A DNA stretch of 64,000 nucleotides from Dehalococcoidia bacterium (GTDB lineage Bacteria; Chloroflexota; Dehalococcoidia; E44-bin15): NCBI GenBank assembly GCA_035528575.1, contig DATKYK010000032.1:7163-71162 (forward strand). Direction: 5' to 3'. Both the position numbers and the translations under genes were made by a program. Below are positions 1 to 64,000 of the stretch, one piece after another. The stretch's first letter is position 1. Every line of letters starts with the position of its first letter. Below the pieces are notes generated by a model. The model was not told the DNA's origin, made no database searches, and worked only from the letters and a program-made list of their open reading frames with translations.

Positions 1-200
1 AGCGCTGGCTAAGGATAGCACCCTGCTCCACGGCAGTCAATCCCACGTACTCGTCCAGCACCCTCGTTATACATCACCGCTACTCTATCATGTATGTGTA
101 TCATCGCGAATGAATTAAATCAATCTTACCTTTTCCCACAACCACCCGGTTTGGGGTTATTTACATGGTGCATTGATTATGTTATAATGCTCATTCTGAA

Positions 201-464
201 ATGGAGAAGGAAAAAAGGCAGACCATTATAGAGGATTTTCGACTTCACGAGGAGGACACCGGCTCCCCCGAGGTTCAGGTCGCCCTCCTTACAGAGCGGA
301 TAAATCGCCTGACCGAGCACATGAGGGTTCACCGCCACGATTATCACTCCCTGCGCGGGCTTCTTATGATGGTGGGGCAACGGCAGCGACACCTAACGTA
401 TTTAAACCGGATCGACCCTCAGCGTTACCGCTCGGTAATTAAAAGGCTCGGTATCCGAAAGTAA
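201..464 (+). CDS. rpsO: 30S ribosomal protein S15
   Basis: 87-aa ORF with the conserved S15 pattern ([35 protein letters not shown]). Lies directly upstream of pnp, as in the canonical rpsO-pnp pair. Confidence 0.95.
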
Positions 465-480
465 GGAGGTTAACCCGACA

Positions 481-2709
481 ATGCCGCAGATTTTTGAGTG
501 TCTGTTAGGCGACCGTTCCCTTATTATCGAGACAGGAAGGCTTGCCAACCAGGCTGGTGGCTCGGTCACTGTTCAGTATGGTGATACCCTGATACTGGCT
601 ACCGCCTGCGTCTCCAGCGAGCCACGCGAGGGGGCCGATTTTCTCCCCTTGACCGTGGACTATGAGGAGAAACACTATGCTGCTGGCAAGATCCCGGGGA
701 GCTTCATCAGAAGGGAAAGCCGCCCCAGCCAGGATGCTATCCTCGCCGACCGGCTCACCGACCGCTCGCTCCGCCCCCTCTTTCCCAAGGGCTTCCGTAA
801 CGAGATCCAGGTGGTTATCACCGTCCTCTCTGCGGATCAAGAGAACGACCCCGACGTGCTGGCCATAGTTGGCGCCTCGGCAGCGCTCTCGATCTCCACC
901 ATCCCCTTTGAGGGACCAGTGGGAGCGGTACGTGTCGGTTGCCTCGATGGGGAGCTGGTACTCAATCCCACCTTCACCCAGCTGATCAGTAGCTCTCTGA
1001 ACCTCGTAGTCGCCGGCACCAGCGATGCACTGGTCATGGTGGAGGCAGGAGCAAAGGAGATACCCGACCAGCTCATCCTTGATGCCATCAAGTTCGGGCA
1101 GCAGGCGAATCTGGATATCACCAGGCTACAACAGCAAATCATCGATGCCTGTGGCAAGCCCAAGATGGATTTCAAGCCCACCGAGGAAAACCCTGAGGTG
1201 GAGGAAGCGGTCTCCGCCATTACTGGAGGCAGGCTTAAGGAGTTGGTCTACAGGCCGAAGGCGGAGCGTGAGGAGGCACTCGCCACCATCAAGAAGGAGC
1301 TTTCCCGGGAGCTGGAGGAGAAGTTCCCCTCTAAAGAGATTAAATCCGCCCTCGATTCCCTGTTACGCAGGGAGGTGAGGTCCCAAATCCTGGAGCGGGG
1401 TGCTCGAGTCGGCGGTCGCGGGTTGAGCGAGGTTCGTCCCATCTCCTGTGAGGTTGGCCTCCTACCCCGCACTCATGGCTCGGCGCTATTCAGCCGCGGA
1501 GGCACCCAGGTACTCACCACCACCACGCTGGACTCGGTAAGAAAGGAGCAGCTTATCGATACCATCAGCCCTGAAGAGACCAAGCGTTTCCTGCATCACT
1601 ACAATTTCCCTCCTTACTCCAACGGCGAGGTGAAACGTATGGTTGGGCCGGGGCGACGGGAGATCGGACACGGTGCCCTGGTGGCAAAGGCCCTTGCCCC
1701 CGTGCTTCCCAGTGAGGTGGATTTTCCCTATACTATCCGCCTGGTCTCCGAGGCGCTCTCCTCCAATGGCTCCACCTCTATGGCCAGCGTGTGCGCCAGT
1801 GCCCTGTCCCTTATGGATGCTGGCATTCCCATAAGTGCACCCGTAGCTGGGGTGGCCATGGGGGTTATCGCCGAGGATGATAAATTTGTCCTGCTCACCG
1901 ATATCGAGGGGCTGGAAGATGCCTATGGCAATATGGATTTCAAGGTGGCGGGAACGGCCCAGGGGATCACCGCCCTCCAAATGGACATCAAGCTCAAAGG
2001 GATCCCCTACCAGGTTATCGAGAACGCGATTAAGCAGGCCAACGATGCCCGCCGCTTCATCCTGGATAAGATGAGCCAGACCATAAGCTCCAGTCGCCCC
2101 GAGCTCAGCAAATATGCCCCCCGGATGTACAAGATAACCATTGACCCCGCTAAGATCGGTACCGTCATCGGCCCCGGGGGCAAGATGATAAGGTCTATCA
2201 CCGAGGAGACTAAGGCTACCATAGACGTTGAAAATGATGGCACTGTAATTATCGGCTCCACCAGCGAGGAGGGGGCACAGAAGGCGATCAAGATCATCGA
2301 GGATTTGACCCGGGATATAGAGGTTGGCGCTACGTACACCGGGAAGGTGACCCGGGTGATCAACATCGGCGCCTTCGTGGAGATCCTCCACGGCAAGGAG
2401 GGGATGGTCCATATCAGCGAGCTTGCCGACTACCGGGTGCCCAGCGTTGAGGATGTGGTCAAGGTGGGCGATGAGATTACGGTCATGGTCACCGAGATCG
2501 ACCGCATGGGGCGGGTAAACCTCTCCCGCCGCGCCGTACTTCAGGGGCTCTCAAAGACGGACATGGTGAAGGATACCGCGGCACCAGGCTTTCCCGGAAA
2601 ATCATATAATCCTCCCCCTCGGTCCCGGGGCGGTAATCTGGAGCGAAGACCCGGAGGAGGGCCGCCGCGGCGTTTTCCAGATAGAGGCAGGAAACCTCCC
2701 CAGAGGTAA
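481..2709 (+). CDS. pnp: polyribonucleotide nucleotidyltransferase (PNPase) with an Arg/Gly/Pro-rich C-terminal tail
   Basis: 742-aa ORF with two RNase PH-like halves, a KH region ([11 protein letters not shown]) and an S1 region ([24 protein letters not shown]). SD-like GGAGG lies upstream of the ATG. Confidence 0.97.
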
Positions 2710-2734
2710 TCGGGTAGCGAGGTCTTATCCAACG

Positions 2735-3526
2735 ATGATAAGGGTACTGGTTCATGGTGCCGAGGGGAGGATGGGGTGTGAGGTTCTGCGAGCCCTGTGC
2801 TCCGATACGGAGCTAGAGGCAGTGGGCGCGGTTGATTTGAAGGCAGATCGAGAGCACCTGCCCCTTCCCGACGAATCCGGCAAGATCCCTTCCTCTCGAG
2901 ACCTGGAGACCATCATTTCACAAACAAGGCCCGATGTGATGGTGGATTTCACCATCAGGGATGCTACCATGCCTGCAGTGCGCCTCGCCGGCGGGCACGG
3001 CGTTAATCTGGTTATCGGCACCACCGGCCTATCACCGGAGGACCTTGACGAGATCGAAAGGTTAACTCACCAGAACGATATCGGCGCAGTGGTAGCCCCT
3101 AACTTCTCCCTAGGGGCGGTTCTGATGATCCATATGGCGAAACTGGCAGCCAGATATTTCGATTACGCCGAGGTCATCGAAAAGCACCATGAGGGTAAGG
3201 CCGATGCTCCATCGGGCACCGCCCTGGCCACTGCACGGGCGATGGTGGAGACACGGGGAGAGCCCTTTTTATATCCCGCGCTGAAGAAGGAGATCCTCAG
3301 TGGCACCCGCGGCGGGCAGGTCGATGGAATCAGCGTGCATAGCGTACGTCTTCCCGGGTATTTAGCACATCAGGAGGTGATCCTGGGGGCAACGGGGCAG
3401 ACTCTGAGCATTAGTCATGACGCGATAAGCCGCGAGTCGTTCATGCCAGGGGTTGTCATGGCAGTAAAACATGTGGTAAAAAATAAGGGGCTTGTCTATG
3501 GCCTTGAGAAACTGCTAGGATTATAG
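2735..3526 (+). CDS. dapB: 4-hydroxy-tetrahydrodipicolinate reductase
   Basis: 263-aa ORF with N-terminal Rossmann motif (VLVHGAEGRMG) and the DapB signature EKHHEGKADAPSGTA. Confidence 0.93.
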   Translation: MIRVLVHGAEGRMGCEVLRALCSDTELEAVGAVDLKADREHLPLPDESGKIPSSRDLETIISQTRPDVMVDFTIRDATMPAVRLAGGHGVNLVIGTTGLSPEDLDEIERLTHQNDIGAVVAPNFSLGAVLMIHMAKLAARYFDYAEVIEKHHEGKADAPSGTALATARAMVETRGEPFLYPALKKEILSGTRGGQVDGISVHSVRLPGYLAHQEVILGATGQTLSISHDAISRESFMPGVVMAVKHVVKNKGLVYGLEKLLGL

Positions 3527-3530
3527 GGAT

Positions 3531-4550
3531 ATGGTAATAAAAAAATGCAACGTTGCCATAGTGGGCGCCACCGGACTGGTGGGGCAGGAGTTTATCAAGG
3601 TGCTGGGGCAGCGCAATTTCCCCATGAGCTCACTTCAACTCTTCGCCTCGGACCGCTCCGCAGGACGCAGGCTCACCGTCGATGATGAGGAGATAGAGGT
3701 TAAGGAGACCACGCCACAGTCTTTTGATGGAATAGACATCGCACTGTTCTCCGCCGGCTCTGAAATCAGCCACCACTTCGCCCCCATCGCGGCGCAATCG
3801 GGGGCAGTGGTCATCGATAATAGCGCTGCCTTCAGGATGGAGCCCGATGTTCCCCTGGTGGTTCCCGAGGTCAATGCCGACGACATAAAGAATCATAGTG
3901 GGATCATCGCCAACCCAAACTGTTCCACCATTCAGCTGGTGGTAGCTCTCTACCCCCTGCACAGGGTCAATCCCATCAAGCGCTTCATCGTTGATAGCTA
4001 TCAAGCGGTTTCGGGTACCGGTGCTGCCGCCCTGGAGGAACTAAGCGAGCAAGCCAGGGCTGTGCTGGAGGGACGCAGCGTGGTGCCCCATGTCTACCCC
4101 CACCAGATCGCATTCAACGTACTGCCAGAGATCGACCTCTTCCTGGACAATGGTTACTCCAAGGAAGAGTGGAAGTTGGTAGAGGAAAGTAAGAAGATCA
4201 TGCATGCCGAGAATATAGCCATTTCGGCTACCTGTGTGCGGGTTCCCGTATTCATCGGTCACAGTGAGGCTATCCATATCGAATTTAGCGAGCCGATGTC
4301 CCCTGACACAGCGCGGCGCATCCTCGCCGAGGCACCCGGGGTCAGGGTGCTCGATGACCCCAATATTAGCCTCTATCCCCAGCCCTGGTCTGTCGCGGGC
4401 TCGGACGAGGTATTCGTGGGACGCATACGCCGTGATGCCTCCAACGATCGTGGCCTGGTCATATGGGTGGTTGCCGATAACCTCAGAAAAGGGGCTGCCC
4501 TCAATGCCATCCAGATCGCGGAGATAGCGGTGGAGAGGAGCTGGATATGA
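3531..4550 (+). CDS. asd: aspartate-semialdehyde dehydrogenase
   Basis: 339-aa ORF with VAIVGATGLVGQ NAD-binding motif and active-site region IIANPNCSTIQ. Sits between dapB and dapA. Confidence 0.93.
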   Translation: MVIKKCNVAIVGATGLVGQEFIKVLGQRNFPMSSLQLFASDRSAGRRLTVDDEEIEVKETTPQSFDGIDIALFSAGSEISHHFAPIAAQSGAVVIDNSAAFRMEPDVPLVVPEVNADDIKNHSGIIANPNCSTIQLVVALYPLHRVNPIKRFIVDSYQAVSGTGAAALEELSEQARAVLEGRSVVPHVYPHQIAFNVLPEIDLFLDNGYSKEEWKLVEESKKIMHAENIAISATCVRVPVFIGHSEAIHIEFSEPMSPDTARRILAEAPGVRVLDDPNISLYPQPWSVAGSDEVFVGRIRRDASNDRGLVIWVVADNLRKGAALNAIQIAEIAVERSWI

Positions 4551-5440
4551 TGACTGAGCTGGGCAGACTGCTCACCGCTATGGTAACCCCCTTCGATGAA
4601 GAAGGCAGGGTTGACTATGAGCAGATGAAGCGCCTATCCCTAGCGCTCTTGGACTCGGGGAGCGACGGGCTGCTGGTTTCCGGCACAACGGGGGAACGCC
4701 CCACGCTGACCGATGAAGAGCAACTTAAACTATTCGCCACGGTGAAGGAAACGGTGGGGGCAAGAGGGACGGTGATGGCCGGCACGGGAAGCAACTGCAC
4801 CAGGGAAGGCGTGGAGATGACCAGAGCGGCGGAGCGGGTCGGCGTGGACGCCATACTGCTGGTAGTGCCCTATTACAACAAGCCAACCCAGGAGGGGCTG
4901 TACGCCCATTTCAAGGCCATCGCCCAAAGCACCTCACTGCCCTGCATCCTCTACAACGTGCCCAGCCGCACCGTCACCAACCTGGCACCAGATACCGTGA
5001 TCAGGCTGAGTCAGGTCGATAATATAGTTGGTATCAAGGAGGCAAGCGGCAACCTGGGCCAGATTGCCAAGATCATCGATGGTACCGGTAAGGATTTCCT
5101 GGTCTATAGCGGCAACGATGGCGATACCTTTCCCATCATGGCCATGGGTGGCTACGGGGTTATAAGCGTGGTCTCACACCTGGTGGGCAATCAGATGCAG
5201 GATATGCTCCAGAAGCTGGTTAGCGGCAATATGAAAGAGGCAGCGGCGATTCATCATCGCCTGCTTCCCCTGATAAACGCCCTCTTCGTCGTTTCCAACC
5301 CCATCCCCATCAAATACGCCCTGAACCATGTGGGATTCAGTGTGGGCAATCCTCGCCTGCCCCTCACCGAGCCCGACGAGAAGTCGGCGGCTACCATCGA
5401 GGCGACGCTCAAAAACTACCGCATCGACCTAAAAGTTTGA
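4547..5440 (+). CDS. dapA: 4-hydroxy-tetrahydrodipicolinate synthase
   Basis: 297-aa ORF with DapA motifs (GLLVSGTTGE, VVPYYNKPTQEG, YNVPSRT). Its start overlaps the asd stop (ATGA). Confidence 0.95.
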   Translation: MMTELGRLLTAMVTPFDEEGRVDYEQMKRLSLALLDSGSDGLLVSGTTGERPTLTDEEQLKLFATVKETVGARGTVMAGTGSNCTREGVEMTRAAERVGVDAILLVVPYYNKPTQEGLYAHFKAIAQSTSLPCILYNVPSRTVTNLAPDTVIRLSQVDNIVGIKEASGNLGQIAKIIDGTGKDFLVYSGNDGDTFPIMAMGGYGVISVVSHLVGNQMQDMLQKLVSGNMKEAAAIHHRLLPLINALFVVSNPIPIKYALNHVGFSVGNPRLPLTEPDEKSAATIEATLKNYRIDLKV

Positions 5441-5525
5441 GGGTCCGCCCCCACAAGGTATAGTTCCGATGAAGCCAATCCTAGTCGAATAGGTTTACCA
5501 TCTCAGCGAGCCGGCCTCGCTATCT

Positions 5526-5945
5526 GTGCCCGAAGGGACACCATTACAGGAAGTCGTCGCCAGACTCGCCCAAGAGCCAGAACTTCGGGCGATTTTTCTT
5601 GTGGATTCGCATCAAAGATTCGCCGGGACGATTAGGCGTGCCGATCTCCTAAAGTGGTTATATTTTCAACTTTTCGGAAAGTTAGGAGTGGAAAAGGGAT
5701 CTACTGGGGAGATCATTCATCTCGCATTTGCCACAAGGGCGAAAGACCTGGCACGCGGCGATTGGCGCTACTTCGGTGTCAAGGTAAGCGACACTATACA
5801 GGATGCCTTAGAGCGAATGATCGCCTGTGGAGATGCCATTATTCCCGTGCTGGATAACGAAGGCAAGGTTCTAGGCGACCTCAGAGTTACTGAGATCCTT
5901 ATAAAGGCGCTTGAATTCGGGAAGCTAGACCAGCCTCCAGATTAA
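5526..5945 (+). CDS. CBS-domain pair protein
   Basis: 139-aa ORF with a GTG start. Two CBS-like repeats are visible (IFLVDSHQRFAGTIRRADLL and IIPVLDNEGKVLGDLRVTEIL). The start codon is uncertain. Confidence 0.6.
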   Translation: MPEGTPLQEVVARLAQEPELRAIFLVDSHQRFAGTIRRADLLKWLYFQLFGKLGVEKGSTGEIIHLAFATRAKDLARGDWRYFGVKVSDTIQDALERMIACGDAIIPVLDNEGKVLGDLRVTEILIKALEFGKLDQPPD

Positions 5946-6113
5946 AGATAACTGCGCAAACGCCTAAGCGGGTTAACGAACTCGCTCACCATTATGGTCT
6001 GCTCCCACTGCTCACTACGAAGATTATGCTAGCAGGGCAACTAAATAACTCCTCAAGCCCCTCCATATAATAGGTGAGCGCCGCTCTTGGTAAATCCTCA
6101 AAGCGCCGTTATT

Positions 6114-6449
6114 TTACCAGAATTCTACGTTCTGGTTCTGGACGTATTGCCCCTCCTGGAGAATGGCCGTAATCTCCCGCCTCGCTTCCTTATCGGCGAC
6201 CGGCTCCACCTCGGAAACCGGCATACCTGTATCGTTGACCCTATATTTCCAGTTTACAATGTATCCGGGCACAATAGCATAGGCGCAGCCACCGGTGCCA
6301 CAGCAACTGGATTCAATAACCCCGAGCCCGGTTATACAAAGCGCCTCTTTCCCATCGTGCTCCAGCCTCAGCTCATTCATTGGAGTATAGTACCCCGCCA
6401 GGGCATTTACATCCTTACCAAGCTCCTGGTGAACGTATTCCATCTTCAT
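6114..6449 (-). CDS. hypothetical small Cys/Gly-rich protein
   Basis: 111-aa ORF preceded by a strong SD (GGGAGGGAG). Contains the motif SSCCGTGGCAY. No family recognised. Confidence 0.5.
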   Translation of the reverse strand: MKMEYVHQELGKDVNALAGYYTPMNELRLEHDGKEALCITGLGVIESSCCGTGGCAYAIVPGYIVNWKYRVNDTGMPVSEVEPVADKEARREITAILQEGQYVQNQNVEFW

Positions 6450-6566
6450 CTCAACTCCCTCCCAAAACTGAGGCCGACCACAGGTCGCCGGCCGTGCTGA
6501 GGCGGCGCTCAGAAGTTTTCAACCCTTTTTTAAACGTTTAAAATGTTCATAGCGGCTAGCTCACCA

Positions 6567-7781
6567 TTATGGCGTGCCATCCCCCGGAGCAGGATACGAC
6601 GCCGAACCGGTTGCAAGGCTCTCCGGGAAAATGATAACGATATTTCCATCTTGAATCTGAACTGCCACCATGGGGCAATAGGCTATCCTTCCATCAGCGC
6701 CAAAATTAATTCGCCCGTAGAAGGTCTCGGCATCTAGTGCTCCCAGCGCATCTCTGACATCATCACGGTCAAGCGAACCTGCCTCCTCCAGGGCGAGCTG
6801 ATAGCTCACCCCGCAGGCGCTGGCAGCAGCCGAGTGGTAATCCGGCTCCCTTCCGTACTCCTGCTGGAAAAGCTGGGCATAGCCTTCAGCGCTTCCGAAG
6901 ACGGAGCCATTATAGGACACGTCAGGTACCCACTGTGAGGTGCCGAATACGTAATCGGCATCGGCCCCCAGATCATCGACGAAAGCAGGGTCTGAGGGTG
7001 CCACGGTGATACCGAACATTTCGGGGCTTAACCCCACATCCTTGGCAGTTTCGACGAAGGACAACGCCTCCTCGAAGTGTGCGGAGAAGAGCACCATATC
7101 CGGATCATCATCTGTAAGGTTACCCAGAATACCGGGCAGGTCGCCCTCCTGCTCGAATGTGGCAAATGAGATCACATCGTATCCCAGTTCCCCGGCATAC
7201 TGCTCCGCCCCCTCAGCGGCACTTAAAGAGAATACGTCATCCGCAGATACTATGGCCACCGTATTCGGCCCCGGTTCGATGCCGGTCCCCCATTCCAGGA
7301 TGCTGTCAAAATAATCGCTGGCTGGGTTCAGCAGCCCGAAGACGTACTCGAAGCCCGAAGTGAAGATTTCCTCCGCGGCGCCCCCGCCTTGAACCATGGG
7401 TACACCGTATTCATCCGCCACCGCAGCCGCTTCGAGGTTGGCACTGCTCCCGTAGGGGCCTAAGAGGAAATCTACCCCATCCTCGGTGATGAGCTTCTCC
7501 ACCAGCTCGCCGGTCTGCTGGGTGTCGCTCTCATCATCGTAATATAGTATGTCGACCTGGTAGCTCTCGCCACCTATCGATATACCGCCCCCTGAATTCA
7601 CCCTCTCCTTCCACAGTTCATACCCCTCTAGATAGAGGCTGCCCGTTTCCTCAAGCTCGCCGCTCAGGCTCAGCGCACAGCCGAACAGTACCGGCTCCGG
7701 CCCTTCACCGGCGCAGCCAGCAAGCGCCGGCGGCAGCAGGGCTACCAGTATCAAAGCGACTTTGACTCTGCGACCCAACAC
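6567..7781 (-). CDS. ABC transporter substrate-binding lipoprotein (LivK/type-I periplasmic binding fold)
   Basis: 404-aa ORF with a GTG start 7 nt after AAGGAG. Has a lipobox (LPPALAGCAG) and is very acidic. The pattern is LivK-like (GPYGSSANLEAAAVADEYGVPMV). Confidence 0.85.
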   Translation of the reverse strand: MLGRRVKVALILVALLPPALAGCAGEGPEPVLFGCALSLSGELEETGSLYLEGYELWKERVNSGGGISIGGESYQVDILYYDDESDTQQTGELVEKLITEDGVDFLLGPYGSSANLEAAAVADEYGVPMVQGGGAAEEIFTSGFEYVFGLLNPASDYFDSILEWGTGIEPGPNTVAIVSADDVFSLSAAEGAEQYAGELGYDVISFATFEQEGDLPGILGNLTDDDPDMVLFSAHFEEALSFVETAKDVGLSPEMFGITVAPSDPAFVDDLGADADYVFGTSQWVPDVSYNGSVFGSAEGYAQLFQQEYGREPDYHSAAASACGVSYQLALEEAGSLDRDDVRDALGALDAETFYGRINFGADGRIAYCPMVAVQIQDGNIVIIFPESLATGSASYPAPGDGTP

Positions 7782-7884
7782 AGCTTCGCTCCTTTCGAAA
7801 AACAGTATCCAAACTAATATTATTCATTATAAGACCACCTCAGCATGATGCGCAACGGCTTTAAACCGCGGCTGGGTCGACCGC

Positions 7885-9177
<1,293 letters not shown>

Positions 9178-9497
9178 CTACCTATCTCCTCTAAATACCC
9201 GGTGAGCGCTCTATTCTTATCCTTTTCTGATCTCCCCACCACGCCCTCCCACTCTTTAGAACTCATAACTACGCCCACCCGACCACGCAGTATAACAGAC
9301 GGGCACCCTTTTGATAAGGGGGCACACCAGGAGAAACCAATATTAGCCCCTCAGGTAGATAGGTGAAACATGGCAGCGTGGATTTCGCTTCATCTGCCCT
9401 CACGATCAACTCTGTGATGAGTCAGCCCAAGTGCCTAAAAGGTGGGTGGTAATAGACAGGTTTCTTCTCATTTTCTTCCTACAAAGGGGAGTCCGGA

Positions 9498-9537
9498 GGG
9501 GAATCCCCTCTGGCAGGGGTTTGGGGGTGTCCCCCAA
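9498..9537. repeat. degenerate member of the palindromic intergenic repeat family
   Basis: GGGGAATCCCC (9498-9508) and TTGGGGGTGTCCCCCAA (9521-9537) are palindromes like the TCCCCCAAnnTTGGGGGA core seen at 32.8, 55.5 and 58.1 kb. Confidence 0.35.
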
Positions 9538-9967
9538 GAAAAACATGTCAGGGCGGGTGGGTGGAAAAATACAAGTTCCTCCTTTCCAAAATCTTGCGAG
9601 CGCCGTGAAACAATCCTCACATTGGAATACTATCCCGGGGATTGCCACGTCCGGCGAGGCCGAAGCCTATATCAGGTAAGAATTACAAATGGGCAGTAAC
9701 TACTCTGACCAACGTGCCCGACTGTTGGCCGTCCGAGGATCTGTACATCAAATCGAACGCCCGTGTTACAAGGTAAACCTGGAAATGTCCATAGCTGTAT
9801 TCTGTGGCAACGACACCCACAATAGGCCAGCGATAGCGCCAGTACTAGTGTACCGGGGCGGAAAAACCATATTGACAACGATACTTAAAGGTGATAACTT
9901 TACTTAGTCAAAATCGTATTGCAATAAATACAGCACACTACTTTATAGCCCCTCAAGTTAAAAAGAA

Positions 9968-10039
9968 TGCCCGAGTGGCGCAACGGTAGCGCAGCCGACT
10001 TGTAATCGGCAGGGTAGCGGTTCGAATCCGCTCTCGGGC
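9968..10039 (+). tRNA. tRNA-Thr (anticodon UGU)
   Basis: 72-nt cloverleaf folded by hand: acceptor GCCCGAG/CTCGGGC, D stem GCGC/GCGC, anticodon stem GCCGA/TCGGC with loop CTTGTAA, T arm AGCGG-TTCGAAT-CCGCT. Confidence 0.85.
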
Positions 10040-10065
10040 TGTGTTATGTGCATGGCGAAACGGGG

Positions 10066-10152
10066 AGGCGGGGTGGGTGAGTGGCTAAAACCAGCAGACT
10101 GTAAATCTGCCGCCGACAGGCTTCGTAGGTTCGAATCCTACCCCCGCCACCA
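10066..10152 (+). tRNA. tRNA-Tyr (anticodon GUA), class II with long variable arm, CCA encoded
   Basis: Acceptor GGCGGGG/CCCCGCC, anticodon stem GCAGA/TCTGC with loop CTGTAAA, long variable arm, T arm TAGG-TTCGAAT-CCTA, 3-prime ACCA. Confidence 0.9.
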
Positions 10153-10179
10153 TATTTTGCCTAACAGTTTGCTTAACTT

Positions 10180-10539
10180 TTGGCATTGCTCCCTCCCACC
10201 CCAACTCCAACTCCCACACTAACCCCATCAGAGCCAACATTCCCCAGTTCATCCTATGCTTCTATTGCCATTGGGGGATATGTTCATTCGATTGGCCTCT
10301 ATCAAAATGATAGCCTACAGCATTTTATATCCGAGTCCGATATAATTGAGACTTGGGGAACCGGTGAGGCAGCATCTTATTCACTACTTCTCCTGGAGTA
10401 TCAGCTTTCAGATTCCGGAAGCCAAAGAAGAAGCGTAGCAGTGGGAAGCGAGGTGGCTTTGTTAAAATACAGACGAGCAAGAATTCAATCGTTATCGGAA
10501 CATTTAAGGAATTATGAGTTCCATAGCGTTACAAATTGA
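10180..10539 (+). CDS. hypothetical protein (Pro/Thr-rich N-terminus)
   Basis: 119-aa ORF with a TTG start inside the AT-rich islet. No recognisable motif; may be a gene remnant. Confidence 0.3.
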   Translation: MALLPPTPTPTPTLTPSEPTFPSSSYASIAIGGYVHSIGLYQNDSLQHFISESDIIETWGTGEAASYSLLLLEYQLSDSGSQRRSVAVGSEVALLKYRRARIQSLSEHLRNYEFHSVTN

Positions 10540-10684
10540 TTCTGCCTATGCGCATGCGACTATCTAGGCAGATTATAGGTGGCTACCCGAGTATGTGTAG
10601 CCCCTTATATTTTTACCCACAGCATTGACAGCCTATGCTCCCCAGGAGTATGCTCACCACATCATAATATGAGGTGTTTAGTAA

Positions 10685-11089
10685 TTGGAGGACGAAATAA
10701 GTCGTGTACTGCTCAAGTATGAGAAGTATATTTGGGAACATTCTAAAGCTCATGAACTCTGCGAAATAATTGCTAATCGAATCGAGAGAAGGGTTCATCG
10801 CCAGGTAACACTCCATGAATGGAAAACAGATATTGGATGGTCGTTTTATTCTACAAGGAATTTTGCCTCTGCTGGATGGAGGAAAGCAAAACAGTCATTG
10901 GTTATAGATACCAATAAGAAATGGGCAGACCGAGCAGGTGTTTCCGAACTTGCTGATGCTACTACAGAAAATGGCTGGCACGGGGAGCCAAGCTGCATTT
11001 GGTATGTGCAAGCAGGCGATGTTGAGAAGCGGGAAAGAGTAGCTGGATACCTAGCTCAGGTTTGCATAGCTCGGCATCGCCGAATGTAG
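10685..11089 (+). CDS. hypothetical protein
   Basis: 134-aa ORF with a TTG start in the islet. No recognisable family. Confidence 0.35.
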   Translation: MEDEISRVLLKYEKYIWEHSKAHELCEIIANRIERRVHRQVTLHEWKTDIGWSFYSTRNFASAGWRKAKQSLVIDTNKKWADRAGVSELADATTENGWHGEPSCIWYVQAGDVEKRERVAGYLAQVCIARHRRM

Positions 11090-11369
11090 GTCCACCAGGT
11101 TTATTGCGAAGGGCTATCCGAAAACCGAAAATGGGTGGCCCCTCTTTTCATACCCCATGCAACCTACCTTAATGCCGCCTTAGCTATAAAAAGCATACTA
11201 GTCACCTTGTGATAGGCATCCACAGCTCCACTGTTGCACCTATGAGGCTGCCACCAGCCCGCATCCAGCCAACCCGCATCCTTGAGCCTGACAGCCCTTA
11301 CTACGGTATTGACGTGTGTCAAAGCCTCCCTACAAAAAACCAAAATATTGTCAGGGATTTCCCCACATA

Positions 11370-11410
11370 AAAAAATACAGACTTTCCCCACAAAAAATAC
11401 AGACTTTCCC
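11370..11410 (+). repeat. tandem direct repeat, 2 x AAAAAATACAGACTTTCCC at 22-bp period
   Basis: Identical 19-mers at 11370-11388 and 11392-11410. A third related half-site, GGGATTTCCCCAC, lies just upstream. Confidence 0.7.
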
Positions 11411-11818
11411 GACAGACAAATGGCGCATCTTGTGTTACCGTAAATGTGAGCGTTTCGCCAGGCACTTCCTGCAGATAGCCACAATCACATACGGGCAAGA
11501 CTGAGGATTCACACAAAAAAGAATATCGGCTCAGGAAGTATGGTGACCTATGGTTTTGCCCAAAAAACCTTTAAGCGGGGTATCAAAGCCCAGCGCTGCA
11601 GCTACATAGATTCTGTGGTTTTTAGATATATTTGGAGCTCATAGGTTCTATCTAGGTGACTACGGCAGAGCAGTCGGCATGTTTCTCACGCTTGTAGGGT
11701 TTTTATTTGGGCTTTGGTCTACGCTTTCTTCATACCATCTGCGTTGAGGCTTAAAGAGGGTGAGGTACGGGAAGAAGTGCTTTTAGAAATCGCTGCGAGG
11801 AGGTCGAAGGAATAAACT

Positions 11819-12064
11819 ATGTGGGTAGTAGGTCGCATTCTACTTGTCATCCTGATGGTCATCGGTGTTCTTCTGGTTGCGGCAGGTACAGCAAGCCTTG
11901 TAGGAGCTGATAGTTGGACTGGCCAAATATATGATATTAACATTGACTCTGGAGTTTTCATGGGAGTTGGGGATGGGGGAGTGGCTCTGGGAGTAATACT
12001 ATTGGCAGCCAGTATTATAATGAAGCTAAGACCTACTAATTTGTATTTCTTACCTGCTTTTTAG
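11819..12064 (+). CDS. small membrane protein (two predicted TM helices)
   Basis: 81-aa ORF with an ATG preceded by GAGGAGG. Has hydrophobic stretches at both ends (VVGRILLVILMVIGVLLVAAG and GVALGVILLAASIIM). Confidence 0.4.
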   Translation: MWVVGRILLVILMVIGVLLVAAGTASLVGADSWTGQIYDINIDSGVFMGVGDGGVALGVILLAASIIMKLRPTNLYFLPAF

Positions 12065-12272
12065 GTTGGGGGGATAGGGCTTAGTGACTGAATAGCCTGT
12101 TCAGTTATAGAACACCCTTATCGCTCGGAAGTAAGCATTTTTACCGCCTGGAGAGCAATCCCACGAGTTAATGTAGTCGTTTATTGTGCCAGGCATTGTG
12201 GTTAGCCCTATAGCAGGAATAGCCTTTGTCAAAAAGGGTTTATAAAACCTGTTTATAGTTTCCAGCGATGTG

Positions 12273-12467
12273 CTATTTACCCTCTATTTTTGGAAAGAGG
12301 TCAATTGCACTATGCATATTAGCTACACTCTTCCCCCTGTTGGTGATATAATAGTAATCCGTTAGCGCCAGGCGCAATTTTCCGGACGGTGGATGCTTTC
12401 TTTGCTTAACCTGGGAGATGTATGGTTTGCTTAAATTGCTTAACTCCGCTATCTGGGAGGCAGTCAT
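12273..12467 (-). CDS. small helix-turn-helix protein (possible remnant of an element-borne regulator or recombinase N-terminus)
   Basis: Starts at the internal Met of the 93-aa ORF (MTASQIAELSNLSKPYISQVKQRK is HTH-like). The longer reading frame runs into the tRNA fragment and was not used. Confidence 0.4.
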   Translation of the reverse strand: MTASQIAELSNLSKPYISQVKQRKHPPSGKLRLALTDYYYITNRGKSVANMHSAIDLFPKIEGK

Positions 12468-12494
12468 TTTGTTAAGCAATTTAGATACGTCTGA

Positions 12495-12553
12495 GCAGAC
12501 CGTCAATCTGCCGCCGACAGGCTTTATAGGTTCGAATCCTACCCCCGCCACCA
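12495..12553 (+). repeat. partial copy of the tRNA-Tyr 3-prime half (att-like direct repeat)
   Basis: GCAGACCGTCAATCTGCCGCCGACAGGCTTTATAGGTTCGAATCCTACCCCCGCCACCA aligns with tRNA-Tyr 10094-10152 with about 4 substitutions. No matching 5-prime acceptor half lies upstream. Confidence 0.85.
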
Positions 12554-13031
12554 TACAGGTAGCTTACCGGGATTGTCCCCGCGGCCCCAAATTAGGGTGC
12601 CACGCGCATTTAATTAATTTATCTGTCGCCCCCGTCCTTGAATCGCCCCAAACGCATCAAATTTCAACGGCTTAAGGGGTAATTTCAGAGTTCTATAACT
12701 TAATGTGGTGGGGATACAAATTATCAGCGACAACCTTGATTTAATCGTCAGCGTCGATACGCCCTGGTTAAATAGCGAAAAATCTAACCCTTTCTCACTC
12801 TAAAAGGTACGTTCAGTTCCGGTCAATCACCATATAAGAGATTGTGATTTTAATACAATTGCATCAGGCAGCAGTATTGTCCAGTCTATCCAATATCCAG
12901 CGGTGCTGTAACACTTCGGTGCAGCATGTGCTTTGCAGCTGTGAGAAAAATTTTAACCAATGGGCGTCTGGGGTTAGAGACGATGAAGAGCATCGGCAAT
13001 AAGCGAGCTATACGGTGCGGGAGGGGATAGA

Positions 13032-13427
13032 GTGCATTACTTTGCGTATGCCTCAAATCTAAATCGCAGGCAGATGTCGGAACGCTGCCCCGGGAGCCAG
13101 CCCAAGTTCACCGCCACCCTGCCCAATCACCAGTTAATATTTGCCGGCTGGTCGAGGAACTGGCACGGAGGGGTCGCCAGCATCAAGCTATCTAAAGGGG
13201 AGAAGGTTATCGGTGCTGTCTACGAAGTGTCAGAGGGCTGTCTGGCGAAACTGGATATATACGAAGGGGCGAAATATGAACGGAGGTCTAAAACCGTATT
13301 TGCCGAGCTTGGTGAAGCGGTGGAGGTTGTAACCTACATCATGCGAGAACATTCGGAAGAAACCAAACCCTCACCGGAATACCTCGCTGTTATCCAGCAG
13401 GGCTACAGGGATTGGGGAATTGTCTAA
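13032..13427 (+). CDS. gamma-glutamylcyclotransferase / AIG2-like family protein
   Basis: 131-aa ORF with a GTG start after GGGAGGGG. N-terminus YFAYASNLNRRQM and the later YE..E pattern are typical of the GGCT/AIG2 fold. Confidence 0.75.
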   Translation: MHYFAYASNLNRRQMSERCPGSQPKFTATLPNHQLIFAGWSRNWHGGVASIKLSKGEKVIGAVYEVSEGCLAKLDIYEGAKYERRSKTVFAELGEAVEVVTYIMREHSEETKPSPEYLAVIQQGYRDWGIV

Positions 13428-13631
13428 CGATAATGATATATATGCGCTAATATAACAAAATGCCTGTCCTGCCTGCACGACCTCACGCTGCAATTTTGTA
13501 ACTACCCCTAGCACGATAACATATTCCGAAACTGCTGCTCCCTGTTACTGGAGCAAACATATCCGAAACCCCTTGATTTTCTATCTCCAGGTCTTTATGA
13601 TAGCGCTACACCACAGCAACGGAGAATCAGG

Positions 13632-15104
13632 ATGTCTGGTAAATATGACGTGATCGTGGTTGGGGCAGGCCCCGGGGGTGTAACATGTGGAGCACTGCTG
13701 GCCAAGCTTGGCCTTAACACCCTTGTGCTGGACAAGAACTCTCAGGTTGGCGGCAAGGCCATGACCCTTTCCAAAAGGGGGTTTCGATATGAATATTACC
13801 CAATCTGGCCATGTCCAGGTGCGGATTCCCAAATCCATGCCGCGCTGAAGGCGCTGGGGCTGGAGGAGCAGGTGGAGCTTATCCAGCCCGACCCCTTCGG
13901 ACTCATGCACTATGAGACCCCGTTGGGCGAGATAAGGACCATGGTAATGCGTGGCCCCGGTCACCCCACGGACCAGCAAGAACTCTTCGGCCTACTTGGT
14001 GTAAAGGAAACTGAAATGGAGGAGGTTCTCCGACTGTTCGGGGAGATTGTACTGATGTCTCCCCAAGACCGGGACCTCCTGGACGATGTCTCCACCCTTG
14101 AGTTCCTCGACCGTTATAACATCCCGAGATCGGTTTATTCCTTCATCGCCACCCTCCAAAGCGAAGGCACCATAGAAGTCCCGGGCGACGTCGCCTGCGC
14201 ATCCGAGGTGGTAAAGATCTTCCAGCAGCTCATCACCGGGGGCAGCGGGTGCTACCCTGCAGGCGGCCTCGGCGCAATGTATGAGGCCATAGCCGGAGCA
14301 GCCCGGGCAAACGGAGGTGACATTCGGTTAGAAACTAAGGTCGATCGAATAGTGGTGCAGAACGGGCGAGTGAGCGGCGTTCATACTGAGAAAGGTGATT
14401 TCTACGCACCCATAGTTGTGAGCAATGCGGGCATCCAGCCCACGGTGCTCAAGCTGGTGGGAGAGGAGCACTTCGACAGGAGCTATGTGAACTACGTGAG
14501 GGATCTGGTACCCAGTCTCGGCTTCGCCGGGGCCAGATACATCCTGAGCAAGCCGGTACTGGAATACCCCGTTTATATATATTTCTCCGATAATACCGTA
14601 TCCACTACGGACCATATACTAGAAGAGGAGTCCGGTCAAATGCCCGAACAGATCTACGTGTTCGTCTCAACCAACTCACTCTTCCCCGGCATGGCTCCCC
14701 CTGGCAAGCAACTCGTGCACACCGGCATCTCTTGCCCCGCCGACCCTAAGGTTGACCCCAAGACCTGGATGGACAAGGTGGAGGCCGAGGTTGCCAGGAT
14801 CTGGCCCGATGTGGTCGAGCACATTGAGGAGAGAGAGTACTACGGCTCGGCGCACATATCCGCTCTCAGCAGGGACTCAGTGGTTCCCGGCACTGGTGGT
14901 GAGTGCATCGGTCTGGGGCAGATAGTTGGTCAGTGCGGCAGGCACAAACCCTCAGCAAAGGCCCCGGTCGGCGGTCTTTTCTATGTCGGCGCCGATGCGG
15001 GTAGTACCGGTTTCTTTGCCAACAACCTGGCGGTAGCGTCCGGCCTGAACGTGGCCAAAACGGTTCTACAATACTTCAAGACGCATCCCGTTAGGTCGGT
15101 ATAG
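13632..15104 (+). CDS. FAD-dependent oxidoreductase, phytoene desaturase (CrtI)-like family
   Basis: 490-aa ORF with dinucleotide-binding motif DVIVVGAGPGGVTCGALLAKLGLNTLVLDKNSQVGG and CrtI-like length and C-terminal region. Confidence 0.85.
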   Translation: MSGKYDVIVVGAGPGGVTCGALLAKLGLNTLVLDKNSQVGGKAMTLSKRGFRYEYYPIWPCPGADSQIHAALKALGLEEQVELIQPDPFGLMHYETPLGEIRTMVMRGPGHPTDQQELFGLLGVKETEMEEVLRLFGEIVLMSPQDRDLLDDVSTLEFLDRYNIPRSVYSFIATLQSEGTIEVPGDVACASEVVKIFQQLITGGSGCYPAGGLGAMYEAIAGAARANGGDIRLETKVDRIVVQNGRVSGVHTEKGDFYAPIVVSNAGIQPTVLKLVGEEHFDRSYVNYVRDLVPSLGFAGARYILSKPVLEYPVYIYFSDNTVSTTDHILEEESGQMPEQIYVFVSTNSLFPGMAPPGKQLVHTGISCPADPKVDPKTWMDKVEAEVARIWPDVVEHIEEREYYGSAHISALSRDSVVPGTGGECIGLGQIVGQCGRHKPSAKAPVGGLFYVGADAGSTGFFANNLAVASGLNVAKTVLQYFKTHPVRSV

Positions 15105-15160
15105 AGCGATCCAGGGCACTTCTCGGGTACCTGCTAAAATAGAAAAAAGGGAGGCTTAAA

Positions 15161-16720
15161 ATGGCTGACTACGATGCGATCGTTGTAGGAGCGGGCCACA
15201 ATGGCCTTGCCGCTGCCACCATTCTGGCGAAAGCGGGCTTGAAGGTTCTGGACGTGGAAAAGAACGGATACGTGGGCGGAATGGCAGCCACCAGAGAGGT
15301 TATTAAGGGTTTCAGGCACAATGTCGGCGCCTGGGCATTCATGGTTTTCAGCCCACAACTTATGGAGGTCTTCGAGCTGGAAAAGTACGGCCTTGAGGTT
15401 TTCGAGCCCACAACCTCTTTTTGTAACTTTGGCGTCCCTGATGAAAACCCATTTGTCCTTTATAACGACCCGGGCAAACTGATAGAGCATCTGCAAAGGG
15501 ATCACGGGGAAGGCGCTCTGGAGGGCATGATGGGCGTGCTTGAATTCTGCCGTCCCTTCGCCGAGGCGTGGAATGCAGCGCGCTTCGATCCGCCCCCCTC
15601 CATAGGCTCTATAATCGAGGCCGCTCCCAGCCCTAAGGTTAAAGACGCCCTGAGAAAGTGCTTCTATGCCAGCACCATGGATATAGTCGATGAGTTTTTC
15701 CCCGACCCACAGAAGCACAAGCTGATTAAGTCCATGTTTGCCGGGATGTCCACCGATGCAATTTCCCTGGGACCCTATGAACCGGGGACCGCCTTTTCCC
15801 TGGCTTACCACCTCGTTCCTGCCGGCATTGGACAGTTTTACAAGCTGGCTAAAGGCGGCATGGGTATGGTCTCGGAAGCCCTGAAGAGGTCCTTCGAGGA
15901 AAAAGGCGGTGAGGTCAGGCTCAATGCCAGGGTAAGGAGGATCCTGGCAGAAAACGGAAAGGCCACTGGGGTAGAGCTCAGTAATGGTGAAAGGATAACC
16001 TCCAGAGTGGTCCTTTCTAATCTCGATGCCTATGCCAGCTTCATAGGCCTGGTTGGGGAGGACAACCTGCCCTCCGATTTCGTTCGCATGGTCAAGAGGA
16101 TAAAGTACGGTACCCCATTCATACAGGTTCATTGTACTTTGAAAGAGCTACCTGAATTCACTGGGGACCTTGCCTTTGTCAACGAGGACAATACCAGGTG
16201 GTTTATGAGCTATACCCGCGGCCCGGAGCACTATCAGCACTGTACAGACGCGATTAAATGGGGGAAGATACCTGAAGACCCGATGTTTGCTTACTATATC
16301 CCCAGTATTTGGGATGATAGCATGGCTCCAGCGGGCTATCACACAATTACCTTCTTTTCATTCTATTTCCCAATACTGCCCCCGGGAGATGAGCATGACC
16401 GGATGAAAGAAGAAGTAACAAACAAACTAATAGACAAAATGAATGAATATGCCCCGAATCTAAAGGACGCCATCGTGGACCGGGTAGCCTTCACCTCGAT
16501 GCATTTCGAGAAGATGTGTGGCATTACCAGAGGCGATTACGCTCACGGCCTGCTTCTCCCCGGCCAGATGTTTGACTTCAGGCCGGTGGTAGGGTGGTCA
16601 GGATACAAGACACCGGTGGAAAACCTTTATCTCTGTGGTTCGGCCTGCCATCCCGGCCCGGGGGTGACAGCGGTACCAGGCTACAACAGCGCCCGCGAGG
16701 TGCTGAAGAACTGGAAGTAA
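15161..16720 (+). CDS. FAD-dependent oxidoreductase, phytoene desaturase (CrtI)-like family (paralogue of the preceding gene)
   Basis: 519-aa ORF with DAIVVGAGHNGLAAATILAKAGLKVLDVEKNGYVGG and a C-terminal LYLCGSACHPGPGV motif. Confidence 0.85.
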   Translation: MADYDAIVVGAGHNGLAAATILAKAGLKVLDVEKNGYVGGMAATREVIKGFRHNVGAWAFMVFSPQLMEVFELEKYGLEVFEPTTSFCNFGVPDENPFVLYNDPGKLIEHLQRDHGEGALEGMMGVLEFCRPFAEAWNAARFDPPPSIGSIIEAAPSPKVKDALRKCFYASTMDIVDEFFPDPQKHKLIKSMFAGMSTDAISLGPYEPGTAFSLAYHLVPAGIGQFYKLAKGGMGMVSEALKRSFEEKGGEVRLNARVRRILAENGKATGVELSNGERITSRVVLSNLDAYASFIGLVGEDNLPSDFVRMVKRIKYGTPFIQVHCTLKELPEFTGDLAFVNEDNTRWFMSYTRGPEHYQHCTDAIKWGKIPEDPMFAYYIPSIWDDSMAPAGYHTITFFSFYFPILPPGDEHDRMKEEVTNKLIDKMNEYAPNLKDAIVDRVAFTSMHFEKMCGITRGDYAHGLLLPGQMFDFRPVVGWSGYKTPVENLYLCGSACHPGPGVTAVPGYNSAREVLKNWK

Positions 16721-16730
16721 TGAGGCAATT

Positions 16731-17282
16731 GTGAAGGAAGAAAACGCCGGACGGCCAGTAGAATCCAAGGCACAATTGGAGGAGCTCTCCAAAGCGGAGC
16801 TTGTTGATCTCATCCGATTGTATTCCAAATTGTTCCTGGCGGTGGACGCCTTCTGGTATCTGGCAGTCAGGGAAAAAGTGGACGAGGATACCGCTACCGC
16901 CTGTGACATCTGGGTATGGGAGAAATATACCCCCTACGAGCTCAAAAGGCTGATGCCGCTCAGGAACATAAAAGGTAGTGACCTGGAAGCCTTCGCCACC
17001 GCCCTGGGCTTCTCGCCCTGGTTCGCCAACCTGAAATACAGGCTCACCCGCGAGGGTGAAAACAGGCTGACCTTTACCGTGCTGGAATGTCCCACTCTAG
17101 AGGCGCTAAAACGGGAGGGCTCAGGAAGGGAGAATGTCATCTGCCGGCAGGTAGACCCGAAGCTTTTTCAAATCATGATCCAGTGCTTCAACCCCAGGGG
17201 CAAGGCCACCCCAGTTGAGCTGCCTCCCCAGACAAACGGTAAAAGCATATGCTGCCGCTGGCAGTTCTCAATAGAGGAGTGA
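16731..17282 (+). CDS. hypothetical protein co-transcribed with the two flavoproteins
   Basis: 183-aa ORF with a GTG start 10 nt after the previous stop. No family recognised with confidence. Confidence 0.55.
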   Translation: MKEENAGRPVESKAQLEELSKAELVDLIRLYSKLFLAVDAFWYLAVREKVDEDTATACDIWVWEKYTPYELKRLMPLRNIKGSDLEAFATALGFSPWFANLKYRLTREGENRLTFTVLECPTLEALKREGSGRENVICRQVDPKLFQIMIQCFNPRGKATPVELPPQTNGKSICCRWQFSIEE

Positions 17283-17828
17283 GAAGCAACCAGTGGGATA
17301 CCCCGGTTGTCCTCCCGGCTCCCATGCTAGTGCTAGGCACATTCTGTCAACTGTACCTATCGGTGGCGCGGAAGCTCTATCCTATGTCCCCTCCCGTGTA
17401 TCACATACTCGACCTAATACAGACGGCCATCGGGGAGCAGCCAGCGCTCCGACACTCGGAGCGGGCCGGCCAGATGATAAGGTACATGACCTTTAGCCTG
17501 CCCCGGATGGTTTCACCAGGGAGGAGCTGGGTCGAGGTCTAGTGCGCCACAGCAGCCCTGCCTTTGGCGATAGCAGACCATATCGTCATTACAAGCCTCA
17601 GGCGAAGTAATCGCCTCAGGCGTGGGTTTGAAGTAATGCCCACAGCCTATTAGTGCTGATGTCCTGGACACCGCGCAACGTAAACATTGCACCCCTTGTT
17701 TTTGTGTGCTATACTCTCTGCGAAATTGCACTTAGGAGGGGGTGGTATGTGACATATTTGGCAAGACAGGTATAGCCTGCCATAGTGTAATCAAAGAACG
17801 ATATATAACATAAAAGGAGGGAAGACGA

Positions 17829-19022
17829 TTGAAGAAGTACATGAAGTGGTCGGTAACCCTAACCCTGATGCTAGCACTGGTTGCAATGAGCAGCATGAGT
17901 TGCGCCCAAGAAACAGTAATAGAAGAAGGGGATACCTACAACGTGGGAGCACTATTTTCTACTACTGGCCCCGCTTCAAACCTTGGAGTACCTGAAAAGA
18001 ACACGGTGGAGATGATGGTGGACCAGATCAACGATGCGGGCGGCATCAACGGACATCCTCTGGAGGTCACTATCTACAATGACGAGAGCCTTCCGGAGAA
18101 GTGCGCCACGCTGGCGAACACGCTTATCGAGGATGGTATGCTGGCCATAATTGGGCCCACCACCAGCGGGAATAGCCTGGCCATCCTCGATATTGTGACC
18201 ACAGCAGAGATCCCACTGGTCTCCTGCGCCGCCAGCATCGACATTGTGGAACCGGTGGAGGATCGTTACTGGATATTCAAGACCCCGCAGACCGACAAAG
18301 AGGCGGTTACCGAGATATACACCTATCTCGAGGAAACAGCAAATATAACCAATATAGCCCTCATAACCGCCACCTCCGGGTATGGAACTTCCGGTAGGGG
18401 CATCCTCATAGCTGATGCTCCCGACTTCGGGCTCACTGTTGTGGATGACCAAACATTTGCTGAGACTGACACTATCATGCAGTCTCAGCTTACCCATATC
18501 GGGGGTACCGATGCGGAAGCGGTAGTTTGTTGGGCTACCGATAAGGAATCCGCCTCCGTCGCCAAGGACATGCAGACGCTGCAGATGGAGATCCCGCTGT
18601 TTTGCAGCCATGGAATAGCCAACATGGACTTTATTACCGCGGCGGGAGATGCTGCCAACGGGGTTATCTTCCCCGCAGGCAAGCTGCTAATCGCTGACCT
18701 AGTTCCGGCCGATGACCCTCAGAAAGAAGTATTGACGAATTATATAGCGGACTACGAGGCTCTCGGCGAGGGAACTTTCAGCACATTTGGCGGACATGCC
18801 TACGACGCCCTCAGCATGGTGGTTATGGCTCTTGACGGATTAGATGAAGGTCTAACCATCACGGAAGCCAGGGCTGCAGTCAGAGATGGGTTAGAAGGGA
18901 TTACAAATTTCGCTGGCACCGGTGGTATCTTCACTATGTCGCCTACCAACCACCTGGGAATGGCTCCCGGCTCTCTGGCCATGATCGAGATCGTCAATGG
19001 GGAGTGGACCTGGCTCAAGTAA
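17829..19022 (+). CDS. branched-chain/aromatic amino-acid ABC transporter substrate-binding protein (LivK family)
   Basis: 397-aa ORF with a TTG start 7 nt after GGAGGG. Has a signal peptide with Cys (MSSMSCAQ) and LivK-like core motifs. Confidence 0.9.
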   Translation: MKKYMKWSVTLTLMLALVAMSSMSCAQETVIEEGDTYNVGALFSTTGPASNLGVPEKNTVEMMVDQINDAGGINGHPLEVTIYNDESLPEKCATLANTLIEDGMLAIIGPTTSGNSLAILDIVTTAEIPLVSCAASIDIVEPVEDRYWIFKTPQTDKEAVTEIYTYLEETANITNIALITATSGYGTSGRGILIADAPDFGLTVVDDQTFAETDTIMQSQLTHIGGTDAEAVVCWATDKESASVAKDMQTLQMEIPLFCSHGIANMDFITAAGDAANGVIFPAGKLLIADLVPADDPQKEVLTNYIADYEALGEGTFSTFGGHAYDALSMVVMALDGLDEGLTITEARAAVRDGLEGITNFAGTGGIFTMSPTNHLGMAPGSLAMIEIVNGEWTWLK

Positions 19023-19056
19023 AAAACCGACTGTCTGATAGACTCTGGATGTGACC

Positions 19057-19090
19057 AAGGGGGAAAGTGCAGCTTTCCCCCTTGTTGTCT
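19057..19090 (+). terminator. hairpin after the binding-protein gene (possible intra-operon attenuator)
   Basis: AAGGGGGAAAG-loop-CTTTCCCCCTT followed by a T-rich tract (TGTTGTCT), between the SBP gene and livH. Confidence 0.4.
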
Positions 19091-19116
19091 GGTAATACCG
19101 TAAGGAGATCTGACGT

Positions 19117-20001
19117 TTGTCAGCAGACCAGTTCCTTCAGTACCTCGTATCCGGTCTTACCCAGGGCAGCATCTACGCCCTGGTAGGCCTGGGTTTTACC
19201 ATCATTTATGCCGTAACCCGCATCATTAACTTCGCCCAGGGCGAATTCGTGATGCTGGGGGGCATGCTATCATTTACACTCGCCTGCTCCGCCGGGATAC
19301 CCCTGGCTCCCGCCCTGCTCCTTTCAGTGCTCATCGCAGCAGCTATTGGCGCCATTATGTATCTACTCGCCATCCGCACCGCCAGGAAGGCTTCGGTTAT
19401 CAGCCTTATCATCACCACCATCGGAGTCGCTATCTTCATTCGCGGAATCGCCGGGGTGCTATGGGGTGTGGACTACGTACGCCCCCCATTCTTCACCGGG
19501 GATGAATCCATATCCTTCCTGGGTGCCTACATTCACCCCCAGGCACTGTGGATAATCGGCACCACGCTGGTGGTGACCATTCTGCTGCACCTCTTCCTCA
19601 CCCATACAATGGTGGGTAAGGCGCTTAAGGCATGTGCCATAAACCCAAGGGCATCGGGCCTGGTGGGAATCAATACCAGAGCAATGTCTCTCATCGCCTT
19701 CGCCATAGCGGCAGCCCTGGGCGGTATCGGCGGGGTGGTCATGGCCCCGCTCACCCTTACCTCGTACAACGTAGGTGTCATGCTGGGGCTCAAGGGCTTT
19801 GTGGCAGCATCCATCGGCGGCTTCAAGAGCCCGGTTGCAGCGGTTATCGGGGGCCTTATGCTGGGAATCGTTGAGTCCCTGGCAGTGGGACTGGACTGGG
19901 GCCCATTTACCTCGGCATATAAGGATGTCATCGCCCTGGTGGTCCTGCTTCTAATACTGGTAATCAGGTCGGGCAGGCTGGCGGCGGAGGAGGCAGGCTG
20001 A
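19117..20001 (+). CDS. livH: branched-chain amino-acid ABC transporter permease
   Basis: 294-aa polytopic membrane ORF with LivH-type N-terminus (LQYLVSGLTQGSIYALVGLGFTIIY). TTG start after TAAGGAG. Confidence 0.9.
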   Translation: MSADQFLQYLVSGLTQGSIYALVGLGFTIIYAVTRIINFAQGEFVMLGGMLSFTLACSAGIPLAPALLLSVLIAAAIGAIMYLLAIRTARKASVISLIITTIGVAIFIRGIAGVLWGVDYVRPPFFTGDESISFLGAYIHPQALWIIGTTLVVTILLHLFLTHTMVGKALKACAINPRASGLVGINTRAMSLIAFAIAAALGGIGGVVMAPLTLTSYNVGVMLGLKGFVAASIGGFKSPVAAVIGGLMLGIVESLAVGLDWGPFTSAYKDVIALVVLLLILVIRSGRLAAEEAG

Positions 20002-20984
20002 TGCTGGCAATGGTAAAGGGTAAGTGGGTTTATCTGGTGATTGCCGCCCTGCTGGCGTTCCTGATATTGATACCCTTCGATTGGTTCCTGGGTCACTACA
20101 CCACCCTTATGATCTTCATCGGCATCAGCACCATGGTTACGGTGGGGCTGTGCCTCCTGATGGGCTATACCGGGCAGGTATCTCTGGGACAGGCCGCCTT
20201 CTATGGCCTAGGCGCCTATTTCTCCGCCGTCCTGAGCAAGACCTATAGCGTCAACCCCTGGCTGGCAATGCTGATAGCAGCTATAGCTACCGGCGCCTTT
20301 GCCTATGTCATCGGCTATCCCATCCTCAGGCTCAGAGGTAACTACTTGGCCATGGCCACACTGGGACTGGGCCTGATCATGTGGATCCTGTTCGGGCAAC
20401 TTAGCCAATTCACCGGCGGACCCGATGGCATGGCAGGAATTCCCTACCTTTCCATCGGCGGTTTTGTCTTCGATACCTCCTTCAAACGGTATTTCCTGGT
20501 CTGGTTCTTCTGCCTGGCTATACTTTTTATCTCACAGAACATCGTCAGATCGCGGTCAGGCAGGGCGCTCAGGGCCATTCACGGCAGTGAGGCTGCCGCC
20601 GAGTCGATAGGCATCAATGTTGCCCGGTTCAAGGTAAAGATCTTTGTGCTGAGCGCCGTCTATGCCTCACTGGCAGGAAGCCTCTTCGTCCACCACCTAC
20701 GCTTCGTCAGCCCCCAGTCCTTCGACTTCCTCGCCTCGGTAAAGTTTGTGGTGATGGCGGTGATAGGGGGTCTGGCGAGTATCTGGGGCGCTATCTTCGG
20801 GGCCGGCACCACCCGTATGCTGAGCGACGAGCTGCTGCTCGGGTTCGGTGAATGGGATGTTGTTGTCTATGGAGCCATCCTGGTCATAGTGATGATCTTC
20901 ATGCCCGAAGGTCTTTTTGTTAAACTCAAGGAGCTTATAGGGCGATGGCGACTGAGGTATGCTGAGAGAGGGTCTGAAACGTGA
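20001..20984 (+). CDS. livM: branched-chain amino-acid ABC transporter permease
   Basis: 327-aa polytopic ORF with a LivM-type motif (GYTGQVSLGQAAFYGLGAY). Its start overlaps the livH stop. Confidence 0.9.
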   Translation: MLAMVKGKWVYLVIAALLAFLILIPFDWFLGHYTTLMIFIGISTMVTVGLCLLMGYTGQVSLGQAAFYGLGAYFSAVLSKTYSVNPWLAMLIAAIATGAFAYVIGYPILRLRGNYLAMATLGLGLIMWILFGQLSQFTGGPDGMAGIPYLSIGGFVFDTSFKRYFLVWFFCLAILFISQNIVRSRSGRALRAIHGSEAAAESIGINVARFKVKIFVLSAVYASLAGSLFVHHLRFVSPQSFDFLASVKFVVMAVIGGLASIWGAIFGAGTTRMLSDELLLGFGEWDVVVYGAILVIVMIFMPEGLFVKLKELIGRWRLRYAERGSET

Positions 20985-21751
20985 GCGAATCAATACTGGA
21001 GACTAAGGGCCTGAGCAAGGCCTTCGGGGGCCTCGTAGCTCTGGATAAATTGAACCTTGCAATTGAGAAAGGCACGATCACTGCCATCATCGGCCCCAAC
21101 GGGGCAGGGAAGACCACGCTCTTCAACGTTATCACCGGTGTCTACCCGGCTAGTGACGGCGAGATACTTTTTGAGGGCACGCCGCTCAAGGACGCTGCAC
21201 CTCATAAACGGGCGGCGCTGGGCATCGCACGTACCTTTCAGAATGTCCTCCTGTTCGGCAACATGACCGTCCTGGAGAATATAATGACAGGCCAGCACCC
21301 CCGCAGCCACTACGGCTTTCTGGGGGCTGCCCTCCGCCTTCCCCGTGCTCACCGTGAGGAGGAGACCATCTCCTTAAACGCCATGAAATACCTCAACATG
21401 GTGGGACTGGGAACATTCGCCGGGCAGAATGCCATGAGCCTGCCGCTGGGCCAGCAGAAACTGCTTGCTATAGCCCGGGCCCTGGCCACAGAGCCACGGC
21501 TTATTCTGCTGGATGAGCCCGGAGCCGGGCTGAACACGCTGGAGAAGCGGGAGCTGAGCGACCTCATCCACCGTATCCGGGAAACAGGGATCAGCGTCAT
21601 GCTGGTTGAGCATGACATGCCTCTGGTAATGGGCATTGCCGAATGGATCATCGTGCTGGACAGCGGACAAAAGATAGCCGAGGGCACCGCCGCTCAAGTT
21701 CAGAAGGACCAGAGGGTCATCTCCGCTTACCTGGGGGAGGAGGAGGACTGA
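20981..21751 (+). CDS. livG: branched-chain amino-acid ABC transporter ATP-binding protein
   Basis: 256-aa ORF with Walker A GPNGAGKTT, signature LPLGQQK, Walker B LILLDEP. GTG start overlaps the livM stop. Confidence 0.92.
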   Translation: MSESILETKGLSKAFGGLVALDKLNLAIEKGTITAIIGPNGAGKTTLFNVITGVYPASDGEILFEGTPLKDAAPHKRAALGIARTFQNVLLFGNMTVLENIMTGQHPRSHYGFLGAALRLPRAHREEETISLNAMKYLNMVGLGTFAGQNAMSLPLGQQKLLAIARALATEPRLILLDEPGAGLNTLEKRELSDLIHRIRETGISVMLVEHDMPLVMGIAEWIIVLDSGQKIAEGTAAQVQKDQRVISAYLGEEED

Positions 21752-22509
21752 TGCTGAGGGTTGAAAACGTATCTGTGGCCTACGGCCGGCTCATAGGGCT
21801 CAGAGAGGTTTCCATAATGGTAAACGACGGCGAGATCGTCACCATCATGGGGGCCAACGGGGCCGGCAAGAGCAGCCTGCTGAACGCCATATTCGGGGTG
21901 GTGCCGCTTAAGAGTGGCAGCATCTGGCTGGATAGCCACCAGATTTCCGGACTCTCCTCTCACCAGACGGTGAGGCTAGGCCTGGCCTATATTCCCGAAG
22001 GAAGAGAGCTCTTCGGAGCCATGTCGGTGAAGGACAACCTGACTATGGGTGCCTACTCCCAGTGCGCCCGCAGCCGGCTGAGCACTCTGGGGTATATCGG
22101 ATGGTTCCTGCGTCGCCCCGCCGTTCAGTCCAATCTGGAAATGGTACTACGGCTTTTCCCCATACTCAGTGAACGGCAGAATCAGAAGGCAGCCAGCCTC
22201 AGCGGTGGGGAGCAACAGATGCTGGCTATCGCCCGGGCGCTAATGTCCTCCCCCCGGATGCTTCTGCTGGACGAACCCTCCCTGGGACTGGCGCCTACAC
22301 TGGTAAGGGAAATCCTGAAGCTTATAGTCAGGCTGAGAGATGAGGGGATTACCATACTCCTGGTGGAGCAGGATGCTACTGCAGCGCTCAAGATTGCCGA
22401 CCGTGGATATGTCATGGAAAGGGGGCGAATTTCCATCGAGGGTAGCGCCAAGGAACTCCTGGGTGATGACAGGGTCAGGCAGGCATATTTGGGTAAAAGC
22501 GTAGCCTAG
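21751..22509 (+). CDS. livF: branched-chain amino-acid ABC transporter ATP-binding protein
   Basis: Start taken at the ATG overlapping the livG stop (MLRVENVSVAYG). Has Walker A GANGAGKSS, signature LSGGEQQ, Walker B LLLDEP. The 288-aa track ORF begins inside livG. Confidence 0.9.
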   Translation: MLRVENVSVAYGRLIGLREVSIMVNDGEIVTIMGANGAGKSSLLNAIFGVVPLKSGSIWLDSHQISGLSSHQTVRLGLAYIPEGRELFGAMSVKDNLTMGAYSQCARSRLSTLGYIGWFLRRPAVQSNLEMVLRLFPILSERQNQKAASLSGGEQQMLAIARALMSSPRMLLLDEPSLGLAPTLVREILKLIVRLRDEGITILLVEQDATAALKIADRGYVMERGRISIEGSAKELLGDDRVRQAYLGKSVA

Positions 22510-22554
22510 GCTATCATAGGCATGGTAAAATAAAAAGACATGGCATGATATACC

Positions 22555-24387
22555 ATGAAAAAGCTACTTTCGGGTAATGAAGCCATAGCCCTGGGAGCAT
22601 ATCACGCCGGCGTAGTGGTAGCCACCGCTTATCCCGGGACGCCCAGCACCGAAATACTGGAAAACATCGCCCGCATGGATGGTGTTTACGCCGAGTGGTC
22701 AACCAATGAAAAGGTAGCACTGGAGGTGGGGATGGGGGCGTCCTATGGCGGTGTAAGAGCCCTGGTATCCATGAAGCACGTCGGGCTCAATGTGGCCGCT
22801 GATCCCTTTTTCGCAGTTTCTACTACGGGTGTTGTCGGCGGGCTGGTAATAGTCTCCTGCGATGACCCCGGAGAGCATAGCTCCCAGGGAGAGCAGGACA
22901 ACCGTCACTTCGCCAGGATCGCCAAAGTGCCCATGCTTGAGCCCACCGACAGCCAGGAAGCATACGAACTCATGGATTGGGCCTTCAGTATCAGCGAGGA
23001 ATTCGACACACCGGTGCTGCTGCGCTCCACCACCCGCATATCTCACTGCAAGACCGTGGTCGATGTAACAAAGGAGCGGAAAGCCGATTTAAGACAGCCC
23101 GGCTTCATCCGCTCTCCAGAGAAATACGTGATGGTTCCCTCAAACGCCCGGGTCAGGCGGCATGCCATGGAGGAGCGCATCAAAAAACTGCAGGCCTATG
23201 TGGAGGACTTTCCCCTGAACCAGATGTTGCTGGCTGACCGAAGGCTCGGGGTGATATCCGATGGGGTTGCATACCAGTACGCCCGGGAGGTATTCAGTGA
23301 TGCCTCCCACCTCAAATTGACCACCATCTATCCTATCCCGGCTAACCTGATTCGCAGGTTCGCCCGGGAGGTGGAGAGGGTGGTTGTAGTGGAGGAGCTG
23401 GACCCTTACCTCGAAGACGAGGTGCGCCGCCTGGGCATTGCGGTCACGGGCAAGGAGTTCATCCCCATAATAGGAGAGCTTAACCCCGAGATAGTTGAGG
23501 ACGGCGCTATTCAGGCAGGTTTACTCTCGGCTTCACCCAAGCCTCCTCCTAAATCCAGGAGACCAGCACCGCAACTACCGCCACGGCCGCCGCTGCTCTG
23601 TGCTGGCTGCCCCCATATCGCTACCGAGTTTGCCCTGAGAAGACTGGGCTTTTACAACCCTAACCCCAACGAAGAACTGTCCCTTAAAAGGAAAATACCG
23701 GCGCAACTGAAGAAAGGCGGCCTCATTGCTACCAGCGATATCGGGTGCTATACTCTAGGTGTATATGCTCCCCTGTTCGCTCTGGACACCTGCGCCTGTA
23801 TGGGCGCCAGTATAGGACAGGCGCTTGGGCTGGAAAAGGCGGGGGTTCCAAACAAGATTGTAGCCGTAATAGGTGACTCCACCTTTATGCACTCAGGTAT
23901 AACCGGTCTTATCGACGTCGTTTACAACGAGGGAAGTACCACTGTCATAATCCTGGATAATGAAACCACCGCCATGACCGGGCATCAAGGTCATCCCGGT
24001 ACCGGCATCTCAGCCAAAGGGACCAAAGCCGGGATGGTAAAGCTGGAGGCGCTGGCACGGGGGATCGGGGTTAACGATGTCAACGTGGTCGATGCCTTCG
24101 ATCTAGCGCTTATTGAGTCCACCTTAAGCCGGTGCATTGAGAACGATGAACCCTCGGTCATAATAGCCCGGGGACCCTGTCCGCTTCGTGTCAAATCATC
24201 GGGAAAGCCATTCAAGGTAGATAGCGAGAAGTGCAATAGCTGCTATGCCTGTCTGCGCATTGGTTGTCCCGCCATATCCGTCTCCGGCGACAAGGCCTGG
24301 ATAGACGCCGGCCTGTGCGTAGGCTCCGGTTGTGGTATCTGCGCTCAGGTCTGTCCCGAAGAGGCCATTTCGGAAAGCAAGGAATGA
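22555..24387 (+). CDS. iorA: indolepyruvate:ferredoxin oxidoreductase, alpha subunit
   Basis: 610-aa ORF with N-terminus LSGNEAIALGAYHAGV, TPP-binding region GDSTFMHSG, and C-terminal 2x[4Fe-4S] motifs (CNSCYACLRIGCP and CVGSGCGICAQVCP). Confidence 0.9.
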   Translation: MKKLLSGNEAIALGAYHAGVVVATAYPGTPSTEILENIARMDGVYAEWSTNEKVALEVGMGASYGGVRALVSMKHVGLNVAADPFFAVSTTGVVGGLVIVSCDDPGEHSSQGEQDNRHFARIAKVPMLEPTDSQEAYELMDWAFSISEEFDTPVLLRSTTRISHCKTVVDVTKERKADLRQPGFIRSPEKYVMVPSNARVRRHAMEERIKKLQAYVEDFPLNQMLLADRRLGVISDGVAYQYAREVFSDASHLKLTTIYPIPANLIRRFAREVERVVVVEELDPYLEDEVRRLGIAVTGKEFIPIIGELNPEIVEDGAIQAGLLSASPKPPPKSRRPAPQLPPRPPLLCAGCPHIATEFALRRLGFYNPNPNEELSLKRKIPAQLKKGGLIATSDIGCYTLGVYAPLFALDTCACMGASIGQALGLEKAGVPNKIVAVIGDSTFMHSGITGLIDVVYNEGSTTVIILDNETTAMTGHQGHPGTGISAKGTKAGMVKLEALARGIGVNDVNVVDAFDLALIESTLSRCIENDEPSVIIARGPCPLRVKSSGKPFKVDSEKCNSCYACLRIGCPAISVSGDKAWIDAGLCVGSGCGICAQVCPEEAISESKE

Positions 24388-24998
24388 GGGACGTAAACGT
24401 GCTGATGGTGGGTGTCGGTGGCCAGGGAGTCATCCTGGCCAGCGACGGCATGGGCGAGATTGGCATGAATAACGGGTACGACGTCAAGAAGTCGGACACA
24501 CTGGGCATGGCACAGCGGGGCGGGAGCGTTGTGAGCCACATCCGCTGGGGCAGGCAGGTCTTCTCCCCCATGATTAAGAAAGGGAATGTCGATTTCTTAA
24601 TCGGTTTCGAACAACTGGAGTCGGCCCGCTGGGCACCCTACCTGAAGTCCGGCGGAGTAGCTATAGTCGCCGATGTCACCGTTGTCCCGGTGTCGGTCGT
24701 GGGCAGCACTATGTCATACCCGAGCTGGGAGGAAATCGAAGGGATTCTGTCCCAACATACCCACCAGACATACCTGATCCCGGCAAGCAGAATTGCGACT
24801 CAAGCAGGAAATCCCAGAGCGCTCAATATGGTGATGCTGGGTTCCTTATCCGTATTCCTGGAACTGGAAACAGAGGCCTGGACCGAGACTATGCGCCGTA
24901 GGTTACCGCCTAAGTTTGTGGAATCCAGCATTGAGGCTTTCATGAGAGGAGCGGATGAAGTTAAAGCAGTCATACAAGCAAAGGAGATTAAGAAATGA
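24384..24998 (+). CDS. iorB: indolepyruvate:ferredoxin oxidoreductase, beta subunit
   Basis: Start taken at the ATG overlapping the iorA stop ([20 protein letters not shown]). About 204 aa, typical IorB size. The longer track ORF starts inside iorA. Confidence 0.85.
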
Positions 24999-26299
24999 TT
25001 CGCGACCCTAAACACGAGACAATGCCGAGAGCGGACCTGGAGCGGCTTCAACTGGAGCGCCTGAAGCTTAAGGTTAGCGAGGTTTATAACAAGGTCCCCT
25101 TTTACCGCCGAGCTTTCAAGGAAAAGGGGGTCACCCCGGATGACATCAAGACCCTGGCTGATTTGAGCAGGCTGCCGTTCACCAGCAAGCTGGACTTCCG
25201 CGATAACTATCCCTACGGGCTTACGGTGGTCCCTCTGGAGCAAATAGTGCGAATCCATTCTTCCAGCGGCACAACGGGTAAGCCAGTAATCGCACCCTAT
25301 ACCCAGCGCGACGTCGATACGTGGTCAGAGATAATGGCTCGCACGTTAGCTACCGCCGGCACCACCAAAGACGATGTGCTGCAGAACGCCTATGGCTACG
25401 GGTTGTTTACCGGTGGTCTAGGTTTTCACTACGGCGCTGAACGCCTTGGCGCACTGGTAATCCCCACCAGCAGCGGAAACACCAAGCGCCAGATTCTCCT
25501 GTTGCAAGACCTGGGTACCACTGTTATCACCTGTACCCCCTCGTATGCACTCATCCTTCACGAAACCGCCAGGGATATGGGCATTGACCTGCGCGATACC
25601 AGGTTGCGCCTGGGCATACTCGGTGCCGAGCCCTGGTCCGAGCAGATGAGGAGGGACATAGAGGAGAGGCTCGGTATACTCGCCATCAATGTCTACGGCC
25701 TGACAGAGATTATCGGGCCGGGAGTATCGGTAGAGTGTCCTCATAAGTGCGGAATGCATATCGCCGAAGACCATTTCCTGGTCGAGACCATCGATCCGGA
25801 GAGCGGAGGGCAGTTGCCCTATGGGGAAGAGGGGGAGCTTGTGATAACGACGCTTACTAAGGAAGCCCAACCGGTAATCAGGTTCCGCACCAGGGATATC
25901 ATCAGTCTAAATCGGGAGCCGTGCGAGTGCGGACGAACGATGGCAAGAATGTCACGAATAACCGGACGCAGTGACGATATGCTAATCATTCGGGGTGTAA
26001 ACGTTTTTCCCTCACAGATAGAGAGCGTTCTTCTTGATGTTGAGGGGGTGGAACCGCATTACCTGATAGTTGTAGACAGGCAGCACGCATTCAAGTCCGA
26101 CGAACTGGAGATATGGGTCGAGGTATCCGAGGAGGTGTTCTCCGACGAGATGCAGAAGATGGAAGGCTTGGAGAAAAGGCTCCGCTCCGAGATGGACAGC
26201 GTACTGGGCATCTCAGCACGTATTAAACTGGTGGAGCCCAGGACTATCGAACGTACTGAAGGAAAAGCCAAAAGGGTAGTAGACCGGAGCGAGCTATAA
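24995..26299 (+). CDS. paaK: phenylacetate--CoA ligase family protein
   Basis: 434-aa ORF with PaaK-type N-terminus ([22 protein letters not shown]) and AMP-binding motifs SSGTTGKP and YGLTE. Confidence 0.9.
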
Positions 26300-26464
26300 T
26301 CAGAACATCTCCGGCCTTTGGTTTTGTATTTTGAGAATTAGAATTTTTTAATTTGTTTAGTATTTAGAGCTTAGTATTTCGAGTTTTTAAATGCCCTGTT
26401 AGCAGTTCATTAAGACTATTTAATCAGTCGCCAGCAACATAAAGGCTAAGGGAGGAAATCGGAT

Positions 26465-26863
26465 ATGAGAATAAAGCAGGTTTCCGTTTTTGTGGAGAAC
26501 GAGGCAGGTCGGCTAGAATCCATCCTCGAAGCCCTCCAGAGAGAAGAGATCAACATACACGCCCTATCGGTAAGCGATACTGCGGAGTTTGGCATAGTGC
26601 GCATGGTTCTGGATAATCCGGATAAAGGGCTTGATGCGCTGCGGCAATCCGGTTTCACCACTCGCGTAGACTGGATGCTGAGCGCTTATATACCCGATGT
26701 CCCCGGCGGGCTGCTAAGCAGTGTGGCCAAGCCAATGGCCGAGGCCGGGATCAACATCAAGTACTTCTACGCCTACATCGGGCAGGCTGGAGAGAACCGG
26801 GCGCTGGTGGTACTCAAGCCGGATGACCTGGAAAAGGCGGAGAAGGTTCTGGGAGCAAGGTAA
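26465..26863 (+). CDS. ACT-domain protein (tandem ACT)
   Basis: 132-aa ORF with two ACT-like repeats (ISVFVENEAGRLESIL and YIPDVPGGLLSSVAKPMAEAGINI). This type of small ACT gene commonly follows paaK. Confidence 0.8.
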   Translation: MRIKQVSVFVENEAGRLESILEALQREEINIHALSVSDTAEFGIVRMVLDNPDKGLDALRQSGFTTRVDWMLSAYIPDVPGGLLSSVAKPMAEAGINIKYFYAYIGQAGENRALVVLKPDDLEKAEKVLGAR

Positions 26864-26890
26864 GACCGGGCAAGGGAAGCCAAGTTCAAC

Positions 26891-28774
26891 GTGGAGGCTG
26901 ATTTGTATCTATACCACGGAAAAATCCTCATAATCGATTTAACCACACAGGAGGTAAGGGTTGAGGAGCTCAGCCCATCACTGCTAAAGGGCTATCTGGG
27001 GGGCGTTGGACTGGCAACGCGCCTGCTTTACCAGTACTTACCAGCCGGTACGGGTGCACTTTCCCCCCATAACCCTCTGGTGTTTGCCAGCAGCGCCCTG
27101 GCTGGCACCATCATACCCACCTCCAACAAGCACGCTATAGCAACCAAGTCACCACTGACTGGACTTATTGGTGATTCCCTTTCCTCTAGCTTCTGGTCCC
27201 AAGCGTTAAAGAGAACCGGATTCGATGCTATCGTCATAACCGGAGCGGCAGCATCACCCATCTACCTTTTCATAGATAATGACATCGTTCACTTCAATAA
27301 AGCAGAGCACCTGTGGGGAAAGGGAAGCCCGGAGACCGAGCACTATATCAGGAGACATATCGGAGACGACCGGGTGAAAGTAGCCTCCATCGGTCCCGGC
27401 GGTGAGAATCTGGTTCGATATGCTTGTATAACCAACGATAGTAACCGGCAGGCAGGGAGGACAGGGACAGGGGCGGTAATGGGCTCCAAGAAGCTCAAGG
27501 CGATTGCCCTGCGTGGTACCAGGCCAATCAAGGTCTACAGCATGGAGGAGGTTGAGAGGATAAGTATTGACATAATTCATAAGGCCGAGGGGCCGGACAC
27601 GGAAAAATACCGCGTACTGGGGACACCGGCCAATATTCTGGTGCTAAACCGCTTATCGGCACTGCCAACGAGAAACTTCCAGCAGTCCAGCTTCGAAAAG
27701 GCGGAAAATATAAGCGGTGAATACCTGGCCGAGCACTACCTTACCAAGGTGATGGCCTGCGCCGCCTGTCCGGTGGCATGTGGTCACATATACAAGGTAG
27801 CAGAGGGAAACTATGCAGGAACACAGTGGGAGCTTGACTACGAATCGCTCTACGCCCTGGGGCCGCTTTGCGGCGTGGACCACATACCGGGCATACTGAA
27901 GGCAGCAGAGCTTTGTGACTACTACGGCATAGATACCATCAGTACCGGAAGTTGTATAGCCTGGGCCATGGAATGCTTTGAGAAGGGCCTGTTGACAAGG
28001 GAGGATACAGAGGGAATAGACCTAACCTTCGGCAATCACAGAGCTCTGGTAGAGGTTATACCGAAGATCGGCGAACGCAGCGGTATTGGAAACCTGCTGG
28101 CTGATGGTGTTAGAATCGCTTCCTCCAATCTGGGGAGAAACTCGGAGCACTGGGCGATGCACTCCAAGGGACTTGAGTTTCCAGGCTACGATCCCAGAGC
28201 TATGAAAACCTTAGCCCTGGGGTTCGCCGTGGGTCTCAGGGGTGCATGCCATAACCGCTCCCCCGCCTATGAAGTGGATATGTCCGGAGAGGTAGACAGG
28301 TTCAAGGGTGAACCGGGGAGAGGCTCCAGGGTGAAGGAAAAGGAGGATTTCGCCGCTGTTCTCGACTCACTGATTATCTGCAAGTTCATCCGAAAGTGCT
28401 TCGGCGATTTATATACCGAGGCTGCCAACCTCTACAAACAGGCAACAGGTCTGGATATGACCCCGGCCGAGCTGAAGGGTGCAGGTGAGCGCATAAACAA
28501 CATAAAGAAAGCCTTTAACATCCGTGAGGGATGGAAACCCGGTGACGACTGGCTACCACCTCGCTTGTTCAGCGACCCCATAACAGAGGGCGAGGGAAAG
28601 GGCACGGTGCTGACCGAGGCCGAGCTCAGGCTCATGATCGATGATTACTACCAGGCCCGGGGCTGGACCGCCGAAGGCCTGATACCGGAGGAGAAACTGC
28701 AGGCACTGGGGATAGAGGATCCCATCGCACCGTGGAAAGGATTGGAGTATGGAACGCAGGTATATAAGCTGTGA
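26891..28774 (+). CDS. aor: aldehyde:ferredoxin oxidoreductase (tungstopterin AOR family)
   Basis: 627-aa ORF with a GTG start. N-terminus YHGKILIIDLTTQEV and the Cys motif CAACPVACGH are typical of the AOR family. Confidence 0.9.
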   Translation: MEADLYLYHGKILIIDLTTQEVRVEELSPSLLKGYLGGVGLATRLLYQYLPAGTGALSPHNPLVFASSALAGTIIPTSNKHAIATKSPLTGLIGDSLSSSFWSQALKRTGFDAIVITGAAASPIYLFIDNDIVHFNKAEHLWGKGSPETEHYIRRHIGDDRVKVASIGPGGENLVRYACITNDSNRQAGRTGTGAVMGSKKLKAIALRGTRPIKVYSMEEVERISIDIIHKAEGPDTEKYRVLGTPANILVLNRLSALPTRNFQQSSFEKAENISGEYLAEHYLTKVMACAACPVACGHIYKVAEGNYAGTQWELDYESLYALGPLCGVDHIPGILKAAELCDYYGIDTISTGSCIAWAMECFEKGLLTREDTEGIDLTFGNHRALVEVIPKIGERSGIGNLLADGVRIASSNLGRNSEHWAMHSKGLEFPGYDPRAMKTLALGFAVGLRGACHNRSPAYEVDMSGEVDRFKGEPGRGSRVKEKEDFAAVLDSLIICKFIRKCFGDLYTEAANLYKQATGLDMTPAELKGAGERINNIKKAFNIREGWKPGDDWLPPRLFSDPITEGEGKGTVLTEAELRLMIDDYYQARGWTAEGLIPEEKLQALGIEDPIAPWKGLEYGTQVYKL

Positions 28775-29213
28775 CCCTGAGCTTTGCAGTGGGTGCGGGC
28801 TCTGCGAGATGGTTTGCTCGGCAGAAAAGGAGGGGGTTTTCTGCCCCGAGCTGTCCCGTATTCACCTGGTACACATTGATGAAAAGATGGCCGTAAGTAT
28901 AGCCTGTCGTTTCTGTGAGAACACACCATGCATAGAAGCCTGTCCCCGCGAAGCGCTGGAGTGGGACGAGGTGAACAACGTCATTCGCGTTGACAAGATG
29001 CGCTGCACCGGGTGTGGCTGGTGCATAGAGGCCTGTGACTTCGGCGCTATCGTCCTGAATCGCTCCACCAAGTCGGTGGTGCTATGCGATCTATGCGAGG
29101 GGCGCTCTCAGCCAAAATGCGTGGAGCTATGCCCCAGGGAAGCACTCAAGGTGTCAACACTGGAGATCGAAGCCCAGAGCGCGCGGGGGGAAGCGGCGAG
29201 ATCCCTGCTTTAG
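28749..29213 (+). CDS. 4Fe-4S dicluster ferredoxin-domain protein (likely AOR partner)
   Basis: 154-aa ORF with several CxxCxxC(x3)CP-type motifs (CSGCGLCEMVC, CTGCGWCIEAC, CDLCEG...CVELCP). Overlaps the end of aor. Confidence 0.8.
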   Translation: MERRYISCDPELCSGCGLCEMVCSAEKEGVFCPELSRIHLVHIDEKMAVSIACRFCENTPCIEACPREALEWDEVNNVIRVDKMRCTGCGWCIEACDFGAIVLNRSTKSVVLCDLCEGRSQPKCVELCPREALKVSTLEIEAQSARGEAARSLL

Positions 29214-29254
29214 GCCTACCATCATATATGAAGCAGTCTCAAACCTGACACAAG

Positions 29255-30442
29255 CTAGCAGATACCAAACTTTCTGGCTGCCGCCCCAAATCCCAATAAA
29301 GACCCCTTGATAACAGGGTCCTCCACGCAGTATGAAATGCGGAAGTATCCGGGAGCACCAAACCCCCTCCCCGGCACCACCAGGACATTATGCTCCTGCA
29401 ACTCCCTAACGAAGGCTACATCATCTGCAATCGGTGACCTGGGGAATATATAGAAGGCACCCATTGGCTTTACCGTAGAGTAGCCCATCTCGACAAGGCT
29501 ACTATATAAAAGGTCCCTCTTTCCCCTGTACGTATCTATATCAACGGATGCGTGCTGCAGACGCTTCACCACATTCTGCATTAATGCTGGAGCATTAACA
29601 AAACCGAGCACGCGATTGCAGAACACCAACCCGTTTATCAACTCACCCCGACCGTCATACTCAGGATTCAACGCGATATACCCGATGCGCTCACCAGGCA
29701 AAGCCAGGTCCTTGGAGAAAGAAGTGGCTACGATTGTCCTGGGATGGTACTGAAAGACATATGGGCACTCCACCCCATCGTATACCAGCCTGCGGTAGAC
29801 CTCATCGCTAATAAGGAAGATCTCCCTCCCATACTCAGCTTCTTTCCTGGCCAGCAGCCCGCCAATCCCGCTCAGTATGTCGTGGCCATAGACAGCACCG
29901 GTGGGATTATTAGGGGAGTTCACCAACACCGCTTTCGTTCTGGGCGTTATATTTTCCTCCAGAATCTTCAAATCAGGTATAAACTGGCTATCAGTGGGGA
30001 TGATTCGGGGGAGAGCCTGAGCATTTTCTATATAGTATATATATTCGACAAAGTAGGGTGCGAAGATTACTACCTCATCGCCAGCCTCGATGATAGTTTT
30101 CAACACCACATTTATCCCTCCGGCAGCGCCACATGTCATCACTATCTCATCCCGGGTAAATTGTAGTCCGGTCTGGGATAAAAGATATTCAGCGACGGCC
30201 TCACGCGTCTCGGGATAACCGGCGTTGGGCATATATCGGTGCATCCCGGGACCCGGCTGGTTCACCCACCGGCGAAGCTCCTGGCGAAATTCGTCGGGCG
30301 GCTCCATTACCGGATTACCCAGGGAGAGGTCGAAAACATTGCTCTCACCCAGTTTCTTCTTGAGAGCGATCCCCTCTTCAAACATCTTCCTGATCCAGCC
30401 ACCCTCCGCCATCTGTTGCCGCAACCTCGGTGAAACTGACAT
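29255..30442 (-). CDS. pyridoxal-phosphate-dependent aminotransferase, class I/II (aspartate/aromatic type)
   Basis: Has the NPxNPTG motif (SPNNPTGAVY) and the PLP-lysine region (SFSKDLALPGERIGY). Start placed at ATG (MSVSPRLR); a GTG 15 nt upstream at 30457 is an alternative. Confidence 0.9.
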   Translation of the reverse strand: MSVSPRLRQQMAEGGWIRKMFEEGIALKKKLGESNVFDLSLGNPVMEPPDEFRQELRRWVNQPGPGMHRYMPNAGYPETREAVAEYLLSQTGLQFTRDEIVMTCGAAGGINVVLKTIIEAGDEVVIFAPYFVEYIYYIENAQALPRIIPTDSQFIPDLKILEENITPRTKAVLVNSPNNPTGAVYGHDILSGIGGLLARKEAEYGREIFLISDEVYRRLVYDGVECPYVFQYHPRTIVATSFSKDLALPGERIGYIALNPEYDGRGELINGLVFCNRVLGFVNAPALMQNVVKRLQHASVDIDTYRGKRDLLYSSLVEMGYSTVKPMGAFYIFPRSPIADDVAFVRELQEHNVLVVPGRGFGAPGYFRISYCVEDPVIKGSLLGFGAAARKFGIC

Positions 30443-30711
30443 TAGCCTGCCTCGCACTTAATCAATGGCTCAACAGTTACTGGTTTTCGGCGCTCGCCTG
30501 TTATTGGGCCCCCTCGTGATCCTCACCTCGGGACTAGAGGTATCCGGTAACGAAAGGCACTCTAGAACCACCCTCTATTGATTTGCTTCTTGCCCCTCTC
30601 CGGGTGGATTGAAGCACCTGCTCAATTAAACGCCGGAGTATACGATGCGGGACAGGCCCATGATCCCTATAGTGGTCACGTAACTGAAGCCTTCTTAACC
30701 AGCGGCCAGCC

Positions 30712-31728
30712 CTAGATGTACCTGCCCACCGCCTCGGCTATGGGCTTCAGCTCGGCCATCAGCCGCTCGAAGTTCGGGATGGTAAGCGATTGCAGGCCAT
30801 CGACGAGCGCTTCTTCCGGATTGCGGTGTACCTCTATCAGGAGACCATCCGCCCCGGCGGCTATCGCAGCCCTGGCGATGCTGGGCACATAGGCATAGTG
30901 TCCCGCAGCGTGGCTGGGATCCACTATGACCGGTAGGTGGCTGAAGTGCTTGACCACCGCAATCGAACTGATGTCCACGGAAAACCGGACACTATCCTCG
31001 AAGGTTCTGACTCCGCGCTCACACAGGATTATTCGCCGATTGCCCTCAGCCATTAGATAATCGGCCGCAGTCAGCCACTCGGTGACAGTAGCGGAAAGCC
31101 CCCTTTTCAGCAGGATGGGATGCCTCAGCTTGCTCAACTCCTTGAGCAGGGCGAAGTTCTGCATGTTGCGGGCGCCGACCTGCAATATGTCAGCGTGCCT
31201 GGCGATCAAGCCTATGTTCTCGATGTCAACCACCTCGGTGATAACCGGAATGCCAAGCTCAGATTTGACCCGGGCCAACATCGTCAAAGCATCCTTTTCC
31301 AGTCCCTGGAAGCTAAAGGGCGAGGTGCGGGGCTTAAAGGCGCCACCTCTAACCACCGCAGCCCCCAGATCCCTGACCGCCCTGGCCGTCTCCATAAGCT
31401 GCTCCTCACTCTCCACGGCGCAAGGGCCGGCCATTACTACTACCCTCTCCCCCCCTATTTCCACGCCAGACACATTCATTTTACTTGGCTTGGGATGGAA
31501 CTCCCTTGAGGCAAGCTTATACGGCTTCATCACACGGGTGACGCCCTCAACCCCGGGTAAAACGGCGAAAACATCGGTCTGTACCTTGCCGGTATCGCCG
31601 CCCAGGATAGCCACCACCGTCTTTTCGGTGCCCAGGTTCAACTGCACCTCAAAGCCAAAGGAGTGTGCCCTTTCCACCACGTGATCGACCTGATCTTTGC
31701 TGGCGTCCCTTCTCATCTCAACAATCAT
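30712..31728 (-). CDS. aroF: 3-deoxy-7-phosphoheptulonate (DAHP) synthase, type I-beta with N-terminal regulatory domain
   Basis: 338-aa ORF with an N-terminal ferredoxin-like regulatory domain (MIVEMRRDASKDQVDHVVE), then a KDO8P/DAHP core with GPCAVES, GAFKPRTSP and VDPSH. Confidence 0.9.
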   Translation of the reverse strand: MIVEMRRDASKDQVDHVVERAHSFGFEVQLNLGTEKTVVAILGGDTGKVQTDVFAVLPGVEGVTRVMKPYKLASREFHPKPSKMNVSGVEIGGERVVVMAGPCAVESEEQLMETARAVRDLGAAVVRGGAFKPRTSPFSFQGLEKDALTMLARVKSELGIPVITEVVDIENIGLIARHADILQVGARNMQNFALLKELSKLRHPILLKRGLSATVTEWLTAADYLMAEGNRRIILCERGVRTFEDSVRFSVDISSIAVVKHFSHLPVIVDPSHAAGHYAYVPSIARAAIAAGADGLLIEVHRNPEEALVDGLQSLTIPNFERLMAELKPIAEAVGRYI

Positions 31729-31776
31729 CTCTTCTCACCCCTCAAGTATTCTCCATGAACAACCGTAAAGCCACGG

Positions 31777-32181
31777 TCAGCCTCGTGCCCCCATAGAGAC
31801 AGTGGTTCCCGTGGCCCGGGCAATTATTTTCCCCTTGGAATCGAAGACCGTCATCTCCGATACCCCTACTCTCTTTCCTGCATGCAAAACCCTGGATTCA
31901 GCATAGATGGTCTCCCCAACCGGCGCTGCGGCAAGGAAATGGATGTTCATCTGGACAGCAACGTGTATATTCTCCAGGGTATTGCATGCGCAGCCAAAGG
32001 CCTGGTCAAGTAGGGTGGCGATAACGCCACCGTGAATCATATTATCCCAGTTCAGAAACTCCCTTTTTAGCTCGAGCTTCACCCTGGCATATCCCGATGA
32101 CAGCTCCACCAGGCTCATGCCAAGATGAACCGCGCAGGGTGAGTTATCGAACCGCTGACGCATCTCCTTAATTTCAATCAT
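31777..32181 (-). CDS. PaaI-family hotdog-fold thioesterase
   Basis: Start placed at the ATG 9 nt after AGGAG (MIEIKEM). The motif HGGVIATLLDQAFGCA is typical of PaaI/YbgC-type thioesterases. Confidence 0.8.
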   Translation of the reverse strand: MIEIKEMRQRFDNSPCAVHLGMSLVELSSGYARVKLELKREFLNWDNMIHGGVIATLLDQAFGCACNTLENIHVAVQMNIHFLAAAPVGETIYAESRVLHAGKRVGVSEMTVFDSKGKIIARATGTTVSMGARG

Positions 32182-32411
32182 CCCGCTTGCTCCTCTCAAC
32201 TCTCGTGACGACTCGTTTCAACGCCACCGAGCAAGATTGTAGCAACAAAGGAACGCCAGTGCAACCATCGAAGCCGGCCCCCAGAAGCCTTCCGCCAGCC
32301 GAAATACCTCCGTGCGGTCGCCGCTCGCCCATGCAGGTGCTTTTCAATCCCTCACCTCCTCTCGATAACACCCTCTTTCACACTAAATAGTGTAGAGCCA
32401 GTCAACGGGTT

Positions 32412-32446
32412 ATTGACAAATGAGACTAAATGTGGTCTAATATCTT
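32412..32446 (+). promoter_or_regulatory. sigma-70-like promoter (TTGACA ... TAATAT)
   Basis: Perfect -35 TTGACA at 32412-32417. An A/T-rich -10 candidate (TCTAAT or TAATAT) lies 17-19 nt downstream. It faces a roughly 280-nt unit that ends at the terminator at 32692. Confidence 0.4.
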
Positions 32447-32691
32447 AAGAGGCTTATTAATACCACTGAGTTATGCCTCGGGAGGTGTTTCATGAAGCTT
32501 CACAAAGTATATGGAGTCTGGCAGGTGGACAAGTGACGCCCTGCCGGTGGCAGGGCAAAAGAGGCTCGAAATCAGCTCGATGAAGTGAATTGAAGGTCAT
32601 TAAGTTTAAAAATAGAGGCCTCATGCGGTGGTGAACACCGCGAGTGAGTTGAGATCGAGAAAAAATTGGAAAATTGAATAGAAGGCTTTTT

Positions 32692-32729
32692 GCGGAGGGC
32701 ACTTTAAAAAGTGCCCTCCGCCTTTTTTT
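32692..32729 (+). terminator. rho-independent terminator
   Basis: Perfect 11-bp stem GCGGAGGGCAC / GTGCCCTCCGC with an 8-nt loop, followed by CTTTTTTT. Confidence 0.8.
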
Positions 32730-32817
32730 AGAAGATGTCTGAATTGTTACTTTGTCAGCCTAAAAGAAAAAACAGTTGTAGAAAAGCTGCTATAGTAGAG
32801 GTGCAGGATACTTCCTA

Positions 32818-32908
32818 CCGGGGGTCTCCCCGATGTATCGGGGCAGCTTTAAAAAATCCCCCAATCTTGGGGGATTAGGGGGTTGATTGAGACTATTTCA
32901 GCAGTCTC
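32818..32908 (+). repeat. palindromic MITE/REP-like intergenic repeat, copy A
   Basis: CCGGGGGTCTCCCCGATGTATCGGGGCAGCTTTAAAAAATCCCCCAATCTTGGGGGATTAGGGGGTTGATTGAGACTATTTCAGCAGTCTC. Roughly 95% identical by eye to 58058-58148. Confidence 0.85.
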
Positions 32909-33133
32909 TTATTATTAGCAATCGTGGTTAACAACTGACAACCGCCCCACTGTCGTCTACGATGTCTCCACCGTAAATCCCCGCTAAGTTGCTCCTCGCG
33001 CTACTGACAAGCACGGCGCAAAGAGCCGTTTACACTACTTCAATGCCTGGACTTGACAGCTTGAGTGTGGACGGCTTAGAGTAATGCCGGACTCAATTAG
33101 CGTCATCCCCTCTTTTTAGCGAGGGCACGTACA

Positions 33134-34612
33134 ATGGAACAGCATATAGCTGCTTACTATAAAGTGCTCCAGCAACTTGCTACCGAACCCGTATCCAGCG
33201 ATACGTTAAGGGATAATCTAGCCACTGTCGCCAGGAAGACCGCCGCAGCAATGAAAGCAGCAGGCTGCTCAGTGCTTCTTTTCGATGCCCAAAGACGCAG
33301 CCTGCTGCACGCCGTCTCATATGGTCTAAGCGATTGGTATCTACGCAAAGGATTCCTCGATGCGGATAAAAGCCTGAGCGATACCCTTAAGGGTAATGTG
33401 GTAACCGTGCTGGATGCTGCTACCGACACCCGCATCCAATACAGGGAAATGGCCCAGCGCCAGAGGTTCGCTTCCGTGATCAGCGTACCGCTCAAGCAAG
33501 GTGAAAATGTCATAGGCGCGCTGAGGGTCTACACTCACGAGCAACGCCATTTCTCCACTGACGATACTAAGTTCTTGACTGCAGTGGCCGGTCTCGCTGC
33601 CACCGCTGTAGAAAATGCCCAGCTCCACCAGCTAACTGCAGGTATTCCCGTGACATCGAGCGACGCGCTGCCATCACAAACTGGCTCGCCGGGAATTCCT
33701 CGGGATTTGATCCGACCGGTCTCCTTCTTCCATCCTTCAGAGGAGGAGTTTGCCAGGCTCCTTGACTTCTATAAGATAGGGTGGATGTACGAGCCCCGCT
33801 CATTCCCCCTGAGGTGGAATAATGACAGGGTGGAGGAGATGTTCACCCCGGACTTTTACCTGACCGAGCTGGACCTTTATATAGAGCTCACCACCCTGAA
33901 ACAGGATTTACTCAGGGAAAAGAAGCGCAAGATGCGTCTTATGAAGGAGCTCTACCCCGAGGTCAATATCAAGCTCCTCAACAAGAGGGATTATCACCGC
34001 CTGCTTGCCAAGTACGGATATGGGCCTCTGGGGCGGGCCGAGGTAGATGTGGAAAAGGTATTCCTGAGTGCCAGTCAAATACATAGCAGGGTGCGTCAAC
34101 TAGGAAAGGCGATCTCTCGCGACTATGCTGGAAGGAGTCCTCTCCTGGTAGGCATTCTCAAAGGCGTCGTATGTTTCATGTCGGACCTGATGCGCAGCAT
34201 ATCCCTGCCGCTAAGCGTGGACTTTATAGCCATTTCCTATTACGGTGACTCGCAGACGGAGAACGTGCGAATCATTAGTGGCGTGGATAAAAGTATAGCC
34301 GGTGTTGACGTTATAATGGTAGAGGATATCGTAGACACGGGTATGACGTTGAACTTTGTGCTAAACCAACTCGCCACGCACAAACCTGCCAGTCTCGAAG
34401 TGTGCACCCTTTTGGACAAGAGGGTTCGCCGATTGGTGGATGTTCCCATAAAGTATGTAGGCTTCGAGGTGCCTGATGAGTTCGTGGTGGGGTATGGATT
34501 AGATTACAACGGGGAATTCAGGAATCTACCCTTTATTGGGACGCTGACCCCTCTTCAGCCCACGACAAGCGGTGGTGGAGACCAGACTGGTGGCTCACAT
34601 AGCGGCGAATAA
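33134..34612 (+). CDS. hpt: three-domain fusion: GAF domain, PD-(D/E)xK (TnsA-N-like) domain and hypoxanthine phosphoribosyltransferase
   Basis: 492-aa ORF. The N-terminal GAF-like region ends ..VISVPLKQGENVIGALRVYT. The middle region has SEEEFARLLDF..YEPRSFPL..FTPDFYLTELDLYIELTT. The C-terminal roughly 175 aa is a complete HPRT (VDFIAISYYG, DVIMVEDIVDTGMTL, DEFVVGYGLDYNGEFRNLPFIG). Confidence 0.85.
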   Translation: MEQHIAAYYKVLQQLATEPVSSDTLRDNLATVARKTAAAMKAAGCSVLLFDAQRRSLLHAVSYGLSDWYLRKGFLDADKSLSDTLKGNVVTVLDAATDTRIQYREMAQRQRFASVISVPLKQGENVIGALRVYTHEQRHFSTDDTKFLTAVAGLAATAVENAQLHQLTAGIPVTSSDALPSQTGSPGIPRDLIRPVSFFHPSEEEFARLLDFYKIGWMYEPRSFPLRWNNDRVEEMFTPDFYLTELDLYIELTTLKQDLLREKKRKMRLMKELYPEVNIKLLNKRDYHRLLAKYGYGPLGRAEVDVEKVFLSASQIHSRVRQLGKAISRDYAGRSPLLVGILKGVVCFMSDLMRSISLPLSVDFIAISYYGDSQTENVRIISGVDKSIAGVDVIMVEDIVDTGMTLNFVLNQLATHKPASLEVCTLLDKRVRRLVDVPIKYVGFEVPDEFVVGYGLDYNGEFRNLPFIGTLTPLQPTTSGGGDQTGGSHSGE

Positions 34613-34719
34613 ATAGAAAAAGCCCCGAGTAACCTTGCCCTCCCGGGTTCCTTCCTTCTTCGACACACTTCCCCTCGAGCTTCCATGTGCCCGGGTAGGT
34701 TCCCATTCTTTTGACCTGA

Positions 34720-35007
34720 TTACTCAGGGCATTGTTTATAATACCATAAGAAAAACCATTTGTCAATAGCCCACTCTCGAACTTGAGGAATCTCTTGCAA
34801 TTCCATGAGCCGCTTACCCTGTTTTTGCGTGGAAATAAAACCCCTATCGATCGTACAGGGCGCACATTTCTCCGTCCAGCTTTTAAAAATGTGACTGGCG
34901 CTTCGGCCAAGGTCGGTGGCGACAGTCTGCTGCTGGGAACAACAGGCTGCTTCGAATTGCTCATCGAAAGTTGCTTTCGCCTGAAGGGTGTCAGCAAAAC
35001 CTCCCAT
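34720..35007 (-). CDS. hypothetical small protein (contains CAPC motif)
   Basis: 95-aa ORF in a lower-GC spacer. It looks more protein-like than the overlapping 199-aa ORF but no family is recognised. Confidence 0.25.
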   Translation of the reverse strand: MGGFADTLQAKATFDEQFEAACCSQQQTVATDLGRSASHIFKSWTEKCAPCTIDRGFISTQKQGKRLMELQEIPQVREWAIDKWFFLWYYKQCPE

Positions 35008-35191
35008 TCACAACTCGCAACTACACTCTGAAGCGGCAAGATCCTTACCTCCCCGGGAGGCTTGACACCTGCGGTACAACTATTTAGAGTATTCGTTACT
35101 GAATGAACATCGTTGACAAGGCATGGTAGCACTTACAGCAATTAGCAGGCCCGACAATTATCACCGCAACTGAATATTGAGGAGGCTTTCG

Positions 35192-35665
35192 ATGAAATCA
35201 TGTGAAGGACGTTTGGGACGAGTTTTTATAATACGGCTTGAGGATGGCGACGAGGTGCCCGCTTGTATTGAGGTCTTCGCCGAAGAGAAGGGTATATCGG
35301 TAGGTCAGGTTATCCTAGTGGGCGGTATCGGGGACGGTGAAATCGTCGTGGGCCCCAGACGCTCGAACGAAAGACCGCCGCAGCCAATGCTGCTACCGGT
35401 TGACGGCGCCCATGAGGTGGTTGGAGCAGGTGTGCTCGCCCCCGGGGAAGACGGGAAACCAACCTTACACATACATGCTGCGCTGGGACGCTCGGGCAAT
35501 ACCATGTGCGGGTGCCTGCGGCCCGGCGTTACTACCTGGCTTGTTGGTGAAGCTATCCTGTTTGAAATCCTGGGCGTGGATGCAGCACGTGTAAGGGATG
35601 AGCAGAGCGGTTTCGCTCTACTGGATGTTGAAACCAAAGTGGGCAGTGCGGAGAAGAGAGCTTAG
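35192..35665 (+). CDS. PPC (DUF296) domain protein
   Basis: Start at ATG (MKSCEGRLGRVFIIRLEDGDEV). The pattern ..GQVILVGGIG...HIHAALG is typical of PCC/DUF296 domains. Confidence 0.75.
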   Translation: MKSCEGRLGRVFIIRLEDGDEVPACIEVFAEEKGISVGQVILVGGIGDGEIVVGPRRSNERPPQPMLLPVDGAHEVVGAGVLAPGEDGKPTLHIHAALGRSGNTMCGCLRPGVTTWLVGEAILFEILGVDAARVRDEQSGFALLDVETKVGSAEKRA

Positions 35666-36012
35666 ACCTCCGGGCTTGGGCTGATAACATATGTAACCCT
35701 ATACTTCACTCTGTTGGATGAAATGTGCCACGGGATTATTAAAAAATGAGCATGCCCTGCTAACTGAGAGGAGCTTCGGGCCGAGATAACGAACTGGCAG
35801 TCATACCGATAATGACCGTGACGCCGGCCGCGCAGGAGAATGACCGCCTCGAGCCTGCCCATCTTCTCCATATATCTATATATTATGATATCATGAGCCC
35901 TGATACGGGATAACAAATAACAGTTTGTCCGCTGTTAGTAAAGATTATATTCGACGTTGGCCTAACCGTTTAATAAATTATTCGCTGGCGGGCGTAACCT
36001 TAGGGCTAAACT

Positions 36013-36855
36013 ATGTCTAAAAGCAAGGCTAAAAAGCAAAAGGAAAAGCTCCAAAAAAGGGTCTTCCCCCGATTTTTATGGCTGGCTATACCGCTGGTGA
36101 TAGCTGCCATTGTTGCCTCTGTATATCTCTATCCCACAGGCCAGCCCTCCCCGGAAAATAACGGAGAGCCAAGGGCAGCCATCGTTGACCAGCTCTACAG
36201 CATGCAGCCAAACCAGGCATTTATCAATAAGAGTACAGAAATTCTGGAGGCTTACGGCCTTGAAGTTCACCTCTATCAGGGTGATGAGGTCACCGTTGAC
36301 CTTTACGGCAAGTTGCCATCCTATGGCTACCGAGTTATAATCTTCCGCGCCCATGCCGGATTGCTTTACCACGAAGAAGACTCACAAGCAATAGTAAGGG
36401 AGGCAACCTGTATATTTACCAATGAACCATACAGTGAAACGAAACACATCAGCGAGCAGCTAAACGGGGAACTCGCCAGGGCAAGGGTCGCCGAGGGCTA
36501 CCCCACCGTCTTTGCCATAGGGGCCAGATTCACCAAGCACAGCATGGAGGGGGAGTTTGATAACACGGTTGTCATCATGATGGGCTGCAACTGCCTCCAC
36601 TTAACGGATCTAGCACTGGCCTTTTATGAAAAAGGGGCCTCAAGCTATCTGGGCTGGGACGGCCTGGTTGGGCTGGATTATGTCGATGATGCCACGATAA
36701 CTCTGCTGGAGAAGCTCCTGTCTGAGGAGCTTTCAATACAATCAGCAGTAGATGACACTATGGCTGAGGAGGGACCGGACCCGAACTACGGTTCAGTGCT
36801 CAAATACTACCCCACGCAAAGCGCTAACCAGAGCGTCACTGAGCTGTTAAAATAA
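36013..36855 (+). CDS. membrane-anchored extracytoplasmic protein with possible clan-CD (caspase-like) His/Cys dyad
   Basis: 280-aa ORF with a Lys-rich N-terminus and one TM helix (FLWLAIPLVIAAIVASVYLY). The motifs RVIIFRAHAG then VVIMMGCNC occur in the order expected for a His-Cys dyad after beta strands. Confidence 0.65.
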   Translation: MSKSKAKKQKEKLQKRVFPRFLWLAIPLVIAAIVASVYLYPTGQPSPENNGEPRAAIVDQLYSMQPNQAFINKSTEILEAYGLEVHLYQGDEVTVDLYGKLPSYGYRVIIFRAHAGLLYHEEDSQAIVREATCIFTNEPYSETKHISEQLNGELARARVAEGYPTVFAIGARFTKHSMEGEFDNTVVIMMGCNCLHLTDLALAFYEKGASSYLGWDGLVGLDYVDDATITLLEKLLSEELSIQSAVDDTMAEEGPDPNYGSVLKYYPTQSANQSVTELLK

Positions 36856-37097
36856 AGAGAAAGCGATGTCATCGTCCGACTTCCCGCCCTTTTCCAGTCT
36901 TTTCCCACCCACCCCCACCCTGATAGGTATCTGTCAATGACCCAGGCAAATTGTTTCGTTGCATTAATTTTGAGACTCCAAAACAAGTTCGGAATGACAG
37001 GAAGGAGGCGAACCACACTGTCATTGCTTGGCAATCCCCACATATCATGACAGAACAACACTGTGACCCGATACCCGCCGCGTGGCCTCGATCCGCC

Positions 37098-37235
37098 GGG
37101 TAGGCTGGCCGACGTCGGCCAGCCTACCCATTGTCATGCTGAACTTGTTTCAGCATCCCATGTTTCACGATAGAACACCACTGAGATTGCCACGTCCCCC
37201 GACCCCGATCTATCGGGGGACGCTTCGGCCCTTAT
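37098..37235. repeat. cluster of palindromic repeats
   Basis: Perfect 32-nt palindrome GGGTAGGCTGGCCGACGTCGGCCAGCCTACCC (37098-37129). Hairpin ATGCTGAA-n5-TTCAGCAT (37136-37156). GAGATTGCCACGTCCCCCGACCCCGATCTATCGGGGGAC (37184-37222) is related to the dispersed family. Confidence 0.75.
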
Positions 37236-37375
37236 CGGGGTCCTCGCAATGACGGTTGTTTTGCACGCCGCAGGCAGTTGCATATCATTGCCACGCCCCC
37301 CGTATATACATATAACTCAAATGTAATGAGCGAGCGCAGCCAATTGACTTTGTCACCGCTACATGACAAACTGAA

Positions 37376-38029
37376 ATGGTGGCTGCCAGCCTCTTCCTCA
37401 TTTTCGGTACCGCCTTTGTCGTCGGACTCTCCGGTGCTATTATGCCCGGGCCTGTGCTTGCCGTTACCATCAGCGAGTCGGCGAGGCGGGGGTTTCGTGC
37501 CGGGCCGCTCCTGGTCCTGGGCCATGCCATAGTCGAGCTGCCATTGGTAGTGGCCCTCGCCTGGGGACTGAGCGAGGTTCTGGAGCAAAGCCTGGTAGCG
37601 GGGATAATCGGGGTGGTCGGCGGCCTCGTTCTGCTGGGAATGTCGTACGCCCTGCTGCGCCAGTCCCGCCGGGCGGTATCTCCACTGGAGGTCAGCTCTC
37701 GGCCACATTCGCAGGTGCACTGGCTTATTGCCGCCGGTGCGCTGTTGAGCGTGGCCAATCCCTTCTGGCTGTTATGGTGGGCCACCGTGGGCACCAAGTT
37801 TGTATTGTGGTCCCTGGCAGCAGGGACAATAGGGGTGGCCATCTTCTTCATAGGCCATATCCTTTCCGACCTGGGATGGTATAGCATGGTGTCATTGGTC
37901 ATCGCACGTGGAAAGCGACTGATGAGCCTGAGGGTTTACCGGGGGTTGCTGCTCACCTGCGGCCTGTTCCTTATCGGGTTGGGAGTTTACTTTGTGGTCT
38001 CGGGTGCTATGTTCCTTACGGAGGTCTAG
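37376..38029 (+). CDS. LysE/RhtB-family amino-acid exporter
   Basis: 217-aa polytopic ORF with LysE-type N-terminus (FVVGLSGAIMPGPVLAVTISES). Confidence 0.8.
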   Translation: MVAASLFLIFGTAFVVGLSGAIMPGPVLAVTISESARRGFRAGPLLVLGHAIVELPLVVALAWGLSEVLEQSLVAGIIGVVGGLVLLGMSYALLRQSRRAVSPLEVSSRPHSQVHWLIAAGALLSVANPFWLLWWATVGTKFVLWSLAAGTIGVAIFFIGHILSDLGWYSMVSLVIARGKRLMSLRVYRGLLLTCGLFLIGLGVYFVVSGAMFLTEV

Positions 38030-38176
38030 GCTAGCCCCCATCCCGTCATCGAAGTAGCACAAGTGAACTACCCCCCAGCAAGCTGACGGGTATTCTCGCT
38101 AATTTCTATAAAAATTATTCTCTCCGACTACCCCTTGACAAAAGCACTACCCTGGGTGTACCCTTATCCAATCCCA

Positions 38177-38536
38177 ATGTCAAGACAGGGCCTTTCTATA
38201 AAAGAAGCAGCATCCGCAATGGGGTTATCACCCAAAACGGTTAGGCGGCTCATAAAGGACGGTAAGCTCCCCGCCGAGCTCTACAATGGCAAATACGGAA
38301 GGGAGTACCGCATCCTGGAAATACCACCCCACCTGATAGCCAAAAAGACCCTGGACAATAGCTCTACCCAGGGTATGGACATGATAAGGGAGCTACAGGA
38401 AAGAAACCTGCAGCTTGCCGGCCAACTGGGGGCGGCGCAGGAGCGAATACACAACCTGGAGAACCAGGTCAAGTTGTTAACGATGCCACGCAGGCCCTGG
38501 TGGAGACGAATGTTCAAAGTGAGAATTGGCGAGTAA
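38177..38536 (+). CDS. excisionase/MerR-type helix-turn-helix DNA-binding protein with C-terminal coiled coil
   Basis: Start at the internal ATG (MSRQGLSIKEAASAMGLSPKTVRRLIKDGKLPA), an HTH_17/excisionase-like motif. C-terminus is a heptad-like region (LQERNLQLAGQLGAAQERIHNLENQVKLL). Confidence 0.65.
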   Translation: MSRQGLSIKEAASAMGLSPKTVRRLIKDGKLPAELYNGKYGREYRILEIPPHLIAKKTLDNSSTQGMDMIRELQERNLQLAGQLGAAQERIHNLENQVKLLTMPRRPWWRRMFKVRIGE

Positions 38537-39288
38537 TAACCCTCAGTATCTGGGTATAGATAGACTCCCTGCTTTCTTGAGCCACGGAAACGATATGGCT
38601 GGCATGGCGATGCACCACAGCAACGTCAACATCTTAATATATGCTATCCCAATAATACTTAGTCATGGCGAGAGTCATGTGTCCGAGTAAGTATTGGAAA
38701 GCGGAATAAAATACCTCGCTCCCGCCCTAGGATTACCCCAAACGCTTCAAATTTCGACGGCAGGGGCGCAGTCCACATAGTTCTGAAGTGTTGGCTACCT
38801 GACTGTTATTCCGATAGCTTGATTTGATCTTTATTTTGAAATAGCTACATGTTTCAAAAAGATGGGGTAACGTTGATCTGAAGCTACGTTATTACTTAAC
38901 AAATATCCCGATGTTTGATAGGATTGCAGGCTTTCTACTATTGGTCCGCAATGAAGACAGTAACCCCGATGAACACAGATAACGCCACCGCATTTTAGGC
39001 AATGCCACCGCTCTTTGTCATTTCTAATAAAGGCACTTAAACCGAAGCCAAAACTTGTCCATTTAAACCTCCTCAGTGGTCATAAGATAGTACATATAGG
39101 CAACGACTAAACTTAGGAGCCAGATAGGATGCCAATCAGTCAATAGCCAGTTCCAAAAATCATTATACTTTTGCTCGGGATTGTTTTTCTCAGCTCTCAT
39201 TACACTTCCTCGATATCGATACCGTAAATTTCCTTCATTTGCTGCTTTTTAATTGAATACTCCACAGCCGGGGCATTTCCTTTCCTTT

Positions 39289-39597
39289 CTAAGATAAGCG
39301 AGGCGAATGCCACAATTCATACCACATGGAGCTATAAGTTGAGTTCCTTGCGACATATATCAGACTCCTTTTTAGAACATATTGAGTCTGACTTGTATTA
39401 TACTTGCTTTTCATGCAGTCCACGTTAACCTGATAAAACCACATGAAACGTTTCAGTTTATCCTGATAGTTGTTTATCGTCGCTTGCGATTTTGCCTCAC
39501 AGCAGCAATTAATGATGTAACCCTCGGCTAAAGATGTTATACTATTAACGGGGACTGCGTTTTTTATAAGAATGCGGTCTCCAACTTGACTTTTCAT
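39289..39597 (-). pseudogene. possible truncated tyrosine-recombinase N-terminal (SAM-like) fragment
   Basis: 102 codons starting at MKSQVGD, just upstream of tRNA-Thr. The segment AEGYIINCCCEAKSQATINNYQDKLKRFMWF resembles the core-binding domain pattern (..S..T...Y...L..F..F). No catalytic domain follows. Region is AT-rich. Confidence 0.3.
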
Positions 39598-39629
39598 TTC
39601 GGTTACCTTAAAATAGCTACGATTCGGCC

Positions 39630-39701
39630 GCCCACATAGCTCAGTGGTAGAGCACCTTCTTGGTAAGAAGGGGGTCGTCAGTTCAACTCTGACTGTGGGC
39701 T
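39630..39701 (+). tRNA. tRNA-Thr (anticodon GGU)
   Basis: 72-nt cloverleaf: acceptor GCCCACA/TGTGGGC, D arm GCTC-AGTGGTA-GAGC, anticodon stem CCTTC/GAAGG with loop TTGGTAA, T arm GTCAG-TTCAACT-CTGAC. In the classical position ahead of tuf. Confidence 0.9.
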
Positions 39702-39718
39702 TATGTTGAGGAGGAAAA

Positions 39719-40921
39719 ATGTCAAAGAAACTCTTTGAGCGAACCAAGCCCCATGTTAATGTGGGGACCATCGGTCACGTCGATCACGGCAAGACCACAC
39801 TGACCGCAGCGATAACCAAGATACTAGCCAGTGCGGGCATCACTAAGTATCGCGCCTTCGACTCCATCGATAATGCCCCTGAAGAGAAGGCCCGGGGGTT
39901 GACCATCGCCATCGCTCATATCGAGTATGAGACGGAGAAGCGCCACTACGCACACGTCGATTGCCCCGGCCACGCTGACTATATCAAGAACATGATCACC
40001 GGGGCAGCTCAAATGGACGGCGCCATCCTGGTGATCGCTGCCGATGATGGGGTGATGCCGCAGACGAGGGAGCACCTACTGCTGGCACACCAGGTAGAGG
40101 TGCCCTATATTATTTGCTGCATAAACAAGGTGGATTTGGTGGATGACGAGGAGCTTTTAGAGGTGAGCGAGCTCGAGTTGCAGGAGGAAGTGCTGCCCCA
40201 TTACGGCTTCCCCGGCAAGGAGGTACCGATAGTAAGGGTGAGTGCCTTAAAGGCACTGGAGTGTGGCTGCGGCAAGCGGGAGTGTCAGTGGTGCGGCCTT
40301 ATCTGGAAGCTACTGGATACCCTGGACGACTACATCCCCACCCCGGCGCGAGACAAGGACAAGCCCTTCCTCATGCCCATCGAGGACGTCTTCAGCATCA
40401 AGGGGCGGGGGACGGTGGCCACCGGACGGGTGGAGCGCGGGGTGATAAAGCCGGGGGAGGAGGTGGATATCGTGGGGCTCAGAGATACCCGCAGGGCTGT
40501 GGTCACCAGCGTGGAGATGTTCCACAAGACCCTCGCCGATGGGGAGCCCGGTGATGCCGTCGGCTGCCTGCTCCGCGGGGTGGAAAGGGAGGATATATTG
40601 CGGGGCATGGTGCTGGCAGCCAAGGGATCGATTAAGCCACACACCGACGCCGAGGCTGAGATATACGTCCTCACCAAGGAGGAGGGAGGCAGGCACACCC
40701 CATTCTTCACCGGCTACAAGCCTCAGTTCTTCATCAGAACAACCGACGTAACCGGAAGCATCGAGCTGCCCCAGGGTGTAGAGATGGTGATGCCCGGCGA
40801 TAATATCAAGATGAAGGTGAAGCTCATCGAGCCTGTTGCCATGGAGGAGGGGCTGAGGTTCGCCGTCAGAGAGGGTGGCCGCACCGTAGGTGCTGGCGTG
40901 ATCACCAAGACTATAGACTAG
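39719..40921 (+). CDS. tuf: elongation factor Tu
   Basis: 400-aa ORF with [22 protein letters not shown] and full EF-Tu domains II and III. Confidence 0.98.
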
Positions 40922-40932
40922 GGTAATATAGA

Positions 40933-41100
40933 TTGGCTAAGAAGGGAACTGCCCGGATTATAATTCATCTCGCCTGCACCGAGTGCAAGGACCGGACATA
41001 TACCACCAGCAAGAACAAAAGGAACGATCCGGAGCGGCTGGAGCTGAAGAGGTATTGCCCCCGCTGTCGCACCCACCAGGTCTATCGAGAGGTGCGCTAG
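40933..41100 (+). CDS. rpmG: 50S ribosomal protein L33
   Basis: 55-aa ORF, below the track cutoff, with a TTG start: [55 protein letters not shown]. In the canonical tuf-rpmG-secE position. Confidence 0.85.
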
Positions 41101-41101
41101 G

Positions 41102-41326
41102 ATGAGAAGGCAGGCTACGGCGGGAGGGTCGGTATTCCCCCGGATTCGTAGGTATATCGCTGAGGTCGTCGCTGAGCTAAAGAAGGTAACCTGGCCTACC
41201 AGAGAGGAAGCAAAGCGGCTCACCAAAATGGTTCTCATAATCGCCGGTGCGATAGGGCTTATTCTGGGGACGTTCGATTACGGCTTCACTCATCTTATGG
41301 ACTGGATAGTAAGCATAGGAGGATGA
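41102..41326 (+). CDS. secE: preprotein translocase subunit SecE
   Basis: 74-aa ORF with the motif ELKKVTWPTREE followed by a single TM helix. Confidence 0.9.
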   Translation: MRRQATAGGSVFPRIRRYIAEVVAELKKVTWPTREEAKRLTKMVLIIAGAIGLILGTFDYGFTHLMDWIVSIGG

Positions 41327-41433
41327 GGCAGGGAGAAGCGGGAAACAAACCCTGGTGAGGGGTTTTCCTTTTGTCCCGAATTTTTTCGTTCTCCTCGATC
41401 CGTTAACCAAGATCGAGCTCCAATTTCAAGGCA

Positions 41434-42012
41434 ATGGCTGAAAAAGAACGTGGGTTAAAGCGCAAACAAGGGAGAGAGATGGTAGAGGATGAGCGGAGAT
41501 GGTATGTGATTCATACCTACTCCGGATACGAGCACAGGGTTCAGACCAACCTGGAGCACCGTGTCAGTTCGATGGATGCCCAGGATAAGATCTTTCAGGT
41601 GGTCATCCCCACAGAGAATGAGATCGAGATAAAGCATGGGCAAAAAAGGACAGTGGCCAAGAAGGTCTTTCCCGGCTACATCCTAGTAGAGCTGATGCTC
41701 GACGATGAGAGCTGGAATGTAGTGCGTAATACACCAGGGGTTACCGGCTTCGTGGGCTCCGGTGTAAAGCCAACCCCCCTGAATGACGAAGAGGTTAACA
41801 CTATCTTCAACCAGATGAAGGCTGATACGCCACGGGTTAAGGTTGGCTTCCACCCGGGTGAGAGCGTGCGGGTGGTAGATGGCCCCTTTATTGACTTCAT
41901 CGGGGTGGTCGATCATATCAATGCGGAGAAGGGCAAGGTAACGGTGCTCATCTCCTTCTTCGGGCGGGAGACGCCGGTAGAGCTCGACTTCCTACAGGTG
42001 GAGAGGATTTGA
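41434..42012 (+). CDS. nusG: transcription termination/antitermination factor NusG
   Basis: 192-aa ORF with NGN motif WYVIHTYSGYE and a KOW region (GESVRVVDGPFIDFIGVV). A later Met start cannot be excluded. Confidence 0.95.
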   Translation: MAEKERGLKRKQGREMVEDERRWYVIHTYSGYEHRVQTNLEHRVSSMDAQDKIFQVVIPTENEIEIKHGQKRTVAKKVFPGYILVELMLDDESWNVVRNTPGVTGFVGSGVKPTPLNDEEVNTIFNQMKADTPRVKVGFHPGESVRVVDGPFIDFIGVVDHINAEKGKVTVLISFFGRETPVELDFLQVERI

Positions 42013-42043
42013 AAACACGAAATTTTTTCATTGAGGCAAGGGA

Positions 42044-42466
42044 TTGGCTAAAAAGATAACGACGGTGATAAAGCTCCAGCTCCCCGCGGGGCAGGCAAGC
42101 CCAGCCCCGCCGGTGGGCCCTATCCTGGGGCAGTATGGCTGCAACATCATGGCCTTCTGCAAGGAGTACAACGAGCGCACCTCCTCCCAGGCAGGTTCCA
42201 TTGTCCCTGCGGAGATTACCGTATATGCCGACCGCTCTTTCAGCTTTAACCTCAAGACCCCGCCGGTCGCCGACCTGCTGCGGAGAGCGCTCAGCGTGGA
42301 GAAGGGGAGCGGCGTGCCCAACATGGAAAAGATCGGCACGCTGCCCAGGGAGAAGCTTCAGGAGATCGCCAGGCTTAAGATGAAGGACCTCAATGCCGCC
42401 GACATGGATGGTGCACTGCGGATGATAGAGGGCACGGCAAGGAGCATGGGGATCGAGGTGGAATAA
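42044..42466 (+). CDS. rplK: 50S ribosomal protein L11
   Basis: 140-aa ORF with a TTG start and the motifs [23 protein letters not shown]. Confidence 0.95.
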
Positions 42467-43179
42467 TGGCCAAGCACGGCAAACACTATAAGGATGCTAC
42501 TAAGCTGGTGGAGCGTACCAGGGAGTACGACCCTCAAGAGGCCATCGCGCTGGCAAAGCAGGCAGCCTATGCCAATTTCGATGAAACGGTGGAGCTTCAC
42601 CTCCATATGGGTCTCGACCCCCGCCATGCCGACCAGCAGGTGAGAGGGGTCGCCAGCCTCCCTCATGGACTGGGCAAGCAGGTCAGAGTACTGGTGTTCA
42701 CCCAGGGAGAGGGGGTGAGGACCGCCGAGGAGGGAGGGGCGGAGCATGTGGGCTGCGACGACCTGGTGAAGCGCATCGAGGACGGGTGGCTGGAATTCGA
42801 TGTCGCCATCGCCACCCCCGATGTCATGAACAAGGTCTCCAAGCTGGGCAAGATCCTGGGACGTCGGGGACTGATGCCCAATCCAAAGTCGGGAACCATC
42901 GTACCACCCCAGGACCTGCCCCGCGCTATAAGCGATGCCCGAAAGGGACGGGTCGATTTCAGGATAGACAAGACAGCGGTGATCCACCTCCCCGTGGGCA
43001 AGCTGAGCTTCGACAACGATAAGCTGCAGGAGAATCTGGCAACCCTGATCGAGACCGTGATGAGAGCCAAGCCCAGCGGGTCCAAGGGTCAATATATAAG
43101 GAGCGCCACGCTCTGCACATCGATGGGGCCGGGGATCAATCTCGACCTGAAGCCAACCATGGAGCTGCGCGCTCCGTAA
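42466..43179 (+). CDS. rplA: 50S ribosomal protein L1
   Basis: 237-aa ORF with L1 motifs (FDETVELHLHMGLDPRHADQQVRG, GKILGRRGLMPNPKSGT). Confidence 0.95.
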   Translation: MAKHGKHYKDATKLVERTREYDPQEAIALAKQAAYANFDETVELHLHMGLDPRHADQQVRGVASLPHGLGKQVRVLVFTQGEGVRTAEEGGAEHVGCDDLVKRIEDGWLEFDVAIATPDVMNKVSKLGKILGRRGLMPNPKSGTIVPPQDLPRAISDARKGRVDFRIDKTAVIHLPVGKLSFDNDKLQENLATLIETVMRAKPSGSKGQYIRSATLCTSMGPGINLDLKPTMELRAP

Positions 43180-43192
43180 AGAAAAGAGGTAA

Positions 43193-43402
43193 GTGATGCA
43201 GCGGAATGAAGGGTCCGTTGACCGAATTGTGCGGCTGGTTCTGGGTGCAGTAGCGCTGATTCTGGCATTTCTCATTCTCGATGCGGGTAGCGGGGCAGTG
43301 GGAGGGGTGGTGCTGGCGGTTATTGGAGCGATAATACTGCTCACTGCAGCGACAGGATGCTGTCTGCTGTACAATTTATTTCACTTTTCAACAATAAAAT
43401 AG
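43193..43402 (+). CDS. DUF2892 (YgaP C-terminal-like) small membrane protein
   Basis: 69-aa ORF with the DR.VR...G pattern and two TM helices ending in ..GCC.LY. Inserted between rplA and rplJ. An ATG at 43196 is an alternative start. Confidence 0.7.
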   Translation: MMQRNEGSVDRIVRLVLGAVALILAFLILDAGSGAVGGVVLAVIGAIILLTAATGCCLLYNLFHFSTIK

Positions 43403-43578
43403 CAGGCGTGCCCAAGTGCCATAGAAAGCGGGTGCCTTTAGGGCTTAATATCTGCCCGCCCAGGCGAAAGGGAGAGTCCCTGGGTCTATGGCGCAGGGAC
43501 TTTTTTCGTCCCTTTCGTCTGCCTTTTTAAAAAAAGATGCGCCTCCGAAAATCGCTGCGGAAAAGTCCGCAAAGATAA

Positions 43579-43617
43579 GGGGATTTGGGGGTTCACTAAT
43601 ACTATTTCAGCAATCTC
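43579..43617 (+). repeat. partial copy of the dispersed repeat (right arm only)
   Basis: GGGGATTTGGGGGTTCACTAATACTATTTCAGCAATCTC matches the GGGGGTTGATTGAG..TATTTCAGCAGTCTC arm. Lies in the rplJ leader region. Confidence 0.6.
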
Positions 43618-43650
43618 TAAATATATATAACAAAGTTTAAGGGGTGAGAT

Positions 43651-44175
43651 ATGCGTCTAGAGGAGAAGAAGCAGGCAGTTAGCGAGCTTGCCCAGAAGCT
43701 TGAGCGCTCCAGTATAGTCATCACCACCAGCTATCGCGGGATCACGGTGGCGGAGATGACCGAGCTGCGGCGTAGACTGCGCCAGAAGGAGATCGAATAC
43801 CGGGTGATCAAGAATACCCTGGCTGGTTTTGCCGCAGAGCAGGCGGGCAAGGCAGAGCTCAGCAGTATCATCGAGGGACCGACCGCGCTCGCCTTCGGCT
43901 ATGGCGACATGGTGGTGCCGGCCAGGGCGCTAACCGATTACATCCGCTCCGCTAAAAGCCAGCTCAGGATTACTGGTGGGCTGGTGGAGCAGCGGGTGCT
44001 CAGCGCCGCTGAGGTAGCAACTCTAGCTACCCTGCCCCCGAAGGAGGTGCTGATCGCCAGGCTGCTCATCGGGATGCAGGGGAGCATCCTGGCCCTGGTC
44101 AATGTGCTCAATGCAAACCTGACAGGCCTTATAAACGTGCTGGTTGCACGCAGAAATCAATTGGAAGGAGGATAA
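43651..44175 (+). CDS. rplJ: 50S ribosomal protein L10
   Basis: 174-aa ORF with L10 pattern ([26 protein letters not shown]). Confidence 0.93.
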
Positions 44176-44176
44176 A

Positions 44177-44776
44177 ATGACTGAGGAGCAAAAGCAGATA
44201 GTCGAAGCGAAGGTAGAGGAGAAGGCGGAGGAGACGGTCGAGGTCAAAGCGGAGGAGAAGACAGAGAAGCCGAAAAGGCAGAAGGCAAAGGCTGAAGCAG
44301 AGGCTAAGGCGGAGGAGAAACCAGAAGAGCCCAAAAAGCAGAAGGAGACCGGAAAGGCGGCGCCTAAGCCTGCCGCGGCCAGGGAAGGGAGAGCGATGAC
44401 CAAAGATGAGCTCATCGCTGCCATCAAGAACATGACCGTGCTTGATCTCAGCGAGTTGGTCAAGGCACTGGAGGCGGAGTTCGGCGTCAGCGCTGCCGCT
44501 CCGGTGGCGGTAGCAGCATCCGCCGCTTCTACCGAAGAGGCCGCACCCGCTGAGGAGGAGGAGAAGGTAGAATTCACCGTTACGCTCAAAGCTGTCGGCC
44601 CCAACAAGATCAGTGTGATCAAGACGGTGCGTGAGGTAACCGGCCTGGGGCTAAAAGAATCTAAGGACCTGGTGGAGGCTGCCCCCACAACGGTGAAGGA
44701 GAGCGTTAGCAAAGAGGAGTCCGCCACGATAAAGGAGAAGCTGGAGGCCACCGGCGCCACCGTCGAGGTCAAATAG
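44177..44776 (+). CDS. rplL: 50S ribosomal protein L7/L12, possibly with a 73-aa Lys/Glu/Ala-rich N-terminal extension
   Basis: The canonical L12 sequence begins at the Met at 44396 ([31 protein letters not shown] ... [14 protein letters not shown]). The frame is open back to an ATG at 44177, which lies 2 nt after the rplJ stop and 7 nt after GGAGG. The conservative coordinates are 44396-44776. Confidence 0.85.
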
Positions 44777-44805
44777 CTGATAAAAGATAGAAAGGGGTTG
44801 CGAAA

Positions 44806-45117
44806 ATGACGGTAAAGATTGTCATAGAACGAACGGCAAAGCCGGACCAGCAAGGCGAGCTGCTTCTGCTACTTAGGGAACTGCGGGCGCACGCCATCCA
44901 ACAGCCGGGCTATATATCGGGAGAAACGCTGACCTCGGTGGATAGATCTGGAATGCATCTGGTCATCAGCACGTGGCACAGCCTGCAGGACTGGAGAGCC
45001 TGGGAGAACAACCCCCAGCGGACGAAGATCTCAGCCCAGATCGAGCCCCTGCTGACCAACCCGTCAAAAGTGGGCGTTTACGTGGAACCATGGGCCTCGC
45101 TGCCTGAAGGTATCTGA
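44806..45117 (+). CDS. antibiotic-biosynthesis-monooxygenase (ABM/Dabb) domain protein
   Basis: 103-aa ORF with the pattern GYISGETL........VISTWHSLQDWRAWENNPQR, typical of ABM ferredoxin-like domains. Confidence 0.7.
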   Translation: MTVKIVIERTAKPDQQGELLLLLRELRAHAIQQPGYISGETLTSVDRSGMHLVISTWHSLQDWRAWENNPQRTKISAQIEPLLTNPSKVGVYVEPWASLPEGI

Positions 45118-45546
45118 AGTGGTGCTGAGGTGCGGAGCTGTGGTAGAATATCACATCCGGATCAAGCGGTGAGCGGGGCGTGTATCAATCCAGGGAAGCT
45201 CAGCTCAGGGCGTAGCTTTAGCTTGCACGGAGGCTGAGCTTCACCCAGCCCGAACCGGAGGACATCGCCGTGACCGGGCAGATCGCAGCCGTGGTGATTG
45301 TGCTGGACCACATGATAATCGGCGGAAAGTGCCATTCGAGCCTTAGAGCGCAGGGGGACGGCACTAAATAGGACAAAAGAGATGGCTTTTTAAACACGAC
45401 CTTCTCATTACAGTGGAGAAGTTGGCCCGTTGGAAAGCCTATCTTAAGCCCAGTAGTAGAGCCATTACTACAGCAATTTTGGCAGCCTGGTCGGGGGAAT
45501 TTATTCAAGTTTTAGCTTCATGCAACAGGCCTAGAAGGATGAGAAA

Positions 45547-46986
45547 ATGGTAAAGAAAAAGGTGCTTCTGACCGGCGCATCGGGCTCTATGGGCGGTGAA
45601 GCCTTCAAAGAGCTACTCAGGAGAAGAGATCGCTACGACACCGTGCTTCTGCTCAGACCCTCCAAGAAAAACAGGAAGGCCTTTGCCAAGTATGAGGGGC
45701 AGGAAGGATTGACGATAGTGTGGGGAGACCTATGCAACTTCAATGACGTCCTGCAGGCGGTTAACGGAGTAGATCACGTCCTCCATCCGGCAGCGTTCAT
45801 CTCCCCGGCGGCGGATTACAACCCGCCAATGTGTAGAAAGATAAATACAGGGGGCACCGAAAATATCGTTGAAGCGATCAAGAGGCAGCCAGACAATGGC
45901 GACAATGTCCGGCTGGTAAGCATCGGGTCCGTCGCCGAATACGGAGACCGCCTTCCACCGGTTCAATGGATGAAGGTCGGCGACCCCCTCCAACCAAGCG
46001 TTGGTGACTACTACGCCACAACGAAAATGGGTGCGGAGAGAGCGGTTATAGAATCGGGCTTAAGATACTGGGCCATAATGCGGCAGACCTTTATCGCCAT
46101 CCCTGCTGTATTCTCTCTTATGGATCCCATCATGTACCACCAGCCCCTCAATACCCACATCGAACTTATAACCGGCGAGGACGCAGGATACGGGCTGGTC
46201 CAGACCATGGAGTGCCCCGATGATTTCTACGGCAGGGTATACAATATGGGAGGTGGCCCCTCATGCAGGATGCTCTATAGCGACTATCTAAGGGAATTCA
46301 TGAAAATCTTCGGTCTGGGGGATTACCGAAAGATACTGCCCCGCAACTGGTTCGCTATAAGGAACTTCCACTGTGGCTGGTATGAGGACAGCTGGATCCT
46401 CAACAAGTACCTGGGGCACTGGCGGCAGTCATTCGAGGACCAGTTGAAGCAAGTGGAAGGTGCCGCCCCGTGGTATTTGAAACATGGTGGAAAGCTCGCC
46501 CCTGCTTTCATAGTGAGAGCATTTATGAAGAGAATGGCGGACCCATTGAAATGGATAAAAAGCAACGATAAAGAGAAGATCTGCGCCTTTTTTGGCAGCC
46601 GCCAGGCGTGGGAGAACATCCCCGGCTGGGACGAGTATGTTGTTGAAGAAGAGGACAAGGAACGGCAAACCAGGGAAGACCCTCTAACCAAAGAGTATAC
46701 GCTAGTAGATATGCAGGCGCTGGCTAATTCAAGGGGCGGCAAGTGCCTGTCAACGGAGTATACCGATATAAAATCGAAGCTCAACTGGAAATGCGGCTTC
46801 GGACACGATTTTGATGGTACCCCCAGGCTTATTCTATCAGGGCACTGGTGCCCTGAGTGTGTGCCCCCGCCGTGGAACTGGGATGCCGTCGCCAGGGTCG
46901 ACCCTGCCATAGCCGATTTCTATTACCACAACCACGATAAAGACGAATCTCAATGTGTTGAGTATTTATACTGCCCCCACGAATGA
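45547..46986 (+). CDS. NAD-dependent epimerase/dehydratase-family (extended SDR) protein with C-terminal zinc-ribbon-like extension
   Basis: 479-aa ORF with N-terminus VLLTGASGSMGG and YxxxK (YYATTKMG). The C-terminal roughly 100 aa carries ..GGKCLSTEY..LNWKCGFGHDF......GHWCPEC. Confidence 0.8.
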   Translation: MVKKKVLLTGASGSMGGEAFKELLRRRDRYDTVLLLRPSKKNRKAFAKYEGQEGLTIVWGDLCNFNDVLQAVNGVDHVLHPAAFISPAADYNPPMCRKINTGGTENIVEAIKRQPDNGDNVRLVSIGSVAEYGDRLPPVQWMKVGDPLQPSVGDYYATTKMGAERAVIESGLRYWAIMRQTFIAIPAVFSLMDPIMYHQPLNTHIELITGEDAGYGLVQTMECPDDFYGRVYNMGGGPSCRMLYSDYLREFMKIFGLGDYRKILPRNWFAIRNFHCGWYEDSWILNKYLGHWRQSFEDQLKQVEGAAPWYLKHGGKLAPAFIVRAFMKRMADPLKWIKSNDKEKICAFFGSRQAWENIPGWDEYVVEEEDKERQTREDPLTKEYTLVDMQALANSRGGKCLSTEYTDIKSKLNWKCGFGHDFDGTPRLILSGHWCPECVPPPWNWDAVARVDPAIADFYYHNHDKDESQCVEYLYCPHE

Positions 46987-46991
46987 TATAG

Positions 46992-47576
46992 ATGCCTTAC
47001 ACAAGCTATCGCCGTTATGCCGAGGCCCCCATACTTTTCCTGATAGCCTTAAACGTCGTACTATATATAGCGACACTTGCCGACCCTGACCTCCTCTACA
47101 CCCTCGGCCTGCAGCCGTCAACCTGGATGGAAAGGCCCTGGACCTTAATAACCAACCTCTTCGTCCACGGTGGCCTATGGCACATCGCAGCCAACATGCT
47201 AACCCTGTACTTTTTCGGAAGGTACCTCTGCATGATGGTCGGAGACGCCCGGTTCCTCACCCTTTACTTCCTCGGCGGGATAGCGGGCAACTTCCTTTAC
47301 ATACTGCTGTCCTCATCCAACGCCTGGGTTATAGGCGCATCCGGGGCCATCTTTGCCATAGCCGGGGCACTTACCGTGATGGCACCGAAGATGAGAGTTT
47401 TTATATTCCCCATACCGGCCCCCCTCCCCCTATGGGTAGCGGTCATCGGCGGCTTCGTCGTGCTCTCCTTTTTCCCCAACGTGGCGTGGCAGGGTCACCT
47501 CGGCGGCCTCGCCATAGGCCTGGCAGCGGGCTATTTCTTCAAAAGTCGCAAGCGTAACATGCCGTTCTTCCGCTAG
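46992..47576 (+). CDS. rhomboid-family intramembrane serine protease
   Basis: 194-aa polytopic ORF with HGGLWHIAANM, catalytic GASGAIFA and a downstream H (AWQGHLGG). Confidence 0.88.
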   Translation: MPYTSYRRYAEAPILFLIALNVVLYIATLADPDLLYTLGLQPSTWMERPWTLITNLFVHGGLWHIAANMLTLYFFGRYLCMMVGDARFLTLYFLGGIAGNFLYILLSSSNAWVIGASGAIFAIAGALTVMAPKMRVFIFPIPAPLPLWVAVIGGFVVLSFFPNVAWQGHLGGLAIGLAAGYFFKSRKRNMPFFR

Positions 47577-47592
47577 TCCCCATCATGCTGAA
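47505..47592 (+). repeat. direct repeat, left copy (3-prime end of the rhomboid gene plus 16 nt)
   Basis: 88 bp aligning without gaps to 50163-50250. I counted about 15 mismatches by eye. Confidence 0.8.
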
Positions 47593-47837
47593 CCTGGGCC
47601 GTGACCCGGCTACAGGTATATTTAAGCCCAATGTCGGAGTTAGCCTCGAAACGTTACGCAAATATCCAGACTTTTTCGGTATCTATAAAGAGGCATTCTT
47701 TTGAAAAACGCTCGATTTATACGTAAAATACAGTTGTGCGAATCCAGCCAGCTTCATTAGTGTTAGAGCTATTGGAATGGAGTGAAGATACCGCCTTGTC
47801 AATTAATACGACCGCATTCACCGATATACATTCAAAG

Positions 47838-48704
47838 TTACCGATCTATCTTGTCATTAGCAAGTTTGTAATCTGAAAAATCTGAAATGTAATCGACCTT
47901 GCTTTTATTTCTAATTAAGGTCGCAAAATCCCTAATCATCATTCGTTCAATCTGAACACGAAATCGTGATAAGCTATCAGGTAAAACATCATATCGGAAA
48001 TAATTCCAATCCTTTATCGAAGGATATGGTCGAGATAATCGTTCTATAAGGTCTTGCGCCTCACCAATATATAACAGCCTTTGCTCTGTATCTAACAGCA
48101 TGTAAATGACATTTCCAGCCCCTAATTCATACTGTAATTCTTCCCTCTGCCTCCAATCCTGTTTATAAATGCGGTCGCTGCCTTTATCTTCCAACTCATC
48201 AGATATTTGTTTTATTGCTGGTGACCCAATTAATCGTTTAAAAAGATTGGGGAAACTTGGTTTCTGTGTGTAATAGCTAACGAATCGAAATTGCTTTTCA
48301 TCTTGGTCGTATTCGATATCAAGAAACTCCCAGAATGGAATACTATCTTCTACATCAGTATTATCCTCTGTGGAAAGCTTCTGTTCGAGGGATCTCATGT
48401 AGCTCATTAAAAAGGTATTCTTTAGCTTTAGTGATAACTCTTCATCGAAAAAGAGTTGGTATACGGTACTTCTTGCTTGCTCATATGTAACTATCTTAAC
48501 CCAACCGTCATATTTCTTGTTAATATACTTTATGGTCACGTCTACGCCTGTACTACGTTTGTGGGAGGTATGCTTAAAAAGCTCAGGTATCCCCCACAGT
48601 TTGCAAACCCAATTAGGAATTGTCGTCCCATTGTATTCGAACAAAGACTTATCGACTTTCTTCCGCCACATTGGGTAGTCTATATTCGATCTTTCACGTC
48701 TCAT
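47838..48704 (-). CDS. GIY-YIG nuclease-domain protein with N-terminal B3/EcoRII-N-like putative DNA-binding domain (islet gene C)
   Basis: Start set at the ATG 9 nt after GGAGGG (MRRERSNIDY..); the ORF is open to 48839. C-terminus: NVIYMLLDTEQRLLYIGEAQDLIERL ... RVQIERMMIRDF (GIY-x10-YIG, Arg, Glu). N-terminus: SLFEYNGTTIPNWVCKLWGIP...VDVTIKYINKKYDGWVKIV..VYQLFF resembles a pseudobarrel DNA-binding pattern. Confidence 0.7.
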   Translation of the reverse strand: MRRERSNIDYPMWRKKVDKSLFEYNGTTIPNWVCKLWGIPELFKHTSHKRSTGVDVTIKYINKKYDGWVKIVTYEQARSTVYQLFFDEELSLKLKNTFLMSYMRSLEQKLSTEDNTDVEDSIPFWEFLDIEYDQDEKQFRFVSYYTQKPSFPNLFKRLIGSPAIKQISDELEDKGSDRIYKQDWRQREELQYELGAGNVIYMLLDTEQRLLYIGEAQDLIERLSRPYPSIKDWNYFRYDVLPDSLSRFRVQIERMMIRDFATLIRNKSKVDYISDFSDYKLANDKIDR

Positions 48705-48826
48705 TCTGCAATTCCCTCCGTTTACCCCGCCCGTTGTCCTTGCATTCTTATTGTTCTTTGTATTCTGGTGATACGGTACAGCGTGGCCTCGCCGGTTACC
48801 ATTGACAAGGCCAACGTTTGAACTTG

Positions 48827-49474
48827 TCAGCTTACCCAAATGTTTAATTGGCTTCTAAACTGGAGGAATTTCTCGGCGATTGCGTCTCCGACATAGATAA
48901 AATAATTCGCATCTGAAAAATCGCAGAAGTAGTCATGACTCTCTAAGAATTTACCACGCGCAATGCTTGCGTGTAGCAGTGGAATGATGTTTGTAACTGT
49001 TGGATCGAATGATTCAATTGCATCTCTAAACTGTTCACCAAGTGTCCGCGTGTTCCAAGATTTATAAGGAGCATGTTTCCCTGAACTCGTTGCCCGCCTC
49101 GTGAACTCTAATGAAAAAGCACCGAAGCAGAAGATTACTTGCGGATTATGCGTTTGCACATCAGTGTTGAAATCTTTTACAGCTTGTTGTAAATATTCAG
49201 ACCATAGGAGGTCTAGCTGGGCTGGTTTGTATTGGGTATTCTGTATTGCGTTTCTCACATAGAATTTGCTCTGGTCAATATGGAGCTTGGCTGCTTCAAA
49301 TACCTTATCTTGGATTTCGAGCAAGATGGGCGTCCAAATGTTGTGTCGAGCTGGATGACGTGAATCAAGTGGTTCTTGGAGCCTGCTCTCCCAGTTCTTA
49401 GGGTTAGAATCTCCCACGAGCCATATTGCGCTTTTAGTATCGCCTTGTGCTCTGGCCATCATCTTTTGAACCAT
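48827..49474 (-). CDS. divergent uracil-DNA-glycosylase-superfamily-like protein (islet gene B)
   Basis: 215-aa ORF. Motif order fits the UDG fold: IWLVGDSNP (position of GEAPG motif A), FYVRNAIQN (Asn strand), PQVIFCFGAFS (central strand), IIPLLHASIARG (position of HPS motif B). Confidence 0.6.
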   Translation of the reverse strand: MVQKMMARAQGDTKSAIWLVGDSNPKNWESRLQEPLDSRHPARHNIWTPILLEIQDKVFEAAKLHIDQSKFYVRNAIQNTQYKPAQLDLLWSEYLQQAVKDFNTDVQTHNPQVIFCFGAFSLEFTRRATSSGKHAPYKSWNTRTLGEQFRDAIESFDPTVTNIIPLLHASIARGKFLESHDYFCDFSDANYFIYVGDAIAEKFLQFRSQLNIWVS

Positions 49475-49511
49475 AATATTAACCTCACGAGTTCCATTTT
49501 TATATTAGGTG

Positions 49512-49985
49512 TTATGTTCCGTATGCTATTGCCATTTGCATTGCACGAAGAATCGGGAACCCCTCGGGGACTGCTTCCTTCATGGGGTGTTGCGAGCTAA
49601 GCTTTTTAGTATTCTTTTTTATAAATACTGGGATAAGTTCTATCTCGATATCCTGGCCCCAGTTAAGGTCTGCCTTGGTTGAATGAACGTATCCAACTAC
49701 TGCAATTCTTTTTATTTTACTGACTTTATGACCCAGGATGTCTTCATATTCTCTTGTAGTAAGTATGAATTTCTTATTTAGGAACTGACGTTTGCGTTCC
49801 TCCCATGAATTGGCATCTCCTGACGTTTCTATATGTATCAAGGTATTCTTGGATCGATCGTATGCCAACACGTCTAGCTCTACGTCATAGCCACCTTTTT
49901 TTCGCTTGCGCGTTCTCACGTTTGATCGGACGAAGTATCTATCATACTCATACCATTCAGCTACGAGCTGTTCTAAGAAGTTCAT
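49512..49985 (-). CDS. PD-(D/E)xK (Mrr/NucS-like) nuclease-fold protein (islet gene A)
   Basis: 157-aa ORF with an ATG 8 nt after AAGGAGGG. N-terminus: FLEQLVAEWYEY..YFV.....GGYDVELDVLAYD....LIHIETS, which is the helix, D, then ExS/K layout of restriction-endonuclease-like folds. Confidence 0.6.
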   Translation of the reverse strand: MNFLEQLVAEWYEYDRYFVRSNVRTRKRKKGGYDVELDVLAYDRSKNTLIHIETSGDANSWEERKRQFLNKKFILTTREYEDILGHKVSKIKRIAVVGYVHSTKADLNWGQDIEIELIPVFIKKNTKKLSSQHPMKEAVPEGFPILRAMQMAIAYGT

Positions 49986-50013
49986 TGATATACCCTCCTT
50001 TAGTATTAGATTG

Positions 50014-50045
50014 ATTATAGCATAGGAGTGTTACTTTCTTACCAG
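50014..50045 (-). promoter_or_regulatory. candidate extended -10 promoter of the islet operon
   Basis: On the minus strand, TGcTATAAT (the TATAAT is the complement of 50014-50019) lies about 25 nt upstream of the gene A SD. An A/T-rich region lies upstream of that. Confidence 0.4.
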
Positions 50046-50162
50046 AATTGCTTTCTATATCCTTATTCTGCTGTAAGCTAAATGCCACTTGGCCATGCTT
50101 AAATAACTCGCCCTATTCCCTCTCTCCCCAGAGAAGCAGCGTAGCCTTGCCTTGCCCGATGG

Positions 50163-50250
50163 GGCCTCGCTCTAGGCCTGGCAGCGGGCTATTTCCTCCG
50201 CGGACGCAAGCGCAACATAATATTCTTCCGCTAGCCCCCATTATGCTGAA
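50163..50250 (+). repeat. direct repeat, right copy (orphan rhomboid 3-prime fragment)
   Basis: Translates in frame to GLALGLAAGYFLRGRKRNIIFFR-stop, versus GLAIGLAAGYFFKSRKRNMPFFR-stop in the intact gene. No similarity continues upstream of 50163. Confidence 0.8.
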
Positions 50251-50419
50251 ATTATCCATACAGATGGGTAACACCATAAAATGATAGCATCCGCATCATC
50301 GCCATGAGCGAGTACCTGCTGAAGAGCGGAGCCGGTTCATCCAGCTTGACAGACAGCGCCCCTTGATATATTCTCCTCGCACACGAGACTCAACTGCGCA
50401 TTTCCTGAGGGAGGTAAAT

Positions 50420-51301
50420 ATGTTCGTTGATGCGATTGAGACGGTGGCAGCTTTCACACGCACTATTCATTCGATAAGCCGTAACTATGCATCTACCGAT
50501 GTCCAACCTGGTGCTGCGACCCTTTTCTTTGTCAATTCAGATGGCTGGGCGCTAACTTGTGCTCACGTAGCAAAGCAACTCCAGTTGGCAGAGGAAATCA
50601 ACAAGAAATACGAAGCATTCAAAAATGAATTGGCCTCTCGTAAGGGAGAAAAAACGGAGAAACAACTCCGAAAGGAGTTAGAGAGGAAATATGGCTATTC
50701 CAAGCGAACTACTGTTGAGCTTCGCAATCGCTTTATGAACTGTATTGAAGGCGAATTGAATATTGAAGCCCGTCTCCACCAGACGGTGGATATAGCACTA
50801 CTGAAATTCCAATCCTTTGATCAATTGTTGTGCAACAAGTTTCCGGTATTTCCAAAGGATACATCCGGTCTAAAGCAAGGCAAGTCTATTTGCCGGCTAG
50901 GCTTCCCATTTCCCGAATTTACCAACTTCACTTACGATAAAACTAATGATAGTATTCGCTGGACTCAAAGTGGGCGAATAGATACACCCCGTTTTCCTAT
51001 TGAAGGTATGGTGACCCGAAATGTTAAAGACAAGGGCGCTCTGGTTGCATTCGAGCTGAGCACACCAGGCCTGCGTGGACAAAGCGGTGGGCCAGCATTT
51101 GATGTAGATGGGAAGGTCTGGGGAATGCAGTCGCGTACGAGTCATCTCGATCTTGACTTCGATGTTGATCAAGAAGTGATACGAGGCGGTCTACCAAAGC
51201 GTGTTCAAGACAGCGCATTTCTACATGTAGGGATCTGCATACATGTAGATATCTTGAAATCCTTTATGCAGGATAATGGCGTTAATTTCAAAGAAGGATA
51301 A
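50420..51301 (+). CDS. cytoplasmic trypsin-like (S1/chymotrypsin-fold) serine protease
   Basis: Start at the ATG 7 nt after GGGAGG (MFVDAIETV..). Triad candidates: TCAHV (His), VDIALLKF (Asp), GLRGQSGGPAF (Ser). No signal peptide. A charged helical insert lies between His and Asp. AT-rich. Confidence 0.8.
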   Translation: MFVDAIETVAAFTRTIHSISRNYASTDVQPGAATLFFVNSDGWALTCAHVAKQLQLAEEINKKYEAFKNELASRKGEKTEKQLRKELERKYGYSKRTTVELRNRFMNCIEGELNIEARLHQTVDIALLKFQSFDQLLCNKFPVFPKDTSGLKQGKSICRLGFPFPEFTNFTYDKTNDSIRWTQSGRIDTPRFPIEGMVTRNVKDKGALVAFELSTPGLRGQSGGPAFDVDGKVWGMQSRTSHLDLDFDVDQEVIRGGLPKRVQDSAFLHVGICIHVDILKSFMQDNGVNFKEG

Positions 51302-51370
51302 GCAACCCATTGACAATAGACACCTAACCCCCTGGGTGCGACCGACCGCTAATGGGTGGCTTATAGAATT

Positions 51371-51884
51371 TCAGTCTAACAACCCCCCACTCAACTCCTC
51401 CCTCCCCTCGCACTGCTGGCACTGGGGAGGCAGCGCCCACAGGGGCCGCACCCTCAGCGAAACGCCGGCCCGTTTTAGCATCCCCGCCAGGGTGCAGAGC
51501 GGGAGCCCCACCACGTTGAGGTAGCAGCCATCCACCCGCTCCGCCGGCTTGAAATACGGGTCCTGGATGCCGTATGCCCCGGCCTTATCCAAAGCGTCAC
51601 CTGAAGCTATGTAGGCAGCGACCTCCTCATCGGAGTAGCGGCGCATGGTGACTGTAGTTGTAGCGTGGCCTACATACGAGTGCCCTCCACTCAGCACCGC
51701 GACGCCGGTGATAACGGTGTGCTCCCCTCCCCGCAGAAGACACAGCATATCGCAGGCCTCCTCAGCATCGCGGGGCTTTCCCAATATGGTGCCGTCATGG
51801 ACAACGATTGTATCAGCGGCAACCACCGTTTGCCCCCCATTTGCCCCTGAAATCGCCTCTGCCTTTTTCAGCGCCAGTCGCTCC
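51371..51884 (-). pseudogene. truncated Maf-like fragment (copy of the 3-prime part of the rlmD-maf gene)
   Basis: 51397-51884 is a direct repeat of 53582-54069, roughly 94% identical by eye. It lacks the Maf N-terminal motif (LASASPRR) and has an unrelated N-terminal 20 aa in the 192-aa ORF. Confidence 0.8.
51397..51884. repeat. 488-bp direct repeat, left copy
   Basis: Aligns to 53582-54069 at a constant offset of 2185 bp at both ends. Confidence 0.9.
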
Positions 51885-52026
51885 GCTGCTTTGCGCGCTT
51901 GTAAGTTTAACTCTATGAAGAGTACAATAACCAGGGACAGGGCAGTCACTTATAGGTAGTTCGGTGAGTCAAGGGATGATTGTGGCTCAGGTTCTAGTAA
52001 TCGAAGAGAATTGAGAAGGAACAAAA

Positions 52027-53400
52027 GTGAAAATCAACTATAATATTATCAGGACCTTGCGCTGCAAAAACGCTAATATTCCGGGCACATTGGGCCAGTT
52101 GACGACAGTCATTGGTAGAACTGGCTCAGAGATTAGAAACATATCAACCGTCCATCTGGGGCATCATTATACCGTGAGGGACATTGAGGTACTCATTGAG
52201 AACGCAAAACACCTTGAACAACTAGTAAAAGAAATATCTGAGATTGGAGGTGTATCAGTTCTCCAAGTCAGAGATGATGTACTCGAACTTCACAAGAACG
52301 GAAAAATCAAGATGATAAGCACTGTTCCCGTCAACTCTCTGGATGACCTCTACAGGGTCTATACCCCAGGGGTGGCCGAGGTATGTAGGCTGATAATGGA
52401 GCAGGAGAGCTTGAAGTATACGTACACCAATATTGGCCATTCAGTAGCTATTGTTACCGATGGGTCTGCCGTCCTCGGATGGGGCAATATCGGCTCTGTG
52501 GCAGGAATGCCGGTTATGGAAGGGAAAGCTGCTCTGCTCCAGCAGCTGGTGGGGATTAGCGGAATACCTATCCTATTAGACAGTACCGATCCTGATGAGA
52601 TCGTGGAAACAGTGAAACATATTGCTCCTACATTTGGCGGAATACAGTTAGAAGACATAGCATCACCACGTTGTTTTTCTATTGAAGATAGGCTAAAGAA
52701 AGAGCTGAGTATTCCTGTTATGCACGATGACCAGCATGGCACCGCTGTGGTAACGTTGGCAGCTTTGATCAATGCGTGCAGGCTCAGCGGTATCACGCTC
52801 GAGGAGGCAAGGATTGGACTCATTGGTCTGGGTGCTGCTGGTCTTTCCATAGGCAGGTTTCTCTTGCGATACACGGGTAATCCTACGTTTGGCGTGGCGA
52901 AAACGGAGGCCAGTAAAAAACGACATGCTGAGCATGGAGGTATTCCTTCCAGCCTTAGCGAAATAATGGAAACGGCTGATATAGTTATCGCTACTACCGG
53001 TGTAGTGGACCTAATAAAGCCCGAGATGGTAAGACGTGGCCAGATTATTTTCGCGCTATCTAATCCGTATCCAGAAATCACTGCGGAGCTTGCCATAGCA
53101 TCTGGTGCCACTTTCGCTGTCGATGGTAGGACAGTGAATAACCTGCTGGGCTATCCTGGGATTTGGCGGGGAACACTAGATGCAGAAGCTACCGAGATCA
53201 ATTACGAGATGTACAAAGCTGCAGCTCTAGCTATTGCAGGTGAGGCACATCAGGATGAAATTGTACCTAAGTTGTTAGATCCCAAGGTACACCTGGCGGT
53301 GACTCATAGCGTGGCGAAGGCTGCTATAGAATCGGGCGTTGCTGAGCGCCAACTTGACGAGGATTACTTTGAAGATACCGATTTTATAGGACCTTTTTAA
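52027..53400 (+). CDS. NAD(P)-dependent malic enzyme with N-terminal ACT-like domain
   Basis: 457-aa ORF with a GTG start. Motifs: YTPGVAEVC, VAIVTDGSAVLGWGNIG, GIQLEDI, DDQHGTAVV, GLGAAG. Confidence 0.9.
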   Translation: MKINYNIIRTLRCKNANIPGTLGQLTTVIGRTGSEIRNISTVHLGHHYTVRDIEVLIENAKHLEQLVKEISEIGGVSVLQVRDDVLELHKNGKIKMISTVPVNSLDDLYRVYTPGVAEVCRLIMEQESLKYTYTNIGHSVAIVTDGSAVLGWGNIGSVAGMPVMEGKAALLQQLVGISGIPILLDSTDPDEIVETVKHIAPTFGGIQLEDIASPRCFSIEDRLKKELSIPVMHDDQHGTAVVTLAALINACRLSGITLEEARIGLIGLGAAGLSIGRFLLRYTGNPTFGVAKTEASKKRHAEHGGIPSSLSEIMETADIVIATTGVVDLIKPEMVRRGQIIFALSNPYPEITAELAIASGATFAVDGRTVNNLLGYPGIWRGTLDAEATEINYEMYKAAALAIAGEAHQDEIVPKLLDPKVHLAVTHSVAKAAIESGVAERQLDEDYFEDTDFIGPF

Positions 53401-53438
53401 GGATATAGTATGCCATACGAAATGACTGTTTATAATAA

Positions 53439-53512
53439 GAGATTGCTGCTGAAATAGTCTCAATCAACCCCCAGCCCCGATATAATCGGGGCGCCTCTTT
53501 TTCAGCAATCTC
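53439..53512 (-). repeat. short copy of the dispersed MITE/REP-like repeat with terminal inverted repeats
   Basis: GAGATTGCTGCTGAAATAGTCTCAATCAACCCCCAGCCCCGATATAATCGGGGCGCCTCTTTTTCAGCAATCTC. The ends GAGATTGCTG..AAA and TTT..CAGCAATCTC are inverted repeats. Confidence 0.8.
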
Positions 53513-53561
53513 AAAATATTAACCATAACCAGAACTTCACCTCTATAAGCAACCACTTCGT

Positions 53562-55370
53562 TCATAACCTACCACACAATGCCTCCCTCCCCTCGCACTG
53601 CTGGCACTGTGTCGGCAGCGCCCACAGGGGCCGCGCCCGCAGCGGAACGCCAGCCTCCCTTAGCATCCCCGCCAGGGTGCAGAGCGGGAGCCCCACCACG
53701 TTGAGGTAGCAGCCATCCACCCGCTCCGCCGGCTTGAAATACCGGTCCTGGATGCCGTATGCCCCGGCCTTGTCCAAAGCGTCACCTGAAGCGATGTAGG
53801 CCGCGATCTCATCATCGGAGTAGCGGCGCATGGTGACTGTAGTTGTAGCGTGGCCTACATACGAGTGCCCTCCACTCAGCACCGCGACGCCGGTGATAAC
53901 GATGTGCTCCCCTCCCCGCAGACGACACAGCATATCGCGTGCCTCCTCAGCATCGCGGGGCTTTCCCAATATGGTGCCGTCATGGACAACGATTGTATCG
54001 GCGGCAACCACCGTTTGTGGCCCCTTCGCCCCTGAAATCGCCTCTGCCTTTTTCAGCGCCAGTCGCTCCACCACCCGCTCCACATCTTCCGCACTGGCAG
54101 GTAGAGCCTCATCCCCAGGTGGGGCAACCGCCTCGAAATCCAGACCCAGGGCAAAAAGAAGCTCGCGGCGGCGCGGCGATGCTGATGCCAGCACCAGCCC
54201 GGGCGATACATCGCCCCGCACCAGGGTGGCGACGCACTCCACGTGGTAGGTCTGGGGGAACATATCCACCGGCTGCACCGCCACCAGGCGATAGCCCCCC
54301 TGACATAATATCTCAAGGTCGCGCGCCAGGGTCGCTGGCTCGCAGGAGACATAGATGAGCCTCTGCGGTGAAAGCTGAATAAGTGCGGCGAGCGCCCTGC
54401 GGCGGCAGCCCGCGCGAGGCGGGTCGAGGATGGCGACATCGGGAACCACCTCAAGCTGTGGCAGCACCTCCTCTGCCCTCCCCTGGAGCATTTCAATGTT
54501 ATCCAGCCCGGCCATATTCTCTGCGGCATCCTTTACTGCCGCTGCCGAGTCCTCGATGGAGATCACCCTGCCGACCAGGGGGGCGAGCAGAGCGGCGAAG
54601 GTGCCCACCCCGGCGAAGACATCGATTAGAAGCCCCGTGCCATCGGGATGGAGATAGTCACGGAGCAGCTCGACCAGCCTCTCCGCCTGTGGTGTATTCA
54701 CCTGGAAGAAGGAGGGGGAGGCGATGCGAAAGCGCCGCCCCAAGAGCTCCTCCTCATAGCTGGGCTGTCCCGATTCGATTACAGGAAGCTCCGGCTGGAT
54801 GAGCCGCTCCCCGGTATTAACCCCGTAGCGCATCGCCACCTGGCTGGCACCGGCACACCTCCCCTGCAGCGTGGCGAGAGTGGAGTTGATCCAGGGGGTC
54901 ATCAGGTGGCATAGATCGACGGGGATAAAATCACCGGTATTTTTGTGGACAAAGCCCAGCTGCCCCAGGGGGTTAACGGAGAAGCGGGCGTGATTTCGGT
55001 AGTACCACGGCTCGGGGGAGGGCAGGGTTTCCAGCACCGGGGCGTCGGGTAGATTGCCCCGCTCCATAAGCTTCCGCTCCACCATCCCCCTCTTGAGCGC
55101 CAGTTGAAAGGGGTAATCGATATGCTGCCACTGGCAGCCGCTGCACCTGCCGAAGTTCGGGCAGCGGGGCGCTATGCGGTGGGGCGACTCCGTTATAAGC
55201 TCCACCACCTCGCCCACAATATGGCGCTTCCCCCGCTTACCCAGCACCACGGCCTCCTCGCCGGGGATGCCGTTGGCGGCGAACACCAGCTCACCATCGT
55301 GCCGGGCGAGGGCGTCGCCCTGCGGCGCGATGTCGGTGAATTTTACCCTCAGCCGCTCCTCTGGAACCAT
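53562..55370 (-). CDS. fusion protein: RlmD/RumA-type 23S rRNA (uracil-C5)-methyltransferase plus Maf nucleoside-triphosphate pyrophosphatase
   Basis: 602-aa ORF. Has an N-terminal TRAM-like domain, an Fe-S Cys cluster (CPNFGRCSGCQWQH) and a SAM MTase core (DVFAGVGTF, ILDPPRAG, YVSCEP). The C-terminal roughly 200 aa is Maf (LVLASASPRRRELL...VVAADTIVV..G.ILGKP...AGAYGIQD). Confidence 0.88.
   Translation of the reverse strand: MVPEERLRVKFTDIAPQGDALARHDGELVFAANGIPGEEAVVLGKRGKRHIVGEVVELITESPHRIAPRCPNFGRCSGCQWQHIDYPFQLALKRGMVERKLMERGNLPDAPVLETLPSPEPWYYRNHARFSVNPLGQLGFVHKNTGDFIPVDLCHLMTPWINSTLATLQGRCAGASQVAMRYGVNTGERLIQPELPVIESGQPSYEEELLGRRFRIASPSFFQVNTPQAERLVELLRDYLHPDGTGLLIDVFAGVGTFAALLAPLVGRVISIEDSAAAVKDAAENMAGLDNIEMLQGRAEEVLPQLEVVPDVAILDPPRAGCRRRALAALIQLSPQRLIYVSCEPATLARDLEILCQGGYRLVAVQPVDMFPQTYHVECVATLVRGDVSPGLVLASASPRRRELLFALGLDFEAVAPPGDEALPASAEDVERVVERLALKKAEAISGAKGPQTVVAADTIVVHDGTILGKPRDAEEARDMLCRLRGGEHIVITGVAVLSGGHSYVGHATTTVTMRRYSDDEIAAYIASGDALDKAGAYGIQDRYFKPAERVDGCYLNVVGLPLCTLAGMLREAGVPLRARPLWALPTQCQQCEGREALCGRL
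53582..54069. repeat. 488-bp direct repeat, right copy (inside the intact maf domain)
   Basis: See 51397-51884. Confidence 0.9.
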
Positions 55371-55517
55371 TTTCTAGACCTCATCTTTGCGCTATTAAAA
55401 TCAAGCCTGTACCCTTCATACTTAGTCATCCCAAGGGCTCTTTAGCAGAAACCCGATATCCGCCACTCATTCTACTGCCCTAAAAGGCAACTTTCTTTTG
55501 TCATATTCGACTCTTTA

Positions 55518-55622
55518 GAGATTTCTGAAATAGTCCCAATCAACCCCCTAAGTCCCCCAATCTTGGGGGACTTTTTTTAAAGCGGCCCCGATATAATCGG
55601 GGCACCTCTTTTTCAGCAGTCT
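55518..55622 (-). repeat. full-length copy of the dispersed MITE/REP-like repeat with terminal inverted repeats
   Basis: GAGATTTCTGAAATAGTCCCAATCAACCCCCTAAGTCCCCCAATCTTGGGGGAC..GCGGCCCCGATATAATCGGGGCACCTCTTTTTCAGCAGTCTC. It is the reverse complement of the 32.8-kb and 58.1-kb copies. Confidence 0.85.
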
Positions 55623-55729
55623 CCTTCATACAACCGCTTTAAATTATAGTGGCTTCCTCCAGTATAAAAAAGTCGCCTCCCCATTGCGAGAACGGAGAAG
55701 CGACTAAATCGAACAGTTTGGGTAAAGGG

Positions 55730-57718
55730 TTACTTAGACCGGCTATAGGCACCGGCGGCAAACTCCTCATCGGAGGCATAATCGCCGGGGAGGTAGGTAT
55801 CGCTCTTAGCATACCGGGTGGGATTGTATACCTCCAGCTTAAGCGCTGCCCTCTTGGCATCGATATGCTCCAGCGCCTCCTTCACCGCCTTTTTATGATC
55901 CGGCTCGAAGTAATAGGCTGCGCCCACCTTCTCCTTCCAACCCTCGGTAATTATCCGGGTAACCGCTTCACTGCCGGCAACGGGAGAGCCTACCCCCATC
56001 CAGGTGGTAACGCCGGAGGCAACAAAGTAGGCTCCAATAGAAAGGGCCTTCTCGCTCATCCACTCCGGGGCAAAGCCGGCTACCGGAAGGTCGCTGATGT
56101 CCTCGCCGAGCCCGCCTTCATTGGCACACTGGGCAAGCACGGTGAGGATCCGCGTGTTATCGACGCAGGAGCCCATATGGAGCACCGGCGGGATGCCGAT
56201 CGTCTGGCACACCTCCCTGAGCCCTGGCCCGGCGAAGTCCATCACCTCCGCGGTGAGCAGTCCCTGCTTGGCGCAGGCGATGGCGTTGCAGCCAGTGGTC
56301 ACCACCAGCACGTCGTTTTTGAGCAGCTCCTTCACAATGTAAAGATGGGGATCATCCTGGGTGACCCTGGGGTTGTTACAGCCAACAACGCCGGCGGCGC
56401 CTCGAATCCTCCCCGCCATAATTGCATCGTTCAAGGGGCGGAAGGACTCGCGGTAGATACCTCCCTGCATATAGGCGATATACTCATGGGAGAAGCCGGC
56501 TATCAGGTGGTCGACATAATCAGGGATAAGCATCTTCTTTTTATCCCGATTGGGGAAATTATCGATGGCCACTCTAATGATCTGCTTCGCGATCTCCAGG
56601 GCTTTATGCTCATTGAACTCCATGCGCACCGCCCCGGTTATATGGGCCTTTGGCGAAGTGGTGATAAGCTTGGTATGGTAATGGTCGGCGACCTCCTGCA
56701 GCCCCTGCATGATACACTGGATGTCCACCACCATGGCCTCTATCGCCCCGGTAACGATGACCAGTTCCTGGGAAAGGAAATTGCCCACCACAGGGATCCC
56801 CTGTCGCATCAGGATCTCGTTGGCGGTGCAGCAGATGCCCATCAGGTTTATCCCCTTTGCCCCCTTGGACTTGGCATATTCGATAAGCTCGGGGTCGCTG
56901 GAAGCAACCACGATCATCTCGGAGAGGGTGGGCTCGTGACCGTGCACCACCACATTCACCTCATCCTCCTTCAGGCCGCCAAAATTGCTCCTGGCAGCCA
57001 CCGGCCCCGGGGTGCCGAAGAGGATGTCGCTAATATCGGTGGAGAGCATCGAGCCCCCCCAGCCATCGCCGAGGGCGGTTCTCATGGCATGGTCAAGAAT
57101 ATGCTCGGCGTCCTGGTCATTCCCCATGTGGGTGCGATGGAGGGTCTCCACGACCTCTCGGTCGATGCCTCTGGGGGTAATGCCCAGCTTTTTCCAGATT
57201 TCCTGGCGCTTTTGCGGAGCGCGCTTGACATAGAGGATCTCCCCCTCCTGGCGACCGAACTCGGCAAGCGCCTTTCGGCCCACCTCGAGGGCAAGCTCTT
57301 CTTTGCTTTTCCCCTCCGCTTCCACCTCCAGATAGCGGGCCACCGCCCTAAGCTTCTTCTCATCCTTTATCTTGTAATCGGGGGCCTCCCCTTCAGCTGC
57401 GGCGATAAGGGTGTGCGCCATGTCGCGGCCGTGGTCGGAGTGGGCTGCCGCCCCGGCAGCGATCTCCCGAGCCAGGTTCCTTGCCGCTACGGTCTCCTTG
57501 GTCGCCCCGCAGACCCCAACCGTTGTCTTGCCGGTGAGGCGGCAGGGTCCCATGAAGCAAATCTTACAGCAACTTCCCTCATGCCCGATAGGGCAGGGCT
57601 TGGTGGTCTGCGCCCGCTCGAAGGCGGTGGAGATTCCCTCAGCCTCCGCCTTGTCCAGGATCTCGATTACCGCCGGGTCTATGGTCCTCTTCTTGGATTC
57701 CTTCTTCTCTTCGGTCAT
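55730..57718 (-). CDS. cooS: anaerobic Ni-dependent carbon-monoxide dehydrogenase, catalytic subunit
   Basis: 662-aa ORF with N-terminal cluster motifs (KPCPIGHEGSCCKICFMGPCRL ... VCGA), a HGHEP-type region (VVHGHEP) and CooS length. The 800-aa plus-strand ORF is its antisense shadow. Confidence 0.92.
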   Translation of the reverse strand: MTEEKKESKKRTIDPAVIEILDKAEAEGISTAFERAQTTKPCPIGHEGSCCKICFMGPCRLTGKTTVGVCGATKETVAARNLAREIAAGAAAHSDHGRDMAHTLIAAAEGEAPDYKIKDEKKLRAVARYLEVEAEGKSKEELALEVGRKALAEFGRQEGEILYVKRAPQKRQEIWKKLGITPRGIDREVVETLHRTHMGNDQDAEHILDHAMRTALGDGWGGSMLSTDISDILFGTPGPVAARSNFGGLKEDEVNVVVHGHEPTLSEMIVVASSDPELIEYAKSKGAKGINLMGICCTANEILMRQGIPVVGNFLSQELVIVTGAIEAMVVDIQCIMQGLQEVADHYHTKLITTSPKAHITGAVRMEFNEHKALEIAKQIIRVAIDNFPNRDKKKMLIPDYVDHLIAGFSHEYIAYMQGGIYRESFRPLNDAIMAGRIRGAAGVVGCNNPRVTQDDPHLYIVKELLKNDVLVVTTGCNAIACAKQGLLTAEVMDFAGPGLREVCQTIGIPPVLHMGSCVDNTRILTVLAQCANEGGLGEDISDLPVAGFAPEWMSEKALSIGAYFVASGVTTWMGVGSPVAGSEAVTRIITEGWKEKVGAAYYFEPDHKKAVKEALEHIDAKRAALKLEVYNPTRYAKSDTYLPGDYASDEEFAAGAYSRSK

Positions 57719-57991
57719 TTACATTCCCCCCATAGTCTCTGTGTTAAATTTCACAATTCTATTATAGCAGGTAACTTTTGCCCAGGTCAACATCTTCAGC
57801 CTGATTTTCTCAAGTCAACTCCTTGCACTCGTTGGGTAAATACAGGCAAATCACCTGGGTTCCACGACTTCCCTGGCAGCACCATATGCCCGCATTGTGA
57901 GTCTAGCGACTCCCTTTATATTTCGGCATATTTCGGTGCGAAACGAAGAATCCCAATCGTATATTTCGGTCGCTTTGCTCCCTCGTACTAT

Positions 57992-58148
57992 GAGACCGCT
58001 GAAAAAGAGGTGCCCCGAGGCCGACAGGTCGGCCGACACTTCGGCCTATAATCGGGGCCGGGGGTCTCCCCGATGTATCGGGGCAGCTTTAAAAAGTCCC
58101 CCAAGATTGGGGGATTAGGGGGTTGATTGAGAATATTTCAGCAGTCTC
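57992..58148 (+). repeat. long copy of the dispersed MITE/REP-like repeat (with an internal extra palindrome)
   Basis: GAGACCGCTGAAAAAGAGGTGCCCCGA[GGCCGACAGGTCGGCC..]TATAATCGGGGCCGGGGGTCTCCCCGATGTATCGGGG...GGGGGTTGATTGAGAATATTTCAGCAGTCTC. The ends are inverted repeats. Confidence 0.85.
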
Positions 58149-58238
58149 ACTATATTGAGATGAAGTGGAAAGGGTAACAAAGAGACCGTCTGTGGTGTCA
58201 TTCATCTGAATGAGGTCACTTTCCCTCCCGGCTACTTT

Positions 58239-59036
58239 ATGCCAAGTGCTTTCAGTGTTATAATTCGCTCATCACCGAGCAGGGGGACGGAGATCGATAA
58301 CGAGCGCCTGCACCAATTGCTGGCCCGGGTGAAGTCGGGGGATGTGAGCATCGATGATGCCCTGGCTCAGCTTGCCAGCCTTCCCTATGAGGAACTGGGT
58401 TTCGCCAAGCTAGACCATCACCGGGCACTCCGTCGCGGCTTCCCGGAGGTGGTTCTCGGTCTGGGGAAAACCGCCGGGCAGGTTGCGGAGATCGTCGAGC
58501 GGCTCGCCTCCCGCGCCGATAAGGTGCTGGTTACCAAGGTGACAGAGGAGTGCTTCAATGCGGTGCGCCGTCACACCCCCGATGCCGAGTATCATCCGAT
58601 TGCCCGGGCTATCACGGTAAACCGGGCTAAAAAATCCACTCATAACCGCGGGATCATGGTAATAAGCGGGGGCACCGCTGATATTCCGGTCGCTGAAGAG
58701 GCAGCTCTCACCGCGGAACTGATGGGTAATGAGGTGGAGCGATCCTACGATGTTGGCGTCGCCGGGATTCACCGGCTGCTGGACCATCTGCCGCAACTGC
58801 GCCAGGCAAAGGTAATTGTGGCGGTAGCTGGCATGGAGGGGGCCCTTCCCAGCGTGGTCAGCGGTCTGGTATCGGTGCCGATAATAGCGGTACCCACCAG
58901 CATAGGCTATGGGGCCAGCTTCGAAGGGTTAGCGGCACTTCTTACGATGCTAAATTGCTGCTCCGCCGGGGTATCGGTAGTTAATATCGATAATGGCTTC
59001 GGGGCGGGCTACCTAGCTGCTCTGATCAATCTCTAG
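58239..59036 (+). CDS. larB: nickel-pincer cofactor biosynthesis protein LarB (AIR-carboxylase-like)
   Basis: 265-aa ORF with LarB pattern: [21 protein letters not shown] and PurE-like [14 protein letters not shown]...[23 protein letters not shown]. Confidence 0.85.
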
Positions 59037-59042
59037 CCCCTC

Positions 59043-62000
59043 CTAGATGGCTTCCTCTTCGATAACTCCCTCCTCAATGGCTATCTCCTCGAGGGATATG
59101 GGCTCCGGAGGCTGCAGTTGGATCTGGGCCTCTGCGGAAAGGTGACAGCGTGCCGGTATCAGTTTGCCGATAATTACATTCTCCTTAAGCCCCTGAAGCT
59201 TGTCCGTCTTACCAGCAACTGCTGCCTCGGTAAGCACCCTGGTGGTCTCCTGGAAGGAGGCGGCGGAAAGAAAGCTATCTGTATTCAGCGAGGCCTTGGT
59301 AATCCCCAGAAGCGCAGGTCGGGCGGTTGCTGGTTCTCCCCCCTCTGCAAGCACCTTGGCGTTAATGTCCTCATAGACAAAGCGGTCTACTAACGCCTCG
59401 GGAAGCAGATCGGTTTCCCCCGGCTCCTCGATGCGAACCTTGCGCAGCATCTGGCGAACGATGGTCTCGATATGCTTGTCATGGATATTTACCCCCTGCG
59501 TGCGATAAACCTGCTGAACCTCATCCACCAGGTACTCCTGGACCGCCTCCCTGCCCATAATACGCAGCAAATCCTGGGGATTAATCAGCCCCTCGGTAAG
59601 CCGCTGCCCCGCCTGGACCCAGGTGCCCGGCTCCACCATAAGACGAGATGCAGCGGAGAGAGGATATACCCGCTCCTCCTTCTCTTCATAAGAGATGGAG
59701 AGCTGATCCTTCTCCACGCTCACCGTGCCGGCTACCCTGGCGATGATGGGAGGGACCTCCACTGTCAGGGCACGCTTGCTAACCGGTGGCTTAGCCAGCA
59801 CCTCCCCCACATCCACCCACTGGTCACTCGTGACCCTGGCCTTCCATCTAGCAGGTAGCGGGTACTCATCGCTATAACGCTCGGTGCTTGACACCCTGAT
59901 CCAGCGGCCCCCCCCTGCCTCCACCTCCACTTCCTCCACCAACCGTCCTCCCCCTTCATCCACCTCCTCCACCCATCCGTCAATTTCGGCTATGATGGCC
60001 TGAACCTTGGGGGTCCTGGCCTCGAAGAGCTCTTCCACACGGGGGAGACCACTAATGATATCCAGTCCGGCCACCCCCCCGGTATGGAAGGTGCGCAAGG
60101 TTAGCTGGGTCCCAGGCTCCCCGATGCTCTGGGCTGCAATAACGCCCACCGCATCTCCCATCTCCACCAGGTGTCCGCGAGCCAGGCTCCTCCCGTAGCA
60201 GAACTGGCAGATACCATGCCTCGCTTGACAGCTCAGAGGTGACCTTATGTAGACCTTGGTGATCCCCGCCTGGTTGATCTCCTTGACCTTCTCCTCATCG
60301 ATCTCCTGGTTCCGCTCCACGATGGTCTCCCCACTCTGGGGGTGAACTATTTTGGCGGCGGCAATTCGCCCCAGGATGCGCTCGGCAAAGGGCGCCAGTA
60401 TACGCCTCTCCTCTGTCTCATAGATCCAAAGACCAGCGGTGGTGCCACAGTCCTCCTCAAGGATGATCAAATCCTGAGCCACATCGACGAGCCGTCTGGT
60501 AAGGTAGCCACTGTCCGCAGTCCTGAGCGCGGTGTCCGCCAGCCCCTTCCTGGCTCCATGGGTGGATATGAAGTACTCCAGCGCTGTTAAGCCCTCCCGA
60601 AAGCTTGAACGAATGGGGAAATCAATGATCTTCCCCGATGGGTCAGTTATCAGGCCTCGCATGCCCGCCATCTGCCGTATCTGGGCAATATTCCCCTTAG
60701 CCCCTGAGGTTGCCATGAGGTATATAGAGCCGTAGCGGTCCAGCGACTCGGCGATGGCATCGGTTACCTTATTCGTGGCCTCCGACCAGAGCTCGACCGT
60801 GCTGGCATAGCGCTCATCATCAGTGATCAGCCCTCTCTGGAACTGCTTATCCACCTCGGCCACCCTTCTCTCCACCTCATCCAGGAGTTTCTTCTTGCCC
60901 GCCGGTGCTTCTATATCATTCATGGCGATGCTGCTCCCCGACCTGGTGGCATAGCGAAACCCCAGGCTTTTAACACTGTCGGCCACCTCAGCAGCCCCTT
61001 CGTCACCCACGCGTTTAAAGCAATCAGCAACCAGCTGCTTGAGCGACTGCTTATCCATCGCCTTATTGATGAAGCCAAACTCCCCGGGGAGCACCTCATT
61101 AAAGATGATGCGACCGACGCCGGTTTTCAGTCGCTCTCCACCCGTATCCGTGACCTCGATCTCTGCATTCAGGTGGATGATCCCCAGTTCATGGGCCAGC
61201 TTCGCCTCCTCAAAGCTGCCGAAGCGCATACCCTCCCCCTTAGCCCCGGGCTTGATCATGGTAAGGTAGAAGCATCCTAGAACAATATCCAAGGTGGGCG
61301 CGATTACCGGCTCCCCGGAGTTGGGTAGCAGCATGTTATGGGTTGCAAGCATTACCTCTCTGGCCTCTATAACCGCAGCCCTGGATAGGGGCACATGAAC
61401 CGCCATCTGATCACCGTCGAAGTCAGCATTGAAGGCGGAACAGACCAGGGGGTGAAGCTGAATGGCACTGCCATTTACCAAGACTGGCTCAAAGGCCTGA
61501 ATACCCAAGCGATGCAGGGTAGGGGCTCGATTCAAGAGGACCGGCCTGTCCTTGACTACCACATTTAACGCATCCCATACTTCCGCCCGCTCCCGTTCCA
61601 CCAGCCGTTTGGCGCTTTTGATATTATGTGCATGTCCATGGAGGATCAGGCGATGCATCACAAAGGGCTTGAACAGCTCCAGGGCCATCCTCTTGGGCAA
61701 ACCACACTGGTGGAGCTTCAGCTCCGGGCCAACCACAATCACCGAACGCCCGCTATAGTCCACCCTCTTGCCCAGCAGGTTCTGTCGGAACCTCCCCTGC
61801 TTCCCCCGAAGCATATCCGATAGCGACTTCAACTTGTGATTACCGGAACTGGTAACCGCCCGCCCCCTCCGGCCGTTATCGATGAGGGAGTCCACCGCCT
61901 CCTGTAGCATTCGCTTCTCGTTACGTACTATTATCTCAGGGGCACCCAGATCCAGGAGCCTCCGCAGCCTGTTGTTACGATTGATCACCCGCCGATAAAG

Positions 62001-62942
62001 GTCATTGAGGTCTGATGTGGCAAACCTCCCCCCATCCAGCTGAACCATGGGACGAAGGTCTGGAGGGAGCACCGGGAGCACGGTTAATATCATCCACTCC
62101 GGCTTATTCCCGCTCCTCCTTAGCGCCTCCACCACCTTGATCCTTTTGTTCGCCTTCTTCCTTCGCTGTCCGGTGCTGGAGCGGATCTCTTGGTAGAGCT
62201 TCTCGCGAAGCTCAGCTAAATCGAGGTTGGTGAGGATATCCAGTATAGCCTCGGACCCCATGCCTGCCCTGAAAACATCGGGATACCTATCCTTGAGCTC
62301 GCGATACCTGTTCTCGGCAAGCACCATCACCGGGTGAAGCTCCCTCAACTCATCGATTCTGGCATTAAGCTCTTCCCACAGGTGCTGACCTCCCTCCTCC
62401 ACAAGTTTCTCTTCCGCAGTCACCATGCTGGACTCAAGCCTGGCGATCTCCTGGTACGTCCGCTCTATAGCCTCCTCCCTCGCCTTATAATCCACATGGG
62501 TAATGATATACTGGGCAAAGTAAAGCACCCGCTCCAGGTTCCGCGGTGAAATGTCCAGCAGGAGGCCCAGGTTGCTCGGGGTCCCCTTCACAAACCAGAT
62601 GTGGCTAACCGGAGCGGCTAGCTCAATGTGCCCCATCCGCTCCCGGCGCACCTTGGCGCGGGCTACCTCAACGCCACACTTATCGCAGACAATGCCCCGG
62701 TATCGCACCTTCTTGTACTTACCACAGTAGCACTCAAAATCCTTTGTCGGCCCGAAGATACGCTCACAGAAAAGCCCATCCCGCTCCGGCTTAAGGGTGC
62801 GATAGTTGATCGTCTCCGGCTTGGTCACCTCTCCCCACGACCAACTCCTGATCTGCTCCGGCGAGGCCAGTGATATCCGTACTGCGCTAAAATCATTAAC
62901 CTCAAGCACTGCTATCTCCTTCCTGATCCCGGTACCTGCCAC
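59043..62942 (-). CDS. rpoC: DNA-directed RNA polymerase subunit beta-prime
   Basis: 1299-aa ORF with a zinc motif ([21 protein letters not shown]), [12 protein letters not shown] and the trigger-loop region. Its start overlaps the rpoB end by about 31 nt. Confidence 0.98.
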
Positions 62943-64000
62943 CCGGGAATTTCTCCACCCAAATCCTCGACCAGGGCGACGCTCTCCTCCTCCTCATTTA
63001 AGACCTCCACCGCAAGCCCCAAGCTCTGCAGTTCCTTGACCAACACCTTAAAGGATTCGGGTACCCCCGTCTCCCAAATAGCATCTCCCTTGATGATGGA
63101 CTCGTAGGTCCTGGCCCGTCCTGCCACATCATCTGACTTGACCGTCAGTAGTTCCTGAAGCACATGAGCGGCACCATAGGCCTCCAGAGCCCAAACCTCC
63201 ATCTCACCAAAGCGTTGTCCGCCGAACTGGGCCTTGCCGCCCAGTGGCTGCTGGGTAATTAGGGAGTAGGAGCCCGTGGAGCGGGCGTGGGCCTTGTCCT
63301 CGACCAGGTGGCTTAGCTTCATCATGTAAATATAGCCGACGGTCACCGGCTGATCAAAGGGCTCCCCGGTACGACCATCGTAAAGTATTGTCTTCCCCCC
63401 AGCGGGCAGGGGAAGCCCCTTCTCCCGGGAAGCCCGCTTCGCCTCCTCCATCATCTCCTTGTCACCGAGCCCCTCACTGCTGACCCCAATATCCTCCAGC
63501 CACAACCTTAGGCAGGTCCGTTTCGCCTCCCCCTGGTATTTATCGCTGAATACCCGCGAGCCATCGTAGCCCCGCTGCCCGACCCATGCCTTTGCCTGCT
63601 CCAGGTCGAAAGGTTTTCCCTCCTCTGGATCGAGCTTAAGCGCCCCGGCGCGCTGGGCAATCCATACCTGAGCCAGGGCATCCTCAATGGCCTCGGGACT
63701 AGCACCATCGAATACCGGAGAGAGCACCCTGAACCCCAGGGTATGTGCCGCCCATCCCAGATGGGTCTCTAGCACCTGTCCCAGGTTCATCCTCGAGGGG
63801 ACACCGATAGGATTGAGAATAAACTCTACCGGCCTCCCATCCGGCAGGAAGGGCATATCCTCCGGGGGCAATATGCGAGCTATCACCCCCTTGTTGCCGT
63901 GTCGCCCCGACATCTTGTCCCCCTCAGATACCTTCCTCCACTGCGCCACCCATACCCGCACCAGTTTATTGATCCCCGGTGGAAGATCCTTCATATCATT
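62912..64000 (-). CDS. rpoB: DNA-directed RNA polymerase subunit beta, C-terminal part (gene continues beyond the window)
   Basis: The frame is open to the window edge. Contains [39 protein letters not shown] and the C-terminal clamp region. Confidence 0.95.

Follow-up and report, generated by a model that had tools for sequence, protein, structure and literature searches.

Brig1 is a single-gene defence glycosylase of the uracil-DNA-glycosylase (UDG) fold; it is matched best in structure by the family-4 UDG 4ZBY, and its homologs lie mostly in Actinobacteria (PMC11078745). Brig2, a defence protein that is likewise UDG-like, has homologues mostly from Pseudomonadota and Bacillota; these occur preferentially in A/T-rich regions, and ~41% of them have a mobile element or a known defence system no more than 20 kb away (10.1101/2025.10.29.685425). 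Brig3 is a further stand-alone anti-phage DNA glycosylase (bioRxiv 10.64898/2026.02.25.707755). Single-protein type IV restriction enzymes built on a GIY-YIG nuclease are represented by CMoRE (PMC12923530) and by the wH-GIY-YIG fusions Ahi29725I and Apa233I (PMC11037411).

Here we describe a 2.6-kb islet carrying three genes, A, B and C (Table 1), within the window, by which we mean the whole 64-kb stretch of DNA that was analysed. The favoured reading, to which we assign a probability of about 0.55, is that this is a mosaic defence islet combining a Brig-like stand-alone glycosylase (B), a small PD-(D/E)xK nuclease (A) and a type IV-like reader-GIY-YIG nuclease (C). Stand-alone UDG-fold defence glycosylases and single-protein GIY-YIG type IV enzymes are kinds known already, and these particular families are unannotated; PADLOC 2.0 recognised none of the three.

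Table 1. Features of the islet and its borders, in window coordinates
Feature	Position	Strand	Evidence or remark
Rhomboid-family intramembrane protease gene, 194 aa	46992..47576	+	Pfam Rhomboid E 5.6e-35, ORF list
Left copy of the 88-nt direct repeat	47505..47592	+	Repeat search, alignment, translation
Non-coding flank 3' of gene C, 245 nt	47593..47837	-	No ORF of at least 50 aa
Gene C, 288 aa, N-terminal region of ~190 aa and C-terminal GIY-YIG nuclease domain	47838..48704	-	Homologs, Pfam
B-C spacer, 122 nt	48705..48826	-	Junction of the A-B block with the C module
Gene B, 215 aa, divergent uracil-DNA-glycosylase superfamily member	48827..49474	-	Pfam, AF2, Foldseek
Gene A, 157 aa, small stand-alone PD-(D/E)xK-fold protein	49512..49985	-	AF2 and Foldseek
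Upstream region of A	49986..50057	-	Sequence reading; conserved together with the A-B block
Right (displaced) copy of the rhomboid tail repeat	50163..50250	+	Repeat search, alignment, translation

The target of the islet is the rhomboid gene, and the left repeat takes in its last ~24 codons; this copy comprises the 23 final codons, the stop and 16 nt 3' of the stop. The two 88-nt copies are 83% identical, far above chance, at a spacing of 2658 nt; the right copy translates in frame to GLALGLAAGYFLRGRKRNIIFFR and the rhomboid gene tail to GLAIGLAAGYFFKSRKRNMPFFR, with the stop at the identical place. GC content, 0.55-0.58 in the rhomboid gene, drops to 0.37-0.46 over 47600-50000, the minimum of the whole window. 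Between the repeats lie three co-oriented minus-strand ORFs, in the order C-B-A by rising coordinate, and neither the ORF list nor Pfam places a methyltransferase, integrase or transposase among them. The first-pass annotation had described the locus in just these terms, as a foreign islet, AT-rich from the rhomboid stop onward, set between diverged copies of the rhomboid tail of which the distal one is in frame, and devoid both of those three classes of gene and of any cognate modification enzyme. The alignment, translation, composition and ORF list bear this out. Five different samples independently yielded assemblies with the identical layout, so the arrangement is not an assembly artefact. 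A similar second tail duplication adjoins the islet, at the Maf end of a 602-aa gene.

Direct reading of the sequence 5' of A reveals an extended -10 element (TGcTATAAT, 50022-50014) and an SD sequence (AAGGAGG, 50000-49994), with SD-type sequences also preceding B (GTGAGG) and C (GGAGGG), in agreement with the expression signals noted earlier for this minus-strand gene run. A generic promoter scan missed the promoter of A because the -35 element is absent; the region is 77-79% conserved with two other A-B loci, L005 and L160, as far as 50057 and 50028, respectively. Intergenic gaps measure 37 nt (A-B) and 122 nt (B-C), no terminator is predicted between the three genes, the B-C spacer contains no terminator-like or attC-like structure, and the flank 3' of C shows neither homology to other C loci nor significant secondary structure. 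Co-transcription of A, B and C is plausible from this arrangement.

Of the four domain folds proposed at first pass, those of A, of B and of the C-terminal domain of C hold; the fourth is a putative B3/EcoRII-N-type pseudobarrel at the N-terminus of C. Gene A belongs to a family of 355 homologs, almost all of 157 aa, that has no above-threshold match to Pfam, NCBIfam or PADLOC families. Its AF2 model (pLDDT 80) matches the restriction-endonuclease-like domains of Upx, R2 RLE, AF1548, Card1, Can2 and MspJI in a Foldseek search of the PDB (best E 5.7e-4), and its top BFVD match is a named PD-(D/E)XK nuclease superfamily protein (E 1.3e-5). The alignment columns conserve residues of catalytic type (among them E10, E13, D38, E53-x-S55 and K71/K72); the motif E53-T-S55 is without the Lys of (D/E)xK, and A could be catalytically altered.

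Gene B (256 homologs) is matched by Pfam UDG in 27 of 40 family members (best E 3.9e-7), the window's own B scoring, like its C, under the Pfam curated thresholds. The AF2 model (pLDDT 89) finds UdgX and family-4 UDG as top Foldseek matches (E 1.6e-6, probability 1.0), and the B profile matched no solved structure in the PDB by sequence. Motif A reads GDSNP (residues 21-25) and motif B LLHAS (166-170); D22, S23, P25, N75 and H168 are invariant and the family alignment contains no conserved cysteines. The non-canonical motif A reported at first pass is confirmed; the canonical form present in each of the characterised UDG families is missing from B, which may bind without cutting, or whose target may be something besides phage DNA.

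Gene C has 498 homologs, mostly of ~286 aa and 52-62% identical, with Y201, Y212, G214, E215, R222, E253 and N283 invariant across the family; Pfam GIY-YIG matches 26/26 members (best E 1.7e-6), and the N-terminal region has no match among Pfam families or PDB entries. Because the 286-aa homologs cover 100% of the query, we place the start at the ATG; a longer TTG-start ORF of 333 aa was rejected as an artefact.

Homologs of A and B sit in variable neighbourhoods rich in restriction and defence genes, which top their neighbour lists. Beside A we found Mrr type IV enzymes (5 loci), type IIG/ISP enzymes (3 loci) and a type I REase, as well as DarG, pAgo, DrmD, SspD and BrxH; beside B, YhcG/PDC-S02 nucleases (6 proteins by PADLOC, 5 by Pfam) and large serine recombinases. 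For C, the small number of loci inspected lie among mobile-element and defence-type genes, adjoining patatin/iHKD, NERD and resolvase genes; on a Hymenobacter plasmid, C is preceded by genes of the DUF4007 and PAPS-reductase families and has PLD-family and DUF262 genes on its downstream side. These homolog neighbourhoods are of defence type.

The first-pass annotation had gone further and taken A, B and C to be one cooperating, three-component type IV-like system in which base excision is coupled to strand cleavage. The locus itself lends this some appeal, the genes being co-oriented and close together behind one recognisable promoter and the functional logic attractive. A lack of co-occurrence elsewhere had been named beforehand as a finding that would refute it. 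Among 185,579 species, each represented by one genome, we found 55 B-homolog loci, none of which carries A or C within 6 kb; 0/80 metagenome loci with A homologs carry B or C; and no examined C locus, that of the closest C (L156, 92% identical) included, has A or B. We encountered the full trio in this population and nowhere else, no neighbour family is common to the homolog loci, and the relatives that keep A-B are without C. The closest stand-alone A (L157, 85% identical) likewise lacks B; DNA homology to it covers 49512-49985 at 90%, and that of C to L156 covers 47836-48723 at 92%, both ending within a few nt of the ORF ends. Homology to the closest C starts 19 nt 5' of the C ATG, which argues that C is a separately acquired piece, and because each gene elsewhere occurs alone we read the islet as a patchwork and not as a new three-gene system. 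The co-occurrence data bring the three-component reading close to refuted, and we consider it highly improbable. A coupling of A and B only, in which B makes abasic sites, A cuts there or otherwise needs B, and C is unrelated, is unlikely to a lesser degree. The two genes are paired in one small clade only, as a ~1.45-kb block that has a promoter, tight spacing (37-105 nt) and 77-82% nucleotide identity in three unrelated contexts, each without C. Between L160 and L005 the block is 80% identical over 1449 nt; homology of the window with L005 and L160 stops at 48832 and 48823; and in L160/L161 a Type ISP enzyme and ParE lie on one side, a large serine recombinase and tRNA genes on the other. 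Such retention leaves room for functional coupling, and a recurrent glycosylase-nuclease partnership is hinted at by Dehalococcoidia MAGs in which B comes after a different PD-(D/E)xK nuclease, YhcG/DUF1016 (PADLOC PDC-S02), although these loci share the same recombinase-bearing element and may count as one event. Against the coupling stand the 80/80 metagenome loci with A and without B, the 55/55 genome loci with B and without A, and B-less loci as close to the window's A as paired ones (~70-74% for L072-L077 and L080, 85% for L157); moreover, Brig1 immunity needs neither an AP endonuclease nor another nuclease partner (PMC11078745).

Somewhat less probable again is that the three are not immunity genes, and are instead accessory DNA-repair enzymes or selfish single-gene homing-type nucleases spreading as ORF-sized units. 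GIY-YIG and PD-(D/E)xK are classic homing-endonuclease folds and UDG-fold proteins are classically repair enzymes; the homology of A and C stops almost exactly at ORF boundaries, and many neighbours are ordinary housekeeping genes. Free-standing homing nucleases, however, reside mostly in phages and viruses, and the A, B and C families are absent from 50,697 GenBank phages and 2.9 million IMG/VR contigs. The sporadic distribution (55 B loci among 185,579 species genomes) is a poor fit to housekeeping repair, B is without the canonical uracil-excision motif, and it is restriction and defence genes that head the A and B neighbour lists.

Under the mosaic defence islet that we favour, 47593-50162 would be horizontally acquired DNA at the rhomboid 3' end; the insertion would have duplicated the last ~24 codons of the gene or supplied a replacement copy of them, and no recombinase is left in the islet. 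The cargo would comprise two separately mobile modules. The first, from about 48832 to 50057, would be the A-B block together with a promoter of its own: B, as a Brig-type stand-alone UDG-superfamily glycosylase, is predicted to flip out and excise a non-canonical base of invading DNA, leaving abasic sites that would block replication, and A would be a small PD-(D/E)xK nuclease of a kind found elsewhere alone inside restriction/defence islands. The second would be C, a putative nuclease of one polypeptide, in which an N-terminal module would recognise DNA or a modification and the C-terminal GIY-YIG domain would be catalytic. An anti-phage role for A, B and C, with the activities and substrates proposed here, is what we infer from these features.

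Set beside gene-3'-end islets with attL/attR-type repeats, the locus is alike in that the last codons and stop lie within the direct repeat, the gene is intact and the cargo is of foreign composition; it differs in having no integrase, in repeats that are 17% diverged throughout and lack an identical core, and in that our search found no empty insertion site. Gene A shares with the Mrr, AF1548 and Card1/Can2 nuclease-domain type the alpha-beta-beta-beta-alpha-beta core and conserved acidics in helix 1 (E10, E13), strand 2 (D38) and strand 3 (E53), but its motif is D...E-x-S, without Lys, and it carries a conserved C-terminal helix, VPEGFPLLR. Like the wH-GIY-YIG enzymes and CMoRE, C joins a non-catalytic module to a GIY-YIG nuclease in ~290 aa, without a methyltransferase partner and in defence-island-type contexts; its modification dependence and cleavage are predicted. 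The order of its domains, putative reader then GIY-YIG, is that of Ahi29725I and Apa233I and the reverse of that in CMoRE, which the C profile does not match in the PDB.

For B, the best fold matches are family-4 UDG and UdgX structures (1UI0, 1L9G, 4ZBY, 6AIL; E 1.6e-6 to 5e-5, probability 1.0, TM ~0.5), with the same order of elements (beta1-motif A, Asn after beta2, His-containing motif B after beta4), whereas identity is just 10-17% and B has neither the GE(A/G)PG motif nor the conserved 4Fe-4S cluster cysteines. In structure and description B resembles Brig1, as a single-domain UDG fold of ~210 aa with 4ZBY among its Foldseek matches, and like Brig2 it is unannotated, phyletically sporadic and located in low-GC mobile/defence regions. 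Unlike both, its family comes chiefly from Chloroflexota and other environmental phyla; set beside Brig1, Brig2 and Brig3 by fold and description, B is distinguished by its GDSNP motif A and by its linkage, in one clade, to a PD-(D/E)xK gene.

The islet at the end of the rhomboid gene is a compact and compositionally distinct segment (see table for coordinates). GC content falls from 0.55-0.58 in the rhomboid gene to 0.37-0.46 over positions 47600-50000, the GC minimum of the 64-kb window (mean about 0.55); other lowered-GC stretches of the window lie at 10000-13000 and 39000-40000 (0.44-0.48). A repeat search recovers the flanks of the islet as an 88-nt direct repeat of 83% identity, with a spacing of 2658 nt, that extends 16 nt beyond the rhomboid stop codon. 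The rhomboid gene tail translates as GLAIGLAAGYFFKSRKRNMPFFR, followed by the stop, and the distal copy translates in frame as GLALGLAAGYFLRGRKRNIIFFR, with the stop position unchanged; the islet thus has the flanking direct repeats at a gene 3' end by which genomic islands are recognized. The sequences TGcTATAAT (50022-50014) and AAGGAGG (50000-49994) can be read 5' of gene A, a purine-rich Shine-Dalgarno sequence precedes both B and C, the A-B gap is 37 nt and no terminator is predicted between the three genes. Among the ORFs between the repeats there is no methyltransferase, integrase or transposase. The first-pass annotation had described this segment as a low-GC block of three minus-strand genes between diverged copies of the rhomboid tail, the distal one still in frame with the same stop and the whole devoid of these three enzyme types, and that description is borne out in each respect. 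Assemblies of five different samples contain the same arrangement, which is therefore no assembly artefact. Upstream of the locus lie the genes for ribosomal proteins L11, L1, L10 and L7/L12; ~9 kb off on its other side is a gene for an rpoC-type RNA polymerase subunit. The closest named relatives of all three proteins come from Chloroflexota MAGs.

Features of the islet and its surroundings (positions in the window)
Feature	Positions	Strand	Length	Remarks
Rhomboid gene	46992-47576	+		tail within left repeat copy
Left copy of direct repeat	47505-47592		88 nt	
Gene C	47838-48704	-	288 aa	ATG start set by ~286-aa homologs at 100% query coverage
Gene B	48827-49474	-	215 aa	
Gene A	49512-49985	-	157 aa	
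Right copy of direct repeat	50163-50250		88 nt	
Trypsin-like serine protease gene	50363-51301	+		Pfam Trypsin_2, E 2.4e-12; just outside right repeat
"Maf" ORF	51371-51949		192 aa	
Maf-tail copy	51381-51884		504 nt	
Malic-enzyme gene	52027-53400			lower GC; between the Maf-tail copies
TrmA-like/Maf fusion gene	53562-55370	-	602 aa	convergent with rhomboid gene
Maf tail of fusion gene	53566-54069		504 nt	
Short repeated intergenic element	~32852-32923; 53449-53512; 55525-55623		~40-70 nt	copies 88-96% identical

None of the three proteins is recognized by curated resources: matches in PADLOC, NCBIfam and PHROGs do not rise above noise, and sequence searches of the PDB give no meaningful match, whether with the single sequence of B, with profiles of the three families or with the two alternative C-terminal modules described below. 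Gene B belongs to a family of 256 clusters (E <= 0.001, 90%-identity cluster database) of ~210-aa proteins. Window B has no match in Pfam either; the Pfam UDG family (PF03167) matches 27 of 40 B-family members at E <= 1 (best 3.9e-7), and one B homolog has a precomputed weak PF03167 match. The alignment-based AlphaFold (AF2) model of B (pLDDT 89, pTM 0.88) has 36 Foldseek matches in the PDB at E <= 1e-3, of which the top ones, UDG-superfamily proteins only, are UdgX and family-4 UDG (E 1.6e-6 to 9e-5, probability 1.0, TM about 0.5), with TDG and family-5 enzymes ranking after them. The model thus points to a predicted alpha/beta UDG fold. Judged by their position, the UDG motifs of B would correspond to GDSNP after beta1 (motif A, residues 21-25, with D22, S23 and P25 invariant in a 40-sequence alignment), to the invariant N75 after beta2 and to LLH(A/V)SI after beta4 (motif B, with H168 invariant). 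Canonical forms of motif A are GQDPY, GINPG and GE(A/G)PG; to our knowledge, GDSNP is the motif A of no described UDG family. Whereas family-4 UDGs and UdgX are marked by four cysteines that bind a 4Fe-4S cluster, no cysteine is invariant or nearly invariant among the 40 aligned B sequences, so that B would carry no such cluster.

Gene A represents a family of 355 clusters (E <= 0.001) whose members are nearly all 157 aa long, the best 120 of the 355 being 59-100% identical to window A. By sequence it has no family match, the sole one being a sub-threshold match to DUF7543, and none in the PDB. Its AF2 model (pLDDT 80) has the order alpha-beta-beta-beta-alpha...beta, and its Foldseek matches in the PDB are restriction-endonuclease-like domains (Upx, the R2 RLE domain, AF1548, Card1, Can2, MspJI, PspGI and McrC; best E 5.7e-4, probability 1.0), while its best match in BFVD is named as a PD-(D/E)XK nuclease superfamily protein (E 1.3e-5). 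A is accordingly modeled with a restriction-endonuclease-like fold. E10, E13, D38 and E53 are invariant in the alignment. D38 on strand 2 and E53 on strand 3 would supply two positions of the catalytic D...(D/E)xK triad, but the third position is S55 rather than lysine, the strand-3 motif reading E-T-S in place of ExK. In the model, K71/K72 on the following helix could stand in for the missing lysine. Small and with a nuclease fold, A is usually found by itself among restriction genes, and of the three proteins it has the least clear role.

Gene C belongs to the largest family, with 498 clusters (E <= 0.001, 90%-identity cluster database); the best 120 of the 498 are mostly 283-297 aa long, 51-92% identical and drawn from several phyla, and some homologs carry the NCBI name "GIY-YIG nuclease family protein". 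Pfam GIY-YIG matches 26 of 26 aligned family members (best E 1.7e-6); window C itself scores 17.8 bits against a cut-off of 22.6. The motifs VIY(201)...LYIGE(212-215) and the invariant Y201, Y212, G214, E215, R222, E253 and N283 provide the motif together with the conserved Arg, Glu and Asn expected of a putative GIY-YIG nuclease. The N-terminal ~190 aa, which the first-pass annotation had likened to a B3/EcoRII-N pseudobarrel, have no Pfam and no PDB match in profile searches, and a profile of this region found only 290 proteins among 1.84 billion representative proteins, nearly all of which share the ~286-aa architecture or are pieces of it. In four homologous proteins (P0453, P0460, P0457 and P0458) the C-type first ~140 aa, with the shared motif WRKK(V/M)D...IPFWEF(L/I)DIE, are fused to two other C-terminal modules that are not GIY-YIG, neither of which matches Pfam or PDB. 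These fusions suggest that the N-terminal region of C is a separable module, and it is modularity only to which they would speak. Taken together, three of the four folds that the first-pass annotation had read from the sequence hold up: GIY-YIG for C by the Pfam matches and invariant residues, the nuclease fold of A by AF2, Foldseek and BFVD, and the UDG fold of B by its model and Foldseek matches, as does its caveat that motif A of B is non-canonical.

Our main result is that the proposed three-gene system, in which A, B and C would form a single type IV-like defence system, is not real. Multi-gene systems are recognized by co-occurrence and gene order across lineages, and A+B+C does not show these. 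Screening 185,579 species at one genome each gave 55 B loci (34-49% identity), with neither A nor C within 6 kb of B at any of them (tblastn, E <= 1e-3). B and C are likewise absent from the 80 A loci (40-74% identity) of a metagenome scan, many of which extend for over 1 kb beyond A on its downstream side, and A and B from the five C loci examined. The first-pass annotation had named co-occurrence elsewhere as a test of its own proposal, and partners are found at 0/55 B, 0/80 A and 0/5 C loci. PADLOC gives no system match for A+B+C, and when 1,287 ORFs from 151 loci were clustered all against all, no neighbour family proved broadly common to A or B. The nearest relatives tell the same story at the level of DNA. 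The closest C (P0121, 92% aa identity) has two unrelated divergent ORFs upstream, and its locus is homologous to the window over 47836-48723 only, that is, the ORF plus 19 nt. For the closest stand-alone A (P0243, 85% aa and 90% nt identity) the homology spans exactly 49512-49985, and an unrelated convergent gene follows A.

The one recurrent association is that of A with B. The A-B block of the window, from ~48832 to 50057 and including the promoter region of A, is 77-82% identical in DNA to the loci L005/L006 and L160/L161, which share 1449 nt at 80% identity with each other; A and B are adjacent in the window and in these loci, and at no other A or B locus. The block thus occurs in three different contexts: in the window islet, beside uppS in L005, and in L160/L161 (L160 3075-6179, L161 11-5169; A 71% and B 74% identical), where it is flanked on one side by a Type ISP restriction enzyme and a ParE toxin-antitoxin pair, and on the other by a large serine recombinase and tRNA genes. 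C is absent from both other contexts, which indicates that the islet is mosaic, with C acquired separately from the A-B block and with flanks that are unique to it. L160/L161 may be a recombinase-bearing defence element of the kind from which the window islet derives.

Should some of these genes nevertheless work in pairs, A and B, like YhcG and B in Dehalococcoidia, would cooperate as glycosylase and nuclease. We regard this as unlikely: the A-B block is kept together in some loci, and the Dehalococcoidia YhcG-B pairs join B to a nuclease, YhcG/DUF1016, that is a different partner than A, but A and B are overwhelmingly solo elsewhere, which argues that neither needs the other. A fully specified version, to which we give still lower odds, makes A-B a two-component effector in which B would use its GDSNP loop to remove a modified base from invading DNA, and A would turn the abasic sites into breaks or would license and limit B. 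If it were true, A-B would be a defence pair of glycosylase and nuclease that has yet to be described, and the Dehalococcoidia YhcG-B pairs an analogous version with a swapped nuclease.

The neighbours of A (150 ORFs, 122 Pfam families matched) are most commonly Mrr (5 loci) and Type ISP (3), followed by DpnII and TdeIII restriction endonucleases, PemK and WYL; at loci L072, L079, L080 and two further metagenome loci, an Mrr-type type IV gene lies directly upstream on the same strand, ~90 nt before A. PADLOC models match, among A neighbours, type IV and type IIG enzymes, a type I restriction endonuclease, DarG, pAgo, DrmD, SspD, BrxH and others. In view of the Mrr pairs, A may be accessory to restriction genes and not to the glycosylase. 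Among B neighbours (144 ORFs, 164 Pfam families) the YhcG/DUF1016 PD-(D/E)xK nuclease is the most frequent (5), and models of the PADLOC candidate system PDC-S02 match six neighbour proteins. B directly follows this PDC-S02 nuclease at loci L018, L019, L027 and L031 (~4200-10000) and lies 0.3-1.7 kb from a large serine recombinase at L018, L019 and L031; the order YhcG, B, other genes and large serine recombinase recurs in several Dehalococcoidia MAGs, and these loci look like one related mobile element. C homologs are found among patatin/iHKD, NERD, AEP-like and resolvase genes, next to transposase and resolvase genes in Pelobacter propionicus, and on a Hymenobacter plasmid behind DUF4007 and PAPS-reductase-family genes and ahead of helicase, PLD-family and DUF262 genes. 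No relative of A, B or C occurs in 50,697 GenBank phage records or in 2.9 million IMG/VR contigs, and plasmids yield three matches for A, none for B and one for C. All three families fit host-side accessory genes of the defence-island type, a fit that does not by itself prove their function. The first-pass interpretation is thus borne out in part: its fold calls, a foreign origin and a defence character stand, but the single three-gene system does not.

The relatives of the islet offer a hint of how it may have arrived. Integrative islands encode an integrase or recombinase of their own, and relatives show the empty site; between the repeats (47593-50162) there is no ORF for a recombinase, and an exact-protein look-up of the rhomboid revealed no empty site, since each contig with the identical protein either has the islet or breaks off within it. 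Scans for tRNA and Rfam RNA genes found nothing in the islet region. Large serine recombinases lie near related A-B and B loci, and the islet may be a remnant of a recombinase-bearing element. Integron cassettes, considered because homology ends at ORF boundaries, were rejected since there is no attC-like RYYYAAC...GTTRRRY pair on either strand over 47400-50400, intergenic folds are no better than those of shuffled sequences (z -1.6 to +1.3) and the A-B gap is just 37 nt.

A second tail duplication lies close by. The last 504 nt (Maf domain) of the TrmA-like/Maf fusion gene are repeated at 93.7% identity on the far side of the malic-enzyme gene, within a 192-aa "Maf" ORF that is a displaced tail, as it lacks the Maf N-terminus. 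The layout is rhomboid> / tail / C-B-A / tail copy / protease / Maf-tail copy / malic enzyme / tail / <TrmA-Maf. The protease gene is low in GC (0.42-0.48), and PADLOC matches it weakly (E 7e-6) to the protease portion of RT-Protease_XI; it may belong to what the site held earlier or be a further acquisition. The Maf-tail structure has no recombinase either, and two insertions that each duplicate a gene tail and both lack a recombinase suggest a common route, for which we would speculate on Campbell-type integration of a circular fragment via tail homology. A codon-position test of whether the copies of each repeat diverged under selection in separate genomes counts 5/2/6 changes (rhomboid tail) and 9/8/15 (Maf tail), which points neither way. 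The locus is a small, clean case for studying how gene-tail-duplicating islets are inserted. The short repeated intergenic element, in which a T run comes after a GC-rich hairpin (GCCCCGATATAATCGGGGC...TTTTT), looks like a terminator module of REP or MITE type.

Overall, the islet brings to light three sizeable families without curated annotation, A and B being mostly "hypothetical protein" in their sources. A and B recur in restriction- and defence-rich mobile DNA of Chloroflexota, Myxococcota and Desulfobacterota, environmental phyla that experimental defence screens cover poorly, and the few C loci examined have settings of similar mobile or defence type. Gene C joins a putative new recognition module to a GIY-YIG nuclease, a module that might serve as a reagent should it recognize a DNA modification. 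Gene B is a candidate for a further family of antiviral DNA glycosylases, a class recognized only in 2024-2026, with an active-site loop unlike that of any characterized UDG family.

Among known systems, B most resembles the stand-alone UDG-fold defence glycosylases, and we liken it to Brig1, Brig2 and Brig3 by fold and by their descriptions rather than by sequence. Brig1 excises alpha-glucosyl-hmC from T-even DNA, confers immunity that needs no AP endonuclease or other nuclease, and has as its best structural match the family-4 UDG 4ZBY (PMC11078745), which is also among the Foldseek matches of B. Brig2 acts on phages with modified thymidines, and its homologues lie preferentially in A/T-rich regions, ~41% of them no more than 20 kb from a mobile element or a known defence system (10.1101/2025.10.29.685425); Brig3 excises 5hmC (10.64898/2026.02.25.707755). 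On this resemblance we regard B as a candidate glycosylase for some non-canonical base. B shares the Brig-type setting, as it stands alone in a mobile- and defence-rich, compositionally foreign region. The profile of C has no detectable sequence similarity to any solved structure in the PDB; in architecture, with its N-terminal region as candidate reader, it shares the reader-plus-GIY-YIG layout of the wH-GIY-YIG enzymes (PMC11037411) and the one-protein logic of CMoRE (PMC12923530), both of which are type IV enzymes. The kinds to which the islet proteins would belong are already known, namely defence glycosylases that stand alone, type IV enzymes of the single-chain GIY-YIG sort and small PD-(D/E)xK nucleases of defence islands; what is new is that the three families are unannotated and that B has an unusual active-site loop.
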